A stretch of 62,867 bases of DNA, filler included. It is 6 parts of 6 records of this genome, joined end to end, with 100 filler letters (N's around TTAATTAATTAA, not from the genome) between each part and the next. Parts side by side here need not be neighbours in the genome. Positions count along the whole stretch, not along the records: positions 38,301 to 51,537 come from SRR22947727_4727; 5 more parts are not named here. One strand, written 5' to 3'. Each line of letters begins with the position of its first letter. The stretch's first letter is position 1. The translations under genes and the position numbers were made by a program. This document shows, in pieces, positions 1-62,867 of this stretch. Below the pieces are notes generated by a model that saw nothing but the letters and a program-made list of their open reading frames with translations, was not told the origin of the DNA and did not search any database.

Positions 1-387
1 AAAAACATTATTCAAACAGATTCAAAAACAGCAGAGCTCACAAAATACATGAACAACACTTTTTTTGCTACCAAAGTCAGCATCATGAATGAGTTTAAAC
101 TTTTATGCGATAAAATTGGAGCCAATTGGCAGGATGCATTAAAGGGTTTTGTTTCTGATGGAAGAATTGGGGACAGTCATTTAAATGTCCCTGGGCATGA
201 TGGAAAGCTTGGATACGGAGGAACGTGTTTTCCAAAAGATGTCAACGCGCTTTTGTCTTTTTCTAAAAAGCATGATATTGAGTTAAACACCATTAAAGGG
301 GGCTGGAAGACAAATTTAAAAGTAAGACAAGAAAAAGACTGGGAAGAAAAGGAAGGCCGGTCTGTAAGCTTTAAGAAAACAAAATAA
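1..387 (+). CDS. UDP-glucose/GDP-mannose dehydrogenase family, 5'-truncated at window start
   Basis: Frame open from base 1 (KNIIQTDSKTAELTKYMNNTFFATKVS); catalytic GYGGTCFPKD motif. Confidence 0.85.
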   Translation, partial: KNIIQTDSKTAELTKYMNNTFFATKVSIMNEFKLLCDKIGANWQDALKGFVSDGRIGDSHLNVPGHDGKLGYGGTCFPKDVNALLSFSKKHDIELNTIKGGWKTNLKVRQEKDWEEKEGRSVSFKKTK

Positions 388-429
388 ACCTGACTACTGG
401 TGGTAGTCGAGAAAAAAATAAAAAGTTAA

Positions 430-1413
430 ATGAATATTGAATTAAGTAATAAAACAGTTCTAGTAACCGGAGGTGCAGGTTTTATTGGATCAAATTTATG
501 CGAGGCTTTACTTGAAAAAGGAAACAAAGTAGTATGTCTTGATAATTTCGCTACTGGTAAAAGAGAAAATATAGCACATTTATCTGCAGATGAAAATTTT
601 ACTCTAATTGAAGGAGATATTAGAAAAATAGAGGATTGTTTAAAAGCGACCCAGGGTGCAGATTATGTTCTGCATCAAGCAGCCTTGGGTTCCGTACCCA
701 GGTCTATTAAAGATCCTATCACATCCAATGATGTAAATGTGAGTGGTTTTTTAAATATGCTAGTAGCAGCAAGAGATAATGGAGTGAAAAGATTTGTGTT
801 TGCAGCAAGTTCATCAACTTATGGAGATTCAGAATCAATGCCAAAAGTTGAGGACATTATTGGAAAACCATTATCTCCCTATGCCATTACTAAATATGTC
901 AACGAGTTATATGCAGATATTTTTTCAAAGACCTATGGTTTAGAAACGATTGGTCTTCGATACTTTAATGTGTTTGGTAGAAAGCAAGACCCCAGTGGTG
1001 CCTACGCAGCGGTAATTCCAAAATTTGTCAGTCAGTTAATGAATGGAGAATCTCCTGTGATTAATGGAGACGGTAATTACTCAAGAGACTTTACCTATAT
1101 TGACAATGTAATACAAGCAAATCTACTAAGCCTTGTTACAACTAATGAAGAAGCCATTAACACTGTGTATAATGTAGCCTATGGCGATCGTAATACGCTA
1201 AACGATTTAATGGGATACTTAAAAGACTATTTATCTGAGTTTGATTCTAAAATTTCAAATGTAACCGTTATTTACGGCCCAAACAGATCAGGTGATATAC
1301 CTCACTCTCACGCAAGTATAGATAAAGCAAAAGAAAATTTAAATTATAACCCACAGTTTTCACTACAAAAAGGTTTGAAGGAGGCCGTAAAATGGTATTG
1401 GAAAAATTTGTAA
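430..1413 (+). CDS. UDP-GlcNAc(A) 4-epimerase, WbpP/TviC-like SDR
   Basis: [33 protein letters not shown] motifs. Confidence 0.9.
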
Positions 1414-1418
1414 AAAAT

Positions 1419-2702
<1,284 letters not shown>

Positions 2703-2725
2703 AATAGAAAAATTTAAATAATGTT

Positions 2726-4006
2726 ATGAACCTAAAATTTATAAAAAAACTTTTAGTCCCATTATTTCTTAAAGGATCAGGCATGCTTATATCCTTTATT
2801 TCCATGTTTATTATTATTAACATTTATAGTTTAGAAATATTTGGTAAATATGCACAATCAGTTAGTTTTTTATTATTTCTAAGTGGGATAGCTTCTTTTG
2901 GCTACCCTCAATCTATTTTTAGAGATTCTGCTTTGATGAATTTTTTTCAAAAAAAAAAATTATTCAATCAAATGTTTTTAAATACTGTTTGTATTTCGAT
3001 ATTAATTTCACCTATTTTAATCCTTTTTTTTTACTTTATTGAAGGGTTAAATGTCTATCAGATTATGATTTTAATTTTTATATTTTGGTTAATGGCAACT
3101 TCGCGTTTAAGATTTTCACTACTGAGAACTACAAAACATGTTAAGTATGCTGAAGTACCAGAACAAATAGTTAAACCTTTAATACTAGTAATTTCAATTT
3201 TAATACTTCCTAAAGACGACATAAATAGTCTTTATATTGCACTATTTTTAGGATTGTTAAGTGCTTTTGTTGTTAATCATTTTTTTTTAAAAAGGTATTA
3301 CACCTTGCCTTCAAAATTTGAAATTAATAAAGAATTAATTAATATTAATATTAAAAATACAAATACACAGTTGTGGATTTCAAATGTTTTAATATTATTT
3401 AAAGATTTTATAGAGTTATTTATGATTGGTTTTCTTTTGGGTGATTTAATTTCAGGAGAATATAAGATTATATTACAGGTTTATGTTTTATTAATGGCGG
3501 TTTTTAATACAATGGCATTGATTAATTCAATGAGTTTTGCCAAGTTAATTGCATTAAAAAAATATTCTGAGGTTAATAAAAAAGCACTATCAGAAATGGC
3601 TCCATCATTGATGATATTAACTTTAATAATATTTGTATTAATTCTTGCTGAGACAATTTTTAAGGTAAGTGACTATATGCAATTAAGTGAAGTAGCTTTA
3701 TATTCCATATTAATTTTTATGATGTTTTCAATTATCAATATTGCAATTGGACCAATAACGCAGTTACTATTACATTCACGTCAAATAAAAAAAATAATAT
3801 TAATGACAACCATTAGGGTATTATCTGTTTGTTTTTCAGCACTTTTAGCAAATATAACAAGTTCTCAGTATCAAATTTTAATTTTTACTATATGTCTCCT
3901 ATTTGCTGAAACAATTGTTTTATTGTTTGCAGCTAGATCTCTTTACTTTAGTATAGGCTATATTAGTCCAATTTATCAAAAATTAATTTTAAGAACAAAA
4001 AAATGA
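2726..4006 (+). CDS. wzx: Polysaccharide flippase Wzx
   Basis: Multi-pass hydrophobic 426-aa protein with Wzx-like N-terminus (FGKYAQSVS...GIASFGYP) inside a polysaccharide locus. Confidence 0.7.
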   Translation: MNLKFIKKLLVPLFLKGSGMLISFISMFIIINIYSLEIFGKYAQSVSFLLFLSGIASFGYPQSIFRDSALMNFFQKKKLFNQMFLNTVCISILISPILILFFYFIEGLNVYQIMILIFIFWLMATSRLRFSLLRTTKHVKYAEVPEQIVKPLILVISILILPKDDINSLYIALFLGLLSAFVVNHFFLKRYYTLPSKFEINKELININIKNTNTQLWISNVLILFKDFIELFMIGFLLGDLISGEYKIILQVYVLLMAVFNTMALINSMSFAKLIALKKYSEVNKKALSEMAPSLMILTLIIFVLILAETIFKVSDYMQLSEVALYSILIFMMFSIINIAIGPITQLLLHSRQIKKIILMTTIRVLSVCFSALLANITSSQYQILIFTICLLFAETIVLLFAARSLYFSIGYISPIYQKLILRTKK

Positions 4007-5100
4007 AGCATTACGGGATTATTTCGTTTGAAATTGGTGTCCATAAAAATTACGAGAACGTTAGATCTGCACATATTCAAATACCAGTTGAACTTACCAA
4101 AAAATTACAAAATTTTGGTGATAAAGTGCATTTCTTCACAAATCAATTACGACACGATACAAAGTTACCCAAAGAGCTTGAGGAAACAAATATTGTCACT
4201 ATTCCTGATCCAAGAAAAAGGAATGCCAAGACAGTAATGTACTCTGGTTTTAGTAAAAAAATAGATTTAATTAATATTATTAAAGGGATATATTCAATTA
4301 TTAAATATTCAAAACAAAATGAGTTAGATGTATTACACTTTATGAATGGGAGCATCTCAGTGGGTATTTATGCTTCAATAACTGCAATTTTTTCAACAAG
4401 AGCAAAGGTCTACTGGACTCCTAGTACTACTTTAAAAAATCATTATGGTATTACTAAATATTTGTTTTCGTTTTTAGACGGTATGATTAGTCATACAGAT
4501 TATCATAGACTACATAATTCAAAATTATTTAAAGATGTTAAAACTATTAAGCATGGGATATCTCGTAATATCAAATTAACTAGTTCCAATAAAAAAAGAG
4601 TGACGTTTTGGAGAGACCCATCTTATGAGAATGGTGCAGACATTGCAAAAGTTGTTTTTGAAAACTTAGCTAATGAATTTCCTGAAATTATTTTTACTTT
4701 TATGATCAGGCCCTACTTTGATGAAATAGATGTCGATTCAGAATTTAAAAATATAGAAGTTTTTAAATTTCCATATCAAAATGATATAACCCTCGAGAAT
4801 ATTCTGAGTGAAACCATAGTCTGTATTTTCCCATTTCGTGAATTCAGTACAAATCCTCAACTTAGTATTTTAGAATCATTACAAATTGGTATTCCTTGTG
4901 TTTGCAGTGATATTGAATCTGCAAGTGAATATGGTATTGACGAAAAGTTATTAATCCAAAATCATAATATAAAAGATTATGAATCTGCTATCAAGATGGT
5001 CTTAAAAGATCCACAAAATTACATACCACAAAAACCAAATTCTATCGGGTTTACATGGGATAATTATCTTAGTAAACACATAGAATTATATAACAAATAA
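4003..5100 (+). CDS. Glycosyltransferase, GT4-like (divergent)
   Basis: C-terminal LSILESLQIGIPCVCSD motif and FTW terminal motif. Confidence 0.7.
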   Translation: MKHYGIISFEIGVHKNYENVRSAHIQIPVELTKKLQNFGDKVHFFTNQLRHDTKLPKELEETNIVTIPDPRKRNAKTVMYSGFSKKIDLINIIKGIYSIIKYSKQNELDVLHFMNGSISVGIYASITAIFSTRAKVYWTPSTTLKNHYGITKYLFSFLDGMISHTDYHRLHNSKLFKDVKTIKHGISRNIKLTSSNKKRVTFWRDPSYENGADIAKVVFENLANEFPEIIFTFMIRPYFDEIDVDSEFKNIEVFKFPYQNDITLENILSETIVCIFPFREFSTNPQLSILESLQIGIPCVCSDIESASEYGIDEKLLIQNHNIKDYESAIKMVLKDPQNYIPQKPNSIGFTWDNYLSKHIELYNK

Positions 5101-5121
5101 ATAATTATTAATTACATTAGA

Positions 5122-6726
5122 ATGTTTAAAAACCTATCGAAAATCCCAAGTTTAGTTGTGTTTGACGCCTCTCCAAGATTGGCTAGTAGACTAACAAACA
5201 GTTTAGATTTTGAAAAATTTAAATTTCATCTATATTCTTTAAAGGTTAAAAAAAGTAAAAAAGTTAATTTTATACAATATAGCCAAAGTGAAGAAGTAAA
5301 TCAAAACAGCGGCGAAATCACAGCTTTACATAATAAAAGCTTACTTAATGGTCTTGCCAAATATCCTTACAGGTCAAAGTATGTATTATTTAAATTATCC
5401 CCTTTAAATGTTTATTTTTATTTAGGTCTAGCAGGGATGTTTAGAAGGTATATTATAGGTTTGCTCCAAGATAATAATAGGTTAGACATACTAGGAATTA
5501 AAACATTTACAAAAAGCCCGTTAGATCTTTATTTGGTAATAAAAAACCCTAATTCAAAATTCACTAATCATTTTTCTATCAGTACTGAAATTAACTATCG
5601 TGGTTTTTTAGACTATTTAAATAAATCAGGGAAGAAGTATACAGTAATTCGTTTTTTTGAAAATTTACCTGAACGATTTCGCGAAGGTGGTGATTTAGAT
5701 GTTCTTGTTGAAGATGATGTTTTTGATACGGCTTGTGATTTTTTAAGTAATAATTCTGGACCTGAAATGGTCGATATGTATTCTGTTACTGGACCGTCAA
5801 ATGCTGCAAAAATACCATATTACACTCCGTATTTAGCTAAAAAGATTCTAGATGAAAGTATACTCCATAATGGTTATAGTGTTCCAAATCCTGAACATTA
5901 TTTAAATAGCTTTATTTATCATTGCTTATATCATAAGGGGTTATCAAGCGGTATCGAAACTAGGTATCAAGATTTGAATGTATTAAAGACTCCAGATAAT
6001 GATTATTTATTAAAAATTCACGAACTCTCTGAAGCTTTAAATGTAGAAGTTGGAAGTACACTTGAAGAGTTAGATTTATATATGAAGTCCGTTGGATGGA
6101 GGCCACATTTGGATACACTAGATTTACTATCTTCAAATAATAAATGGTTACATAAGCATACAAAGTCAACTAATTTGGGTAAAGAGTTATGTTTAATTGC
6201 TTGCGTATTAAAAAAGGGTTTTTTCGAACACAATAAAATAGAAAATTTTGACAAAAAATTGGAATTATTAAATCTTAAAATTCTGAATAAAGAAGTTTTA
6301 AAAGGAGGAAGGTCATTGACTGCATATAATCATCTTAGAGGAGGGAATTGGTCCGCAACAAATGAAGAACAATATTCACCAGGTGCAGTTTACTTGCTAG
6401 TAGACGAATCGAGAGACGGATTTTTGGTACGTAAGAATAATCTTAATTACAATCCACGATCTAAAAAGATGGCCTTGAGGAAAAAATTCGATGTCGGGTT
6501 TCAAAGCCATATTCATATGACAGATAATACTTATCAAACACTTGAATACATTGATGTATTATATCCTGAACAATTATCTAAATATAAAGATACGATAAGT
6601 GAAATTGATGAGCATTTCAATAATAATGCTTTAATGGATTTTTTATTCATATTAATTTATAAATTAAAAACCTTTCCAAGAAAATTTAAAGACAGATTGA
6701 TCGAAAAGCTAAGATCGCTCTTATAG
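5122..6726 (+). CDS. Hypothetical protein: nucleotidyltransferase-like domain plus possible NDK-like C-terminal domain
   Basis: GGDLDVLV motif mid-protein; C-terminal LRKKF...SHIHMTDN segment reminiscent of NDK fold. Confidence 0.45.
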   Translation: MFKNLSKIPSLVVFDASPRLASRLTNSLDFEKFKFHLYSLKVKKSKKVNFIQYSQSEEVNQNSGEITALHNKSLLNGLAKYPYRSKYVLFKLSPLNVYFYLGLAGMFRRYIIGLLQDNNRLDILGIKTFTKSPLDLYLVIKNPNSKFTNHFSISTEINYRGFLDYLNKSGKKYTVIRFFENLPERFREGGDLDVLVEDDVFDTACDFLSNNSGPEMVDMYSVTGPSNAAKIPYYTPYLAKKILDESILHNGYSVPNPEHYLNSFIYHCLYHKGLSSGIETRYQDLNVLKTPDNDYLLKIHELSEALNVEVGSTLEELDLYMKSVGWRPHLDTLDLLSSNNKWLHKHTKSTNLGKELCLIACVLKKGFFEHNKIENFDKKLELLNLKILNKEVLKGGRSLTAYNHLRGGNWSATNEEQYSPGAVYLLVDESRDGFLVRKNNLNYNPRSKKMALRKKFDVGFQSHIHMTDNTYQTLEYIDVLYPEQLSKYKDTISEIDEHFNNNALMDFLFILIYKLKTFPRKFKDRLIEKLRSLL

Positions 6727-6730
6727 ACTT

Positions 6731-8140
6731 ATGAAAAAAATCATTTTTTTTTTAATATCTATATTTATATTATATTTAATAATTGCTGAATTATTTTATG
6801 TATATGTCCCTGTAAAATATTCAGTGATTATAATTCTAATATCTATTGGGTATTTTATAAAGTTATTTAGAAAAAAAACTATTGGAATAGTCAGTTTATT
6901 ATTTTTTATTGTTTTTACATTACCGTTTTTACACCTAATTCCATATTTGTGGATCGATCTAACTCAAAAAACAGATACTGTTTGGGGATTAGCAGCTAAT
7001 CCATTTCAATTTAACAATGAAATTATAAATCTAGTAGGAATGATGTCTTCTTGTGGAATGATAGGAATGATATTACCAACTCTTTTTCTACGGAAAAAAA
7101 ACTCACATGAAGTGGTTTCTAAGAAATCAAAAATTGTTAGGAAGAGTATGCCATTAGTATTGTGGTTTATTTGGTTGGTAATTGGGTTAATCCTATCAAT
7201 ATTATCAGCTCCAGAAGAAAGTTTACTAAATGCTGCATATACTACTTCTGAAAGCGCGAGTAAAGAGTTAAATGTTAGCTCAGCATGGTTATTATCATAC
7301 GTAGTTCTATTATTCGCTCTATATGATTCATTAGTTGAAAAAAACACCTTTGTAAGAAAAATAAAAAAAATAAGTATTTTTTCAGTTATAGCCTATATAG
7401 TTATTATACTTCAATTTTTTAGGGGAGATAGAGAATCAATCCCATGGTTATTAGCTTGTGTTTTAATGATATATTATTGGCTACCATTTTCAACGAACAC
7501 TAATTTTAAAATACCAAAAGCTAAACTTACAATATTTGTAAGTTTAGCTTTTGCAATTAGTGTTATAGTTGGAGCTTCTCGAAGTAGAATTTCAGATGCT
7601 GGTAATCTTTCTAATGCCGCAAATATCGCGGCAAATGTATTAAAAGAAAATCCTGAATTATTAAAAGGTACTTGGACAGCAGTCTTATTAACTCCACTGA
7701 GTACAGCAGGCGATTTTCTTACAAACAATAAACCTTACTTATGGGGTGAGGATTACCTTAATTTAATTTTATCAATTCCTCCAGGTTTCATTGCAGACAT
7801 GATTGGTTATGAACGACCTTGGGGTTCAGGAAAGGGCCCTGCAACAGAAATGATTTATGGAGAAGGTGGGACCCACTCTTCAGTATTACCTTTTAGAAAT
7901 TTTGGTTTATTAGGCATAATATTTATTACGAGCATAATATTTAATTTATTGATTAAGTTAGAAGATGTTACATATAGGAAGCCTTCAATGTCAAGTACAA
8001 TACTTTTGTCAACTCTAGTCACTATTCTACCTCATTGGCTTTGGTATGGAGAGAAAAACTTATTAAATGGTCTAATAATGTATTCTTTACTATTATTATT
8101 ATATAAGGTAAGTCTTGCATTTAAGGATATTACAAAATAG
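6731..8140 (+). CDS. Putative polysaccharide polymerase Wzy
   Basis: About 11-12 TM segments, RGDRE motif, large periplasmic loop, locus context. Confidence 0.6.
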   Translation: MKKIIFFLISIFILYLIIAELFYVYVPVKYSVIIILISIGYFIKLFRKKTIGIVSLLFFIVFTLPFLHLIPYLWIDLTQKTDTVWGLAANPFQFNNEIINLVGMMSSCGMIGMILPTLFLRKKNSHEVVSKKSKIVRKSMPLVLWFIWLVIGLILSILSAPEESLLNAAYTTSESASKELNVSSAWLLSYVVLLFALYDSLVEKNTFVRKIKKISIFSVIAYIVIILQFFRGDRESIPWLLACVLMIYYWLPFSTNTNFKIPKAKLTIFVSLAFAISVIVGASRSRISDAGNLSNAANIAANVLKENPELLKGTWTAVLLTPLSTAGDFLTNNKPYLWGEDYLNLILSIPPGFIADMIGYERPWGSGKGPATEMIYGEGGTHSSVLPFRNFGLLGIIFITSIIFNLLIKLEDVTYRKPSMSSTILLSTLVTILPHWLWYGEKNLLNGLIMYSLLLLLYKVSLAFKDITK

Positions 8141-8166
8141 ATAAATTAAAAAAATAAAATTATTTT

Positions 8167-10026
8167 ATGTGTGGAATATTAGGTGTTTGCAGTCAAACAG
8201 AAAAAATAGATATTCAGCTTCTTAAGTCAGCAGGTGAAGAACAAAATCATAGAGGACCAGATTCTAACGGAATTTGGACTTCAGAGTGTGAGCAAGTAGG
8301 CTTATATCATAATCGTTTAGCTATAATTGATACTTCATCTGACGGCTCACAACCATTTATAAGCGAGGAATACAATCTTGCAATTACATTTAATGGTGAA
8401 ATATATAATTACATAGAGTTAAGAAATGAATTAAAAGAATTAGGTTATAGTTTTCAAACAAAAACTGATACAGAAGTATTATTAATTGCTTTTGTTGAAT
8501 GGGGAAGAAATTTTATTTCTCACCTAATAGGGATGTTTGCATTTGCTATTTATGACACTATAGAACAAACAATTTTTCTTGCTCGTGATAGAGCAGGAGA
8601 AAAACCTCTTTTTTATATGAAAACTGAAAAGGGGCTAGTATTTGCGTCAGAATTAAAATCAATTTTTCTTTTTAAAAAGAAACTAAAATTAAATACTCAA
8701 TGTTTTAATGAATTTTTAGAAAATGGTTTTGTAAATAATAATAACTGTATTATCGAGGGCTTGAATAAACTTCCTGCTGGAAACACCATGTTTTATAATT
8801 TAAAAACAGGAAAGTTTAATATTTCACCATATTGGAAAGTAAACTATGCTAAGATTGAAAATTTAGATAATAATTTAAAATCTTGTGTATCAAAACTTGA
8901 AGATCTTCTCGAAAAATCCATAGAAAGACAGTTAAGATCAGATGTTCCAATAGGAGTTTTATTAAGTGGTGGTTTGGATTCAAGTATCATTACTGCAATT
9001 GCGAGCAAAAAAACATCAAAATTAAATACTTTTACAATAGGTTTCCCTGGTCATGATAAATTAGATGAGTCTAAATATGCTAAAGAAATATCAAAGGCGT
9101 TTAACACAAACCATACTCAGTTAAATGGATCCCCAGATAACTTTGTGAAATACCTACCCAGATTAGCACGAACATTCGATGAGCCAATTATAGATTCATC
9201 AATGTTTCCAACGTATCTCGTTAGTGAATTAGTTTCAGATCACTGTAAAGTAGTTTTAGGAGGTGACGGTGGAGATGAACTATTTGCAGGCTATATGCAT
9301 TATTCTAGGATCTTACTTATAGAAAAGTATTTTAAATTTATACCTCGTTTTATAAAGCGAACATCACTACTATTTTTGTCCAAATTTGTAAGTGTTAACA
9401 GTTCAATTTATCGATACCTGAAATTATTAAAAGTAGACTTCAAATTAGAGACACCCAAAGTTGCAACTTATTTCAGCTATGAAAATAGGCGTAAACTGAT
9501 TGGCTCAAAAGCTATTAATATAAATTTACAATCAAAAAGTGTTGGATCTAGTGATTTGAGAACAAATTTATTGAACAGATTAACTATACAAGATTTTAAA
9601 AACTATTTATCTGAAGATATTTTGGTTAAGGTTGACAGAGCCAGTATGGCTAATTCATTAGAGGTAAGAGCTCCCATGTTAGATAGGGATATTATTGAAT
9701 TTGCGTATGACCAAGTTCCTTCAAAGTTTAAAGCTAATTCTAAAGAACGTAAAATTTTATTGAAAAAATTGGGTGAAAAATTACTTCCAGAAAATTATAA
9801 TTACAAGAGAAAACAAGGATTTTCAATTCCATTAAATGATTGGCTAAGATCTGGGGTGGTAAGAGAATATTTTTGGGATATTTTGACCTCAAAAAATTCT
9901 ACTTTTGAATATAAAATGGTAAAAAATTTATTTAATGAACTTGATTCTGGAGTAAATAATGGAGAGCGATTATTTGGATTACTAATTTTTGAATTATGGA
10001 AAATAGAGTATAAAATAGTCATTTAA
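8167..10026 (+). CDS. asnB: Asparagine synthase-like glutamine amidotransferase (sugar amidation, WbpS-like)
   Basis: MCGI N-terminus, HRGPD, LSGGLDSS, GDGGDELFAGY, KVDRASMANSLEVRAP. Confidence 0.9.
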   Translation: MCGILGVCSQTEKIDIQLLKSAGEEQNHRGPDSNGIWTSECEQVGLYHNRLAIIDTSSDGSQPFISEEYNLAITFNGEIYNYIELRNELKELGYSFQTKTDTEVLLIAFVEWGRNFISHLIGMFAFAIYDTIEQTIFLARDRAGEKPLFYMKTEKGLVFASELKSIFLFKKKLKLNTQCFNEFLENGFVNNNNCIIEGLNKLPAGNTMFYNLKTGKFNISPYWKVNYAKIENLDNNLKSCVSKLEDLLEKSIERQLRSDVPIGVLLSGGLDSSIITAIASKKTSKLNTFTIGFPGHDKLDESKYAKEISKAFNTNHTQLNGSPDNFVKYLPRLARTFDEPIIDSSMFPTYLVSELVSDHCKVVLGGDGGDELFAGYMHYSRILLIEKYFKFIPRFIKRTSLLFLSKFVSVNSSIYRYLKLLKVDFKLETPKVATYFSYENRRKLIGSKAININLQSKSVGSSDLRTNLLNRLTIQDFKNYLSEDILVKVDRASMANSLEVRAPMLDRDIIEFAYDQVPSKFKANSKERKILLKKLGEKLLPENYNYKRKQGFSIPLNDWLRSGVVREYFWDILTSKNSTFEYKMVKNLFNELDSGVNNGERLFGLLIFELWKIEYKIVI

Positions 10027-10037
10027 ACAAATAAATT

Positions 10038-11171
10038 ATGATTTTAGGTATTGACGCTTTTAATTTAAAAGACGGCGGAGGTTTAACACATTTAGTAGAA
10101 TTACTAAAAGTAGCTAAACCGAGTGACTATGGTTTTAAACATGTTGTTGTATGGGGAGATAAGAAACTTTTATTACAAATTGATGACAGACCTTGGCTTA
10201 TTAAAGAAAATAAGGATATTTTAGAAAGAAATATTATTTATAGAATGTTCTGGCACCTGTTTTTAGTTAAAAGAGAGGCCTCAAAAAATAATTGCAGTAT
10301 TCTGTTTTGTCCAGGAGGTGTGTCTAGGTCATCCTTTAAGCCAAGTGTCACAATGAGTAGGAATATGTTGCCATTTGAATTGAAAGAATTATTTAGATAT
10401 GGTTTTTCATTTATGACATTAAAGTTGTTAATTATTCGAATGTCTCAGAAAAAATCATTTGTAAAATCGCAAGGCGTAATATTCTTAACAAATTATGCAA
10501 AAAAAATTGTAACAAAGGCTGTAAATATTAGTGAGGAGAAAATTGCTTTGATTCCACACGGCGTAACATCTATTTTAAATGGACGAAAACAGAGAAACAA
10601 TTTAGGTGTTAATAAAAATCATTATAATATAATATATGTTTCTCACTTTAGACCATATAAACACCATTTGAAAGTTGCAACTGCGATTGTAAATTTAAGA
10701 AAAAAAGGGTTTGAAGTATCGATTGATTTTATAGGGTCTAAAGGCCGAGGATTTGATGATTTTCTCAATTTTTTAAATATGAACGACCCAAATGGTAATT
10801 TCCTTAAGTATCATGGAAAATTAGATCGAAATAAAATGGAAAAGTTTTATTTGAATTCTGATATTTGTTTATTCGCTTCAAGTTGTGAGAATATGCCAAA
10901 TATTTTATTAGAATCTATGACATCTTCTCTACCTATAGTCTGTTCTAATAAAGGGCCCATGTCTGAAATATTAGGGGATGCAGGAGTATATTTTGATCCT
11001 GAAAGAGTAACTACAATAGAAAATGCAATTATAACTGTAGTAAGTGATCTTAAATTGCAAAAAAGTATGATAGCAAAAGGAAAAGAAAAAGTTAAAGAAT
11101 TTAATTGGACTAAATGCGCAAATCAAACATTTACATTTTTAAATAAAATAGCACATGATAAAAAAAGATAA
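10038..11171 (+). CDS. Glycosyltransferase GT4
   Basis: SSCENMPNILLESM...PIVCS motif. Confidence 0.85.
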   Translation: MILGIDAFNLKDGGGLTHLVELLKVAKPSDYGFKHVVVWGDKKLLLQIDDRPWLIKENKDILERNIIYRMFWHLFLVKREASKNNCSILFCPGGVSRSSFKPSVTMSRNMLPFELKELFRYGFSFMTLKLLIIRMSQKKSFVKSQGVIFLTNYAKKIVTKAVNISEEKIALIPHGVTSILNGRKQRNNLGVNKNHYNIIYVSHFRPYKHHLKVATAIVNLRKKGFEVSIDFIGSKGRGFDDFLNFLNMNDPNGNFLKYHGKLDRNKMEKFYLNSDICLFASSCENMPNILLESMTSSLPIVCSNKGPMSEILGDAGVYFDPERVTTIENAIITVVSDLKLQKSMIAKGKEKVKEFNWTKCANQTFTFLNKIAHDKKR

Positions 11172-12183
11172 ATTAAAATTTAAAGATAAAACTCTTTTAA
11201 TAACTGGGGGAACAGGATCTTTTGGAAACGCTGTTCTAAATAGATTTTTAAAAACAGATCATTTTAGTGAAATTCGTATTTTTTCTAGAGACGAAAAAAA
11301 ACAGGAGGATCAGAGAATAAGACTATCAAATCCTAAAGTTAAATTTTATATAGGTGATGTCAGAGATCCTTTATCAGTTGAAACAGCTGTTAGAGGGGTT
11401 GATTATATTTTTCATGCTGCAGCATTAAAACAGGTTCCTTCATGTGAGTTTTTCCCAATAGAAGCTGTTAAAACAAATGTGTTTGGTACAGAAAATGTCT
11501 TAGAAGCTGCAATAAGAAATAATGTAAAAAAAGTTGTTGTATTAAGTACCGATAAAGCGGTGTATCCTATTAATGCAATGGGGATTTCTAAAGCAATGAT
11601 GGAAAAAGTTTTAGTTGCAAAATCTAGAAATGCTTTAAATACAGTTATTACTGGTACACGTTATGGGAATGTTATGGCCTCTCGAGGTTCTGTAATACCT
11701 TTATTTGTAGATTTAATAAAATCAAATAAAGATTTAACACTTACAGATCCAACTATGACAAGATTTATGATGACATTAGATGATGCTGTTGATTTAGTTT
11801 TATTTGCATTTGAAAATGCAGAACCTGGAGATATGTTTGTGCAAAAAGCACCAGGAGCTACAATAGAAACCTTGTCAAAAGCATTACTTGAATTGTATCG
11901 AAGTAATAGTAAGTTAAAGATTATTGGAACAAGACATGGTGAAAAACTATATGAATCTTTATTGACAAAAGAGGAAAAGTTAAAAGCAATTGATCTTGGT
12001 AATTATTATAGGATTCCGTCTGATAATAGGGATTTAAATTACTCAAATTATATTTCTGAAGGAGAGGATAGTACTAATGATATTGAGGACTATAATTCAC
12101 ATAATACAGAACGATTAGATGTTATAGGAATGAAAAAACTATTACTCAAACTAGATTCCATCAAAAAAGATATAAGTGAATAA
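11155..12183 (+). CDS. fnlA: UDP-GlcNAc 4,6-dehydratase/5-epimerase FnlA (CapE/WbjB)
   Basis: TGGTGSFG, FHAAALKQVPSCEF, STDKAVYPINAMG, RYGNVMASRGSV. Confidence 0.92.
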   Translation: MIKKDKLKFKDKTLLITGGTGSFGNAVLNRFLKTDHFSEIRIFSRDEKKQEDQRIRLSNPKVKFYIGDVRDPLSVETAVRGVDYIFHAAALKQVPSCEFFPIEAVKTNVFGTENVLEAAIRNNVKKVVVLSTDKAVYPINAMGISKAMMEKVLVAKSRNALNTVITGTRYGNVMASRGSVIPLFVDLIKSNKDLTLTDPTMTRFMMTLDDAVDLVLFAFENAEPGDMFVQKAPGATIETLSKALLELYRSNSKLKIIGTRHGEKLYESLLTKEEKLKAIDLGNYYRIPSDNRDLNYSNYISEGEDSTNDIEDYNSHNTERLDVIGMKKLLLKLDSIKKDISE

Positions 12184-12613
12184 AGTATCGCCATATATTA
12201 TTAAAGGAGGAAGTTACACAGATGAACGTGGGGGACTAGAATTCTATAATGATTTTGATATGTCTCAAATTAAACGCATGTATTTTACTACTCATTTTGA
12301 TTCAAAAGTAATTCGTGCTTGGCAAGGTCATACAATTCAAAGTCGTTGGTTTTCTTCAGTACAAGGTAGTTTTGTAGTAAAATTAATTAAAATTGATAAT
12401 TGGGGAAAACCATCTGACGAATTAAAAGTACTTGAATATACATTAACTGCGGAAAAACAAGAAATATTATACATCCCGAAAGGATATGTAAATGGTTTTA
12501 AAGCATTAAAAAATAATTCTAAATTAATGATCATGTCGAACTATGGTTTTAATGAAATAGAAAACGATGAAATACGATTTGATAAAAATAAATGGTCTAA
12601 ATGGGACAATTAG
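12176..12613 (+). CDS. WxcM-like/RmlC-like cupin sugar epimerase
   Basis: DERG...RAWQGH...IPKGYVNGF cupin motifs. Confidence 0.75.
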   Translation: MNKVSPYIIKGGSYTDERGGLEFYNDFDMSQIKRMYFTTHFDSKVIRAWQGHTIQSRWFSSVQGSFVVKLIKIDNWGKPSDELKVLEYTLTAEKQEILYIPKGYVNGFKALKNNSKLMIMSNYGFNEIENDEIRFDKNKWSKWDN

Positions 12614-13734
12614 TTAGAGTAGGGATTACTGGTCAAGCAGGATTTATGGGGAGTCATCTCTATAATTTTTTAGGTACAAAATTAGAGCAAATTAAACGAA
12701 TTGATTTTAAAAGGGATTATTTTGAAGATGAATCTAAACTACAAAATTTCGTAAAATCATGTGATGTTATCGTGCATATTGCAGCAATGAATAGGTGCGA
12801 AAATGAGCAAGTATTGTACAATACAAATGTTGGTTTAGTGCATAAACTTGTGAATGCTTGTGAAGAAACAAAATCAATTCCCAAAATAATTTTTTCATCC
12901 TCAACACAAGAAGAAATAGACAACTTATACGGAAAGTCTAAACGTGATGGGAGAAAGTGTTTAGAGGCTTGGGCGACTAATAATAATGGACAAGTTACTT
13001 CATTGATTATTCCAAATGTATTTGGCCCTTTTGGAAGACCGTTCTACAACTCTTTTATAGCTACATTTTCACACCAAATTATACAAGGAAATGAACCAAA
13101 AGTTGTCAATGATAGTATAGTTAACTTAATTTATATTAACGAACTTTCAGAAGTTTTTTATAGTGAAATTGTAAGAAAAGATTCAGAAAATATAAAATCG
13201 CATATTATTCCACATTCTTCATCACATAGAGTATCTGAAATTTTAAGATTACTAAAAGAATTTAAAAACAAATACTTCGAAAATGCTCAAGTTCCGAATG
13301 TAAACTTAGGTTCTTTTGAATTAGATTTATTCAATACTTTTACAAGTTTTATACCTAAAGATTATTTTCCAAGAAAATTTATAAAACATACTGATGAAAG
13401 AGGTGCGTTTGTTGAAATTATGCGCGCTGAGAGTGCTGGTCAATCCTCCTATTCTACAACGGTTCCGGGAATTACTCGTGGGAATCACTATCACACACGT
13501 AAAGTAGAACGTTTTGCAGTTATCAGCGGAAAGGCATCTATTCAACTTAGAAAAGTTGACTCAGAGGAAGTCATAGAATACATATTAGACGGAGAACAGC
13601 CAGCTTATGTTGACATGCCAATTTGGTATACACACAATATAACTAATATTGGAGATACAGATTTAATAACATTGTTCTGGATAAACGAACCATACAACCC
13701 AGAAGATGCAGACACCTATTTTGTTAGTGTATAA
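12601..13734 (+). CDS. fnlB: FnlB (CapF/WbjC) SDR-cupin reductase/epimerase
   Basis: N-terminal SDR (GITGQAGFMG, YGKSK, PNVFG) plus C-terminal cupin (RGNHYHTRKVERF). Confidence 0.88.
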   Translation: MGQLVRVGITGQAGFMGSHLYNFLGTKLEQIKRIDFKRDYFEDESKLQNFVKSCDVIVHIAAMNRCENEQVLYNTNVGLVHKLVNACEETKSIPKIIFSSSTQEEIDNLYGKSKRDGRKCLEAWATNNNGQVTSLIIPNVFGPFGRPFYNSFIATFSHQIIQGNEPKVVNDSIVNLIYINELSEVFYSEIVRKDSENIKSHIIPHSSSHRVSEILRLLKEFKNKYFENAQVPNVNLGSFELDLFNTFTSFIPKDYFPRKFIKHTDERGAFVEIMRAESAGQSSYSTTVPGITRGNHYHTRKVERFAVISGKASIQLRKVDSEEVIEYILDGEQPAYVDMPIWYTHNITNIGDTDLITLFWINEPYNPEDADTYFVSV

Positions 13735-13749
13735 TTTAAAAAAAAAACA

Positions 13750-14889
13750 ATGAAAAAACTAAAAGTATTAACAGTAGTTGGAACACGACCAGAAATTATT
13801 CGATTATCATGTACATTAATTGCACTAGATAAAAGTGAAGCTATAGAACATATTTTAGTGCATACAGGACAAAACTATGATTACGAACTAAACGAAATAT
13901 TCTTTGATGATTTAGGACTTAAAAAACCAGACTATTTCTTGGAAGCTGCGGGAAAAAATGCAACGGAAACAATTGGGAAAATTCTAATTAAAATTGATCC
14001 AATTTTAGAAAAAGAAAATCCAGATGCTTTCTTAGTGTTAGGAGATACAAATTCTTGTTTATGTGCAATTCCTGCAAAAAAACGTAAAATTCCTGTATTT
14101 CACATGGAAGCTGGAAATCGCTGTTTTGATCAGCGTGTCCCTGAAGAAACTAATCGTAAAATTGTTGATCACGTCTCAGACATCAATCTCACATACAGTA
14201 GTATTGCTCGTGAATATTTATTAAGAGAAGGATTATCACCCGATAGAGTTATCAAGACTGGAAGTCCAATGTATGAAGTGTTACATAAGTTTCTGCCAAA
14301 AATTGAAGCTTCAGCAGTATTAAAGGATTTAGGATTAGAGAAAAATAAATTTTTCGTGGTATCATCCCACAGAGAAGAAAATATAAGTAATCCCAAAAAC
14401 TTTAAAGGATTAATAGATTCTTTAAATCAAATAGCAGAAATATATGATTATCCAATCATAGTTTCTACGCATCCAAGAACTAGAAATATGTTGAATAATA
14501 AAGACATGAAAATACACAAAAATATTAAGTTATTAAAACCGCTAAGTTTTTCTGACTACAATGCATTACAGATGTATTCGTTTGCTGTATTATCAGATTC
14601 CGGAACTATTTCAGAAGAATCCTCTATTTTAAACTTCCCCGCACTTAATATTAGAGATGCTCATGAGCGTCCTGAAGCAATGGAAGAAGCTTCTGTAATG
14701 ATGGTTGGATTGAACCCTGAACGTATTATCCAAGGTTTAACAGTTTTGACTACACAAGTAAGAGGTGTTAATAGAAATTTTAGAGAAGTCTACGATTATT
14801 CTATGCCCAACGTTAGTGATAAAATAGTAAGGATTATCATTTCTTACACTGATTATATAAATAGAGTTGTATGGAGTAAGAATCTATAA
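13750..14889 (+). CDS. fnlC: UDP-N-acetylhexosamine 2-epimerase FnlC (CapG/WbjD)
   Basis: VGTRPEIIRLS, HTGQNYD, HMEAGNRCFD, SDSGTISEE; follows fnlA-fnlB. Confidence 0.9.
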   Translation: MKKLKVLTVVGTRPEIIRLSCTLIALDKSEAIEHILVHTGQNYDYELNEIFFDDLGLKKPDYFLEAAGKNATETIGKILIKIDPILEKENPDAFLVLGDTNSCLCAIPAKKRKIPVFHMEAGNRCFDQRVPEETNRKIVDHVSDINLTYSSIAREYLLREGLSPDRVIKTGSPMYEVLHKFLPKIEASAVLKDLGLEKNKFFVVSSHREENISNPKNFKGLIDSLNQIAEIYDYPIIVSTHPRTRNMLNNKDMKIHKNIKLLKPLSFSDYNALQMYSFAVLSDSGTISEESSILNFPALNIRDAHERPEAMEEASVMMVGLNPERIIQGLTVLTTQVRGVNRNFREVYDYSMPNVSDKIVRIIISYTDYINRVVWSKNL

Positions 14890-14909
14890 TTAAGCTTATT
14901 ATAACTAAA

Positions 14910-16076
14910 ATGAAGTTTTTAATAGTTTCGCAATATTTTTGGCCTGAAGAGTTTAGAATAAATGACCTGGCATTAGAGTTAGTAAAAAAAGGTCATGAAG
15001 TTCATGTAATTACAGGTAACCCAAATTACCCAAAGGGAGATTTTATTAAAGGATACGGCTTTAAATATTTAACCGAAACTCATCATGGAGTTAAAATTTT
15101 TAGAGTTCCAATTTTCCCTAGACGAAATAACTCTTTAATGCTTGTATTGAATTATTTGTCATTTATTTTTTTTGGTGGTTTGTTTTCCTATTTTCACAAA
15201 GAAAAATATGACAGAGTATTTTCGGTAAATTATTCTCCAATAACTGCAATTTTACCTGCAATTATTTATTGTAAAAAAAACAAAGTAAAACTATCAATTT
15301 GGGTTCAAGATTTATGGCCTGAAAGTATTATAGCTGCAAGTAATGTCCAATCAGAAAGTATACAGAAATGGGTTGGTAAATTAGTTAAATTTATCTATTT
15401 AAAATCAGATTTAATTTTTGTTTCAAATTATGACTTCAAATACTCAATAATTGAAAAAGGAATTTCGAGTGAAAAAATTAAGTTTTTTCCAAATTGGGCC
15501 GAAGATTTTTTTATTAATACCAAAGAACTTAAGCCCGTTAGAAAAGATTTTAGCATCCCTGATGGTTTTGTAATAATGTTTGCAGGTAATTTGGGAGAAG
15601 CACAAGATTTAGAAGCTGTTTTAAATGCAGCAGAGTTAACAAAAGAAAATCATTCTATACAATGGGTTTTTATTGGAGATGGAAGAAAATTTAAGTATTT
15701 AAAAGAAACAATAAAAGAAAAAGAATTAACAAAGACCGTTTCGCTATTAGGAAGGTTTCCAACTGAAAGTATGCCGTCATTTTTTAAATTAGCTGATATA
15801 ATGTTAGTGTCTTTAAAAGATGAATATATCTTTTCTCTAACTGTTCCAGGAAAGGTACAATCTTATATGGCATCAAGTAAACCAATACTAGCAATGTTAA
15901 ATGGAGCCGGTTCTAAAGTTGTTTTAGAAGCCAATTGTGGTCTTGTCGCAAATGCTGGAGATTACAAGAAATTAGCTAAAAATGTTTTAGAAAGTTATGC
16001 TTTATCAAATGAAACATTAGAAGGTTTGGGATCCAATGCATTTAATTTTTATTTAAAAAACTATTCAAAGGAGAAA
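14910..16076 (+). CDS. GT4 glycosyltransferase (WbuB/CapL-like), 3'-truncated at contig end
   Basis: SQYFWPE, GNPNYP, QDLWPES, FAGNLGEAQ, PGKVQSYMA; follows fnlABC. Confidence 0.85.
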
Positions 16077-16176
16077 NNNNNNNNNNNNNNNNNNNNNNNN
16101 NNNNNNNNNNNNNNNNNNNNTTAATTAATTAANNNNNNNNNNNNNNNNNNNNNNNNNNNNNNNNNNNNNNNNNNNN
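16077..16176. other. Artificial contig-joining linker
   Basis: N44-TTAATTAATTAA-N44, giving stops in all six frames. Confidence 0.99.
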
Positions 16177-16206
16177 CCTCTTTGATAATATAATAAGATG
16201 CATACC
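16177..16206. repeat. 30-bp terminal inverted repeat, left copy (partner 22616-22645)
   Basis: CCTCTTTGATAATATAATAAGATGCATACC is the exact reverse complement of 22616-22645. Confidence 0.95.
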
Positions 16207-16755
16207 CATTTTTTTTGGAATTATGAGATTACGTGGACTATCCTCAAAGAAAATAGCCGAGTTGGGATCAATTTGATAGTGCTCGCAGAAAATATTGTAC
16301 GCATTTTCATTAGGTTTGGGATTGTAATTTGTATCTTCAATTCCAAAACTTCCATCAAATAAATCATTAAGGTTTAAATGATTTGTTACATTTAAAGCAT
16401 GCTTTCGAGATCCATTGGTGAACACAAACTTTCTTCCTTTGAGTAATTGTATATTTTCACGAAGTTTTGGCTGGGGTATTAAAAATGATAAATTTACATC
16501 ATGAACAAATTCTAGAAATTCTTCTGGATCCATATTGTAAACATCCATCAGTCCTGAAAGTGATGTACCGTAGTCTCTTAGAAAGTTTTTTTGCTGTAGG
16601 CGTGCATTAGTTTCAGGAATTTTAAGGTATTTACTAATATATAAAGTTATTTTCTTATCGATCTGTGAAAAAAAATCTGCATCAGCTCGGTACAGTGTAT
16701 TATCTAAATCAAAAATCCAATTATTTATATTTGAAAGGCTAGGTTTTTGTTTCAT
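16177..16755 (-). CDS. Pyrimidine 5'-nucleotidase (HAD superfamily), 3'-truncated
   Basis: WIFDLDNTLY, YGTSLSGL, FTNG, PKP, FFEDSPRNL motifs. Confidence 0.88.
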
Positions 16756-16787
16756 ATGTAGCTTATTAATTAATTTATTAAGACGTT

Positions 16788-17822
16788 TTAAAAATCATTA
16801 TTAGTGAGAGTTACTGTTAGACCTAAGATATTGGATGGAAGTTGTCTAAATTGCGCATCATCGTATCCAGACAATATACAATTAATGTTAGTTATTGCTG
16901 AAAATTTAGAATTAGAAATACAAAAGTTTTTGGCCGAAGCCTTATTAGATATTATATCAGAATACCCTTTCTCTTCTTCTGATTTTATGATGCCTTTAGA
17001 TTCTTTGCGAGCAAAATAATAAGTTTTTTTAGAATTAAGTTTTCTATTTATAATTTGTTTGCATTTCCCGATTTTTATATTCCACCATCCACGTGATGAT
17101 ATTTCTTTTCTATTCTCAATACCTAGGGCAGTCCAGATAGGTGCGTCTGTTCTATTGCAAATGGTAAGGCCCATTTTTTGACCTTCTTTTTCAGCCACCT
17201 TGGAAAGCTTTTGCATTAACAACTTTTTGTCAATTTCACTTTCTAATTTATGTAATTTTTTAAAATCACTTAAAGCCTGGATAGTTTTTTTTCCTGAAAT
17301 ACCATCAATTTTATTTATATTGTAACCATTATCCCGCAATAATCGCTGAGTTCCAGCTGTTATTGCTTTCTTTTTATAGTCATTTTTTTCTATTAAATAA
17401 CTTATATTTTCTCTAGGCCCGATTACTCTAAAGAAACTAGATTCTAGATTATTTTCTCGGCAGTTTCTTGAAATGCTTGCTGATGCAGAAGCTATATTTT
17501 TACAAATTGGATTTTCACCTCGCCACTCTCTAATCCCACCTTGATGAATAGGACTGCTTTTTGCATATATATATCTTCGGTAACTATTTAATACTTCTTT
17601 GTTTATGCATTCACCTGGGTAAATTTCGGTATTCTGATTTATTTTATATTCATTCGCTTCTACATCTTTATAGGCAGTTGATACTTTTAATATGAAGCTT
17701 GTCTCATTGCAAATTTCCCAATTTTGGGAAATGTCACTTTGTAATACATCTTGTTGTGAGATTTCAGAGAATGCTTGGATTGAATAGGTCAGACTAAAAA
17801 AAATATAAATAAAAGTTTTCAT
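16788..17822 (-). CDS. Secreted DUF1036-like protein with central peptidoglycan-binding domain
   Basis: Signal peptide; two ICN.T...(S.GWW) repeats flanking QRLLRDNGY...[11 protein letters not shown]-binding motif. Confidence 0.7.
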
Positions 17823-18682
17823 TTAATCAAAGTTCCAGCACCTTGATCTGTAAATAGCTCCACTAAGAGGCCATGAGGTTTTCGGCCATCTAAGATTACT
17901 ACCGCTTTAACGCCCCTTGAAATAGAATCAATTGCTGTCTTAAGTTTAGGTATCATTCCAGCCTTAGCAACACCCTCTTCGATTAAGATTTCAGCGTCAT
18001 CAATGGATAAGTCTGTGAGTAAATTCTTGTCATTATCCATCACTCCTTCAACATCTGTAAGTAGCATCAAGCGTGATGCCTTTAAGGCACCGGCCAATAT
18101 TCCGGCAGCTGTATCGGCATTAACATTATAAAAATTACCATCATTACCACTACTTATTGGGGATATCACTGGAATAAAACCTGGTTCTGCTGAAGTTAAA
18201 ACATTTAAGACTGATATATCGGTTGCTTCAGGGGTTCCAGTGAACCCTAAACTACTATCTTTTTGTGTTGCCGTAATTAGGTTTGCGTCACGTCCAGACA
18301 GTCCAACTGCACGCCCACCTGCATCATTTATGGCCTGTACTATTGATTTATTTATAGCTCCTGAAAGAACCATTTCAGCTACTGCTACAGTTTCAATATC
18401 AGATACCCGTAAGCCATCCACAAACTCTGTTTTAATCTTAAGTTTTTCTAGCATAGAACCAATTTGCGGTCCCCCGCCATGAACAATAATTGGACATAGA
18501 CCAAATTGTTTTAGGAGAACTACATCGCGTGCAAACTGCATTGTAAGGTCTTTATTGCCCATTGCATGGCCACCAAACTTAATAACTATAGTTTGGCCAG
18601 AGTACCTTTGTATGAATGGCAAAGCTTCTGAAAGTTCTTTTGCACTTTTCCAGCCTGTTTGTATTTCTTGCCGTTTCAACAT
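17819..18682 (-). CDS. argB: Acetylglutamate kinase
   Basis: [35 protein letters not shown]. Confidence 0.95.
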
Positions 18683-18758
18683 TACCACCTCTGTATTTAT
18701 TATCCTGAAGTAAGAACTATATCTTTAAAAAAACAATATTACACTAGTTTTACAATAT

Positions 18759-19412
18759 CTAGGGTATTGCTATATTTGCTATGGTTGTACGCAATTCATC
18801 CAAACCATTTTTTTTCTCGGAGGATGTTAGTATTATATTTGGGTATGCTGCTGGACGTTTGGTAATTAAAGCTGCCGTTTTTATATAAACTTCATCTATC
18901 TCACTTTTTTTAATTTTATCAATTTTTGTCAAAACTATCTGATATGTGACAGCTGTTTCATCCAGCATATTCATAAGCTCTATATCATTTTCTTTGGTTC
19001 CATGGCGACTATCGATTAACAAAAAAACGCGGCGTAATGATGCCCTTCCAAATAAAAACTCTCTTGTTAATTTAGTCCATCTAACTATGTCGGACTTTGA
19101 TGCTTTTGCATACCCATAACCAGGTAAGTCAACAATAAATAACCTTTCGTCAATGTTGAAATAGTTTAACTCCCTAGTTCGGCCAGGGGTATTTGAAGCT
19201 CTTGCCAGCCCTTTTCTATTTGTTAGTGCATTAATTAAACTAGATTTTCCAACATTAGATCTACCTGCGAAACATATTTCGGGAAGTCGAGCTGGAGGAA
19301 GAGTATCAAGGCTAACTGCACTAAGCATGAAAGTTACATCTCTGGCAAATAACAAACGTCCTTTTTCAATACCATTTTTTGAAATAGATAATGGGTTATC
19401 ACTTTTAACCAT
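18759..19412 (-). CDS. engB: Ribosome biogenesis GTPase EngB/YihA/YsxC
   Basis: GRSNVGKSSLIN, PGRT, DLPGYG, TKID. Confidence 0.95.
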   Translation of the reverse strand: MVKSDNPLSISKNGIEKGRLLFARDVTFMLSAVSLDTLPPARLPEICFAGRSNVGKSSLINALTNRKGLARASNTPGRTRELNYFNIDERLFIVDLPGYGYAKASKSDIVRWTKLTREFLFGRASLRRVFLLIDSRHGTKENDIELMNMLDETAVTYQIVLTKIDKIKKSEIDEVYIKTAALITKRPAAYPNIILTSSEKKNGLDELRTTIANIAIP

Positions 19413-21163
19413 TATTCTTTACCAGATGTATTTTTACCTGTTATTTTTCTCCAGAATTCATCAACTGGAGTGTCGACTTTAAACTTCCTAGTTATGTAAT
19501 ACTGCTGTCCAAAAGATAAAATATTATTCCAAACCCAATATATTAAAAGCCCTGCGGCAAAAGGTGAAAGAATAAACATAAAGATCCAAGGCATCCATTT
19601 AAATATTTTGGCCTGCATTGGGTCTCCTGCCGGCGGAGTTAATGTATACATGAGACTCATTGATATGCCGTATAAAATTGCTAGAGGCCCAATTGCAAGA
19701 ATTGATGGTATGGGTCCAGGAACTGCTTCCCAAGGTAATATGCCAAACCCATTTAAAATTGAGAGTGGATCTTTAGCTGATAGGTCACGTATCCAACCAA
19801 AGAAGGGCTCATGGCGTAAATCAATATTAATAAAAACAGCTTTATAAAGTGAGAAAAATACAAAAATAGTAGGTATTATAGGTAAGCAACCTGCTGCGGG
19901 GTTTACTCCCTCTTTTCTGTAGAGACCCATCATTTCTTGTTGCATTTTCATTCTGTCATCTTTGTAAAGCTCTTGCAGCCTTTTTACTTTTGGCTGCACT
20001 TTTTTCATTTTAGCTTGGCTTTCATATTGTTTGTTAAATAAGGGAAACATGAATAACTTTATAAAAAATGTTAAAACGAGAATTCCAACTCCATAATTAC
20101 CTAGCTTTGAACCTAGGAAACTTAGTGTCCAGCTTATGGGCCTAACAATCAAGCGCATTGCTCCCCAGTCAATTGCTCTTTCCATTTCTGCTATCCCTTG
20201 GGACTCATAATTTACTAAAGTTGAGCGTTCTTTAGGCCCAACATATAGGTGACTTATAGATTCCACTGAAGAGCCTGAGGTTATTGTAAGGGGACTAAGA
20301 GTGTAAGAGGTTTCATATACGTCTTGTGTATTTATGGTTTTAAAATCATAATTCACTTTGATAGTTTGGTCTTGTGGTGCAATATTGGCAATAAACCAGT
20401 ATTTATCAGTCAACCCTGCCCAGCCAGCTTTTCCAGTTTCACTCCAGTTACTTTTTTTCTTAAGACCTTTATATTTTTGATCGTGATACTTTCCGTCAAT
20501 TAATGAAATTGGACCTTCTTGGACAATAAAAAAGTTAGTTAGGTCATCAGGTAGATTGTGTTGACGACTTACTCCAACTCGAGTGATAGTTTTTTCACTG
20601 CTGCTTAAATTTACCACTTTATCAGATAGTGTGATTAAAAACTTATCGTCTATAGATATTTTTCTTTGAACTAGGAGTTCATCCTTTAAATACTCAAGAA
20701 ATACAGGTGAAGTTTCAGTGAGAGTCTCTCCAGAGACTAATGTCCAATTTGTATCAGATCCATTTCCTCCATTAATATTTGTCCAGTTGTCCATTAGATA
20801 AGCTGATTTTTCTTTTCCTTCTTGAGCTAATAGAATGACTGAACCATTCTCAACATCTAAGGTTTTGTTGTAATTTTTTAATGCAATATCATCAAACCTT
20901 GAGCCTTCTGTAATGAACGACCCAGAGATAGAGGCGGTTTCTATATTGATTCTTTGACCAGTCGGACCTTTAGTTTTTAAGGTTTGGTTTCTGATTGATA
21001 GCTCAATGTCTTTTTTTGTGTCTTGACTGAGTTCTAATGCAGCATTTTCTCTCGCCATTTCTTCTAATGGCTGCCCATAGAAAAACCAATACCCCATGAG
21101 CACTAAACCCGATAGTAACATGGCTAAGATAAAATTTTTCTGGTCATTACCTTGGTCTTGCAT
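19412..21163 (-). CDS. yidC: Membrane protein insertase YidC
   Basis: DKYW, IDWG, GNYGVGI, NPAAGCLP, WIRDLS, IYWVWNN. Confidence 0.95.
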   Translation of the reverse strand: MQDQGNDQKNFILAMLLSGLVLMGYWFFYGQPLEEMARENAALELSQDTKKDIELSIRNQTLKTKGPTGQRINIETASISGSFITEGSRFDDIALKNYNKTLDVENGSVILLAQEGKEKSAYLMDNWTNINGGNGSDTNWTLVSGETLTETSPVFLEYLKDELLVQRKISIDDKFLITLSDKVVNLSSSEKTITRVGVSRQHNLPDDLTNFFIVQEGPISLIDGKYHDQKYKGLKKKSNWSETGKAGWAGLTDKYWFIANIAPQDQTIKVNYDFKTINTQDVYETSYTLSPLTITSGSSVESISHLYVGPKERSTLVNYESQGIAEMERAIDWGAMRLIVRPISWTLSFLGSKLGNYGVGILVLTFFIKLFMFPLFNKQYESQAKMKKVQPKVKRLQELYKDDRMKMQQEMMGLYRKEGVNPAAGCLPIIPTIFVFFSLYKAVFINIDLRHEPFFGWIRDLSAKDPLSILNGFGILPWEAVPGPIPSILAIGPLAILYGISMSLMYTLTPPAGDPMQAKIFKWMPWIFMFILSPFAAGLLIYWVWNNILSFGQQYYITRKFKVDTPVDEFWRKITGKNTSGKE

Positions 21164-21182
21164 AATTTTGCCGTTCTAATTT

Positions 21183-21542
21183 TTAAATACTTTTTTTGCT
21201 CATTTTTGAGATGCTTGCAAGGGCACCGCGTGCATTACTTATTAAATTTCTGTATGGAGTTGATGACGTGGAATTGCGAGCAATAAAAACGTAATCCACT
21301 CCATTTATACCAAGTTCAGGTAGTAACTCACGAGCCACATGTCTTAGGCGCCGTTTGGCTTTATTTCTTACTACAGCATTACCAATCTTTTTTGTGGCCG
21401 TGAAACCCACCCTAATGTTATTGCTACTGGGGCTGTTATTCGCTTGAATAGTAAGGTTTTTGCAAGCTTTGTATTTACCTGATCTTACGTGTAAAAACTC
21501 GGACCGCGTTTTTAGCACCCCGAGTTTAATATGTTTTTCCAT
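21183..21542 (-). CDS. rnpA: Ribonuclease P protein component
   Basis: RVGFTATKKIGNAVVRNKAKRRLR motif. Confidence 0.95.
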   Translation of the reverse strand: MEKHIKLGVLKTRSEFLHVRSGKYKACKNLTIQANNSPSSNNIRVGFTATKKIGNAVVRNKAKRRLRHVARELLPELGINGVDYVFIARNSTSSTPYRNLISNARGALASISKMSKKSI

Positions 21543-21565
21543 GGGACGGTATCACGTAAGCCTGT

Positions 21566-21700
21566 TTAAGCTGACAGAACCTTACGGCCTTTTGCACGAC
21601 GACGGGCCAGTACTGCTCGTCCATTTTTAGTAGCCATACGTGATCTAAATCCATGTCGACGTTTGCGAACCAATACGGATGGTTGAAAAGTACGTTTCAT
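21566..21700 (-). CDS. rpmH: 50S ribosomal protein L34 (not in ORF track)
   Basis: Manual translation [51 protein letters not shown]. Confidence 0.97.
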
Positions 21701-21745
21701 ATTAGTCTCCGAAGCAGTCGTAGCTACTTTTGTAATCAATGCGGC

Positions 21746-21775
21746 TCATTAATCTCGAATGTTTAATCTGTCAAG
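21746..21775 (-). promoter_or_regulatory. Putative sigma70 promoter of rpmH operon
   Basis: CTTGACA on the minus strand about 70 nt upstream of rpmH, followed by an AT-rich -10-like segment. Confidence 0.4.
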
Positions 21776-22012
21776 CATAGTAAGATGTTTATAAAGATAA
21801 ATTTTAATATATTCACGGATAAGTTTTTTTACTGGATCATGTCATGCTCCTCTAATATAAAAGACTCATACTCTTTTTGTTTTATATTATGAATATCTCT
21901 TCATCAGGCTTATAGTATTTTTATGTGTATGGTAAAGAATAGTAGACCTGTTATTAGTTAAGCAATAGAAACTGAATATTTACATCAATAAATTAAAAGC
22001 CTGGAGTCAATT

Positions 22013-22588
22013 ATGGTAAAAGCTAAACTTGATTATTATGTTCATGAAAGTTCTTACATAGACAATGATGTAATAATTGGAAGTGGAACTAAAATATGGC
22101 ATTTTTCTCATATATTATCAGGGACAAGGATTGGAAAAAATTGTTCATTCGGACAAAATGTAATGGCCGGCCCTGATGTAATAATTGGCAATGGCTGTAA
22201 AATACAAAATAACGTTGCACTGTATAAAGGAGTTATCCTAGAGGACGGTGTGTTTTGTGGACCATCGATGGTTTTTACTAATGTGGCAACGCCGCGATCT
22301 GAAGTAAATAGACAAAATGAATACTCTAAAACATTGGTGCGTAAAGGTGCAACTATTGGTGCAAATGCAACCATAGTGTGCGGCCATGAATTGGGTGAGT
22401 ATTGCTTTATAGCTGCTGGAGCAGTTGTAACAAAAGATGTAATTCCTCATGCTGTTATGGCTGGTGTACCAGCAAAACAGATTGGATGGGTAGCTCATAG
22501 CGGAGAAATGCTTGGAAAAAACCTTGTTTGTCCTCGTACTGGGGATGCTTACGAAATAGTTGATAATAGTCTGAAACAGAAAATTTAG
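22013..22588 (+). CDS. Hexapeptide-repeat sugar N-acetyltransferase (WbpD/WlbB-like)
   Basis: KIWHFSH, GQNV, KIQNNV, FCGPSMVFTNV, GATIGANAT, GVPAKQIGW. Confidence 0.88.
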   Translation: MVKAKLDYYVHESSYIDNDVIIGSGTKIWHFSHILSGTRIGKNCSFGQNVMAGPDVIIGNGCKIQNNVALYKGVILEDGVFCGPSMVFTNVATPRSEVNRQNEYSKTLVRKGATIGANATIVCGHELGEYCFIAAGAVVTKDVIPHAVMAGVPAKQIGWVAHSGEMLGKNLVCPRTGDAYEIVDNSLKQKI

Positions 22589-22615
22589 AACTAGACAATT
22601 AAAATTTTAGCAATA

Positions 22616-22645
22616 GGTATGCATCTTATTATATTATCAAAGAGG
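22616..22645. repeat. 30-bp terminal inverted repeat, right copy
   Basis: GGTATGCATCTTATTATATTATCAAAGAGG. Confidence 0.95.
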
Positions 22646-22745
22646 NNNNNNNNNNNNNNNNNNNNNNNNNNNNNNNNNNNNNNNNNNNNTTAATTAATTA
22701 ANNNNNNNNNNNNNNNNNNNNNNNNNNNNNNNNNNNNNNNNNNNN
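22646..22745. other. Artificial contig-joining linker
   Basis: N44-TTAATTAATTAA-N44. Confidence 0.99.
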
Positions 22746-22844
22746 TGCTTGTTAAGAAATACTGTGACTTCAGCTTATCGTCATGCAGGTTTGGATGATC
22801 CTAGAGGAACAGTTAGTTAAATAATAAAACCCGTTATAAAAAAA

Positions 22845-24038
22845 TTAAAATTTCATTTTATTTTTTTTGAGTCTTAAGGCATTGAGCTTGATAAAGCCTT
22901 CTGCATCTCTTTGGTCGTAATTAGAAGACTCAAAGGTTGCAAGGTCTTCGTCATATAAACTATTAGGGGATTTTCTTCCAATGACAATTACATTACCCTT
23001 GTAAAGAGCTACTCTTACTTGTCCATTCACTCTCTTTTGCGTAGCATCAATTGCTTTTTGAATCATAACTCTTTCTGGTGCAAACCAATATCCGTTATAA
23101 ACCAAACGAGCATACTTGGGCATGAGTTCATCTTTTGTAAATACCTCTTCTCGATCTAGGGTTATACTCTCTATAGCGCGGTGTGCCTTAAGCAATATTG
23201 TTCCCCCTGGAGTTTCATAGACGCCTCTTGATTTAATACCCACATAACGATTTTCAACAATATCAACTCGTCCAATACCATTCTTGGCACCATATTGATT
23301 GAGTTTTTCTAATAAATTAAATGGACTTAATTTTCTGCCATTAAGAGCAATAGGATCTCCATTTTTAAAATCAATTGTTATGATTGTTTCTTTATCGGGA
23401 GCGTCTTTTGGACTTTTTGAAATACCAAAAACATTTTCAGGAGGTCTGTTCCAAGGGTTCTCTAAAACCTTACCCTCTGCTGATCTATGCAAAACATTAG
23501 CATCAACACTATATGGGGATTCTGTTTTATTATGCTTCATAATAGGAATTTTATTTTTTGCTGCAAATTCTAAAAGTTTGGTTCTTGAATTTAGATCCCA
23601 TTCTCTCCAAGGAGCTATAACCTTGATATTAGGCGCAAGAGCATAATATGATAATTCAAATCTCACTTGATCATTACCTTTACCCGTTGCCCCATGAGAG
23701 ACCGCATAAGCTTTTTCTTGTTTTGCAATTTCAATTTGTCTTTTGGAGATTAATGGTCGAGCAATAGAAGTTCCTAAAAGATATTCGCCCTCATAAATAC
23801 TATTGGCACGAAACATTGGAAAAACGTAATCTTTGACAAATTCTTCTTTTAGGTTTTCAACATAAATTTTCTTAGCACCTAATTTTTTTGCTTTAGCTTT
23901 AGCTTCTGTTAATTCTGCCCCTTGGCCTAAATCTGCAGCATAACAAATAACATCTGCATCATATTCTGTCTGTAGCCATTTTAAAATTACACTAGTATCG
24001 AGGCCTCCTGAGTAGGCCAAAACAATTTTTTTTTTCAT
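22845..24038 (-). CDS. argG: Argininosuccinate synthase
   Basis: [35 protein letters not shown]. Confidence 0.97.
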
Positions 24039-24047
24039 TTTTTTTTA

Positions 24048-24503
24048 TTAGCAGCTTTCTTTTAGGTTATTATAAGATTTTGTAAATCCAATGAGAGAGT
24101 AAGTATCTGTTGTTTCTGTTCCTCTTGAAGAAAACCCAACAACTGTCATTTTTTTTCCAGCTTTCATGGATTCAATTACAGTCCTATCATCTTTCATAGA
24201 CCATGCTGTATCTCCGTCACCAAAAAATTGAAAGTTACTTCCATCAATTGAGACTTTAATATATTTTTTTTCATCATATGTATAACCAGCATCTGCTCTT
24301 ACATACATAGCGTTGGATTCTTTAATAACGAAAAAGACTGCCTGGCCTCTTTTTGTATAATTACCCTTTTCATCAACTGGGAATTGATAAATGGCACAAG
24401 CGTTATTGCTAATTTTTTTCTGAGACCAAATACCTTTTTCTTCTGATGAGAAAGCAAAATTAAAATTTAAAAAAAAAATTAAAGCTATAAGAATCTGTTT
24501 CAT
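24048..24503 (-). CDS. Invasion-associated locus B (IalB) family secreted protein
   Basis: Signal peptide; GDTAW...MKAG...SSRGTETTDTYSLIGFT C-terminal motif. Confidence 0.75.
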   Translation of the reverse strand: MKQILIALIFFLNFNFAFSSEEKGIWSQKKISNNACAIYQFPVDEKGNYTKRGQAVFFVIKESNAMYVRADAGYTYDEKKYIKVSIDGSNFQFFGDGDTAWSMKDDRTVIESMKAGKKMTVVGFSSRGTETTDTYSLIGFTKSYNNLKESC

Positions 24504-24573
24504 TCAAAAATTAATATATAGCAATTGAAATTGATTTTTAAGTCTAATTAATGGACAATAAATCGAACTTAAC

Positions 24574-25179
24574 ATGAAAAAAACTAGATCAAAAGAAAAG
24601 AACCCTTTTATTGGCGCTCTGGATCAAATAGCTAAAAATCAAGACATGAAGTCTTTTAAAATGGTTTTTGACTATTTTGGACCGCGATTAAAATCCTTTT
24701 TGATGTCTTCAGGAGCAGAGGAGTCTGTAGCAGAAGAAGTAATTCAAGAAACCATGACTATTATTTGGACAAAAGCTGATTTTTATAACCCAAAATTAGC
24801 ATCACCTAGTACTTGGATATACACAATCGCTCGTAACAAGAAAATTGATATTCTTAGAAAGTCCAGAAAAGCTGTCTTAGAAAATATTGATACAGCCATT
24901 CTCCCTCCCGTAGAGCCAAAATTAGAAGAAGATATTGAGCACGATCAAAGATTTGAAATTCTCAATAAGTACCTTGATGACCTTCCAAAAGAGCAGCTCG
25001 ATTTACTCAAAATGAACTTTATCGAAGAAAAATCTCATGGAGAAATCGCAGAAATAACAAAAATTCCCCTAGGAACGATTAAATCCCGTATCAGACTTGC
25101 TATGGAAAAAATTAGAGATCGCATTGAAAAAGACAACAAATCAAATGATCCAAATATTAAGAATTTAGGTATTAATTAG
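24574..25179 (+). CDS. rpoE: ECF sigma factor RpoE (ChrR-associated, ECF11-type)
   Basis: FGPRLKSF, STWIYTIARNKKID, SHGEIAE..IPLGTIKSRIRLA; adjacent to chrR-like gene. Confidence 0.88.
   Translation: MKKTRSKEKNPFIGALDQIAKNQDMKSFKMVFDYFGPRLKSFLMSSGAEESVAEEVIQETMTIIWTKADFYNPKLASPSTWIYTIARNKKIDILRKSRKAVLENIDTAILPPVEPKLEEDIEHDQRFEILNKYLDDLPKEQLDLLKMNFIEEKSHGEIAEITKIPLGTIKSRIRLAMEKIRDRIEKDNKSNDPNIKNLGIN
25146..25171 (+). promoter_or_regulatory. Putative RpoE-type promoter (TGATCC-N16-GGTA) upstream of chrR
   Basis: TGATCC at 25146-25151, GGTA at 25168-25171, chrR ATG at 25186. Confidence 0.45.
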
Positions 25180-25185
25180 TAAATT

Positions 25186-25794
25186 ATGTTAGATCTTATG
25201 GCTCAACCTTCCGTGACTCCAGCCAAACTTCTTTTCCAACAGTGTGTGGCAGAGAGCTCAACAGAAGGAAATACTTTTAACTTTATTAGAAATGAAATTT
25301 CAGGTTATCTGCTAAATAAAGCTGAACCAAGAGCTCTTCGAAAAAACGTATGGGAAAAAACTCTTGCCTCTATCAAGTCTTCTAACAGACAAAAGAGACA
25401 AGTTATTACTGATCCATTTTACAACAACTTACCCGTTGTTCTTCAAGATTATCTTTCTAATAAAAAAGTTAAATGGAAGAATTATTCAGATGTTAAAGTT
25501 GCAATGCTTACACCTTCTGCTGAAGGAGATAAATTAGAATTAATTCATGTCATGCCCGGTGGATCGATTCCACAGCATACTCATGAGGGCAAAGAAAATT
25601 TTTTAGTACTGCATGGTTCTTATAGCGATGAGTATGGTGAGTATCACGAGGGTTCTGTTCAAACAAGAGATGAGGATCATGATCATAAGCCAGTTGGTCA
25701 CCAAACTACAGGTTGCATAGGTCTTGCTTATACTGATGGAAAAATTAAGTTCTCAGGTAAGTTCTCTAAAATATTAAATTTTTTCACTAGTTAA
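25186..25794 (+). CDS. chrR: ChrR-like anti-sigma factor with cupin domain
   Basis: PGGSIPQHTHEGKE...GSYSDE.G...HKP...GCI cupin; directly downstream of rpoE. Confidence 0.8.
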   Translation: MLDLMAQPSVTPAKLLFQQCVAESSTEGNTFNFIRNEISGYLLNKAEPRALRKNVWEKTLASIKSSNRQKRQVITDPFYNNLPVVLQDYLSNKKVKWKNYSDVKVAMLTPSAEGDKLELIHVMPGGSIPQHTHEGKENFLVLHGSYSDEYGEYHEGSVQTRDEDHDHKPVGHQTTGCIGLAYTDGKIKFSGKFSKILNFFTS

Positions 25795-26189
25795 ATTACA
25801 AAGAATAAATGAGCTGGCATTATTCCTGTCGTAAGCATCAGTCTTAAAATAAAATAATCTGTTTTGATAATCTTTTCTCTGAAATAAAAGAAAAAATCAA
25901 AACCAAGCACTATTAGATATCCAAGCATCAGATACCAAAGTGTTAACTCAAATTTTAAATCATATGCGAGTACAAAAAATGCATACACACAAGGAGTTAC
26001 GCTAAATATAATTGCAACTTTATTTTTACTGTTTAAATATAGCCCCCAATATACTGCGCCCAGAAAAGATAAAATTACACTCGAATAGGTAACAAACATT
26101 TCTTTATTAAATTCAAGAAATATTAAATCAATATTATAGAAACAAAGATAAAAAGGGATTAAGCCGGGGATACCAATGAAATAAATCAT
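25791..26189 (-). CDS. DUF3429-like membrane protein
   Basis: GLIPF, YSSVILSFLGAVYWG, YFILRLMLT. Confidence 0.75.
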   Translation of the reverse strand: MIYFIGIPGLIPFYLCFYNIDLIFLEFNKEMFVTYSSVILSFLGAVYWGLYLNSKNKVAIIFSVTPCVYAFFVLAYDLKFELTLWYLMLGYLIVLGFDFFFYFREKIIKTDYFILRLMLTTGIMPAHLFFVI

Positions 26190-26192
26190 TCA

Positions 26193-26426
26193 CTAAATCT
26201 TATCTATTTGTTCAGCTAAATCTATATCTCTTTGTGTAACAACATTTTTATCGTGAGATATCAATTCAATTTCCACACGATTATATTCTAATATCATTTT
26301 AGGATGATGGTTATATTTTTCAGCCAATAATGCGACTTGTGATACAAAAGAAAAACTTTGTCTGTAGTTTTTAAAAGTAAAAATTTTATTGAGAGCGCCT
26401 TGTTTATTTTTGTCCCAGTTACTCAT
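26193..26426 (-). CDS. phhB: Pterin-4-alpha-carbinolamine dehydratase
   Basis: AEKYNHHP...SHD..VTQRDIDLA. Confidence 0.88.
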   Translation of the reverse strand: MSNWDKNKQGALNKIFTFKNYRQSFSFVSQVALLAEKYNHHPKMILEYNRVEIELISHDKNVVTQRDIDLAEQIDKI

Positions 26427-27467
26427 TTATGGGGCTGGATTTGGATTTTCATTATGAACAGCATTGATTTCCTTGAATACTTCTTGATCTAAAATAATGT
26501 TTACAGACTCAATGTTTTCTTTTAACTGGTCAATCGTTGTAGCACCTATAATATTTGAAGTGACAAATTCTTGTTGGTTAACAAAAGCTAATGACATTTG
26601 TGTTAGAGATAAATTATGTTTTTTTGCAATATGAAAATATTCTTGCACTGCTTTAGAAGTTCTTGTCCCTTGGTATCTTGGAAAACTATTTCCAAATAAT
26701 TTTAATCTAGACCCTTCAGGCATCTGATTATTGAGATATTTACCACTGAGAACTCCAAATCCTAGAGGGGAATATGCAAGAAGACCTGCTTGATCACGTA
26801 TTGAAATTTCTGCCATGCCTACTTCGTAAGTTCTATTAACTAAACTATAAGGATTTTGAACTGAAACAACTCTTGGTAAATTTAATGCCTCTGAGAGATT
26901 TAAATATTTTGTCAAACCGTAAGGGGTTTCATTAGACAATCCTATATGACGTATCTTTCCTTGTTCAACAAATTTTTTTAAGATTGTTAGAATAGATTCA
27001 AAACTATTCCATTCCTCTTCTTTTTGGTCATGACGATATCCCAGTTTGCTAAAAAAATTCGTAGTTCGCTCAGGCCAATGCAATTGGTAAAGATCGATAT
27101 AATCTGTTTGTAACCTTTTTAAACTGCCTTCAATTGCTTTAGAAATACTTTCCTGATTGTATTGCATTCCTCCACCGCGTATCCAAGTAAGGCCAGGCCC
27201 AGAAATTTTTGTAGCTAAAATAATTTGATCTCTATTTTTCTTCTCTTGGAACCAATTCCCAATCATTGTCTCAGTTTTTGAATAAGTCTCAGCTTTAGGA
27301 GGAACTGCATAAAGTTCAGCAGTATCAAAAAAATTAATTCCGTTTTCGACAGAATAATTCATTTGCTCAAAAGCTTCCTCTTGTGAATTTTGCTCACCCC
27401 AAGTCATAGTTCCAAGACAAATAAGGCTCACATCAATGTCTGTTTTACTGAGTTTTTTAAACTTCAT
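26427..27467 (-). CDS. tas: NADP(H)-dependent aldo-keto reductase (Tas-like)
   Basis: LGTMTWGEQN, DTAELY, DLYQLHWPER, GLSNETPYG, AYSPLGFG. Confidence 0.88.
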   Translation of the reverse strand: MKFKKLSKTDIDVSLICLGTMTWGEQNSQEEAFEQMNYSVENGINFFDTAELYAVPPKAETYSKTETMIGNWFQEKKNRDQIILATKISGPGLTWIRGGGMQYNQESISKAIEGSLKRLQTDYIDLYQLHWPERTTNFFSKLGYRHDQKEEEWNSFESILTILKKFVEQGKIRHIGLSNETPYGLTKYLNLSEALNLPRVVSVQNPYSLVNRTYEVGMAEISIRDQAGLLAYSPLGFGVLSGKYLNNQMPEGSRLKLFGNSFPRYQGTRTSKAVQEYFHIAKKHNLSLTQMSLAFVNQQEFVTSNIIGATTIDQLKENIESVNIILDQEVFKEINAVHNENPNPAP

Positions 27468-27487
27468 GAAATATTCATACGGTTTTA

Positions 27488-27516
27488 CTTGAAATGAATC
27501 AAGTTAATAGCCATAT
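27488..27516 (+). promoter_or_regulatory. Putative alphaproteobacterial RpoH/RpoD-type promoter
   Basis: CTTGAA-N17-CCATAT upstream of AGGAG RBS. Confidence 0.35.
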
Positions 27517-27540
27517 TTGTATTATATATAAGGAGAAACA

Positions 27541-28245
27541 ATGGTAGACCTTCGACAAAATACTTATTCACAAGCAGAGTCAAATACAATTGACCAAGGC
27601 TTGAGAGAGTACATGCTAAAAGTTTATAATTACATGACTTCTGGTTTAGCAATTAGTGGACTTGTAGCTTGGACTGCTTCTCAGTCTCCTGCGCTTATGA
27701 ATGCAATTTATGGATCAGCCCTTCAATGGGTTGTGATGTTAGCCCCTTTAGGATTTATATTCTTTCTTGGAGCTAGAATGCAAAAAATGTCAAATTCTGC
27801 AGCACAAATGACTTTTTGGGCTTTTGCCGCTGTAATGGGACTTTCTATGTCATACATATTTATACTTTATACTGGAGCAAGTATTACAAGAGTGTTTTTT
27901 ATAACTTGTAGTGTTTTTGCCGCCATGAGTATTTATGGCTATACAACAAAAAGAGATTTAACAAAATTAGGATCTTTTTTAATGATGGGACTAATAGGCA
28001 TCATTATTGCAAGTGTTGTTAACATCTTTATGAAAAGTACAATGATGGAATTTGTGATTTCATGTATTGGTGTTCTTGTATTTGTTGGCTTAACCGCATA
28101 TGACACACAAAAAATTAAGTCTATGTATTATTCAACAAGTGCTGAAATGGCAACAAAGACTGCTATCATGGGAGCGTTAACTCTGTATCTTGATTTTATC
28201 AATTTATTTTTAATGCTACTAAGATTATTTGGTCAAAGAAGATAA
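27541..28245 (+). CDS. Bax inhibitor-1/YccA family membrane protein
   Basis: GLREYMLKVYNYM, YGYTTKRDL, GLTAYDTQKIK, LYLDFINLF. Confidence 0.92.
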   Translation: MVDLRQNTYSQAESNTIDQGLREYMLKVYNYMTSGLAISGLVAWTASQSPALMNAIYGSALQWVVMLAPLGFIFFLGARMQKMSNSAAQMTFWAFAAVMGLSMSYIFILYTGASITRVFFITCSVFAAMSIYGYTTKRDLTKLGSFLMMGLIGIIIASVVNIFMKSTMMEFVISCIGVLVFVGLTAYDTQKIKSMYYSTSAEMATKTAIMGALTLYLDFINLFLMLLRLFGQRR

Positions 28246-28264
28246 ACATAAATAACACTAGATT

Positions 28265-28297
28265 AAAAAAAGGGAGAGATTTAATGCTCTCCCTTTT
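28265..28297 (+). terminator. Intrinsic (possibly bidirectional) terminator
   Basis: AAAAGGGAGAG-atttaatg-CTCTCCCTTTT hairpin just after the stop codon. Confidence 0.8.
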
Positions 28298-28345
28298 CTA
28301 TTTTAAACTCCTTTTTTAAAAAGAATTCTTCTCTAATATCTGCTG

Positions 28346-29230
28346 GTGATTAGTTATATCTTTGCGCTTAGCGCTGCTGCAATTTGGTCTTTAACAGGTT
28401 TGATTAGTACTAGGGCGGTTCGATATTTTGGAAGTTATAATTTTAACTTTTTACGTTTACTTGGAATTATAATTATATTTACTCCGTACGCGTATTTTAA
28501 TTGGAGTCCCATTTATTTTGAGAGTTCTATAATACTTGCTATAGCGCTCTCTTCAATTATTGGGATAGTGGTTGGAGATACTTTTCTTTATATATGTTTA
28601 AAAAGGCTAGGTCCACGTCGCGAGGCTTTATTATTTTCTATTCAAATCCCTTGTACAATTTTAATGGCAGATATATTTTTGAACGCTCTTCCGAATTTTT
28701 ATCAACTTTTAGGATGTGGTTTAATTTTTTTTGGCATCATTGTTGCTATTCAATTTAATAAAACTATCAAAAATGACGATCTAGAAAATATCCAAGGAAA
28801 CAAACTAGTTGGTCTCTATGCAGGTATAGGACTAGCAGTATGTCAAGCGATAGGAATTATTATTATGAAACCTATTCTAATTAATACCGACCCGGTAACG
28901 ATTTCTTATTTGCGCGTATTAATTGCGGCAGTTGGAATGCTGATAAGTTTTATATTTTTACCAAAAATGGGACTCTTAGAAAAGATGAGAAATTATAAGC
29001 AAACATCTATAGCAATTTTTTGTGGTGTGACAGGCATGGGAATTGGTATGACTATTTTTATAATTGCTTTAAAGGAAGGAAATCCAGGAGTTGTTTCAGC
29101 GCTTTCAAGTACTATGCCCATTATGATCATTCCATTTTTATGGATTGCTACAAAAAACTACTCAGGACATTTGTCTGTATTTGGTGCTTTAATAACGTGC
29201 ATAGGTGCAGCTATTATTTTTCTTAGCTAA
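28346..29230 (+). CDS. EamA/DMT family transporter
   Basis: 10-TM duplicated EamA pattern; GIVVGDTF...LGPRR. Confidence 0.85.
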   Translation: MISYIFALSAAAIWSLTGLISTRAVRYFGSYNFNFLRLLGIIIIFTPYAYFNWSPIYFESSIILAIALSSIIGIVVGDTFLYICLKRLGPRREALLFSIQIPCTILMADIFLNALPNFYQLLGCGLIFFGIIVAIQFNKTIKNDDLENIQGNKLVGLYAGIGLAVCQAIGIIIMKPILINTDPVTISYLRVLIAAVGMLISFIFLPKMGLLEKMRNYKQTSIAIFCGVTGMGIGMTIFIIALKEGNPGVVSALSSTMPIMIIPFLWIATKNYSGHLSVFGALITCIGAAIIFLS

Positions 29231-29384
29231 TCAGAACCCTTTTCAACATTAACAATCTTGAGCTCTTTGGATTTTTTGATTTGAGATTGAAGTATTTTAT
29301 TTAAAGGATCTTTACCTAAATATTTCTTAAATTGTTTATGACTCTTCGTGGCCTCTTCGGTATTTCCTTCTGTTATCGCTAATA
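29227..29384 (-). CDS. 3' fragment of a gene, possibly HemY N-domain-like
   Basis: Open frame from contig end: LAITEGNTEEATKSHKQFKKYLGKDPLNKILQSQI...*. Confidence 0.35.
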
Positions 29385-29484
29385 NNNNNNNNNNNNNNNN
29401 NNNNNNNNNNNNNNNNNNNNNNNNNNNNTTAATTAATTAANNNNNNNNNNNNNNNNNNNNNNNNNNNNNNNNNNNNNNNNNNNN
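29385..29484. other. Artificial contig-joining linker
   Basis: N44-TTAATTAATTAA-N44. Confidence 0.99.
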
Positions 29485-29547
29485 GAAGATTTTACACTTG
29501 AGGGCTACGAGTACCATCCACCAATAAAAGCTAAAATGGCTATCTAA
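29485..29547 (+). CDS. thyA: Thymidylate synthase, C-terminal fragment
   Basis: EDFTLEGYEYHPPIKAKMAI* is the typical ThyA C-terminus, immediately before folA. Confidence 0.85.
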   Translation, partial: EDFTLEGYEYHPPIKAKMAI

Positions 29548-29548
29548 T

Positions 29549-30034
29549 ATGATAATAAGCCATTTAGTTGCAGTTTCAAAAAATAACGTTATTGGAAAAG
29601 ATAATGACCTTCCTTGGAAATTAAAAAGAGATTTGACTCATTTTAAAAACTATACAACAGGAAAAACCATATTAATGGGGAGAAAAACATTTGAATCAAT
29701 TGGAAGGCCTTTACCAAATAGAACTAACTTTATAGTATCTTCAACGTTGGAGAGTGTTGAAGGCGCTGAAGTATTTAGAGATTTGTCTTCTGCTATTGAG
29801 AGCGTTCCAAAAGGCGAAGAGGTTGTAATAATAGGTGGAGGCTATCTTTTTCGAGAATCAATTAACTTTTTTAATAAACTGGTTCTAACTAAAGTTGATT
29901 GTGAAGTAGATGGCGATATTTTTTATCCTGATGTAGATTTGAATGAATGGTCTTTAAAAGACTCTGAGGATTTCGTTAAAGATGCGGATAATGAATTTAA
30001 CTTCTCAGTTAAAACATATATTAAGAATTCTTAA
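29549..30034 (+). CDS. folA: Dihydrofolate reductase
   Basis: IGKDNDLPW, MGRKTFESIGRPLPNR, IGGG, GDIFYP. Confidence 0.96.
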   Translation: MIISHLVAVSKNNVIGKDNDLPWKLKRDLTHFKNYTTGKTILMGRKTFESIGRPLPNRTNFIVSSTLESVEGAEVFRDLSSAIESVPKGEEVVIIGGGYLFRESINFFNKLVLTKVDCEVDGDIFYPDVDLNEWSLKDSEDFVKDADNEFNFSVKTYIKNS

Positions 30035-31424
30035 TAAACTCTCTTCTTAGCTCTAGATTTTTAACTCTCTCTTCTTCCCTTTCGGTATATCTAATCCAAT
30101 TATTGGCTGTTGCTATAACTTGTTTATCCTTATCTCTTGAAGCTTTTCCAAACTGTTTTTTTGCATCATTAAACATCTGAAGCTCAAAGTAGGCCTGCCC
30201 GAGAGTCAAATAAACTTGAGAAACTTTGGAAACCTTACCCTTTTCAAGCCCCTTTTTAATAGAATCAATGGCAAGCTCTAGGTTATCTTCAGCAAGATAT
30301 AGATTTCCAAGCAATACATAATTCTTTCCATCTTTAGACATTTTTGCAGCCCTTTCAAGAATAGGAATAGCTCTATCTATCTCTTGAGCCATTCTCCATG
30401 CATCAGCTAAAAGTCTTAGATTTTTTTCAGAGTCTTTAACAACAACAACCAATAGTTCTTCTTTTGTCTCTTCATTAACTTTTATAACTTTTTTTACTCT
30501 TCCAGCTTCAAGAACTTTTGCAGCCTGATAAGGGTTCTGATTTAGAAGAAGTAGTTGAGCTAAAGTTACATACTCGGTTTCTTTATCCAGTAAATCTTTT
30601 AGATATGCTGAATTAAGCGTAACCATAAAATCTTTCTCTCTATCAAGTTGCCCATAAGTTTGTCCAAGACGAACAAAGTAGGCTTTCTTTGGATAGAGGT
30701 TTACTAATATTTCATATATAGCAACTTGTTTTAACATTGCTTTCTTAATGCCTATTTTATTTTTTAACTCTTCAACAGAAGCAACGACGGTCATATACCA
30801 ATTTTCTTTTGGCTTATACCCCTCTTCTTCAGCAAGTGTTATTGCCTTTTCCATATTTATTAAAGATTTGTCATAATCTTCGAGTTGATAATATGCTCCA
30901 GCCAATATTGACCAAGACTGTGCCGTTATTTTTTCTACCTGAGACATCCACTCTAAAATAAGATCAACAGCTTTTTGGTGTTGTCCATCACTCATATATA
31001 ACTGAGCTAAATATAGCAACCCTGCATTTCTAAGGCCTAGAGTTACTTCAGGTTCGTTTATTAATTTTTTATATGAATTTATTGCTAACTGAATCTCTTC
31101 ATCAATAATATATAGGTAACCCCATGAATTCCATACAACAGACCTATCGTAGCTTTTTAAGTTATCAGCATTTGCTCTTAGCTCCCCAAGGATTTCTTTA
31201 GCTGTATCATAATCTGGATCTTCTTTTCCTGTCTCTTCATTCATTCTCTCTAAGGCTTCATAAACTTTAGCCATTTTTTTTGCAGTTGATGTCTGTAATG
31301 CTCTGGCTTTTTTATATTTAATTTTTTGTTCAGACTTAGATTTTGAAGATTGAGCTGTTATCTCAACTGAGGCCATTGTTAGACAAATTGATATAAATAA
31401 AGTTTGTAAAAATTTAGTTCTCAT
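30021..31424 (-). CDS. Exported TPR-repeat protein (TtpD-like) of TonB system
   Basis: Signal peptide, TPR-like helices, last gene of the TonB operon. Confidence 0.8.
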   Translation of the reverse strand: MRTKFLQTLFISICLTMASVEITAQSSKSKSEQKIKYKKARALQTSTAKKMAKVYEALERMNEETGKEDPDYDTAKEILGELRANADNLKSYDRSVVWNSWGYLYIIDEEIQLAINSYKKLINEPEVTLGLRNAGLLYLAQLYMSDGQHQKAVDLILEWMSQVEKITAQSWSILAGAYYQLEDYDKSLINMEKAITLAEEEGYKPKENWYMTVVASVEELKNKIGIKKAMLKQVAIYEILVNLYPKKAYFVRLGQTYGQLDREKDFMVTLNSAYLKDLLDKETEYVTLAQLLLLNQNPYQAAKVLEAGRVKKVIKVNEETKEELLVVVVKDSEKNLRLLADAWRMAQEIDRAIPILERAAKMSKDGKNYVLLGNLYLAEDNLELAIDSIKKGLEKGKVSKVSQVYLTLGQAYFELQMFNDAKKQFGKASRDKDKQVIATANNWIRYTEREEERVKNLELRREFIKNS

Positions 31425-31426
31425 TA

Positions 31427-32125
31427 TTAATCATCCTCAGCTAAAATAAATGTAAACCTATGAAGGACATCTTCTACAGATGTTGCTTTGCCATCAACAA
31501 CCTTTGGTTTATATTTTAACTTCAAAGCGGCTCTTGCTGAAGCGCTATTAAACATGGTGCAGGGTCTAAACTCTGTTTCTGGATTCTGTGGATCGCCGCA
31601 CATTCCCTCAACCGGAACAACATCTTCTACGGTACCACTGTCTGTAATGGTAAATCTTACTAAAGCATACCCCTGAGTTCCTCTTTCCTGAGCTCGCCTT
31701 GGGTATATAGGAGTCACTTTAAATAGTGGTATATATTCTCCATCTCTAAAAAAACTTCCGCCTGTCATTTTTTGTGCTTTAGGTTTGCTGATAGTTACAT
31801 CAAGACCAGCAAGGGGCTGCAGGTCCACATCTGGCTGAGCAATATCTTCAGGTTGCTCATCCGGCTTCTCTGGCTTATCAACTTCTGTCATAAAAGTTTC
31901 TATTTGCCTTTCGGGCATAACTATATCTGCGAGCTTAACTGATTTATCTTCTTTTATTCCACTATCACCAAGAGATATAAGTAATACCATTATAGAGAAA
32001 AGCACTGTAGTTATAAGAACTGAAAAACCTATACCGGCTACCCATTTGTTTGCATTGAATGCTGAAATATATAAAGCATGAAGTGCCCTAAGTGGAACTG
32101 AAAAAATCTTAAGAACAGATTGCAT
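31427..32125 (-). CDS. tonB: Energy transducer TonB
   Basis: TM anchor, Pro/charged linker, PIYPRRAQERGTQG C-terminal domain. Confidence 0.9.
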   Translation of the reverse strand: MQSVLKIFSVPLRALHALYISAFNANKWVAGIGFSVLITTVLFSIMVLLISLGDSGIKEDKSVKLADIVMPERQIETFMTEVDKPEKPDEQPEDIAQPDVDLQPLAGLDVTISKPKAQKMTGGSFFRDGEYIPLFKVTPIYPRRAQERGTQGYALVRFTITDSGTVEDVVPVEGMCGDPQNPETEFRPCTMFNSASARAALKLKYKPKVVDGKATSVEDVLHRFTFILAEDD

Positions 32126-32135
32126 GTTTTTTTAT

Positions 32136-32546
32136 TTATTTAGGTTCAGAAGCTAAAGAAATTGCTGAGACTCCTGCCTCTCTAGCTCCATCCATTACTT
32201 TAATTATTGTATCAGCAACTGCTTTTTCATCTGCCTGAATTACAACTGAACCTTGAGGGTTATCAGCTAACATTTTTACAACATTTGCTTTTACTTGTCT
32301 CACATCAATTCTTCTTCCATCCATCCAGACTTCACCAGTAGCGCCGACAGCTATAAGAATGGCAGCATTTTCTTGTGTTTCTGCTGTATCTGAGTCAGGT
32401 CTATTTATTTCCAAACCAGGCTCCTTGATAAAGTTTGCAGTAACAATAAAAAATATAAGCATGATAAAGACTACATCAAGCATAGGCGTTAAGTTTATTT
32501 CGCTATCCTCTTCTTTAACTGCTGTTGTGATTGCATTTCTTCTCAT
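32136..32546 (-). CDS. exbD: Biopolymer transport protein ExbD
   Basis: INLTPMLDVVFIMLIFFIVT, IQAD. Confidence 0.93.
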   Translation of the reverse strand: MRRNAITTAVKEEDSEINLTPMLDVVFIMLIFFIVTANFIKEPGLEINRPDSDTAETQENAAILIAVGATGEVWMDGRRIDVRQVKANVVKMLADNPQGSVVIQADEKAVADTIIKVMDGAREAGVSAISLASEPK

Positions 32547-32554
32547 AAATACTC

Positions 32555-33085
32555 CTATAGTTCTCTTTTAATTAATTCATTAAGGTCTGTTTCATGTTTT
32601 TCACTAGCACTTGTTAGATATATGCTTATAAAGACTCCAGAAAGTGCAACTACCATTCCAGCCATAGTTGGAAGAGTTGCTTTTGAAACTCCACCGGCCA
32701 TAGCCCTAGCATCACCACCCCCATTAAAAGCCATTACTTGAAATACTTCTATCATTCCAGTAACTGTTCCTAGAAGACCAAAAAGTGGTGCAAGCATTAC
32801 GCACGTTTGAATCATGGTCATATTTTTATTAATTTGTATTTTTGCTTCAGATATTAGTTTTTCTCTAATCTGTAATGCATGCCAAGAGGTCTTGTCTTTT
32901 CGTGAGTTCCACTTTTCAGAAAGGCTTTTGACATAAATGTTATGTCCATGAGAAAAATACCATATTCTCTCAAAGATCATCCCCCACATAAAGAAAACCA
33001 AAATAGCAATTAGCCATAGCACGCTTCCACCAGCTTCCATAAAGTCTCTTATGGACGAGAGTGCTTCTACAAGTGCATATGGCAT
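32555..33085 (-). CDS. exbB: ExbB/TolQ proton channel (short)
   Basis: APLFGLLGTVTGMI...MAGGVSKATLPTMAG. Confidence 0.88.
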   Translation of the reverse strand: MPYALVEALSSIRDFMEAGGSVLWLIAILVFFMWGMIFERIWYFSHGHNIYVKSLSEKWNSRKDKTSWHALQIREKLISEAKIQINKNMTMIQTCVMLAPLFGLLGTVTGMIEVFQVMAFNGGGDARAMAGGVSKATLPTMAGMVVALSGVFISIYLTSASEKHETDLNELIKREL

Positions 33086-33093
33086 ATTAATAA

Positions 33094-34476
33094 CTACTTA
33101 GCTTCAGAATGCTCAGCCAAAATACCTGTACTCTGCTCTTCTAATGTACTTATTATTCCTCTAGCAGAAGATGCTGTGAAAGAATGAAGAAGAGTAGTCG
33201 GTATTGCAACTAACAAACCAAGAACTGTTGTAACGAGAGCTTGTGAGATACCACCAGCCATAAGCTTAGGATCTCCTGTTCCGTATAATGTAATCATTTG
33301 GAAAGTAACGATCATACCAGTTACCGTTCCTAGTAAACCTGCTAGTGGAGCTACAACAGAAATAATTCTAACTGCGCCAATCCATCTTTCAATAGCTGGT
33401 CTCTCGGCCATTATTGCTTCTGCAAGTTTTAACTCTAATGTATCAATATCTTTCTCAAAATTATCTTGGCCTACCTTTAAGACTCTTCCTAGTGGATTCC
33501 TTGAGTCAGCAGCCTTTGAATTTGCTTGACCTCTTACAGCTTTGGCTACACCTGCAAGCTCAATAAGTTTATATATGGCTATAAGTATACCGATAGTACC
33601 AACTGCGATAATTGCATACCCCACTTCTCTTCCCTGTTGAGCTCTCTCAACCAATGAAGGAGTTTGTATTAGGTTGGCTAATAGACTGCCTCCAGTAGGG
33701 CCTGTGGGATCAATACCAAACTTAACTTGCTCACCTGATGATGCGGCTATGTTTTTAGCTGTTTTTGTAAATCTACCTGCTGGCTGTCTAGGCAAAAAAG
33801 CATACTGCCCTTTTGTAACGGAATACTCGAGATATTTGCCATCACATACTGCATTAAATAGACCTACTCTAACAACATTGCATTCTGAAGACGTTCCGTC
33901 AGTATCACTTACCATAGTGTTAAAGCTTACAACTTGACCACTTGCGACCATTTCTCTTTGTAATTCATACCATAGACCTTCTATTTCTCTAATAGTAGGC
34001 AATTCGGTCGTCTCTGACATTTTTCCTGTTAAATCATTAAGGAATGCAACTCTTTCGGCTCCATATTGTGCAGAAGTAAGGGAGCCCCCAAACTGAACTG
34101 CAGCCTCTCCAGCCGAGCTTTGAAGATGTCCAAATAATTCTACCAATGAACCTAATTCTTTTTTATATGCCTCTTCCTTTACCCTTAGAGTTTCTTCATT
34201 TCTTTTGTAATCTGCTTCGAGCTTATCAGCAATTTTTTCTTGTCTTGCTAATTCTCTTTTTTCTGCAGCTAAAATAGAAGCCTGTTTATTCTTATTTGAA
34301 AGAAACTTCTTTTCTCTTTCTGCATTTTCAGACTGTTCTCTTGTTTTTCCTTCCTTAACCAAAGAAAGCAAAGCTTCAACAGTTGTAGGCTCTTCAACAA
34401 CAATATCATCTTGTGCAAATAGAGATGAAACTAGTGAGAAGACTATAAAAAACGGAAGTATATTTAAATTTTTCAT
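33094..34476 (-). CDS. Long MotA/TolQ/ExbB family protein (TtpC-like)
   Basis: Signal peptide, coiled-coil periplasmic region, C-terminal APLAGLLGTVTGMI...GGISQALVTT. Confidence 0.85.
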   Translation of the reverse strand: MKNLNILPFFIVFSLVSSLFAQDDIVVEEPTTVEALLSLVKEGKTREQSENAEREKKFLSNKNKQASILAAEKRELARQEKIADKLEADYKRNEETLRVKEEAYKKELGSLVELFGHLQSSAGEAAVQFGGSLTSAQYGAERVAFLNDLTGKMSETTELPTIREIEGLWYELQREMVASGQVVSFNTMVSDTDGTSSECNVVRVGLFNAVCDGKYLEYSVTKGQYAFLPRQPAGRFTKTAKNIAASSGEQVKFGIDPTGPTGGSLLANLIQTPSLVERAQQGREVGYAIIAVGTIGILIAIYKLIELAGVAKAVRGQANSKAADSRNPLGRVLKVGQDNFEKDIDTLELKLAEAIMAERPAIERWIGAVRIISVVAPLAGLLGTVTGMIVTFQMITLYGTGDPKLMAGGISQALVTTVLGLLVAIPTTLLHSFTASSARGIISTLEEQSTGILAEHSEAK

Positions 34477-35264
34477 TACGCCTCTCCTTTAATTACTGGC
34501 ATCATCAGCATATCTACAGGCGTTAACTTCTTAGCCATTCTTATGCCGTCTCTGATTGCTTTTGTGTAGCTTGATGGAAGGTCTTCCCATGAACCGATTT
34601 CGTTATTCCAACGACCACTAGATCTTTCATCTTTTGTTTGATAAAACATACCGACCCTTCCTATAACAAGGATATTAACTTCTAGGTCATTTCCATTTAT
34701 TGATATGGTTTGTGGATATGTGTCTACTTTTCTACCGTATTCGGCTTCGATATTGTATGCCTCTAAAACCTGTCGAACTTGCTCAGAAGCAGTGACTTTA
34801 GGTTTTGCGAGAGATGATCTAACAACATCTATTCTGTTCTGTCTTTCTTCTAGTCTGAAAGGGGTATCTAGGGATATAAAGCTCTCAAGACTTTCAAGCA
34901 TTCTTTGTGCCAAAGGGGGAATCTGCCTTTGCATAACAACTACTTGTACAAGCTGATCATCGAGCTTATCCATTAACTCAAGCTGAGCTTTTATTTGTAT
35001 TCTTTTTTGTTCGTTATAGACCTTTAAGCCTTCTACCTGCTTTGAAACTGCTTTCCATTCGTTAACTATCTTATCAGTCTGTCTTTCTGTAGCATCGATT
35101 TTATCCTGAGAAGATGCCGACAACTCTTGATTTTCTCTACCAACTTTTAAAACACTTTCCATATTAACTGTTGCGGTTACAACGTTAACATTTTCTTCAG
35201 AAAACGTGCTTAAAGGCAAAGAAAAGATTATGCATAATTGCATAAATAACAATTTATTTTTCAT
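34476..35264 (-). CDS. DUF3450 family protein (TtpB-like)
   Basis: Coiled coil, DTPFRLEERQNR, LEAYNIEAEYG, IGRVG; first gene of the TonB operon; start at MKNK after GGAG. Confidence 0.8.
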   Translation of the reverse strand: MKNKLLFMQLCIIFSLPLSTFSEENVNVVTATVNMESVLKVGRENQELSASSQDKIDATERQTDKIVNEWKAVSKQVEGLKVYNEQKRIQIKAQLELMDKLDDQLVQVVVMQRQIPPLAQRMLESLESFISLDTPFRLEERQNRIDVVRSSLAKPKVTASEQVRQVLEAYNIEAEYGRKVDTYPQTISINGNDLEVNILVIGRVGMFYQTKDERSSGRWNNEIGSWEDLPSSYTKAIRDGIRMAKKLTPVDMLMMPVIKGEA

Positions 35265-35369
35265 AATTGACTCCCTAAAAGTTTGCATATAATAACAGTG
35301 ATGGCTTTATATGCAAAATCTATATATAACTTTAATGTTAAGATTATTTAATCTCACCTTTTCGAAAAA

Positions 35370-36218
35370 TTATAGCTTTGGAAATAGTATTGGTGTTGAT
35401 TTCTGATAGTGCTTATATTCATCCAAATGCCCCCATTTTTTATGCCCTCTTGATTCAAGCATTCTTACCCCGCTCACATGTACTAAAAGTATATAGGTGA
35501 AGATTGGCGAGATAAGCGTAATGTATTGAAGTCCTTGCAAAGAAGAGAGTGACATCAATGCCACAGCCAGCCATAAGACTATTTCGCCAAAGTAATTTGG
35601 ATGTCTTGATTTGGCCCATAAACCAGTAGTAATAAATTTATCTCTATTTTCAGGAATTGCTCTAAACATTGATTTTTGCTTATCAGCAATAACTTCGGTA
35701 CAAAATCCATATATGAATAAACCAAGTCCAATATAAAATAGTATGTTTACGGATACGCCGGTATCTGATGAAATTGCTGTTAAGGCGCACATTGAGCATA
35801 GAGAAACCCATAGCCCCTGAAGGGTCCATGTCATGAAGAACTGTGTTGCAGATGGCTTTATACTTCTAAATCTTTTATCCTCCCCATCCTTATGTACTCT
35901 CATAAACAAAAAGCTGCCTAGTCTTAAAGCCCATAAGCTTATAAGAAATACTAAAGTAATATTTGCACCGTTTAGGTTTGAAAAATTATTAGATGAGTAA
36001 TACAAGGAGAACCACATTACTGTTAAGTAAGTAACGCTCCCCATTAAGTCATAAAACTTTTCTGTTTGAAGTGCATAGGCAGGAATAAATGCTACCCATT
36101 GCATACAGAATGCAATTATTACTGCTTTAACAACCAAATCTAATCCAGTTCCATTTGCTATGAGCAATGCAACTATAAAAACAGCCATTGAAATTAATAT
36201 ATTTATAAATTTACTCAT
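35370..36218 (-). CDS. DUF1295 / steroid 5-alpha-reductase-like membrane protein
   Basis: EKFYDL.GS, DKRF, ADKQK, GLWAKSRHPNYFGE; start at MSKF overlaps upstream stop (ATGA). Confidence 0.85.
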   Translation of the reverse strand: MSKFINILISMAVFIVALLIANGTGLDLVVKAVIIAFCMQWVAFIPAYALQTEKFYDLMGSVTYLTVMWFSLYYSSNNFSNLNGANITLVFLISLWALRLGSFLFMRVHKDGEDKRFRSIKPSATQFFMTWTLQGLWVSLCSMCALTAISSDTGVSVNILFYIGLGLFIYGFCTEVIADKQKSMFRAIPENRDKFITTGLWAKSRHPNYFGEIVLWLAVALMSLSSLQGLQYITLISPIFTYILLVHVSGVRMLESRGHKKWGHLDEYKHYQKSTPILFPKL

Positions 36219-38035
36219 GTTTCGCTCCATCCGCATGACCTATTCTCATTTTGAATATCAAGCCAATCTTTTAAAGGTTTATAATAATTAATTATAGACT
36301 GACCGCTAAGCTCTTGAGAACCTGTTATTTCTTTAAATGCACTTTGCCATGGAACACTCCTTCCAAGCGCCATAGTAGAGATAATTTTTTTACCCGCATC
36401 AACATTCCCATAAATCGAACATTCATGCAGTGGTCCATCAAACCCTGACGACTTGCATAACGCCTCATGAAACTGATATTGCATAATCCTTGCTAGGTAA
36501 TATCTGGTGTATGGAGTATTTGCTGGTATATGATATTTTGCTCCTGGATCAAAACTATCCTCTGCTCTTATATCCGGAGCAGATATGCCTTGATAATTAT
36601 TCCTCATCTCCCACCATGAATTATTTAGGTTTTCATATGAGGTCTCGCCTTTAAATACTCCTGCTCTCCATTTATCCAGCATTAGTGCCCAAGGAACTAC
36701 CACCACTCCCTCCAAGGCTTGTTTCATTAAAAGTCCTATAGCATCATCTTTGGCTTTCTCTGCTTGCTCTTGATTGATAAATCCGATTTGTTTGAGATAA
36801 TCAGGTGTAATAGATAAGGTCAATAGGTCTCCAAAGGCCTCATGAAATCCATCATTTGCTCCCGATCTAAAAAGAGACGGCAGATGATTGTATGCCTGAT
36901 AGTAAAATATATGACCAAGCTCATGATGGATTGTAGAAAAATCTTCTTCATTTCTTTCAATGCACATTTTAATTCTTAGGTCATTATTTGCTGGATCTAG
37001 ATTCCAAGCAGATGCATGGCATACGACCGACCTATCTAATGGCTTCGTAAATAAAGATCTTTCCCAAAATGTTTTTGGCAAAGAATCAAAACCAATAGAC
37101 AAAAAGAAATCTTCGGCTATCTCGACCATTTCTATTTCGCTAAGATCTTTCTCTAGTATTATATTGGTAACATCATATGAGCTTTCTTTGCTATCAGGCT
37201 TGTAAACAAGATCGTAAATATTTGACCAGGATTGGCCCCACATGTTTCCCAGCAAATGTACGGGGATGGGGCCAGCAATATCTACGATATCATCACCATA
37301 TTCATTATTAAGGCTATCTCTAACATGGCAATGAAGAGCCTCATAGAGCGGCTTAACATCCTCCCATACACCATCAATACTATTCAGAAACTCTTCGGAA
37401 GGCATATCATATTTACTAAACCAAAGATCTGATAAGTCTGAAAAACCTAAATCTTGTGCGCCTTTATTGCCTATCTCAACCATTCTTATATAGGGATCTT
37501 TCATGGGTTTTCCTATCTCATGCCAACCGCTCCAAGCTCGCTTTAGCTGATCTGGATCTCTTGAGTTATCTATAATTGATTCAAAACCTTCTAGATCGTT
37601 ACAGTCGTTTTCTGAATAGCAGTATTTACCACTTCCATACATCGCACTTAACTTTGTTTCTATTTTTGATAGTTCAGAAGCAAGCGCATCATCAAAAGGC
37701 GGCGGCATAACAAAAGCCGTTTTAAGTATTTCTAATTTTCTTCTATTGCTATCAGAAGTAATGACATTATTAAATGCGCTTGCATCTTTTGACTTCTGTA
37801 AAGCATCCAAAGTACTTCTTTTTGAATAGTCAGAGAGAACCATCTGCGAGTCATGTGTTATGAAGTTTGAACTAATCCATGAAGCTGAATAAATAACTGG
37901 ATTCAATAATTCGTTATCTTGTTCTACTTTTTCAAGAAAATTTATAAGTTCTTCATTTTGTTTGGTTTGTTCGCTTGATTTGCTACAAGAAGTTACAATT
38001 GCGAAAGTAATAATAAATATAAATAATTTTTTCAT
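36215..38035 (-). CDS. M2 family peptidyl-dipeptidase (ACE-like) lipoprotein
   Basis: HLLGNMW, CHASAW, HHELGH (HExxH), GFHEAFGD, FDPGAKYHIP; lipobox IVTSC; start at MKKLF. Confidence 0.92.
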   Translation of the reverse strand: MKKLFIFIITFAIVTSCSKSSEQTKQNEELINFLEKVEQDNELLNPVIYSASWISSNFITHDSQMVLSDYSKRSTLDALQKSKDASAFNNVITSDSNRRKLEILKTAFVMPPPFDDALASELSKIETKLSAMYGSGKYCYSENDCNDLEGFESIIDNSRDPDQLKRAWSGWHEIGKPMKDPYIRMVEIGNKGAQDLGFSDLSDLWFSKYDMPSEEFLNSIDGVWEDVKPLYEALHCHVRDSLNNEYGDDIVDIAGPIPVHLLGNMWGQSWSNIYDLVYKPDSKESSYDVTNIILEKDLSEIEMVEIAEDFFLSIGFDSLPKTFWERSLFTKPLDRSVVCHASAWNLDPANNDLRIKMCIERNEEDFSTIHHELGHIFYYQAYNHLPSLFRSGANDGFHEAFGDLLTLSITPDYLKQIGFINQEQAEKAKDDAIGLLMKQALEGVVVVPWALMLDKWRAGVFKGETSYENLNNSWWEMRNNYQGISAPDIRAEDSFDPGAKYHIPANTPYTRYYLARIMQYQFHEALCKSSGFDGPLHECSIYGNVDAGKKIISTMALGRSVPWQSAFKEITGSQELSGQSIINYYKPLKDWLDIQNENRSCGWSET

Positions 38036-38068
38036 TCTAATGACCTCTTCAATTAAAATAACACAACT

Positions 38069-38200
38069 ATGAAAATTTCTACAAGCCAATTCAAAAATGG
38101 AACAAAGCTTTTATTAGATGGAGCGCCCTGCTCAATTGTTAGTCATGAGTTCCATAAGCCTGGAAAAGGGCAAGCTGTTATGAGGGTTAAATATAAAAAC
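38069..38200 (+). CDS. efp: Elongation factor P, 5' fragment
   Basis: [11 protein letters not shown]...[16 protein letters not shown] with PGKG loop. Confidence 0.92.
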
Positions 38201-38300
38201 NNNNNNNNNNNNNNNNNNNNNNNNNNNNNNNNNNNNNNNNNNNNTTAATTAATTAANNNNNNNNNNNNNNNNNNNNNNNNNNNNNNNNNNNNNNNNNNNN
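38201..38300. other. Artificial contig-joining linker
   Basis: N44-TTAATTAATTAA-N44. Confidence 0.99.
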
Positions 38301-38331
38301 ATATTATGATTGATAGGTTTAAGATATAATT

Positions 38332-39210
38332 ATGGATCACTTTGGACAGCTACTTACAGCTGCAATCACACCTTTTGATGACAATGGTGTTATGGAAACA
38401 GATACCTTCTGGAGACTTTGTAAAAAACTTGTTGCAGATGGATCAGATGGAATAGTCCTAACTGGCACAACTGCTGAATCGCCAAATTTATCAGAGTCTG
38501 ATCGAATTAACATATACTCAACTGCAAAAGATGCGGTAGGCGAGGTTGCCAATCTCGTTGCTGGAACAGGTACTTACTCCACTAAAGAAACAATTCATCT
38601 TACAAAATTAGCTGAAGAAGTAGGGATGGACGGCATAATGATCGTTACTCCCTACTACAACAAACCATCTCAACTTGGGATTTTAAAACACTTTGAAGCT
38701 GTTAAAAGCAATACATCATTACCAATAATGGCATACAACATACCCGGAAGAACGGGAAGTCTTATTGAGTTAGATACAATTGAAAAACTTATTACTGATA
38801 TCGGAATACATTCAATAAAAGATGCAGTCGGAGATTTTGAATTTTCAAAAGAAGAGTTAACTAGATTCAAAGATGAAGTCTATATCTACTCTGGTGATGA
38901 CGCCTTAACAAAAGATTTCATGAATCATGGTGCAGTTGGGGTTGTGTCTGTTGCCTCCCATTTAATTGGTCGTCAGATTAAGTCCATGTTAGAGCTGATA
39001 AAAGAAAATAAATCAACAGAAGCAGATGTTCTACATGAATCGTTACTTCCACTTATTTCAGCTATATTTGAAGAACCTAGTCCTGGACCAGTTAAGCACC
39101 TCCTTTCAGAATCTTGGGAGAACGTAGGAAAACCTCTGCTTCCTATGACTGAGGTATCAGAAGAATTAGCTGAAAAACTCAATAAAATATACGCCAAATT
39201 AAATAACTAA
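38332..39210 (+). CDS. dapA: 4-hydroxy-tetrahydrodipicolinate synthase
   Basis: GTTAES, TPYYNKP, YNIPGRT, IKDA, YSGDD. Confidence 0.93.
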   Translation: MDHFGQLLTAAITPFDDNGVMETDTFWRLCKKLVADGSDGIVLTGTTAESPNLSESDRINIYSTAKDAVGEVANLVAGTGTYSTKETIHLTKLAEEVGMDGIMIVTPYYNKPSQLGILKHFEAVKSNTSLPIMAYNIPGRTGSLIELDTIEKLITDIGIHSIKDAVGDFEFSKEELTRFKDEVYIYSGDDALTKDFMNHGAVGVVSVASHLIGRQIKSMLELIKENKSTEADVLHESLLPLISAIFEEPSPGPVKHLLSESWENVGKPLLPMTEVSEELAEKLNKIYAKLNN

Positions 39211-39246
39211 AACCTTTACCGCTAACAAAATATGGTATAATGTAAT

Positions 39247-41640
39247 GTGGCTGTGAAGACATCCACTCGCAAAAGGGTAAATGGGCGTAAGCGGGTGTCA
39301 AAACAAAACAATTTAATAAAAGTTAACAAGGGCTTTAAAACACTTAACTCTTCTATTTCTAGTGTTCTAAAAAAGTTCTTTAATTCCTATCAATCTGTTG
39401 CAGCCTTTATGTTCATAATTGCTCTATTTACTGCATTATCAAGTGTTCAAAAAGCTGGTCCAATAGGTGAACTATTTTATGGTCTTCTAACATGGTGTTT
39501 CGGTTATGGAGCATTAGCTCTTCCAGTCCTAATGTTTTATGGTGCGGCTATTCTTGTCAGAGATAAGGACACAATTAAATCTCAAAAGGTTTTAGTTGGA
39601 ACTTTTTGGGTACAAATATTTTCATCAGCACTTTTTCACTTCTACATACATCCACAACCATTACCAATTAGCGTAGGTGGGGACATCCTTCAACGAGCAG
39701 GAGGTTTTGTTTCTGCATTTATTGTATTTCCACTAAATAATTTAATCGATGTTGAAATGACTCATGCTGTTCTCTTAATTGGACTTATTATTTCAGTACT
39801 CTACATGACTGATATTGAATTAAAAGATTTAATTGGTGGGGTTCAAGCTATCTTCGCATACATCTTCAAATTTATAGTCGCTTTTTTCAAGGCACGTAGA
39901 GAAGCATCTAAAGTTAACTTTGATCAGATGCTAGCTATTACTGATGAAGATACTGAAACTGCTTCAATCAAAGATAATGTTTTAAAACTAAAACCTAAGA
40001 AAAAAGAAAAAGCTATCAAGAAAAAACCTGAAATTGTTGCAGAAGAAAAACCAGTTAAGGCAAATACTGTCAGAAGAAAAAATTCTGCTTACAAGCTTCC
40101 ACCTGTTTCATTACTTGAAAAAGGTTCTTCTGTCTCCGCATCTAAAAAACTCTTACAACAAACTGCTACCGATTTAACTAATTTACTTAAAGAACATGGT
40201 GTTGAGGCTGAGTTAACAAACATTGTTCCTGGCCCTACTGTTACACGATATGAAATTGAATTAGCCCCAGGCGTTAAGGTCTCTAAAGTTACTTCACTTT
40301 CTCATGATATTGCATATGCTTTAGCTACTCCAGATGTACGTTTATTAGCCCCGATACCTGGAAGAAGTGCTATCGGTATTGAGATTCCTAACAGGCAACG
40401 AAAACTTGTCTCACTTGGCGATGTCTTGCAATCAACAGAAGCAAAAAACAATCCACATCCATTATCAGTCGGTCTTGGACTAGATATTTCAGGAAAAGCT
40501 AGATTAATAAATTTATCCGAACTTCCACATGTTCTTATTGCTGGACAAACTGGTGCAGGTAAATCTTCTTGTATTAATTCAATCGTTACATCTCTTTTAG
40601 TTAGAGCTAATCCTGATGAAGTAAAGATGGTCATGGTTGATCCAAAAAGAGTTGAACTTGGTCAGTACAACAATGTTCCGCACCTTTTAACGAAAGTTAT
40701 TACGAATCCTAAAAAAGCAGTTGATGCATTGAGTTGGGCTGTTTCAGAAATGGATAGAAGATACGATCTTTTAGCAGATAGCTCAGTCAGAGATATTAAT
40801 GGGTATCACGAAAAATATGATGCAGGTTTATTAGATGAAGAAAAATTTGACCGATTCCCATATATTGTTGTTTTCATCGATGAGTTAAATGACTTGATGA
40901 TGGTAGCTGGTCGTGAAGTTGAATCAGCAATTGTTAGATTAGCACAAATGGCTAGGGCTATTGGAATCCACCTTGTTGTTGCTACTCAGAGACCATCAGT
41001 CGATGTAATTACAGGTGTCATGAAAGCTAACATACCATCCCGACTTGCATTTTCTGTTGCGTCAACAACTGATTCCCGAGTAATCCTTGATCAATCTGGA
41101 GCTGAAAAACTAATTGGTCTTGGTGACATGCTAGTAGTAACAGCATCCAATCCCAGACTTGAACGTATACAAGGAGCTTGGGTTACCGAAAAAGAAATTC
41201 AAGATGTTGTTTCATGGGCAAAAGACCAAAAAGATGCTGAATACGATCCAGCAGTAACTGAAGAGAATAAAACAACAACCACTATTGGCGGCGATGACTT
41301 CGGTGAAGATGAAGACCTTATTCAAGCAGCTAAAGATCTTGTTATTCGCTCTCAAATGGGTTCAACTTCTATGCTTCAACGAAAATTACGAGTTGGTTTC
41401 GCTAGAGCTGGTAGGTTAATGGATATTTTAGAATCACAGGCAATCGTTGGTCCATCAGAAGGTTCTAAAGCACGAACAGTATTAATTACGGTCGAAGAGT
41501 ATGAGAGTGCCAGCTTACCTTCCATTGCAGAAGATAATGATGCCACACCACAAGAAGAGTTTGAACCAGTAGCTGAAACTGAAGATAGTGTTTCTGAAGA
41601 ATCAACAACTGATGAAGAAGACAATAGCTGGTACGAATAA
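39247..41640 (+). CDS. ftsK: DNA translocase FtsK
   Basis: N-terminal TMs, AGQTGAGKS, DPKRVEL, ATQRPSVDV, gamma domain STSMLQRKLRVGFARAGR. Confidence 0.96.
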   Translation: MAVKTSTRKRVNGRKRVSKQNNLIKVNKGFKTLNSSISSVLKKFFNSYQSVAAFMFIIALFTALSSVQKAGPIGELFYGLLTWCFGYGALALPVLMFYGAAILVRDKDTIKSQKVLVGTFWVQIFSSALFHFYIHPQPLPISVGGDILQRAGGFVSAFIVFPLNNLIDVEMTHAVLLIGLIISVLYMTDIELKDLIGGVQAIFAYIFKFIVAFFKARREASKVNFDQMLAITDEDTETASIKDNVLKLKPKKKEKAIKKKPEIVAEEKPVKANTVRRKNSAYKLPPVSLLEKGSSVSASKKLLQQTATDLTNLLKEHGVEAELTNIVPGPTVTRYEIELAPGVKVSKVTSLSHDIAYALATPDVRLLAPIPGRSAIGIEIPNRQRKLVSLGDVLQSTEAKNNPHPLSVGLGLDISGKARLINLSELPHVLIAGQTGAGKSSCINSIVTSLLVRANPDEVKMVMVDPKRVELGQYNNVPHLLTKVITNPKKAVDALSWAVSEMDRRYDLLADSSVRDINGYHEKYDAGLLDEEKFDRFPYIVVFIDELNDLMMVAGREVESAIVRLAQMARAIGIHLVVATQRPSVDVITGVMKANIPSRLAFSVASTTDSRVILDQSGAEKLIGLGDMLVVTASNPRLERIQGAWVTEKEIQDVVSWAKDQKDAEYDPAVTEENKTTTTIGGDDFGEDEDLIQAAKDLVIRSQMGSTSMLQRKLRVGFARAGRLMDILESQAIVGPSEGSKARTVLITVEEYESASLPSIAEDNDATPQEEFEPVAETEDSVSEESTTDEEDNSWYE

Positions 41641-41654
41641 CTAAAGCTAAATCT

Positions 41655-42464
41655 CTACTGATCTATTTTTATTGATCTTCCTTTAATAATTCTTCTTCTT
41701 ATTGCAGCAGAAATAGTATCAACAGTTAACACTAAAACTACTGTTGCAACTAATACGGTGCCAGCTCTTGGAAAGTCTCTAAATCTTAATTGATTTATAA
41801 GTTCTGCACCTACGCCACCTGCTCCAACAACGCCTAATACAGCTGATGCACGTAAGTTTATTTCAAATCTGTATAGCCAGTAAGAAGTAATAGTTGGCAT
41901 AACCTGTGGAACAACTCCAAATAAAAGTTCATTTATCTTGGATCCACCAGATGATTTGATTGCCTCAAGTGGTCCTTCATCTATACCTTCAATAACTTCA
42001 GAAGATAGCTTACCTAATGTACCGATTGAGTGAATACCTATTGCAAGCGTTCCAGTGAGTGCACCTAAACCAGTAATTGGAAGAAATACGAATGCGAGGA
42101 TAAGTTCTGGAAATGCTCTTATTCCATTTAGTATTTGTTTTGTTGCTTCAGATACATAGTTAACTGCAACATTATTTGCTGCTAAGAACGCTATCGGAAA
42201 ACTAAAAATTGCTCCTATAACTGTTCCTGCCCAAGCTATGAAGAGAGACTCTGCAACCTTTGGGAGTATTCTTTCAATAGCTTCTTGGCTTAAGTCTAAA
42301 GGAAACATAGCGCCAACTAATATTGCTATCTGTTCAGGTGCTTTAAGAATTTTCTCGAGAGTTATCTCTAAACCTGAAGCTGACCAAATAGAACCTGCAA
42401 CGATAAGACTTGTAATGGCATATTTAAGAACTTTTTGCTGTACGGGTTGTTTAGGGAGATTCAT
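41655..42464 (-). CDS. phnE: Phosphonate/phosphate ABC permease PhnE (second copy)
   Basis: IRAFPELI, LGKLSSEVIE, YRFEINLRASAVLGVVGAGG. Confidence 0.92.
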   Translation of the reverse strand: MNLPKQPVQQKVLKYAITSLIVAGSIWSASGLEITLEKILKAPEQIAILVGAMFPLDLSQEAIERILPKVAESLFIAWAGTVIGAIFSFPIAFLAANNVAVNYVSEATKQILNGIRAFPELILAFVFLPITGLGALTGTLAIGIHSIGTLGKLSSEVIEGIDEGPLEAIKSSGGSKINELLFGVVPQVMPTITSYWLYRFEINLRASAVLGVVGAGGVGAELINQLRFRDFPRAGTVLVATVVLVLTVDTISAAIRRRIIKGRSIKIDQ

Positions 42465-43243
42465 AGAATTCGCCTCCTCAACCAGACACTAAATTGCTCT
42501 ATCAAAATAACTACTACTAGTATCAAAACAATAATTGGTGAAATTCTATCAAATCTTAAAAATATTCTCTGTGTTTCAATTATCCTACCAACACCACCTG
42601 CACCAACAAGACCTAGAATTACACTTGCTCTTATGCATAGTTCAAAGATGTAGAGAAAATAAGCTGTAAAGTTCGGTAAGACTTGAGGTAGTGCGGATGT
42701 GAACACCGATTGATTGTGAGATGCACCCGAAGATTTTGCAGCTTCTAATGGACCCGGATCAATACTGTCAATTGTCTCTGAAAGAAGTTTACCCATAATG
42801 GCTAATGAGAACATTACCAGTGCTAATACTCCAGCAAAAGGGCCAAGGCCTACAGCAACAGTAAACATCATAGCCCAAAACAAATCGGGAATTGTTCGTA
42901 CTAGGTTCAGGAAAGACTTGTACAAGAAAAATGAAATCTTGTTTTGGTTTGTAGTTTGTGAAGCATAGAAAGAAAGAGGGAGCGCAATAAAACAGCCAAC
43001 AATACTGGCAAGGATAGCAATCTGTATAGTTTCAATTATTGCTTCAGAAGCATTTTCAATTGCCCAACTCCATTTTGGATTAAAAAGGGGATCTGTAACT
43101 ATGTATCTATTTTGTAGATTTTCTCTAAAGTCTGATAAGTTAAATCCAACTTTTGAAAAACAATAGTAAGAAAATAAAAATGCTGCTGGAATGCCTAAGA
43201 ATACCATTAAAGATGGTGGTGGTTTTTTAGGTAGGTTAATCAT
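42461..43243 (-). CDS. phnE: Phosphonate/phosphate ABC permease PhnE (first copy)
   Basis: VRTIPDL, GKLLSETID, FELCIRASVILGLVGAGG. Confidence 0.92.
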   Translation of the reverse strand: MINLPKKPPPSLMVFLGIPAAFLFSYYCFSKVGFNLSDFRENLQNRYIVTDPLFNPKWSWAIENASEAIIETIQIAILASIVGCFIALPLSFYASQTTNQNKISFFLYKSFLNLVRTIPDLFWAMMFTVAVGLGPFAGVLALVMFSLAIMGKLLSETIDSIDPGPLEAAKSSGASHNQSVFTSALPQVLPNFTAYFLYIFELCIRASVILGLVGAGGVGRIIETQRIFLRFDRISPIIVLILVVVILIEQFSVWLRRRIL

Positions 43244-44006
43244 CTTCTCCTATTAAATCTGATGACTTTATAGACCTACCATAAATATTCTCAAAATCTG
43301 CATCGGAAACGTCATCTACACTTCCGTCATAAACTAGATTTCCCTCCCTAAGTCCAATCAACCTTGTGCCAAATTCTTTAGCGAGGTCGAGAAAGTGAAG
43401 GTTTACTATTGTAGTTATACCAAGATCCTGATTAATTTTTTTTAGGTAGCTCATTACAACCCTTGAAGTTACTGGGTCGAGAGATGCTACAGGTTCGTCA
43501 GCAAGCATAACTTTTGGTTTTTGAGCAAGTGCTCTAGCAATTCCAACACGTTGTTGCTGTCCACCTGAGAGATTTGATCCGCGTACATATGCTTTCTCCA
43601 ATATCTCAACTCTTTCAAGAGCATCAAAAGCAATTTGTTTGTCTTCTTTTGGCCAGAGACCAGTGATAGATCGTATTGTTGAAACCTGGCTTAATCTGCC
43701 TGTAAGAACATTTTTAAGAACACTGGAACGATTTACTAAATTGAATGTTTGAAAAATCATACCAATATCAGAACGTATTTTTTTCAATTCTTTTTTTGAA
43801 GCATTTGTTACTTGATTTCCATCTACAACTACATTCCCGCTAGTTGGTTTTACAAGATTATTAATTGATCGAAGTAATGTTGATTTACCTGCTCCTGATA
43901 AACCAACGATAATAACAAAGTCACCTTCATTTATCTCTAAATTTATATTTTCTAGTGCTTTTACACCGCCGGGGTAGACAACACCTACATTTTCAAATTT
44001 TATCAT
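43236..44006 (-). CDS. phnC: ABC ATPase PhnC
   Basis: GLSGAGKST, LSGGQQQRV, ADEPVASLDP, NLH. Confidence 0.93.
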   Translation of the reverse strand: MIKFENVGVVYPGGVKALENINLEINEGDFVIIVGLSGAGKSTLLRSINNLVKPTSGNVVVDGNQVTNASKKELKKIRSDIGMIFQTFNLVNRSSVLKNVLTGRLSQVSTIRSITGLWPKEDKQIAFDALERVEILEKAYVRGSNLSGGQQQRVGIARALAQKPKVMLADEPVASLDPVTSRVVMSYLKKINQDLGITTIVNLHFLDLAKEFGTRLIGLREGNLVYDGSVDDVSDADFENIYGRSIKSSDLIGEDD

Positions 44007-44015
44007 TTTTTCCCA

Positions 44016-44050
44016 TAAAAAATAAGGGGCAGTTTCGAACCACCCCTTAT
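44016..44050 (-). terminator. Hairpin/terminator between phnD and phnC
   Basis: Minus strand ATAAGGGGTGGT-TCGAA-ACTGCCCCTTAT followed by TTTTT. Confidence 0.7.
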
Positions 44051-44059
44051 CTCTATATT

Positions 44060-45178
44060 TTAATTATCGTATAGACCAAATTCGTCCGCTGCCTGTTTTA
44101 CAACATCGAACTCTGAGTTCACTGCTGGAACAATATCTGTCCAACCGTAAATCTCGTCCATTACCGCGTATCCTTCATCTGTTGATATGTAGTCTTTTAA
44201 TATTGTATATATTTTAGCTTTCATATCTTCAGGTAAGTCAGATCTTACTGCGACAACGTCATTAGGAATTTCTGCAGTTATTCCAATTGCAATGACCTTT
44301 TCACCAACGTCTAATGCAGTTTTTCTTAGAGTTCTTCTTGCATCATCGTAAGTTACACCAAATTTGTGGTCGCCATTGTAAAGAGCTGTAATAACTCCAT
44401 CATGAGATCCTGCAAACACTTGTGTAATGTCCTTGGTGTAGTCAATGCCCATGTTCTTTAATTGCAGTGAAGGGTATAAGTAACCAGATGTTGATCCTTC
44501 TTCGACAAAGACCACTGTGTTACCAACCATTGAATTTAAATCTGCTTCACAAGCATATCCAGGGCTAACTGTTCCATTATCTCGTACCTCTGGTTCAAGA
44601 CCATTATCTCCAAAGCTCCAACCAACTTGTAGCGCTGCTACAGGTGGTGGTGAAGTTTCTGAACCAGGTATTAACGTTTGAACACCATTTACAGTTTCAA
44701 ATGCTCCAATAACTGGTGGAGAAGTACAAACACTTACGTCAGTTGTCCAAAATGTACCATGATAAGATCCTGATCCATAACGCACAACTTTAGCAACCGC
44801 TTCAATTCTGGTAGGAAATACATTCAGTGCGTTAACGTACCCTAAGGTGTTAAAGGCACCGATATCAGCTTGACCTGATCCCATTGCAACTAATAAACCA
44901 GAGAAATCACTGGTTACAAATCCTTCAACTTCAATACCTAAGCCATCAGATAGAACTTTCATCAATGGTTTTATATTGTCTTGAAGATCTGTTTGTTCTG
45001 CACTGGGAATAAATCCGAATGTTATCTTATCAAGAACTGGAGCAACGGTTGTTGCCGGTGATTCAAGTGATTCTGATTCTTCCACAGATGCAGTTTCTTC
45101 TACTGTCTCTTCTGCTGAGCCGCCACATGCGACTAACAACATAGAAAGACAAAGTAGAATAAGAAATGTTTTTTTCAC
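44060..45178 (-). CDS. phnD: PhnD family substrate-binding lipoprotein
   Basis: Lipobox LVAC, GFIPS, STSGYLYP, AGSHD, IPND. Confidence 0.9.
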   Translation of the reverse strand: MKKTFLILLCLSMLLVACGGSAEETVEETASVEESESLESPATTVAPVLDKITFGFIPSAEQTDLQDNIKPLMKVLSDGLGIEVEGFVTSDFSGLLVAMGSGQADIGAFNTLGYVNALNVFPTRIEAVAKVVRYGSGSYHGTFWTTDVSVCTSPPVIGAFETVNGVQTLIPGSETSPPPVAALQVGWSFGDNGLEPEVRDNGTVSPGYACEADLNSMVGNTVVFVEEGSTSGYLYPSLQLKNMGIDYTKDITQVFAGSHDGVITALYNGDHKFGVTYDDARRTLRKTALDVGEKVIAIGITAEIPNDVVAVRSDLPEDMKAKIYTILKDYISTDEGYAVMDEIYGWTDIVPAVNSEFDVVKQAADEFGLYDN

Positions 45179-45246
45179 ATTACCTCCGCTTAACTTACTC
45201 TCATACTAACGAATCTGATAGAAGAGTATTTAAAATTAAGGTAAAT

Positions 45247-45708
45247 TTAATTCGTAGGTATGTATCCAAATTCTCTACTGAGAATATTTCCATTCGTGTC
45301 AAAAATAATTGATATTGGTTGACCTACTACTTGTAGTTCATCTCTTAATTCACTAGTTGAAAAACCAATTGTTAATTTTCCTTTTAAATTGTTTTGTACC
45401 CACTCCATAGTCGGATCAACTTCACTGTGTGCAAGCGCAATAATGTCATAAGTTTCTGAAAGTTTTTCTAAATTCTTTTCTAAGAGAGGCAACTCCTCTC
45501 GACAGATACCTCAGTAGTCAGCCCAGAAAACAATTAGTGTTTTCTTGTTTGTTAAATCTTCAATAACAAAATCACCTAACTCGTTAGTGTATGTCAATGT
45601 AGTTGGTGAGGTATTGACTGTATCAATAGGTATATCTGCTGCAGAATTATCTACAGAAACTGAAGAGCTACAAAAGCTAAAAAACAGAATAAATATTAGT
45701 TTTTTCAT
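45247..45708 (-). CDS. TlpA/ResA-like thioredoxin-fold selenoprotein (in-frame UGA at 45511-45513 read as Sec), 153 aa
   Basis: ORFs 45511-45708 and 45247-45492 are in the same frame; the join reads FWADY-UGA-GICREELP (UxxC); cis-Pro motif VVGQP..IFD.NG. Confidence 0.8.
45484..45500 (-). promoter_or_regulatory. Putative bacterial SECIS hairpin
   Basis: GAGAGG-AGUUG-CCUCUC begins 10 nt after the UGA; G at the second loop position. Confidence 0.7.
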
Positions 45709-45755
45709 AAGTTTATTTTACTTATATACGGATTAAACATTGTTATCCTAACCAT

Positions 45756-46961
45756 ATGAAAATCGGACTGTTATCTGTAGGCACTGAAATTCTGTTAGGT
45801 GATACCATAAACACAAACCTCTCAAAACTTGGGAGCGAACTATATAATTCTGGAAATACACTGACACATGAAGTAACAGTCTCTGATATTGAAGATGAAA
45901 TAATAGCAGGATTTAATTTTCTATATACTTCTTGTGATGTTGTGATTACTTGTGGGGGATTGGGGCCAACTGAAGATGATATTACTCGAGAAGTAATATC
46001 TAAACACCTAAACATAGAATTAGAGCTTGACGAATCTCATGTAGAATTCATGAAAAAAAGATGGCAAGCTAGAGGGCTTATGATGCCAGAAACCAATATG
46101 AAGCAAGCTTATCTTCCTAAAAATTCCATAAAACTAAACAACACACAGGGAACAGCCCCCGGAACTTTAATAGAGTCCGACAATAAAAAAATATTTATAC
46201 TACCCGGGCCACCAAGGGAATTTATTCCAATGGTTCAAGATGAGATAGTCCCACTATTAATAGAGACATCAAATGAGAAACCAAAAAACTATCAGTTTGT
46301 ATTGTTTTACAATCAGGCAGAATCTTCACTTGCTCAGTCAATAAATAAATTTAAACCTGAAGGTATAGACATCGCATATTTAGCAAGTAAAGGAATAATC
46401 AAATTACGTTATGATAAAAATACAATTTCAAATGATGATGAACAATTGTTTATAGACACACTTAGGGATGTGTTTTCAGACGATATCATTGCTTATGAAA
46501 ATATAGATATTTCTAAAATTCTTTTAGATTTACTTATAGAAAAAGAACTCACAATCTCTTTTGTTGAAAGTGTTACTGGTGGAGAGCTATCTTCTAGATT
46601 TACAAAAAATCCAGGTGCTAGCAAAATATTAAAGGGAAGTTCTATCACTTATACAAATGATGCAAAGAAGTTATTAATTGACGAAGAAGTCGATTATAAA
46701 AATTGGCCAGAATTAACTGAGGTCTTGTCTGAAAATGCGTTAAATCATTATTCTACAGACCTTAATCTAAGCATATTAGGTGAGGCAGGTCCAATAACAT
46801 CAAGTAAGTATGGAATTGGTGATATTTTTATCACTATCTCAAATAAAGAAAAATCTGTATCTACTAAACATAAAATTAATGGTAATAGACAAGAAATAAT
46901 TGACAGATCAGTAAATAAAGCCTTTTGGGAGCTTATAAAATTTCTTAAAAACTTGTATTAG
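45756..46961 (+). CDS. cinA: CinA competence/damage-inducible protein (MoCF domain plus PncC-like domain)
   Basis: VGTEILLG...NTN, GGLGPTEDDITRE, GTAPG, LPGPPRE, ESVTGG; upstream of recA. Confidence 0.9.
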   Translation: MKIGLLSVGTEILLGDTINTNLSKLGSELYNSGNTLTHEVTVSDIEDEIIAGFNFLYTSCDVVITCGGLGPTEDDITREVISKHLNIELELDESHVEFMKKRWQARGLMMPETNMKQAYLPKNSIKLNNTQGTAPGTLIESDNKKIFILPGPPREFIPMVQDEIVPLLIETSNEKPKNYQFVLFYNQAESSLAQSINKFKPEGIDIAYLASKGIIKLRYDKNTISNDDEQLFIDTLRDVFSDDIIAYENIDISKILLDLLIEKELTISFVESVTGGELSSRFTKNPGASKILKGSSITYTNDAKKLLIDEEVDYKNWPELTEVLSENALNHYSTDLNLSILGEAGPITSSKYGIGDIFITISNKEKSVSTKHKINGNRQEIIDRSVNKAFWELIKFLKNLY

Positions 46962-46974
46962 AACAAATGTTCTA
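46959..46974. promoter_or_regulatory. LexA (SOS) box upstream of recA
   Basis: Palindrome TAGAAC-AAAT-GTTCTA matches Gram-positive/actinobacterial GAAC-N4-GTTC; lexA on the same contig. Confidence 0.85.
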
Positions 46975-47035
46975 GTAAAATTTGTCTTACATAGATGTTT
47001 TAATTAATAATAATTAATCTAATTAGGAGATAAAA

Positions 47036-48121
47036 ATGGATAAAGACAGGGCAAAAAAACTAGATACAGTATTCGATCAAATTGAGAAACAATTTGGTGA
47101 GGGTTCACTTATGAAACTCGGTGCTGATAATATTAAAAAAATCCCAGCAATATCAACCGGAGCACTATCTATCGATTTAGCTCTAGGTATAGGTGGAATA
47201 CCAAAAGGAAGAGTAGTTGAAATTTATGGGCCAGAAAGTTCTGGTAAGACAACACTTTCTTTACATGTAGCAGCAGAAGCTCAAAAAGCAGGTGGCGTAG
47301 CAGCATTTATAGATGCAGAGCATGCCCTAGATCCTGTTTATGCAGCAGCTCTTGGTGTTGATATCGATGAATTATTAGTCTCACAACCTGACACAGGTGA
47401 ACAAGCTTTAGAGATTGCAGATATGCTTATTGAGTCTGGTGGTGTTGACGTTGTTGTTATTGATTCAGTTGCTGCGCTTGTCCCTAAAGCAGAGATTGAT
47501 GGTGAAATGGGTCAATCTCATGTTGGACTTCAAGCACGATTGATGTCACAAGCATTACGTAAACTAACTGGTTCAATCCATAAAACACAAACTACTGTAA
47601 TTTTTATTAATCAAATTCGTGAAAAAATTGGCGTTATGTGGGGATCTCCAGAAACTACTAGTGGAGGTAGAGCACTTAAATTTTATGCATCAGTTCGTAT
47701 CGATATAAGAAGAATAGAGACACTCAAAGTTGGTGCTGAGATGATAGGTAATAGAGTAAGGGCAAAAATTGTAAAGAATAAAGTTGCTCCTCCGTTTAAA
47801 GAAGCACAATTTGATATTATGTTTGGAAAAGGAATATCTAGAGAAGGTAGCTTGCTAGACGTTGGTGTAGAACATGGCATCGTTCGTAAAGGTGGTGCAT
47901 GGTTTACATATGATGAAGTACAACTTGGTCAGGGTAAAGAGAACTCTAAAAACTATTTAAGAGAAAATCCAGATCTAGCACTTCAGCTTGAAAATGATGT
48001 GTATAAAGCGGTAGGTTTGATTGAATCAGACACGGAAGATGTAACAACTGATGATGTTGAAACAGATGACATTTCAGTTGATGAAACAAAAGAATCAAAA
48101 ACCACTAATAAAGAAAAATAA
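47036..48121 (+). CDS. recA: Recombinase RecA
   Basis: [30 protein letters not shown]. Confidence 0.99.
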
Positions 48122-48158
48122 TATATATATTTTCTAAAAATATCCATATAATTTAATT

Positions 48159-49535
48159 GTGAAAGCAGCAATTGAATTAAACAAAACTCCAAGGGCCAAA
48201 CCGTCAAGGAGCGGATTAAATTATTTTGTTAAAACCTTTGGTTGTCAGATGAATGAACATGATTCTGAACGTATCGCTGGACTATTTGAATACGATGGCA
48301 TGTTAAAGGCTAATTCTTTAGAACAAGCTGATGTATTATTTATCAACACATGCACAATTCGTGAAAATGCAGATGACAAGTTATATGGAACACTCGGACA
48401 ACTTAAAAAATGGAAAAGCGAAAAAAGTAATCGTAAATTATTGGTAGGTGGCTGTGCTGCTCAAAAAGATAAAGAATTAGTCAGAGAGCGTGCTCCATGG
48501 GTAGATGTTGTTATTGGAACTCATAATCTCACTAATATTGTAAACCTATTAAATCAAAGCGAAGATTGGGGGCCGATTACTGAAGTTATTGATGAGATAG
48601 AATCCCTACCCACAGATGCACCTTCAATACGTGAGTCAGAAGTATCTGCTTGGCTAACGATTCAAATTGGATGTAATAACAGTTGTACCTTCTGTATTGT
48701 CCCATCTGTACGAGGTCCAGAAATTAGTAGGCGTCCTTCTGACATAGTTAATGAGGCTACAGCAATGATAGATAGTGGAGTTAAAGAGATTACCTTACTG
48801 GGACAGAATGTTAACTCATACGGAAGAGATTTGAAAATTAATGGTTCTTCTAAACCATATTTTACCGAACTATTAACGGAATTAAATAACGTAGAAGGAT
48901 TAAAACGTATAAGATTTACATCACCTCACCCAAAAGACTTTAAACCTGAAACCCTTATTGCAGTAAATGATCTAGATAAAGTAGCGAACCAGATCCATAT
49001 GCCATTACAAAGTGGTAGTAATAAAATATTAAGAAAAATGCAACGTGGATACACTCAAGAAAAGTTTCTTGAAAAACTTAACCTAGCAAAAGAAACAATA
49101 GAAGATGTTTCACTAACAACTGATATTATTGTGGGCTTTCCAGGTGAAACAGATGAAGATTTTGAAGAGACATTAAAAGTTATTAAAGAATCACAATTTG
49201 ACGCTGTATATATGTTTAAATTTTCACCTCGCCCAGGAACAACAGCAAACACAATGGATGATGATTTTATTGAAAAAGGGGTTATTGACTCAAGGTTTAT
49301 GAAACTTAAAGAAATACAAACTGAAATCAGTCACGTTCGTTACAAAAGATTTATTGGAACAGACCAAAAATTACTTGTAGAAAAATACTCTAAGAAAACG
49401 AATACATTTATGAGTGGAAAAATAGATGGAGGACAGACAGTACACATACCTTCTCAGGACGTATCAATAGGTGATTTTCTTGATGTAAGGATTATTGAAG
49501 CTACTCCCTTTGCTTTAACCGCGGAAATTATCTAA
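48159..49535 (+). CDS. miaB: tRNA methylthiotransferase MiaB
   Basis: TFGCQMNEHDSE, CNNSCTFC radical SAM motif, TRAM tail. Confidence 0.95.
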   Translation: MKAAIELNKTPRAKPSRSGLNYFVKTFGCQMNEHDSERIAGLFEYDGMLKANSLEQADVLFINTCTIRENADDKLYGTLGQLKKWKSEKSNRKLLVGGCAAQKDKELVRERAPWVDVVIGTHNLTNIVNLLNQSEDWGPITEVIDEIESLPTDAPSIRESEVSAWLTIQIGCNNSCTFCIVPSVRGPEISRRPSDIVNEATAMIDSGVKEITLLGQNVNSYGRDLKINGSSKPYFTELLTELNNVEGLKRIRFTSPHPKDFKPETLIAVNDLDKVANQIHMPLQSGSNKILRKMQRGYTQEKFLEKLNLAKETIEDVSLTTDIIVGFPGETDEDFEETLKVIKESQFDAVYMFKFSPRPGTTANTMDDDFIEKGVIDSRFMKLKEIQTEISHVRYKRFIGTDQKLLVEKYSKKTNTFMSGKIDGGQTVHIPSQDVSIGDFLDVRIIEATPFALTAEII

Positions 49536-50360
49536 TTGCTCTATTTTTTAACTGGCACAACTGCATCTGGAAAGACAAATGTTGCACATGAAATTGCAAT
49601 TGAGCGAAATATTCCACTGCTTTCCCTTGATTCCATGGCAGTGTATAGAGGTTTAGATATATTAAGCGCCAAACCAACTGATGTAATGCAGGCTCAGGTT
49701 GAATATCTTGGTATTGATATAGCAGAACCTGACCAAAACTTTTCAGTAGTAGATTTCCTTAACTATTTATTAGATATTGATTTTCCAAAAATGACCTACG
49801 AGAGAGATATTTTAGCAGTTGGGGGAACTGGATTATATTTTTCATCAATGGTAAAAAACTTTGAATTTCGTCCTACTGATCCATCTATTCGAGCTGAACT
49901 AGAGCAACTTAATTATGGACAACTTCTTAAATTTCATGACGTTTATAAAATTGAGCTCCCAAATGTTGAGCTAAATAAAAGAAGATTAATTCGAAATATT
50001 GAATCTAGTCTTCTTGAAGATTCAAAATATATATTCCCACCATTAAATATAAGTAAAAATAAAGTTGGTATTTTTTGGAACAACCCTGATTACAAAGCAA
50101 ATATTGAACAACGAACAAAGTTGATGATAGAAAATGGATTAGCTAATGAACTATCATCACTTTTAAATCCATCTAAAACCATACTTCAAGCTATAGGCAT
50201 GAATGTAAATACAGACATAGAATCTAACATAAATCAGAAAACCTTTAAATTAGTAAAAAAACAAATTACTTGGTTTAAAAAAGAAACATCTCTTGAACAA
50301 CATTCAACAAACGACCCTAATTTTATAAAAAATAAAATGATAGAGTTAATGGATGAGTAA
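49536..50360 (+). CDS. miaA: tRNA dimethylallyltransferase MiaA (compact/divergent)
   Basis: GTTASGKT, DSMAVYRGLDILSAKP, VGGTGLY, KKQITWF. Confidence 0.9.
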   Translation: MLYFLTGTTASGKTNVAHEIAIERNIPLLSLDSMAVYRGLDILSAKPTDVMQAQVEYLGIDIAEPDQNFSVVDFLNYLLDIDFPKMTYERDILAVGGTGLYFSSMVKNFEFRPTDPSIRAELEQLNYGQLLKFHDVYKIELPNVELNKRRLIRNIESSLLEDSKYIFPPLNISKNKVGIFWNNPDYKANIEQRTKLMIENGLANELSSLLNPSKTILQAIGMNVNTDIESNINQKTFKLVKKQITWFKKETSLEQHSTNDPNFIKNKMIELMDE

Positions 50361-51087
50361 TTTCGCTTATATGTCTGGTACAGGAAATGATTTTATTGTT
50401 TCTCCTTACACTGGCCCTACTTCGGAGATTCAAATTATTTCTCTTGTTGCGGATTCTGATTATGAAGTAGATGGGGTCATTTTTGTCGAATCTATAGATG
50501 ATTCAACTGTAAAAATGCATTATTTTAATAGTGACGGAACTGCTGCTGAGTTATGTGTCAACGGTGTCAGGTGTACTGCTAAGTACGCTTATGATAATGA
50601 ACTCGTAACCGCACATAAAATGACTGTCGTAGCTCCTGTCGGTAATCTTACTGCAGTTGTTGAAGATTCAGTAGTCACAGTGAATGCACCATTGCCAACT
50701 TACTCAAGTGAATCAATACTAATTGATGATATCGATGGTATTAAGTCACAAGTTGGTAACCCACATTTTTTAGTTAGTGTAGAAAATGTAGAGACTTTCG
50801 ATTTGGCAACTTTTTACAATAAAGTTAATGAATCTGAACATTTCTCCGAGGGGGTCAATGTTGAAATTTATGAAGTTGTTAGTGAAAATTTTGTTAAAAC
50901 AAGAGTATTCGAAAGAGGAGTAGGGGAGACTGATGCCTGTGGTTCCGGCGCATTGTGTTTATTTAACTATCTTTACTCTGAAAAAATTGTACACAACCCA
51001 ACAACAATTCTTTTTCCTGGTGGAGAGTTAGATTTAGAATTTAAAGATACGAACCTGTATATAAGCGGAATCGTTACATATCTCTAA
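50353..51087 (+). CDS. dapF: Diaminopimelate epimerase
   Basis: GTGNDF, NSDG..AELCVNG, GNPH, ERGVGETDACGSG. Confidence 0.92.
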   Translation: MSNFAYMSGTGNDFIVSPYTGPTSEIQIISLVADSDYEVDGVIFVESIDDSTVKMHYFNSDGTAAELCVNGVRCTAKYAYDNELVTAHKMTVVAPVGNLTAVVEDSVVTVNAPLPTYSSESILIDDIDGIKSQVGNPHFLVSVENVETFDLATFYNKVNESEHFSEGVNVEIYEVVSENFVKTRVFERGVGETDACGSGALCLFNYLYSEKIVHNPTTILFPGGELDLEFKDTNLYISGIVTYL

Positions 51088-51537
51088 ATAGAGACACAAC
51101 CTTACCAACTATTGAGATGTTTTCATTTACTTCAATATTTTCGTAGTTTTTATTGGCCGGGATTAGATACTTCTTATTACTTATTGTGTCTATATATTTT
51201 ACTGTAGCCTCAGTTCCTAGTACAAGGAATGCTCCTATATCTCCATTCGTTGGTTGTTTTGACTTATCTACAACTACTAGATCTCCATCATGTATTCCAG
51301 CATCAATCATGGAATCTCCATTTATTTTTAATGCAATAAGCGAGTCATTAAAATTGGTTTCTGGATAAGGAAGCTCTCCAATTATATTTTCCTCTGCAGC
51401 AAGCGGTAACCCAGCTGCTATTTCTCCAACTATTGGGATAGATCTAAATTCATTTGTTACATCATTAAGATGTAGAGATCGTGATTTACCTTCAGATTTA
51501 TTAATAACGCCTCTTTTTTCTAACTTGTTTAAGTGGT
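51074..51537 (-). CDS. lexA: SOS repressor LexA, 5'-truncated at contig end
   Basis: Frame open to contig end: HLNKLEKRG...IPIVGEIAAGLPL (Ala-Gly cleavage site), GDSM (Ser), EATVK (Lys). Confidence 0.92.
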
Positions 51538-51637
51538 NNNNNNNNNNNNNNNNNNNNNNNNNNNNNNNNNNNNNNNNNNNNTTAATTAATTAANNNNNNN
51601 NNNNNNNNNNNNNNNNNNNNNNNNNNNNNNNNNNNNN
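51538..51637. other. Artificial contig-joining linker
   Basis: N44-TTAATTAATTAA-N44. Confidence 0.99.
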
Positions 51638-51644
51638 GATGCAA

Positions 51645-51797
51645 TTAAAATTTAAGCCCTCGCTTTTTAGCTATCTGCTTTATTTTGGTTATCATCTCAC
51701 TATCTTCTTCTTCGCTCTCTAAGATGATTTCAGAGTGGTTGAATGTGTCTACATACTTCCGCAAGTAATCTAGTAGTATTTGAATATCGTCTTTCAT
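51645..51797 (-). CDS. Small hypothetical protein (50 aa)
   Basis: Manual translation MKDDIQILLDYLRKYVDTFNHSEIILESEEEDSEMITKIKQIAKKRGLKF*. Confidence 0.55.
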   Translation of the reverse strand: MKDDIQILLDYLRKYVDTFNHSEIILESEEEDSEMITKIKQIAKKRGLKF

Positions 51798-51871
51798 TAT
51801 CCTAGTCTTTTAAGTTAGTGTAGTTATTTAATCAATGTCGGCATTTTTTAAACCCACCTTGCCATATACTC

Positions 51872-52044
51872 AACGTTAGTGGTCATTTAGATAAATCCAC
51901 CAACCTCTGTACTTCGTTTAAAAACTCCTTCATAAAAGGTGCGTTCATTCCTTCAATATTCCATCCACCACCAATTTTTGCAAAATGATAGTTCAGTCGC
52001 TGCCTTACAATTTCTGATTGCTGAGATAAACGACCACTAACATT
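51872..52044. repeat. 18-bp imperfect inverted repeat with GTT/AAC cores (attC-like cassette ends)
   Basis: AACGTTAGTGGTCATTTA (51872-51889) vs TAAACGACCACTAACATT (52027-52044), 16/18 complementary. Confidence 0.6.
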
Positions 52045-52152
52045 AGATAAATCCAATGCTTGCTTTTGTTGTTCTTGCTCCTTCATTTTTCTAAGGTTTC
52101 TTATTAGTAATTTGCTATTTCCTTTTTTCATAGTCGCACTGTATTTATCCAT
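51883..52152 (-). CDS. Small hypothetical protein (true start may be downstream, MKKG or MKEQ)
   Basis: ORF track; co-oriented with neighbours. Confidence 0.55.
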   Translation of the reverse strand: MDKYSATMKKGNSKLLIRNLRKMKEQEQQKQALDLSNVSGRLSQQSEIVRQRLNYHFAKIGGGWNIEGMNAPFMKEFLNEVQRLVDLSK

Positions 52153-52268
52153 GTCCGCTCATTAGCACATGAAGTTAACAAAGCCCCAAATAAAATACAT
52201 TTAAATAATCTCATAACTCATTCTTTAATTTCAGTAATATACAAATACCCTATTGGGTATCCAACATA

Positions 52269-52433
52269 TTAATCAATAAATTCAATATCATTCCAGGTAT
52301 CATCTTTCTCACCATATAGGCGAGTAACAGCTTTCTTAGGCTTAGCACTAGAACAATTAACGCATGTTTTAGCACTAGGTAAAGCTTTAAGTCTAAGAGG
52401 ATTAATCACCTCCTTACATTTTACACATTTCAT
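52269..52433 (-). CDS. DksA/TraR C4-type zinc-finger protein (54 aa, not in ORF track)
   Basis: MKCVKCKEVINPLRLKALPSAKTCVNC matches CxxC-x3-I-x3-RL-x-A-x-P-x4-CxxC. Confidence 0.8.
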   Translation of the reverse strand: MKCVKCKEVINPLRLKALPSAKTCVNCSSAKPKKAVTRLYGEKDDTWNDIEFID

Positions 52434-52480
52434 AGGTTAATAATTAACATTATATCCTATACATATATCAAAATGGTTAA

Positions 52481-52912
52481 CTATTTGAGTTTCGTTTTTT
52501 TAAGCGCCTTCCATAGCTGCTTTGGCGTGTTAGCTACATATTCTTTCATATTCTCACCCTCACCAATTTGCAAAGTCAAATTACTCCTACCATTATTATC
52601 TTGATAAGTAATCAACCACCACAAAATTACCCCAGCTTTTACCTCACCATAGTATTTGTATATGAATGACTCAATAATTTGATGGAATGGATCCTCATAC
52701 AAAGTCAAATCAATTCCTACATTCAACATCTGGAGCGAGCGCTCATCCAATGAAATAATTACTTCAATTAAATCACAAAAAAACTGCTCCTCATTCTTCC
52801 TAACGGATTGTGCACTTTCATTAATTTGTACACCCTCACCCATAAAGTCAGTAATCGACTTTAATATCTTACCTTCTTTCTTCTTCAATTCCAAATAATT
52901 TAGTAAATTCAT
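52481..52912 (-). CDS. Hypothetical protein (start uncertain)
   Basis: 143-aa ORF co-oriented with the cluster. Confidence 0.6.
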   Translation of the reverse strand: MNLLNYLELKKKEGKILKSITDFMGEGVQINESAQSVRKNEEQFFCDLIEVIISLDERSLQMLNVGIDLTLYEDPFHQIIESFIYKYYGEVKAGVILWWLITYQDNNGRSNLTLQIGEGENMKEYVANTPKQLWKALKKTKLK

Positions 52913-53033
52913 CCATCTCCAAACACTTCAAAGACGAAAATGTCCCTAACGCACCCCATATATTACGTGCTTCACACCAACCAATCGGCTCCTTCATCTT
53001 ATCTCTTTTACTATAAAAATACCACTTCTTCAT
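52869..53033 (-). CDS. Small hypothetical protein (54 aa)
   Basis: Manual translation MKKWYFYSKRDKMKEPIGWCEARNIWGALGTFSSLKCLEMDEFTKLFGIEEERR*. Confidence 0.5.
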   Translation of the reverse strand: MKKWYFYSKRDKMKEPIGWCEARNIWGALGTFSSLKCLEMDEFTKLFGIEEERR

Positions 53034-53090
53034 AATTTTAGTTATTTATGTGTTTATTGAATCTACGAAAATTTTTTTGTCGCACCTATC

Positions 53091-53432
53091 CTACTTCCAG
53101 AGAACTTGTATTAATATAATGGTAATCGAAAGGGTTAGAGACACAAGGGTTTTCAAGCTTATGCCTTCCTTAAAGAATATCCCTACCAATATAGCATACA
53201 CGATTATACCTATTCCAAAGCCAATAAATCTAGTAGGCCAAAGCAATCCATCCAATCCTTCAACTGTGTATTTTGTTGCTACTATGTAGAAATAAGAAAT
53301 AGGTATTCCCATAAGTGAAATTACCCATGGATTTTCTTTAAAGTAATCCCATATGAATTGTCCTTGGATGTGAAACCAAGTAAGTATTTGGGCTAGTAAA
53401 AAGAATAATATGCCTATAATTAAGTTTTTCAT
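53091..53432 (-). CDS. Small 4-TM membrane protein (SMR/DMT-like)
   Basis: Four hydrophobic segments; FFKEGIS motif before the last helix. Confidence 0.6.
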   Translation of the reverse strand: MKNLIIGILFFLLAQILTWFHIQGQFIWDYFKENPWVISLMGIPISYFYIVATKYTVEGLDGLLWPTRFIGFGIGIIVYAILVGIFFKEGISLKTLVSLTLSITIILIQVLWK

Positions 53433-53472
53433 TAGGGTCTGGTATATACGTATAGTAGTATTAGGGGTGTGT

Positions 53473-55413
53473 TTATAAAAGTTTTATAAGCTTCCTTTGG
53501 TGTTCTTCCATTTTGTTTATTTTCACCTTTAAATTTCCTAATTCAAACTCTCCTATTTCACCACTATCTTTTATTATATCATTTAGTTGTTGGATTATTT
53601 GGAAATCTTGTTGTGAAAATTTATTTCCATCTATTTCAACTATTATATCTTCTCCCCCATTAAACCATGGTTCTAGAGCTTGTTCTAATTTTGGGTTTGG
53701 ATTAGTTATCTTATAAGATTTTTTATAGACAGGTGATACAATAGGTTTCATCATATTATCGTGTTGAACATTTGTACCCCACTTTTTAATAAAAGCAATA
53801 GTTGATTTATCCATGTCTTCTTTCCACTTTTTATGTCTTTCTTCATCCCCATCAAATGAACCTGCTCCTCTTCCCGTGAAATGATAAACAAATCCCTCCC
53901 ATGTTTGTATAAAGGTAAAACCAGCTAAATCCATTCTGTTAAATATATCCGAATCTTCTCTACAAGAATGTAATATTGGGTCATGTCCACCTAATATTTC
54001 TAAATATTCTTTTTTATTCATCATCCAAGGTGCAAATATACCTTGTGTGGTTGGTACTGTATCAAACTGTTCTACTCTATCCTTAATATATTGGTGAAAT
54101 TCTTCTTCTTTAAATTCTTCAGGATACATTCCAAAATCTTGTAATACTTTTTCCCCATTGTTTGGGTGGAGTGGTGGTTCAATACGAGTGGCACATACTA
54201 CTGTTTTTTCTTTTAGATATTTATATGCTTCAAAATCAGCATTTTTAGCTAAAATCATATCAGCATGAAAAATCATAAATGTATCAGTTGTAGATTTTTC
54301 AATACAAAAATCATATGCCATTCCAATACCATATAAACTTTTACCTAAATTTGGGTTTACATGATAAGATATATTATATTTATCTTTCACTTGATCCAAC
54401 CATTCAATAGTCCCATCTTCATCTGAATCAACAAATATTATTATTTCATGGTCTTTCCTATATGCATTATTTCTGATTGATGGGATACATGTTTTTAAGT
54501 ATCGCAAATTTGACTTGCTTGGTATACAAAATGTTATTTTATCCATTTTTAAATTTTCAGTTATAGGTTGATAGTTAATACCAGTTTCAACTAGGAGTGA
54601 ATTTGGATTTCCTACTGTTAAAGAAACACCAATCCTCCTAAGGCATTTTTTATTAAAAATACTAAGTAATTTATGGATTCCCAAATAATCTTTATCTTTA
54701 GTTCCTTGACAAGTATTATGAATTCCCTTTGGATCTTTTACATTGTTGGCTACATTAACTCTAGGTTTAAAATTTTCCCCCCCATACCCTATACTCTTGG
54801 AAGAATAAGGTGCGTCTTTATAAAAATCTTGGAACTTTCCTTCATCCTTTAAATCTACTCCAACTAATCTGATGTCTTTGTAACCTAAAGCAACTGCTAT
54901 TTGTAGTGTAGCAAACAATTGTCCTCTACTTTTGTATATAAAGTTATTAGAGGGGAGTAATTCCCCATAAGGGTGTTGGAAGTGATTGAAAAAATCTAAT
55001 GTCCAGTATTTTGCAATTTTTCCTATCTCATTTTCTTTTTCGAGTTCTATTTTTTCTAAATCACTATTAAAAAAATCAAAGTGGTTTATGTGGGTTTTTG
55101 TAGTGGTTTTGTTTTGGAAAAAATCTAAATGTAATTTATCTAAAGAATGATTTAAAATAAACTTACTATTAGGGCAATTTTTACTAGCCATATAAAACAT
55201 ATCAGTTTCCTTACTTTCAAAATAATCATTAGCTAGGTAACTTAAATCATAAAAAGTTGGTTCATATTCATGAACATACCAATGATTAAAACCTATAGTA
55301 TCATGTTTTTTAATTTCTTCCCATTCTTTAGAAGTTATATCAAGAATAGACCTTCCTGACCCCAGAATATAAATTCTGTCTGATGTTTTGTATTGGGAAA
55401 GATTATTAATCAT
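53473..55413 (-). CDS. Fusion: Maf/DUF115-like domain plus GT2 glycosyltransferase
   Basis: N-terminal IYILGSGRSI..TIGFN..ALGYKDIRLVGVD; C-terminal MDKITFCIPSK..DSDEDGT..HADM..EDSD GT-A domain. Confidence 0.65.
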   Translation of the reverse strand: MINNLSQYKTSDRIYILGSGRSILDITSKEWEEIKKHDTIGFNHWYVHEYEPTFYDLSYLANDYFESKETDMFYMASKNCPNSKFILNHSLDKLHLDFFQNKTTTKTHINHFDFFNSDLEKIELEKENEIGKIAKYWTLDFFNHFQHPYGELLPSNNFIYKSRGQLFATLQIAVALGYKDIRLVGVDLKDEGKFQDFYKDAPYSSKSIGYGGENFKPRVNVANNVKDPKGIHNTCQGTKDKDYLGIHKLLSIFNKKCLRRIGVSLTVGNPNSLLVETGINYQPITENLKMDKITFCIPSKSNLRYLKTCIPSIRNNAYRKDHEIIIFVDSDEDGTIEWLDQVKDKYNISYHVNPNLGKSLYGIGMAYDFCIEKSTTDTFMIFHADMILAKNADFEAYKYLKEKTVVCATRIEPPLHPNNGEKVLQDFGMYPEEFKEEEFHQYIKDRVEQFDTVPTTQGIFAPWMMNKKEYLEILGGHDPILHSCREDSDIFNRMDLAGFTFIQTWEGFVYHFTGRGAGSFDGDEERHKKWKEDMDKSTIAFIKKWGTNVQHDNMMKPIVSPVYKKSYKITNPNPKLEQALEPWFNGGEDIIVEIDGNKFSQQDFQIIQQLNDIIKDSGEIGEFELGNLKVKINKMEEHQRKLIKLL

Positions 55414-56336
55414 ACTTTTTTAATCATAAAATAAACATTACTACACAATAAATCATTTAAAGTTAGTGTTGGATACAAGTCTTGAGAGAGTTTTAGTAGT
55501 GAAGTATCAATAAATTTCAAATGGTTTAAATCTGGGATTGCTATAAAGTCCAATAGTTCAAACCCAGCGTTTTTGATATAGGTTTTTAGGTCTTTATGAG
55601 TCATTCTATTTAAATTTTTAGTGAAAAAGTTAAAACTTAATTCAGAATATTTAGTAGGAGGGTTATTTGGTGGAAATTCATTTGTGTATCTTTTAAAATC
55701 TTCATTAGTTAATAAAGTATGGGAAAAGGGGTAATCCAAAGTACACATACTATGTCCTCCTGAGATGCAGAAAAAAGGATTATATTGGTGGAATGAAACC
55801 CCTCCAGGTTTTAAAGCGTTATATATCTTTTCAAGAGCACCTTTTGGGTCCATTATGTGTTCAAATGTCTCCCAACTAAAAATAATATCAAATTCATTAT
55901 TAAAATCCATTTCAAATACCGAAGTGTCATAAAATGATAATTTAGATTGATCTAAATTGGGATGTAATTCCCTAATTTGGTTTCTTCTCTGTTCCAAAAC
56001 TTTAGAAGCATTTACTTCGTTTATAGATTGATTTATGTAATATTCAGGTATATCAATCCCTACTGCTTTTTTAGCTCCTAGCTCTAGGGCCCCAAAACAT
56101 TGCAATCCTAGATAACACCCTACATCCATTATACTTTTCCCTTCTAAAGAAATATCATATTTTGATAAGATGCCATTTGCTGAATGGATATCATGTTTTA
56201 GGTTGTTTATTTTTTCTAATGGGATAGGGGAATATTCAAAATTCTTATAAGCTTTTCTCCAATTTGATTTTATTTGTTCTCTCCACCCATCTACTATAGG
56301 CAATTCACAACCATTTGTTAATTTAAAGTTTTTCAT
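55410..56336 (-). CDS. Class I SAM-dependent methyltransferase
   Basis: MDVGCYLG, FDIIFSWETFEHI, LKPGG. Confidence 0.85.
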   Translation of the reverse strand: MKNFKLTNGCELPIVDGWREQIKSNWRKAYKNFEYSPIPLEKINNLKHDIHSANGILSKYDISLEGKSIMDVGCYLGLQCFGALELGAKKAVGIDIPEYYINQSINEVNASKVLEQRRNQIRELHPNLDQSKLSFYDTSVFEMDFNNEFDIIFSWETFEHIMDPKGALEKIYNALKPGGVSFHQYNPFFCISGGHSMCTLDYPFSHTLLTNEDFKRYTNEFPPNNPPTKYSELSFNFFTKNLNRMTHKDLKTYIKNAGFELLDFIAIPDLNHLKFIDTSLLKLSQDLYPTLTLNDLLCSNVYFMIKKV

Positions 56337-57280
56337 ATTCTATCTATAAAGTTTTGCATTTCATTATTGTAGTTTAGGTGGGATTTTTCTTTACTATATT
56401 TTTTGAATTCCCTCCCTTTATTTTTAAATGATAAATCATCAATAAGATCTTCATAAGGATTAAAATCATATAGTGACCTATAATTATTTTCTATACAAAC
56501 TATTCCTTCCATAACATATTGCTTAATATCATATCCTTTATTTTTCATAATATTGGAAGCATTCATAACAAAAGTATCATCTAACCCATAAGACCCAAGT
56601 GAATCAGGAATATTGATGAATTTAAGAAGTTGTTTTGAAAAAGTATTAACCCAACCCCCACCAAATTTAATAGGATTATTTTCTCTAAATGAGAGTTCAT
56701 CATTAGCAAATGAGGAAACAGCTAATCTATTTACCATATAGGGATCAACTGTTTTAAAATATTCATTTCCCACACCTTTAAAGTACTTATTAACTAACCC
56801 ATCCCATGAATTATCCCATAATTGTACGACTTCTGAGGAAATAATAACATTAGGGCAATCTATACTTTTAATTAAATTATTTAATTGGAAAAGTGTTAGA
56901 AATGGAAAGAACACATCTAAATCAAGATACATTAAATAATCGGCTTCTATATTATCATTTATACTATTTCTTCTTTTATCATTAATTCCCAAACACTTCT
57001 CTTCTTCATCAATAATAAAGTTTATTTTAGCCCAATCTTTATGTAGATTAGATATAACATTAAATTTTTGAATAAAAAACTGTTTAGGGATTTGACTATT
57101 TTCCCAATTAGTAAAATTAGAATTAAGATTTAAAGTAACATCTAAAATTATTTCTATTTCATTTTCTATTATTAGGTAGTTTTCTCTTAAAGTATTACAA
57201 ATTCTTTCTAGATGGTCTATTTCTCTAGGAAGGCAGTGAATTACAATTTGTACTTTATTTAATTTAATATCATTTCCCAT
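56333..57280 (-). CDS. Putative GT-A fold glycosyltransferase
   Basis: YLDLD (DxD) motif, YGLDD late motif, cluster context. Confidence 0.5.
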   Translation of the reverse strand: MGNDIKLNKVQIVIHCLPREIDHLERICNTLRENYLIIENEIEIILDVTLNLNSNFTNWENSQIPKQFFIQKFNVISNLHKDWAKINFIIDEEEKCLGINDKRRNSINDNIEADYLMYLDLDVFFPFLTLFQLNNLIKSIDCPNVIISSEVVQLWDNSWDGLVNKYFKGVGNEYFKTVDPYMVNRLAVSSFANDELSFRENNPIKFGGGWVNTFSKQLLKFINIPDSLGSYGLDDTFVMNASNIMKNKGYDIKQYVMEGIVCIENNYRSLYDFNPYEDLIDDLSFKNKGREFKKYSKEKSHLNYNNEMQNFIDRI

Positions 57281-58296
57281 TGTAGTGCTATATCTTTTTT
57301 AATATCTAATTTTAATTCTTTTCCTATAATATAGTCAAATTCCTTAGCAGAAATCCCATGTGCTGGTCGTTTGCATATTAAATGTTCTTTTGTCAGTATG
57401 GTTCCCTTTTTTAAATTATTTTTTAAATATACAGAACGTCTAGCATTTTTTCTAGAGATTTCTTCTGTGTCAAGTGGTGTTTTTAAAGTACTTCCTCCAA
57501 TTTCTAACAATAATTCTAAGTTTGATACAAATTTTAGCAAATCCTTAGGGTCCATGGCGTGATAATGATCATTGCCTGGGAGTGATTTGTCTAAGGTAAA
57601 ATGTTTTTCAATGTAAGAGGATCCCATCATTACTGCTTGAGTTAAAATAAGCATTCCTTCATCAGGGAGGGTATGATCAGAATATCCTACTTCTTTATTA
57701 AAATTTTTCAGATTTTCTATCATATTCAAATTAGCATTTTTATTTTCAGTAGGATAATTTAGAATGCAATGCAGTAATACAACATCACTATTTCCCTCTT
57801 TTTCAATAATATCTATGGCATCTTGAATTTCTTCATTTGTTGAAGCACCTGTAGATAATAAAATTTTCTTTTTGGTTTTTGATATTTTTCTTATTAAAGG
57901 GGTGTTAGTAATATCTGAGGAGGATATTTTGTGTAATTTTACTAGGGGGTCAAGATAATCAACTGATTCGAGATCAAAAGGAGTACTCATAAAATCAATC
58001 CCTATTTCATTACAATAATGGGATAAAATTATATATTCAGATTCACCAAATGAGTCGAATTTTTTAAATAAGTCATATTGATTTGTAGTAGGTTCTTTAG
58101 TAGTATCCCAATATGATGGGGAATTTTTAGATGCTATTTTTTCTGCTTTATATGATTGAAATTTAACAGCACTGGCCCCAGATTTTTTTGCTTCATTAAC
58201 CATTATTTTAGCCGCCTCCATCAGTGAAATGTTTTGTGTTTTAGCTATGTCATAATAATTAACGCCTATTTCTGCTATAATATATGGTTTTTTCAT
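57259..58296 (-). CDS. neuB: Nonulosonic (sialic-type) acid synthase NeuB family with SAF domain
   Basis: IIAEIGVN, AVKFQ, STPFD, LSTGAS, LHCILNYP, GYSDHT, IEKHFT, KRPAHG; start at MKKP overlaps upstream stop. Confidence 0.9.
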   Translation of the reverse strand: MKKPYIIAEIGVNYYDIAKTQNISLMEAAKIMVNEAKKSGASAVKFQSYKAEKIASKNSPSYWDTTKEPTTNQYDLFKKFDSFGESEYIILSHYCNEIGIDFMSTPFDLESVDYLDPLVKLHKISSSDITNTPLIRKISKTKKKILLSTGASTNEEIQDAIDIIEKEGNSDVVLLHCILNYPTENKNANLNMIENLKNFNKEVGYSDHTLPDEGMLILTQAVMMGSSYIEKHFTLDKSLPGNDHYHAMDPKDLLKFVSNLELLLEIGGSTLKTPLDTEEISRKNARRSVYLKNNLKKGTILTKEHLICKRPAHGISAKEFDYIIGKELKLDIKKDIALQWEMILN

Positions 58297-58838
58297 TTTT
58301 CTAAATATTTGATGTCTTGTAAGGTGTGTACATCTACCCAATCAGTAATAACAACCCCATTATAATTAACTTTTCCTTGGTGGGAAGATACAAAACATTT
58401 TATGATCTGTATAGCCCCATTATTTATCATATCATTCCCAACAGTATGGACTTGCCATAATCCATTTTCAATAAGCATTTCTATACACTTATCCAACACT
58501 TTAGATGTTATTTGGGGGGAGTTAGCCTGACATATAACTATAATATCATCGGGTTTTAAACCTAACTTACTTATAGTATGGTCTATAACATCTTGAGTCC
58601 AAATTTTATCACCCCCTAAATAGTCAGGTCTTTTTAAAGTTTTTATTCCCTTATTTGATGAAAATTCTAACAATTCATCCCAATCACTATTTACAAAGAT
58701 ATTTTTTTTAGGAATATATTTACTTTGTAATACTTCATCTATAGTATATTCAATAAGAGGTTTTCCATTTAAAGGAAACATATTCTTTTCTTTAAGTCTC
58801 TTAGATCCTTTACGTGCAGGAATTATACAATATATCAT
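58293..58838 (-). CDS. neuA: Acylneuraminate cytidylyltransferase NeuA family
   Basis: IIPARKGSKRLKEKN...GKPLI, KRP, QANSP, NGA, DVHT..D. Confidence 0.85.
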   Translation of the reverse strand: MIYCIIPARKGSKRLKEKNMFPLNGKPLIEYTIDEVLQSKYIPKKNIFVNSDWDELLEFSSNKGIKTLKRPDYLGGDKIWTQDVIDHTISKLGLKPDDIIVICQANSPQITSKVLDKCIEMLIENGLWQVHTVGNDMINNGAIQIIKCFVSSHQGKVNYNGVVITDWVDVHTLQDIKYLEK

Positions 58839-59524
58839 TTCTCGGCAAAAATTATAATATTATTATCTCCAGAGTATTCAGCAAGAGCTATTTTAAATCC
58901 TTTTTCTTCTAATAACTCATCAATATTAACCAAATTAGGTATTTTCTCTATTATGTTAGATTTTTTTAATTTAAAAGTGTGAACATGAGGGGTTCCTCCC
59001 ATCCAATTTCCGGTATTTGCCCACCACCTTTTACAGCTATAAGAAGGTAAATTTAAAGCTAATATTCCGTCTTCAACTAAAGCATCATACATTTCTTCTA
59101 AAACATCTCCTAAATTTGGTATATGTTCTAAGGTATGAGATGAAAAAATATAATCTATGGGGTATTCTACTTCTGATAGTTTATGATACTTAATGGGACG
59201 ATTATAATAATCAGTTAATTCAATATCTACTATATCAATATGACTTGAAATGGGTCTTTGAGAACCACCAAAATCAATTCCTCTTAAATTATCATTGAAT
59301 ATAATATCTACAAAAGTTTCTCTATAAGTGAATATACCTTTCCATCTCCACCCCCCCAATTTTTGGGAAAGTTGAAAGTGTCTAATATTATAGTTGTTTG
59401 TTTTTGGTTCTGCATCATATAGGTCATATATAAAATCATTATATGAACCATTATAGCCTACTAACATATCATTAATATAATTATCTGAGAGGAGGTATTC
59501 TTTATTAAAATTTTCTTGGATCAT
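58835..59524 (-). CDS. Class I SAM-dependent methyltransferase-like protein
   Basis: DFGG, DYIFSSHTLEHI, LVEDG. Confidence 0.7.
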   Translation of the reverse strand: MIQENFNKEYLLSDNYINDMLVGYNGSYNDFIYDLYDAEPKTNNYNIRHFQLSQKLGGWRWKGIFTYRETFVDIIFNDNLRGIDFGGSQRPISSHIDIVDIELTDYYNRPIKYHKLSEVEYPIDYIFSSHTLEHIPNLGDVLEEMYDALVEDGILALNLPSYSCKRWWANTGNWMGGTPHVHTFKLKKSNIIEKIPNLVNIDELLEEKGFKIALAEYSGDNNIIIFAEK

Positions 59525-60120
59525 CTGGTGGTTTTTGTGGTTAGGGATTCATTATGTTTAAAGTATCTATAAAGGGGGATGTTTAAGTATTCATATGTGA
59601 ATTCTTTTTCAAATCTTTTAATCATATCAAGATCCTCATTAATCCTTAACTTAGAATCCCAAAATCCCAAATACTCTAAAATATCAGTTTTATATAAAAT
59701 CCCACAAGCTAACTTTTCATCTACTTGAGATTTTTTAGCTAAGATGTTTTCATCAAAATCTACTTCTTGATAATCACAAGCTACGGCTTGTGAATTATTA
59801 AAGCTAGCCCAAAGATATAAACAATTAAGGAAATCCTTATGAACATAATCATCAGCATCAACTCTAATTGTATATTTTCCTAGAGAAGATTTAGCACCTA
59901 TTGTGCTACTAGCTCCAACACCCATGTTGATAGGATTGAATATTAGTTTTATTTTAGGGTGGTTTTTATATTCTAAAAGAATATTTCTTGAATTATCAGT
60001 TGAATAATCATCTACTATAATAATTTCATAATTATCAAAATTCTGATTGATTAAAGATCTAATACATCTACGAATCCATTTCCCATAATTAAAATTAGTT
60101 ACTACTACTGATATTTTCAT
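59521..60120 (-). CDS. Glycosyltransferase GT2
   Basis: SVVVTNFN, VDDYSTD, RVDADD, EDLD. Confidence 0.88.
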   Translation of the reverse strand: MKISVVVTNFNYGKWIRRCIRSLINQNFDNYEIIIVDDYSTDNSRNILLEYKNHPKIKLIFNPINMGVGASSTIGAKSSLGKYTIRVDADDYVHKDFLNCLYLWASFNNSQAVACDYQEVDFDENILAKKSQVDEKLACGILYKTDILEYLGFWDSKLRINEDLDMIKRFEKEFTYEYLNIPLYRYFKHNESLTTKTTR

Positions 60121-61018
60121 CTATTCCTAATTTTTGTTTATACTCTTTTATCCAAGATACTAAATCTCCTTTAGGATTCCAAGTAAGAATATTTTTAGCT
60201 TTACTATTATCTGCTAAAGTTTTAAAAGGTTCAACTCTTTTCTCCCCGTAAACTTTTTCACCTCCCATCATATCAGCAATTTCATTTACAGAATAATTTT
60301 CCCCATTACCTATATTAAAAACTTCACCATTTAGTGGTTTTTGATGGGTTGCAGCAAGCCAATTTGCTTCAACTACATCACCAACATATGTAAAATCTCT
60401 ACGTTGATTACCATCATTAGTAATAGTTAGGGGCTTACCATCCATCATTTGTTTTGCAAATATCCCCATAACTAAACAATAAGCTCCTTCTAATAACATA
60501 CGTTCACCATACACGTTAAAGTAACGAAGAGATACAGTATCTAACCCATATACTTCTGAAAAGAGTTTACAATATTGTTCCCCAATAAGTTTTTGTAAAC
60601 CATATGGGGATAAAGGATTAGTTGGGGTAGTTTCTGGTGTTGGGAAGATGTTAGTATTTCCATAGGCTGAGGAAGAGGCGCTGTATACAACTCGTTTGAC
60701 TCCTGCTTTATTACAAGCCATTAATAACCTTAAAGTGCTATCAACATTATGTTTATTAAAAGTTAATGGATCTTCTATTGAGGGTTGTACTCTTGCCAAT
60801 GCCGCAAAATGAAATACAACATCTACCCCACCTAGGTAAGGGTCTAAGTCATCTATTGATAAGTCTATTTTATGCACTATTGCTTTTGGGTTACAGTTTT
60901 CTCTCTTTCCAGTACTAAAGTTATCAAGTATTATTACTTCTTTGCCTTCTGCTATTAAACGATCTACCATATTAGAACCTACAAATCCAGCTCCTCCTGT
61001 TACTACTACTTTTTTCAT
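60095..61018 (-). CDS. NAD-dependent nucleotide-sugar epimerase/dehydratase
   Basis: TGGAGFVGS, HFAALARVQPS, YGLQK, LRYFNVYG. Confidence 0.9.
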   Translation of the reverse strand: MKKVVVTGGAGFVGSNMVDRLIAEGKEVIILDNFSTGKRENCNPKAIVHKIDLSIDDLDPYLGGVDVVFHFAALARVQPSIEDPLTFNKHNVDSTLRLLMACNKAGVKRVVYSASSSAYGNTNIFPTPETTPTNPLSPYGLQKLIGEQYCKLFSEVYGLDTVSLRYFNVYGERMLLEGAYCLVMGIFAKQMMDGKPLTITNDGNQRRDFTYVGDVVEANWLAATHQKPLNGEVFNIGNGENYSVNEIADMMGGEKVYGEKRVEPFKTLADNSKAKNILTWNPKGDLVSWIKEYKQKLGIDENISSSN

Positions 61019-61608
61019 TTTAATAATTTTATTTTGTGATTATTTAACATATGTTGTATGTATTTTTTTTCTTTAATTGGGGAATGGTCAGTATTGTTTT
61101 GGTTTTTGTATTTATTAGGTTTATCTTCGAAAAAATGAAGATTATCGTATTTTATATCGTATGTATCAAACCCATAAATGTAAACTTCTTCAAAATGGTT
61201 AATGGAAAAGTGAATACCTGCTATTCCTGTTGATGGCCAACTTGGGGAAAAGTTTGAAATTTTATTAATATCTTCTTCATAAGAAGGAGGGATAAATTTT
61301 ATGTTGTCGTAATTTTGTTCTATACTTTTAGCCAGGTTTGGGTTATATTTAAATTTAGGAGTAAAAATAAAAATTCCCTGATAGTCTTTGTGTCTCTGGG
61401 TTGCTAGATTTATTCTTAAATCACTAGTTATCCAGTAATCACAACGAGTTCCTACATATTCTTCATACCCTTTATTAATTTCCCCATTATCTTGCTTATG
61501 TCCTCTATTAAACCTACATACAATATCAAATTCATTAGAATCTATTCTTTCTCCCATCTTTTGTTCTAGAGCAGAGGGACCATTTCCTATAAGTAAAGCT
61601 TTTATCAT
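61015..61608 (-). CDS. GT29 (sialyltransferase-like) glycosyltransferase
   Basis: Sialylmotif L (IGNG...GERID..DIVCRFN...VGTR), S (PSTG...EVYIYGF), III (HFFE) and VS (HSPIKE). Confidence 0.75.
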   Translation of the reverse strand: MIKALLIGNGPSALEQKMGERIDSNEFDIVCRFNRGHKQDNGEINKGYEEYVGTRCDYWITSDLRINLATQRHKDYQGIFIFTPKFKYNPNLAKSIEQNYDNIKFIPPSYEEDINKISNFSPSWPSTGIAGIHFSINHFEEVYIYGFDTYDIKYDNLHFFEDKPNKYKNQNNTDHSPIKEKKYIQHMLNNHKIKLLK

Positions 61609-61620
61609 AATCTATTATTT

Positions 61621-62259
61621 TTACCCTAATCCCTTCCAGGTAGCCCCATTGCTAGTCCAGTAGTGATTTACTTTAATTCTAGGGGTGTACATATAACTAT
61701 ATCCTTTATTAACTATATCTATAGCCCAATATCTATCTTCTTTACCTATTAAGGATTCATCAAATGGGTTTGCAAGTAAAAATTCTCTACTATAAAAACA
61801 AAAAGCATTGTGTAAAAATTGCCTTTTTTCTATATCTGAAAACATATTTTTTACTTCTTGGTTGATAAAATGGCTCCAAATATATCTAGGTGTGATTTTT
61901 TTACCTCTATATATAGGTACTTGTGTGCCAAATACAGCTTTATGTGTTTTTAAATTTTCTTTAACATAAGATAGATCTAATTCAGTTATCTGGGAATGAG
62001 CTGAGAGGACTAATATTGTTTTATTTTTTGCAAGTTTAACTCCTAAATTTAAGGATTTTCCTGGGGAATATTGGTCCTGGATTTTGGTTATAGTAATATT
62101 TAAATGATCAAATAAAGAAACTACTTCTAAAGAATCATCTGTAGAATTGTCATCTATGATTAGGATTTCTGTTTCTATTCCTAAATGGTCTACTACAGAT
62201 TGGATTGCTAACCCTATATGCTCAGCTTCATTTTTATTTCTAATAATAACACTAATCAT
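61621..62259 (-). CDS. Glycosyltransferase GT2
   Basis: SVIIRNKNE, DDNSTD, LSAH, KEDRYW. Confidence 0.85.
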   Translation of the reverse strand: MISVIIRNKNEAEHIGLAIQSVVDHLGIETEILIIDDNSTDDSLEVVSLFDHLNITITKIQDQYSPGKSLNLGVKLAKNKTILVLSAHSQITELDLSYVKENLKTHKAVFGTQVPIYRGKKITPRYIWSHFINQEVKNMFSDIEKRQFLHNAFCFYSREFLLANPFDESLIGKEDRYWAIDIVNKGYSYMYTPRIKVNHYWTSNGATWKGLG

Positions 62260-62867
62260 TAAATATTTCTTTTAAAGTTGAATAATTAATTGCTTGGGCA
62301 GGATCACTAATTGATTTATCGGGTTCAGGATGACATTCTATTATTAAGCCATCAGCACCTACAGCCATAGCAGCTTTTGATATAGGTTGTACAAAATTTC
62401 TATACCCCGTTGAATGGCTAGGATCATATATTATAGGGATATTTGTTAACTCTTTTAATGCTGGGATCATCATAAGATCAGGCGCCCATCTAATAGTAGG
62501 GAAAACATGTCTATAACTAGGCATGCCAACTACACCTCTTAAACATATAGCAATATTATCATTACCACCTACTAAAATACGTTCACAAGCCCCTAAGATT
62601 TCATCTATAGTGCCCCAAGTTCCTCTTTTTAAGAGTATAGGAGTATTACATTTACCTAATGCATCCAATAAAGTATAATTTTGAAAATTTCTAGTTCCTA
62701 TTTGAAATACATCAGCTACTTCACCTACTTCTTCTATCATGCTAGCATCCATTACTTCAGTTACAATAGGTAAACCTGATTGTTTTTTGGCTTCTTTAAG
62801 TAATTCAAGTCCTTCTTTTCTAAGACCTTCTTTCCACCCATTAGTTTCTTTTAAAATAGGATAAGTA
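62252..62867 (-). CDS. DAHP synthase (class I-beta)/KDO8P synthase-family aldolase, 5'-truncated
   Basis: Frame open to window end: EGL..EGLELL..GLPIVTEVMD, QIGTRNFQNY, LKRG, DPSHSTG, GLIIECHP..SD. Confidence 0.8.
   Translation of the reverse strand, partial: TYPILKETNGWKEGLRKEGLELLKEAKKQSGLPIVTEVMDASMIEEVGEVADVFQIGTRNFQNYTLLDALGKCNTPILLKRGTWGTIDEILGACERILVGGNDNIAICLRGVVGMPSYRHVFPTIRWAPDLMMIPALKELTNIPIIYDPSHSTGYRNFVQPISKAAMAVGADGLIIECHPEPDKSISDPAQAINYSTLKEIFND

Follow-up and report, generated by a model that had tools for sequence, protein, structure and literature searches.

The stretch of DNA analysed here, referred to as the window, is 62,867 nucleotides long with filler included and consists of six contigs joined by N-linkers, those at 38201-38300 and 51538-51637 flanking the contig of interest. 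This contig (38301..51537) carries, in order and by NCBIfam name, dapA, ftsK, phnE, phnE, phnC, phnD, a redoxin gene, cinA, recA, miaB, miaA, dapF and lexA, the last of which is truncated by the contig end. Over 13,237 bases its nucleotide sequence is 99.1 % identical to that of locus L001 (JACNGE010000013.1). It is collinear with all 35 related Actinomarinales loci that were compared, and is the only part of the window collinear with Actinomarinales genomes. The 35 loci were drawn from SAGs and MAGs of many projects, span 48 to 97 % protein identity, and all contain an orthologue of the redoxin gene. A functional link to the downstream phosphonate transporter was considered and rejected, as the phn genes are missing from four of the loci (L008, L011, L014 and L035) in which the redoxin is kept. 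No terminator-like or convincing promoter-like sites were found around the redoxin gene.

The redoxin gene is located on the minus strand at 45247..45708 and, in read-through translation, comprises 153 codons and a terminal TAA. The frame runs from an ATG at 45708 to the TAA at 45249-45247 and is interrupted by one in-frame TGA (45513-45511), codon 66, around which the product reads ...LIVFWADY-TGA-GICREELPLLEK. Translation with table 11 splits the gene into a 65-aa ORF (45708..45511) and an 81-aa ORF (45492..45247), the latter opening at TTG. The initial annotation of this stretch had described two fragments in frame across a single TGA and had expected gene callers to separate them; the 153-aa read-through product was obtained by translation, and the public protein sets do hold N-terminal pieces of 63-69 aa and C-terminal pieces of 63-83 aa.

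Codon 66 (45511..45513, minus strand), here read as selenocysteine (Sec), occupies the site of the N-terminal nucleophilic Cys of a CxxC motif. It is TGA in 36 of 36 sequences (the 35 loci and the window) and TGG in none, and a search for TGT or TGC in close relatives, proposed in the initial annotation, found neither codon in any of the 35 loci, near or distant. Among the best database homologs listed, 119 of 120 have W at this position. The W-bearing protein P0090 differs at one other residue from the translation of locus L008, and P0037, which has C at the site, differs at two; because both are nearly identical to L008, whose DNA has TGA, the database W is most plausibly an artefact of translation, probably of gene callers having applied a table in which TGA is Trp to short low-GC contigs.

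Past the UGA the frame shows the pattern of coding sequence under purifying selection, judged from the aligned codons. Across codons 67-153 the entropies of the first, second and third codon positions are 0.62, 0.24 and 1.11 bits, the third being the most variable, and mean pairwise amino-acid identity is 70.5 % compared with 61.7 % in the upstream folded part. The segment joining the UGA to the hairpin described below is free of indels, and both frames stay in register in all 36 sequences. Elsewhere TGA behaves as an ordinary stop: of 562 non-overlapping ORFs (100 aa or longer) counted in the related loci, for which the table 11 coding fraction is 0.887, 72 end at TGA, and on the same contig, as had been noted initially, it ends phnE (43243..42461), where it overlaps the next start as ATGA. 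A scan for TGA-joined ORFs over approximately 700 kb returned 58 candidates, of which 36 were the redoxin gene, one from each of the 36 sequences, making it the sole gene repeatedly split by TGA in that DNA. The other 22 were rejected as selenoprotein genes, having the appearance, from their coordinates and peptides only, of ordinary stops beside short open stretches.

A SECIS-like hairpin of 17 nt lies at 45484..45500 (minus strand), within codons 70-75 (R-E-E-L-P-L), and its pairing is conserved in 36 of 36 sequences. Its layout is that given by the initial annotation: 10 nt after the UGA (45510-45501), a stem strand GAGAGG (45500-45495), a loop AGUUG (45494-45490) and the closing arm CCUCUC (45489-45484), so that the loop begins 16 nt past the UGA and has G at its second position. 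All six stem pairs are maintained in every sequence; one is G-C in 25 sequences and C-G in 11, a compensatory double change, two alternate between A-U and G-U, and the loop bases AGUU are invariant. The covariation score was 0.273 against 0.195 +/- 0.021 for shuffled alignments, a value reached by none of 500 shuffles and above that of all slid controls. The compensatory pair probably records a single evolutionary event, because it separates two clades.

Within the stem, rare codons alone are used. GAG is used at 61 of 61 stem positions against a background share of 20.6 %, CTC at 25 of 25 (background 4.7 %), GTC at 11 of 11 (8.4 %), CGG at 11 of 11 (2.1 %) and CCT at 36 of 36 (38.7 %), whereas at the adjoining conserved residues codon choice is free. 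The third codon position has an entropy of 0.39 bits across codons 70-76 compared with 1.18 bits across codons 77-153, and synonymous change within the hairpin is strongly suppressed.

The hairpin is present in the 45-nt MFE structure of all 36 sequences, with a bare free energy of -6.2 to -7.9 kcal/mol and, for six sequences folded with 45 nt of context, -7.7 kcal/mol or lower. Folding of the window sequence alone with RNAfold, which had been suggested as a check, was less favourable to the proposal: over 61 nt the z-score was -0.68, and 47 of 200 shuffles folded at least as well. Hairpins satisfying simplified bSECIS rules likewise followed 637 of the 27,751 TGA triplets of the related loci (2.3 %) and 12 of 537 on the contig of the gene. 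The hairpin of the single sequence is therefore within chance, and it is the comparative data that raise it above chance, because of the conservation in 36 of 36 sequences, the covariation and the suppression of synonymous change. The bSECIS consensus, as given in the available part of PMC13188914, has a stem of 4-16 bp, a loop of 3-9 nt with G at position 1 or 2, a spacing of 16-37 nt, and a model energy of MFE <= -7.5 kcal/mol. The present element, with 6 bp, a 5-nt loop, G at position 2 and a spacing of 16 nt, agrees with this pattern at the lower limit of spacing, and its energy is borderline, that of the bare hairpin being around or weaker than -7.5 kcal/mol. The closing N1-N2 loop pair of the commonest bSECIS pattern is absent. 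No match was obtained with Rfam at gathering thresholds over the whole window, and a permissive scan of 45380-45580 (E <= 10) gave six noise matches with E of 2-7 and no SECIS model. An additional outer pair of the hairpin, 19-37, was rejected as unsupported, being paired in only 10 of 24 distinct rows. RNAfold also predicted a lower helix for the window sequence, which is missing from the RNAalifold consensus.

The protein encoded across the UGA has Pfam matches just over the cut-offs to AhpC-TSA, Redoxin and Thioredoxin_8. An AF2 model built on a 69-row alignment had a mean pLDDT of 85.3, with ten-residue block means of at least 91 over residues 41-150; it replaced an earlier model from 25 close homologs (pLDDT 61.2), which was set aside. 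With this model Foldseek returned DsbE, ResA, StoA, DsbF, Etrx, TlpA and CcmG at TM 0.6-0.7 and probability 1.00, the top PDB matches being 3gl3 (DsbE), 3kcm, 4nmu, 2f9s (ResA), 3ios (DsbF) and 3erw (StoA), together with 4hqs (Etrx1), 1jfu (TlpA) and 2b1k (CcmG); sequence profile matches to PDB entries had E values of 3e-7 to 9e-4. The model and the Foldseek matches indicate a thioredoxin fold with the extra N-terminal strands of TlpA/ResA/DsbE proteins, predicted to be built from both halves of the gene, with beta strands at 37-62 upstream of U66 and helices and strands downstream of it. By its predicted fold the protein would be an extracytoplasmic redoxin of the TlpA/ResA/DsbE type. It belongs to the superfamily but to none of the named equivalogs, the NCBIfam scores for StoA (33.5 vs 210), ResA (33.1 vs 170), DsbE (27.7 vs 123) and TlpA (27.3 vs 230) all being below cut-off. 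Assignment as a peroxiredoxin (AhpC/TSA, PF00578) was rejected, as the motif P-x-x-x-T/S-x-x-C is lacking and the protein has U-x-x-C, with Sec at the position of the Prx Thr/Ser; the PF00578 score barely passes, at 29.5 vs 26.

The active site, F-W-A-D-Y-U-G-I-C, has Sec where the family has its first Cys, and is followed in the model by a helix at 67-78. The placement of the UGA on the first Cys of CxxC, which the initial annotation had proposed, agrees with the alignment of U66 to the first Cys of WCGPC/WCTVC in 2lja, 2yp6 and 3ia1. The second, resolving residue of UxxC, Cys69 (codon at 45502..45504, minus strand), is Cys in 36 of 36 sequences and is the sole invariant column of the 69-sequence alignment A4, in which E72, three residues past the second Cys, and P131, in a G-x-P loop, are nearly invariant; these two we take to be the counterparts of ResA Glu80 and cis-proline. 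A probable lipoprotein signal peptide (MKKLIFILFFSF-C13) is encoded at 45670..45708 (minus strand). The export proposed at the outset is in keeping with this lipoprotein-like signal, since in all 36 orthologues a basic N-terminus is followed by a hydrophobic stretch and then a Cys at its end, C13 being invariant in alignment A1, although the residue at -1 to C13 in the window is Phe and the putative lipobox is to that extent atypical.

The gene very probably encodes an exported, likely lipid-anchored thiol-disulfide oxidoreductase of the TlpA/ResA type in which the attacking residue is selenocysteine (U66-G-I-C69). The parts of this reading that are shown are the conserved UGA, the coding constraint downstream, the conserved and covarying hairpin, and the fold with the active-site alignment. 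By analogy with E. coli fdhF, the Sec-specific elongation factor SelB would bind the 17-nt hairpin during translation and deliver Sec-tRNA(Sec) to the UGA, so that the ribosome would read through rather than terminate. The mature redoxin would, as expected from its family, be situated on the outward-facing side of the cytoplasmic membrane and reduce disulfides or oxidised residues of extracytoplasmic proteins, and would probably be recharged via a CcdA-type membrane electron carrier, in the manner of ResA, CcsX, TlpA and Etrx.

The machinery for Sec insertion, whose lack in the lineage the initial annotation had named as refuting, is described for the genus in an unreviewed preprint (10.64898/2026.04.03.716425). 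According to its available part, each of the 84 complete Actinomarina genomes has selC, selA and selD and also a divergent selB that stays below the profile threshold, and about five selenoproteins are predicted per genome. As reported, this speaks for the proposed reading, as does the lack of TGT and TGC among the relatives. In the DNA at hand, ARAGORN found no tRNA in the window, hence no tRNA-Sec, and in the 35 loci only tRNA-Cys and tRNA-Gly (24 of 35 loci). An NCBIfam scan of 66 selected ORFs of the window (70 aa or longer), the read-through protein and ten flanking ORFs of locus L003 did not find selA, selB or selD; the lone selB match, a weak GTPase-domain score of YsxC (35.9 bits vs 242), was discarded.

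The best surviving of the other explanations, although improbable, is a programmed read-through of the UGA that is free of selenium, in which the hairpin would aid a near-cognate tRNA (Cys or Trp) and the product would be CxxC or WxxC. It is consistent with the absence of sel genes from the window and the scanned locus DNA, and with the nature of the sequence data, which speak for recoding and an RNA element and not for which residue enters. Against it, the site is that of a redox-active Cys, where known selenoproteins exchange Sec and Cys, according to the available parts of PMC13188914, PMC9312934, PMC1088965 and PMC2398784; the geometry of the hairpin matches the SelB-dependent consensus, as far as that is set out in the available text of PMC13188914; selA, selB, selC and selD are reported for the genus in the part of the preprint cited above (10.64898/2026.04.03.716425); and TGT and TGC are one mutation away, yet absent in 36 of 36 sequences.

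Even less probable is the expression of two products, a 65-aa lipopeptide ending at the TGA and a separate 81-aa protein starting from the TTG at 45492. Both ORFs are produced by table 11 and both pieces occur in public protein sets, but neither of them forms a domain by itself, the predicted thioredoxin fold draws on both, the TTG is inside the loop of the conserved hairpin, and in none of the 36 sequences does an indel shift the two frames against each other. A sequencing error, recent nonsense mutation or pseudogene, with TGG or TGT/TGC as the true codon, is scarcely credible: the W of the listed homologs is a single transition away (TGG to TGA), but 35 of 35 independent loci have TGA and none TGG, the downstream codons are under purifying selection, and P0090 and P0037 nearly match a locus whose codon is TGA. 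An altered genetic code in which TGA is a sense codon, for Trp (table 4) or Gly (table 25), can be given just as little credence, for while it too yields an intact protein, and public gene predictions were made in that way, TGA stops 72 of 562 ORFs, including ATGA overlaps such as phnE/phnE, at a table 11 coding fraction of 0.887, the scan for TGA-joined ORFs gave the redoxin in 36 of 36 sequences and otherwise 22 candidates that look like ordinary stops, and Trp for the catalytic Cys would leave a redoxin without its nucleophile.

Read as a selenoprotein, the redoxin resembles several families already described. UxxC selenoproteins of 'Prx-like', 'Trx-like' and 'thiol-disulfide isomerase-like' families were predicted from marine metagenomes of the Sargasso Sea in 2005 (PMC1088965) and of GOS in 2008 (PMC2398784) and are listed in the reviews PMC9312934 and PMC13188914, as far as the available parts of these four sources extend; within those same parts none of the families is assigned to Actinobacteria. 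Common to these families and the present protein are a thioredoxin-fold redoxin, Sec as the first residue of UxxC, an origin in the surface ocean and pairs of Sec and Cys homologs, and AhpC-TSA, Redoxin and Thioredoxin_8 are the domains that define the marine families, a likeness by description and not by sequence comparison. The novelty implied by the initial annotation is weakened accordingly, since earlier publications or preprints already cover both such UxxC redoxins and the Sec trait of Actinomarina, and the redoxin is a sound example of a gene kind already known from ocean metagenomes.

With B. subtilis ResA and StoA, M. tuberculosis DsbF, S. pneumoniae Etrx1 and Etrx2, Bradyrhizobium TlpA and E. 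coli CcmG the protein shares its fold, an N-terminal membrane anchoring (putative in the present case) and an active site that opens helix 1; it differs in having Sec for the first Cys, and no more than 15-23 % of the sequence is identical. None of ccdA, resB and resC adjoins the gene, which instead lies between cinA and phnD or ftsK. The WAxxUGC selenoproteins of NCBIfam NF041054 are likewise TlpA/ResA-like with Sec directly after W-A-x-x, but membership was rejected, as the motif there is U-G-C and here U-G-I-C, the redoxin scores 27.1 bits where the cut-off is 300, and the NF041054 model has 354 positions compared with the 153 aa of the redoxin. The hairpin resembles bSECIS elements of the E. 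coli fdhF type in lying inside the reading frame shortly 3' of the UGA, with an apical G-U and a loop start at 16 nt, and is unlike them in having 6 bp only, no bulged U and a weaker energy. In E. coli, the 17-nt upper stem-loop at 11 nt from the UGA suffices.

Automated annotation misses this probable selenoenzyme, present in all 35 sampled Actinomarinales genomes, because the databases show either a false active-site Trp or two fragments. The gene-level evidence backs the claim of the preprint that a very abundant marine actinobacterium with a tiny genome retains the whole Sec pathway, and it names one likely target of that pathway, an envelope thiol-disulfide oxidoreductase, which would tie selenium supply to extracytoplasmic redox upkeep in the sunlit ocean. 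Knowledge of how Sec is decoded, and of the kinds of protein that use it, is unchanged by the redoxin.

A more far-reaching combined interpretation is tentative and on balance doubtful. According to it, a genome of approximately 1.1 Mb would depend mainly or solely on the redoxin for extracytoplasmic thiol reduction, Sec would be fixed across the Actinomarinales and have given way to Cys only in one fast-evolving offshoot, and a divergent SelB would recognise a minimal 17-nt SECIS inside the family motif C-x-x-C-x-x-E-x-P. Residues and RNA pairs would in that case be bound to change together, E71R with L75V corresponding to the G-C to C-G swap. If true, the gene would provide a compact natural model of how small a working bacterial SECIS can be, and one of the ocean's most abundant bacteria would have a selenium-dependent step in envelope redox maintenance.

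Homologs with Cys at the position of codon 66 are P0124 (CPTC) and P0125 (CITC), both available as protein sequences only. In the tree they are placed beside the group-B Sec clade (support 97/97), but their branches are long (stem 1.74), and this placement is tentative. In the ESM Atlas, which gave no taxa, P0124 matched clusters of the TlpA/AhpC type.

The redoxin gene is encoded on the minus strand, its frame running from an ATG at 45708 to a TAA at 45249-45247 with a single in-frame TGA at 45513-45511 (codon 66). Translation table 11 yields two ORFs here, one of 65 aa and one of 81 aa with a TTG start, and read-through gives a product of 153 aa (...LIVFWADY-U-GICREELPLLEK...). A perfect 6-bp stem, GAGAGG (45500-45495) with CCUCUC (45489-45484) and the loop AGUUG, begins 10 nt past the UGA. 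On re-reading, the coordinates and letters of the initial annotation were all correct for the ORF, the TGA and the hairpin. It had also anticipated that gene callers would split the gene, and public protein sets do hold both halves separately, as proteins of 63-69 aa corresponding to residues 1-65 and of 63-83 aa running from residue 68 or 73 on (half-length entries P0126, P0131, P0132, P0137, P0142, P0162 and P0237).

A genome scan with the redoxin recovered 35 loci from SAGs and MAGs of Actinomarina, Actinomarinales and Acidimicrobiia at 48-97% protein identity. All 35 carry TGA at codon 66 (36/36 with the window), and the TGT or TGC that the initial annotation had named as evidence against a selenoprotein was found in none. 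A TGG to TGA mutation in the window, suggested by W in database proteins, is contradicted by the TGA in all 35 loci. The protein search yielded 377 matches at E <= 0.001 among 412 candidates, and the best 120 of the 377 (range P0002-P0121) are full-length proteins of 133-157 aa, with W at codon 66 in 119 and C in 1. Locus L008 reads TGA in its DNA; outside codon 66, its translation is one residue away from database homolog P0090 (W) and two residues away from database homolog P0037 (C). Because of this near-identity the W would be a translation artefact, best explained by gene callers choosing a table with TGA as Trp on short low-GC contigs. Redoxins with Trp at the selenocysteine (Sec) site, or in halves, would be a systematic annotation artefact of public sets in this low-GC lineage. 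Despite its title, 'Methanobacteriota archaeon MED870', locus L006 (PAEE01000009.1) aligns collinearly with the Actinomarinales loci, this selenoprotein gene included, so that either the MAG is probably mislabelled or the contig mis-binned.

TGA is no general sense codon in these genomes: among 562 non-overlapping ORFs (100 aa or longer) in the 35 loci and the redoxin contig, 399 ended in TAA, 91 in TAG and 72 in TGA, and the table 11 coding fraction was 0.887. The phnE stop at 42461, cited in the initial annotation as a normal TGA stop on the redoxin's contig, does sit on the same piece (38301-51537). A scan for frames joined by one TGA gave 58 candidates, 36 of them the redoxin; the remaining 22 were judged, from coordinates and peptides only, to be normal stops with a short open stretch next to them. 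Translation appears to continue downstream of the redoxin UGA, with column entropies over codons 67-153 of 0.62, 0.24 and 1.11 bits at codon positions 1, 2 and 3, and a mean pairwise amino-acid identity of 70.5% there, higher than in residues 37-65 (61.7%) or in the linker at 14-36 (30.7%).

The hairpin in the window sequence taken alone is weak evidence: the 61-nt fold was no better than shuffles (z = -0.68), and a hairpin meeting simplified bacterial SECIS (bSECIS) rules followed 637 of 27,751 TGA triplets (2.3%) in related DNA. The gapless alignment of all 36 sequences goes further and points to selection on the hairpin as an RNA element. Every one of the six stem pairs is retained in 36/36; at pair 22-34, 25 sequences have G-C and 11 have C-G, a swap that also changes the protein (E71R + L75V), pairs 21-35 and 23-33 alternate between A-U and G-U, and the loop is invariant as A-G-U-U with G or A as the fifth letter. 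The covariation score (24 distinct rows) was 0.273 versus 0.195 +/- 0.021 in shuffles, 0/500 of which reached it, and slid controls gave at most 0.19; the compensatory change divides two clades and therefore amounts to roughly one event. A further outer pair (19-37) was unsupported, being paired in 10/24 distinct rows. Synonymous sites give stronger evidence for this selection. Stem use versus background share was 61/61 versus 20.6% for GAG (Glu), 25/25 versus 4.7% for CTC (Leu), 11/11 versus 8.4% for GTC (Val), 11/11 versus 2.1% for CGG (Arg) and 36/36 versus 38.7% for CCT (Pro). Each of the nearby invariant residues T57, A63, G67, A91, L92 and A93 is written with three or four different codons, E77, immediately beyond the stem, is GAA in 34/36, and third-position entropy is 0.39 bits over codons 70-76 versus 1.18 over codons 77-153. 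The hairpin lies within the 45-nt MFE structure in 36/36, with a bare dG of -6.2 to -7.9 kcal/mol. Compared with the consensus bSECIS model, as given in the available text of PMC13188914, it fits in its 6 bp, 5-nt loop, G at loop position 2 and loop start 16 nt past the UGA; this spacing is at the model's lower limit, and the energy is borderline. Rfam gave no match at the hairpin site, and available portions of a preprint (10.64898/2026.04.03.716425) describe Rfam models as uninformative for Actinomarina too.

With the TGA and the stem each in 36/36 and coding downstream, what the initial annotation observed is confirmed, its interpretation as a UGA-split TlpA-like selenoprotein with a SECIS hairpin is supported, and the gene very probably encodes a genuine Sec-decoded UxxC redoxin. 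The read-through protein matched Pfam AhpC-TSA, Redoxin, Thioredoxin_8 and Thioredoxin narrowly above cut-offs, and NCBIfam StoA, ResA, DsbE, the WAxxUGC selenoprotein family and TlpA, all far under cut-offs. The family profile matched seven solved TlpA-like structures, and in three structure alignments codon 66 aligns to the first Cys of WCGPC or WCTVC. An AlphaFold2 model from the 69-row alignment had a mean pLDDT of 85.3, with ten-residue block means of at least 91 across residues 41-150, and its Foldseek neighbours were DsbE, ResA, StoA, DsbF, Etrx1, Etrx2, TlpA and CcmG (TM 0.6-0.7). C69 is the sole invariant column of that alignment, and F61, W62, A63, E72, P74 and P131 are nearly invariant; E72 and P131 would correspond to ResA Glu80 and the cis-proline. 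In 36/36 a basic N-terminus leads into a hydrophobic segment followed by Cys; this looks like a lipoprotein signal, the window's putative lipobox having Phe at -1. Two distant homologs have Cys at the codon-66 site, P0124 (CPTC) and P0125 (CITC), and in a tree fall on long branches beside the group-B Sec clade; if this placement is real, a Sec-to-Cys change in their lineage is tentatively suggested. P0125 has in addition lost the hairpin-encoding R-E-L-P stretch, which hints at relaxation of the RNA constraint after such a change.

No tRNA-Sec, selA, selB or selD was found within the window, ARAGORN found only tRNA-Cys and tRNA-Gly and no tRNA-Sec in the 35 loci, and the flank ORFs of L003, the one locus scanned for protein families, held no Sec machinery. 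A tRNA-Cys(GCA)/tRNA-Gly(GCC) pair lies at a fixed distance of ~8.3-8.5 kb upstream of the redoxin in 24/35 loci (within L001-L034), the remaining loci having shorter flanks. The sole source for Sec machinery in Actinomarina is the same preprint ("Actinomarina, resolved"), whose available text reports selC, selA and selD in 84/84 complete genomes, selB in all 84 under the KofamScan threshold, and 83/550 candidates overlapping no called gene; the words redoxin, disulfide, TlpA, AhpC and thioredoxin are absent from its main text as available. UxxC redoxin selenoproteins are old predictions from surface-ocean metagenomes, the accessible passages listing Prx-like (22 sequences) and thiol-disulfide isomerase-like (4) families for the Sargasso Sea (PMC1088965) and Trx-like 1 (321), Prx-like 1 (225) and Prx-like 3 (68) for GOS (PMC2398784), and they also appear in two review lists (PMC9312934, PMC13188914); the word Actinobacteria is absent from the available text of all four. 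The kind is thus already known, and the Sec trait of Actinomarina is reported as well. Literature searches and these passages gave no published identification of this gene, present in all sampled Actinomarinales genomes, as encoding a lipoprotein of TlpA/ResA-like type and no description of its minimal covarying SECIS.

Runs of N divide the window into 1-16076, 16177-22645, 22746-29384, 29485-38200, 38301-51537 and 51638-62867, the joins (16077-16176, 22646-22745, 29385-29484, 38201-38300 and 51538-51637) each consisting of 12 bases flanked on either side by 44 N. Statements on the redoxin's contig are valid within 38301-51537 only (13,237 bases), the only piece matching Actinomarinales genomes; it has 99.1% identity to JACNGE010000013.1 (L001) and is collinear with all 35 loci. 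Its gene order is dapA, ftsK, phnE, phnE, phnC, phnD, redoxin, cinA, recA, miaB, miaA, dapF and a cut lexA (51074-51537), which is truncated by the contig end to about residue 60 onward and is complete in L001 and L003. The redoxin is flanked by cinA (divergent) and phnD in 31/35 loci; L008, L011, L014 and L035 lack the phn genes and have ftsK directly after the redoxin, and the phn transporter is therefore no fixed partner. No ccdA, resB or resC was found in the annotated flanks. PhnD, of the phnDCEE cluster (41655-45178), scored 161.6 against the phosphonate/phosphite family (cut-off 112) and a sub-threshold 61 bits against the putative selenate-binding family TIGR04553 (cut-off 250). The contigs at 16177-38200 resemble none of the 35 Actinomarinales loci and may be mis-binned from another low-GC organism; they encode Gram-negative-type envelope proteins, including a long YidC with a periplasmic domain (19412-21163) and TonB-ExbBD/TolQR-like proteins (tonB/exbB/exbD/tolQ-like genes, 31427-34476), and an ECF sigma factor with a ChrR anti-sigma (24574-25794).
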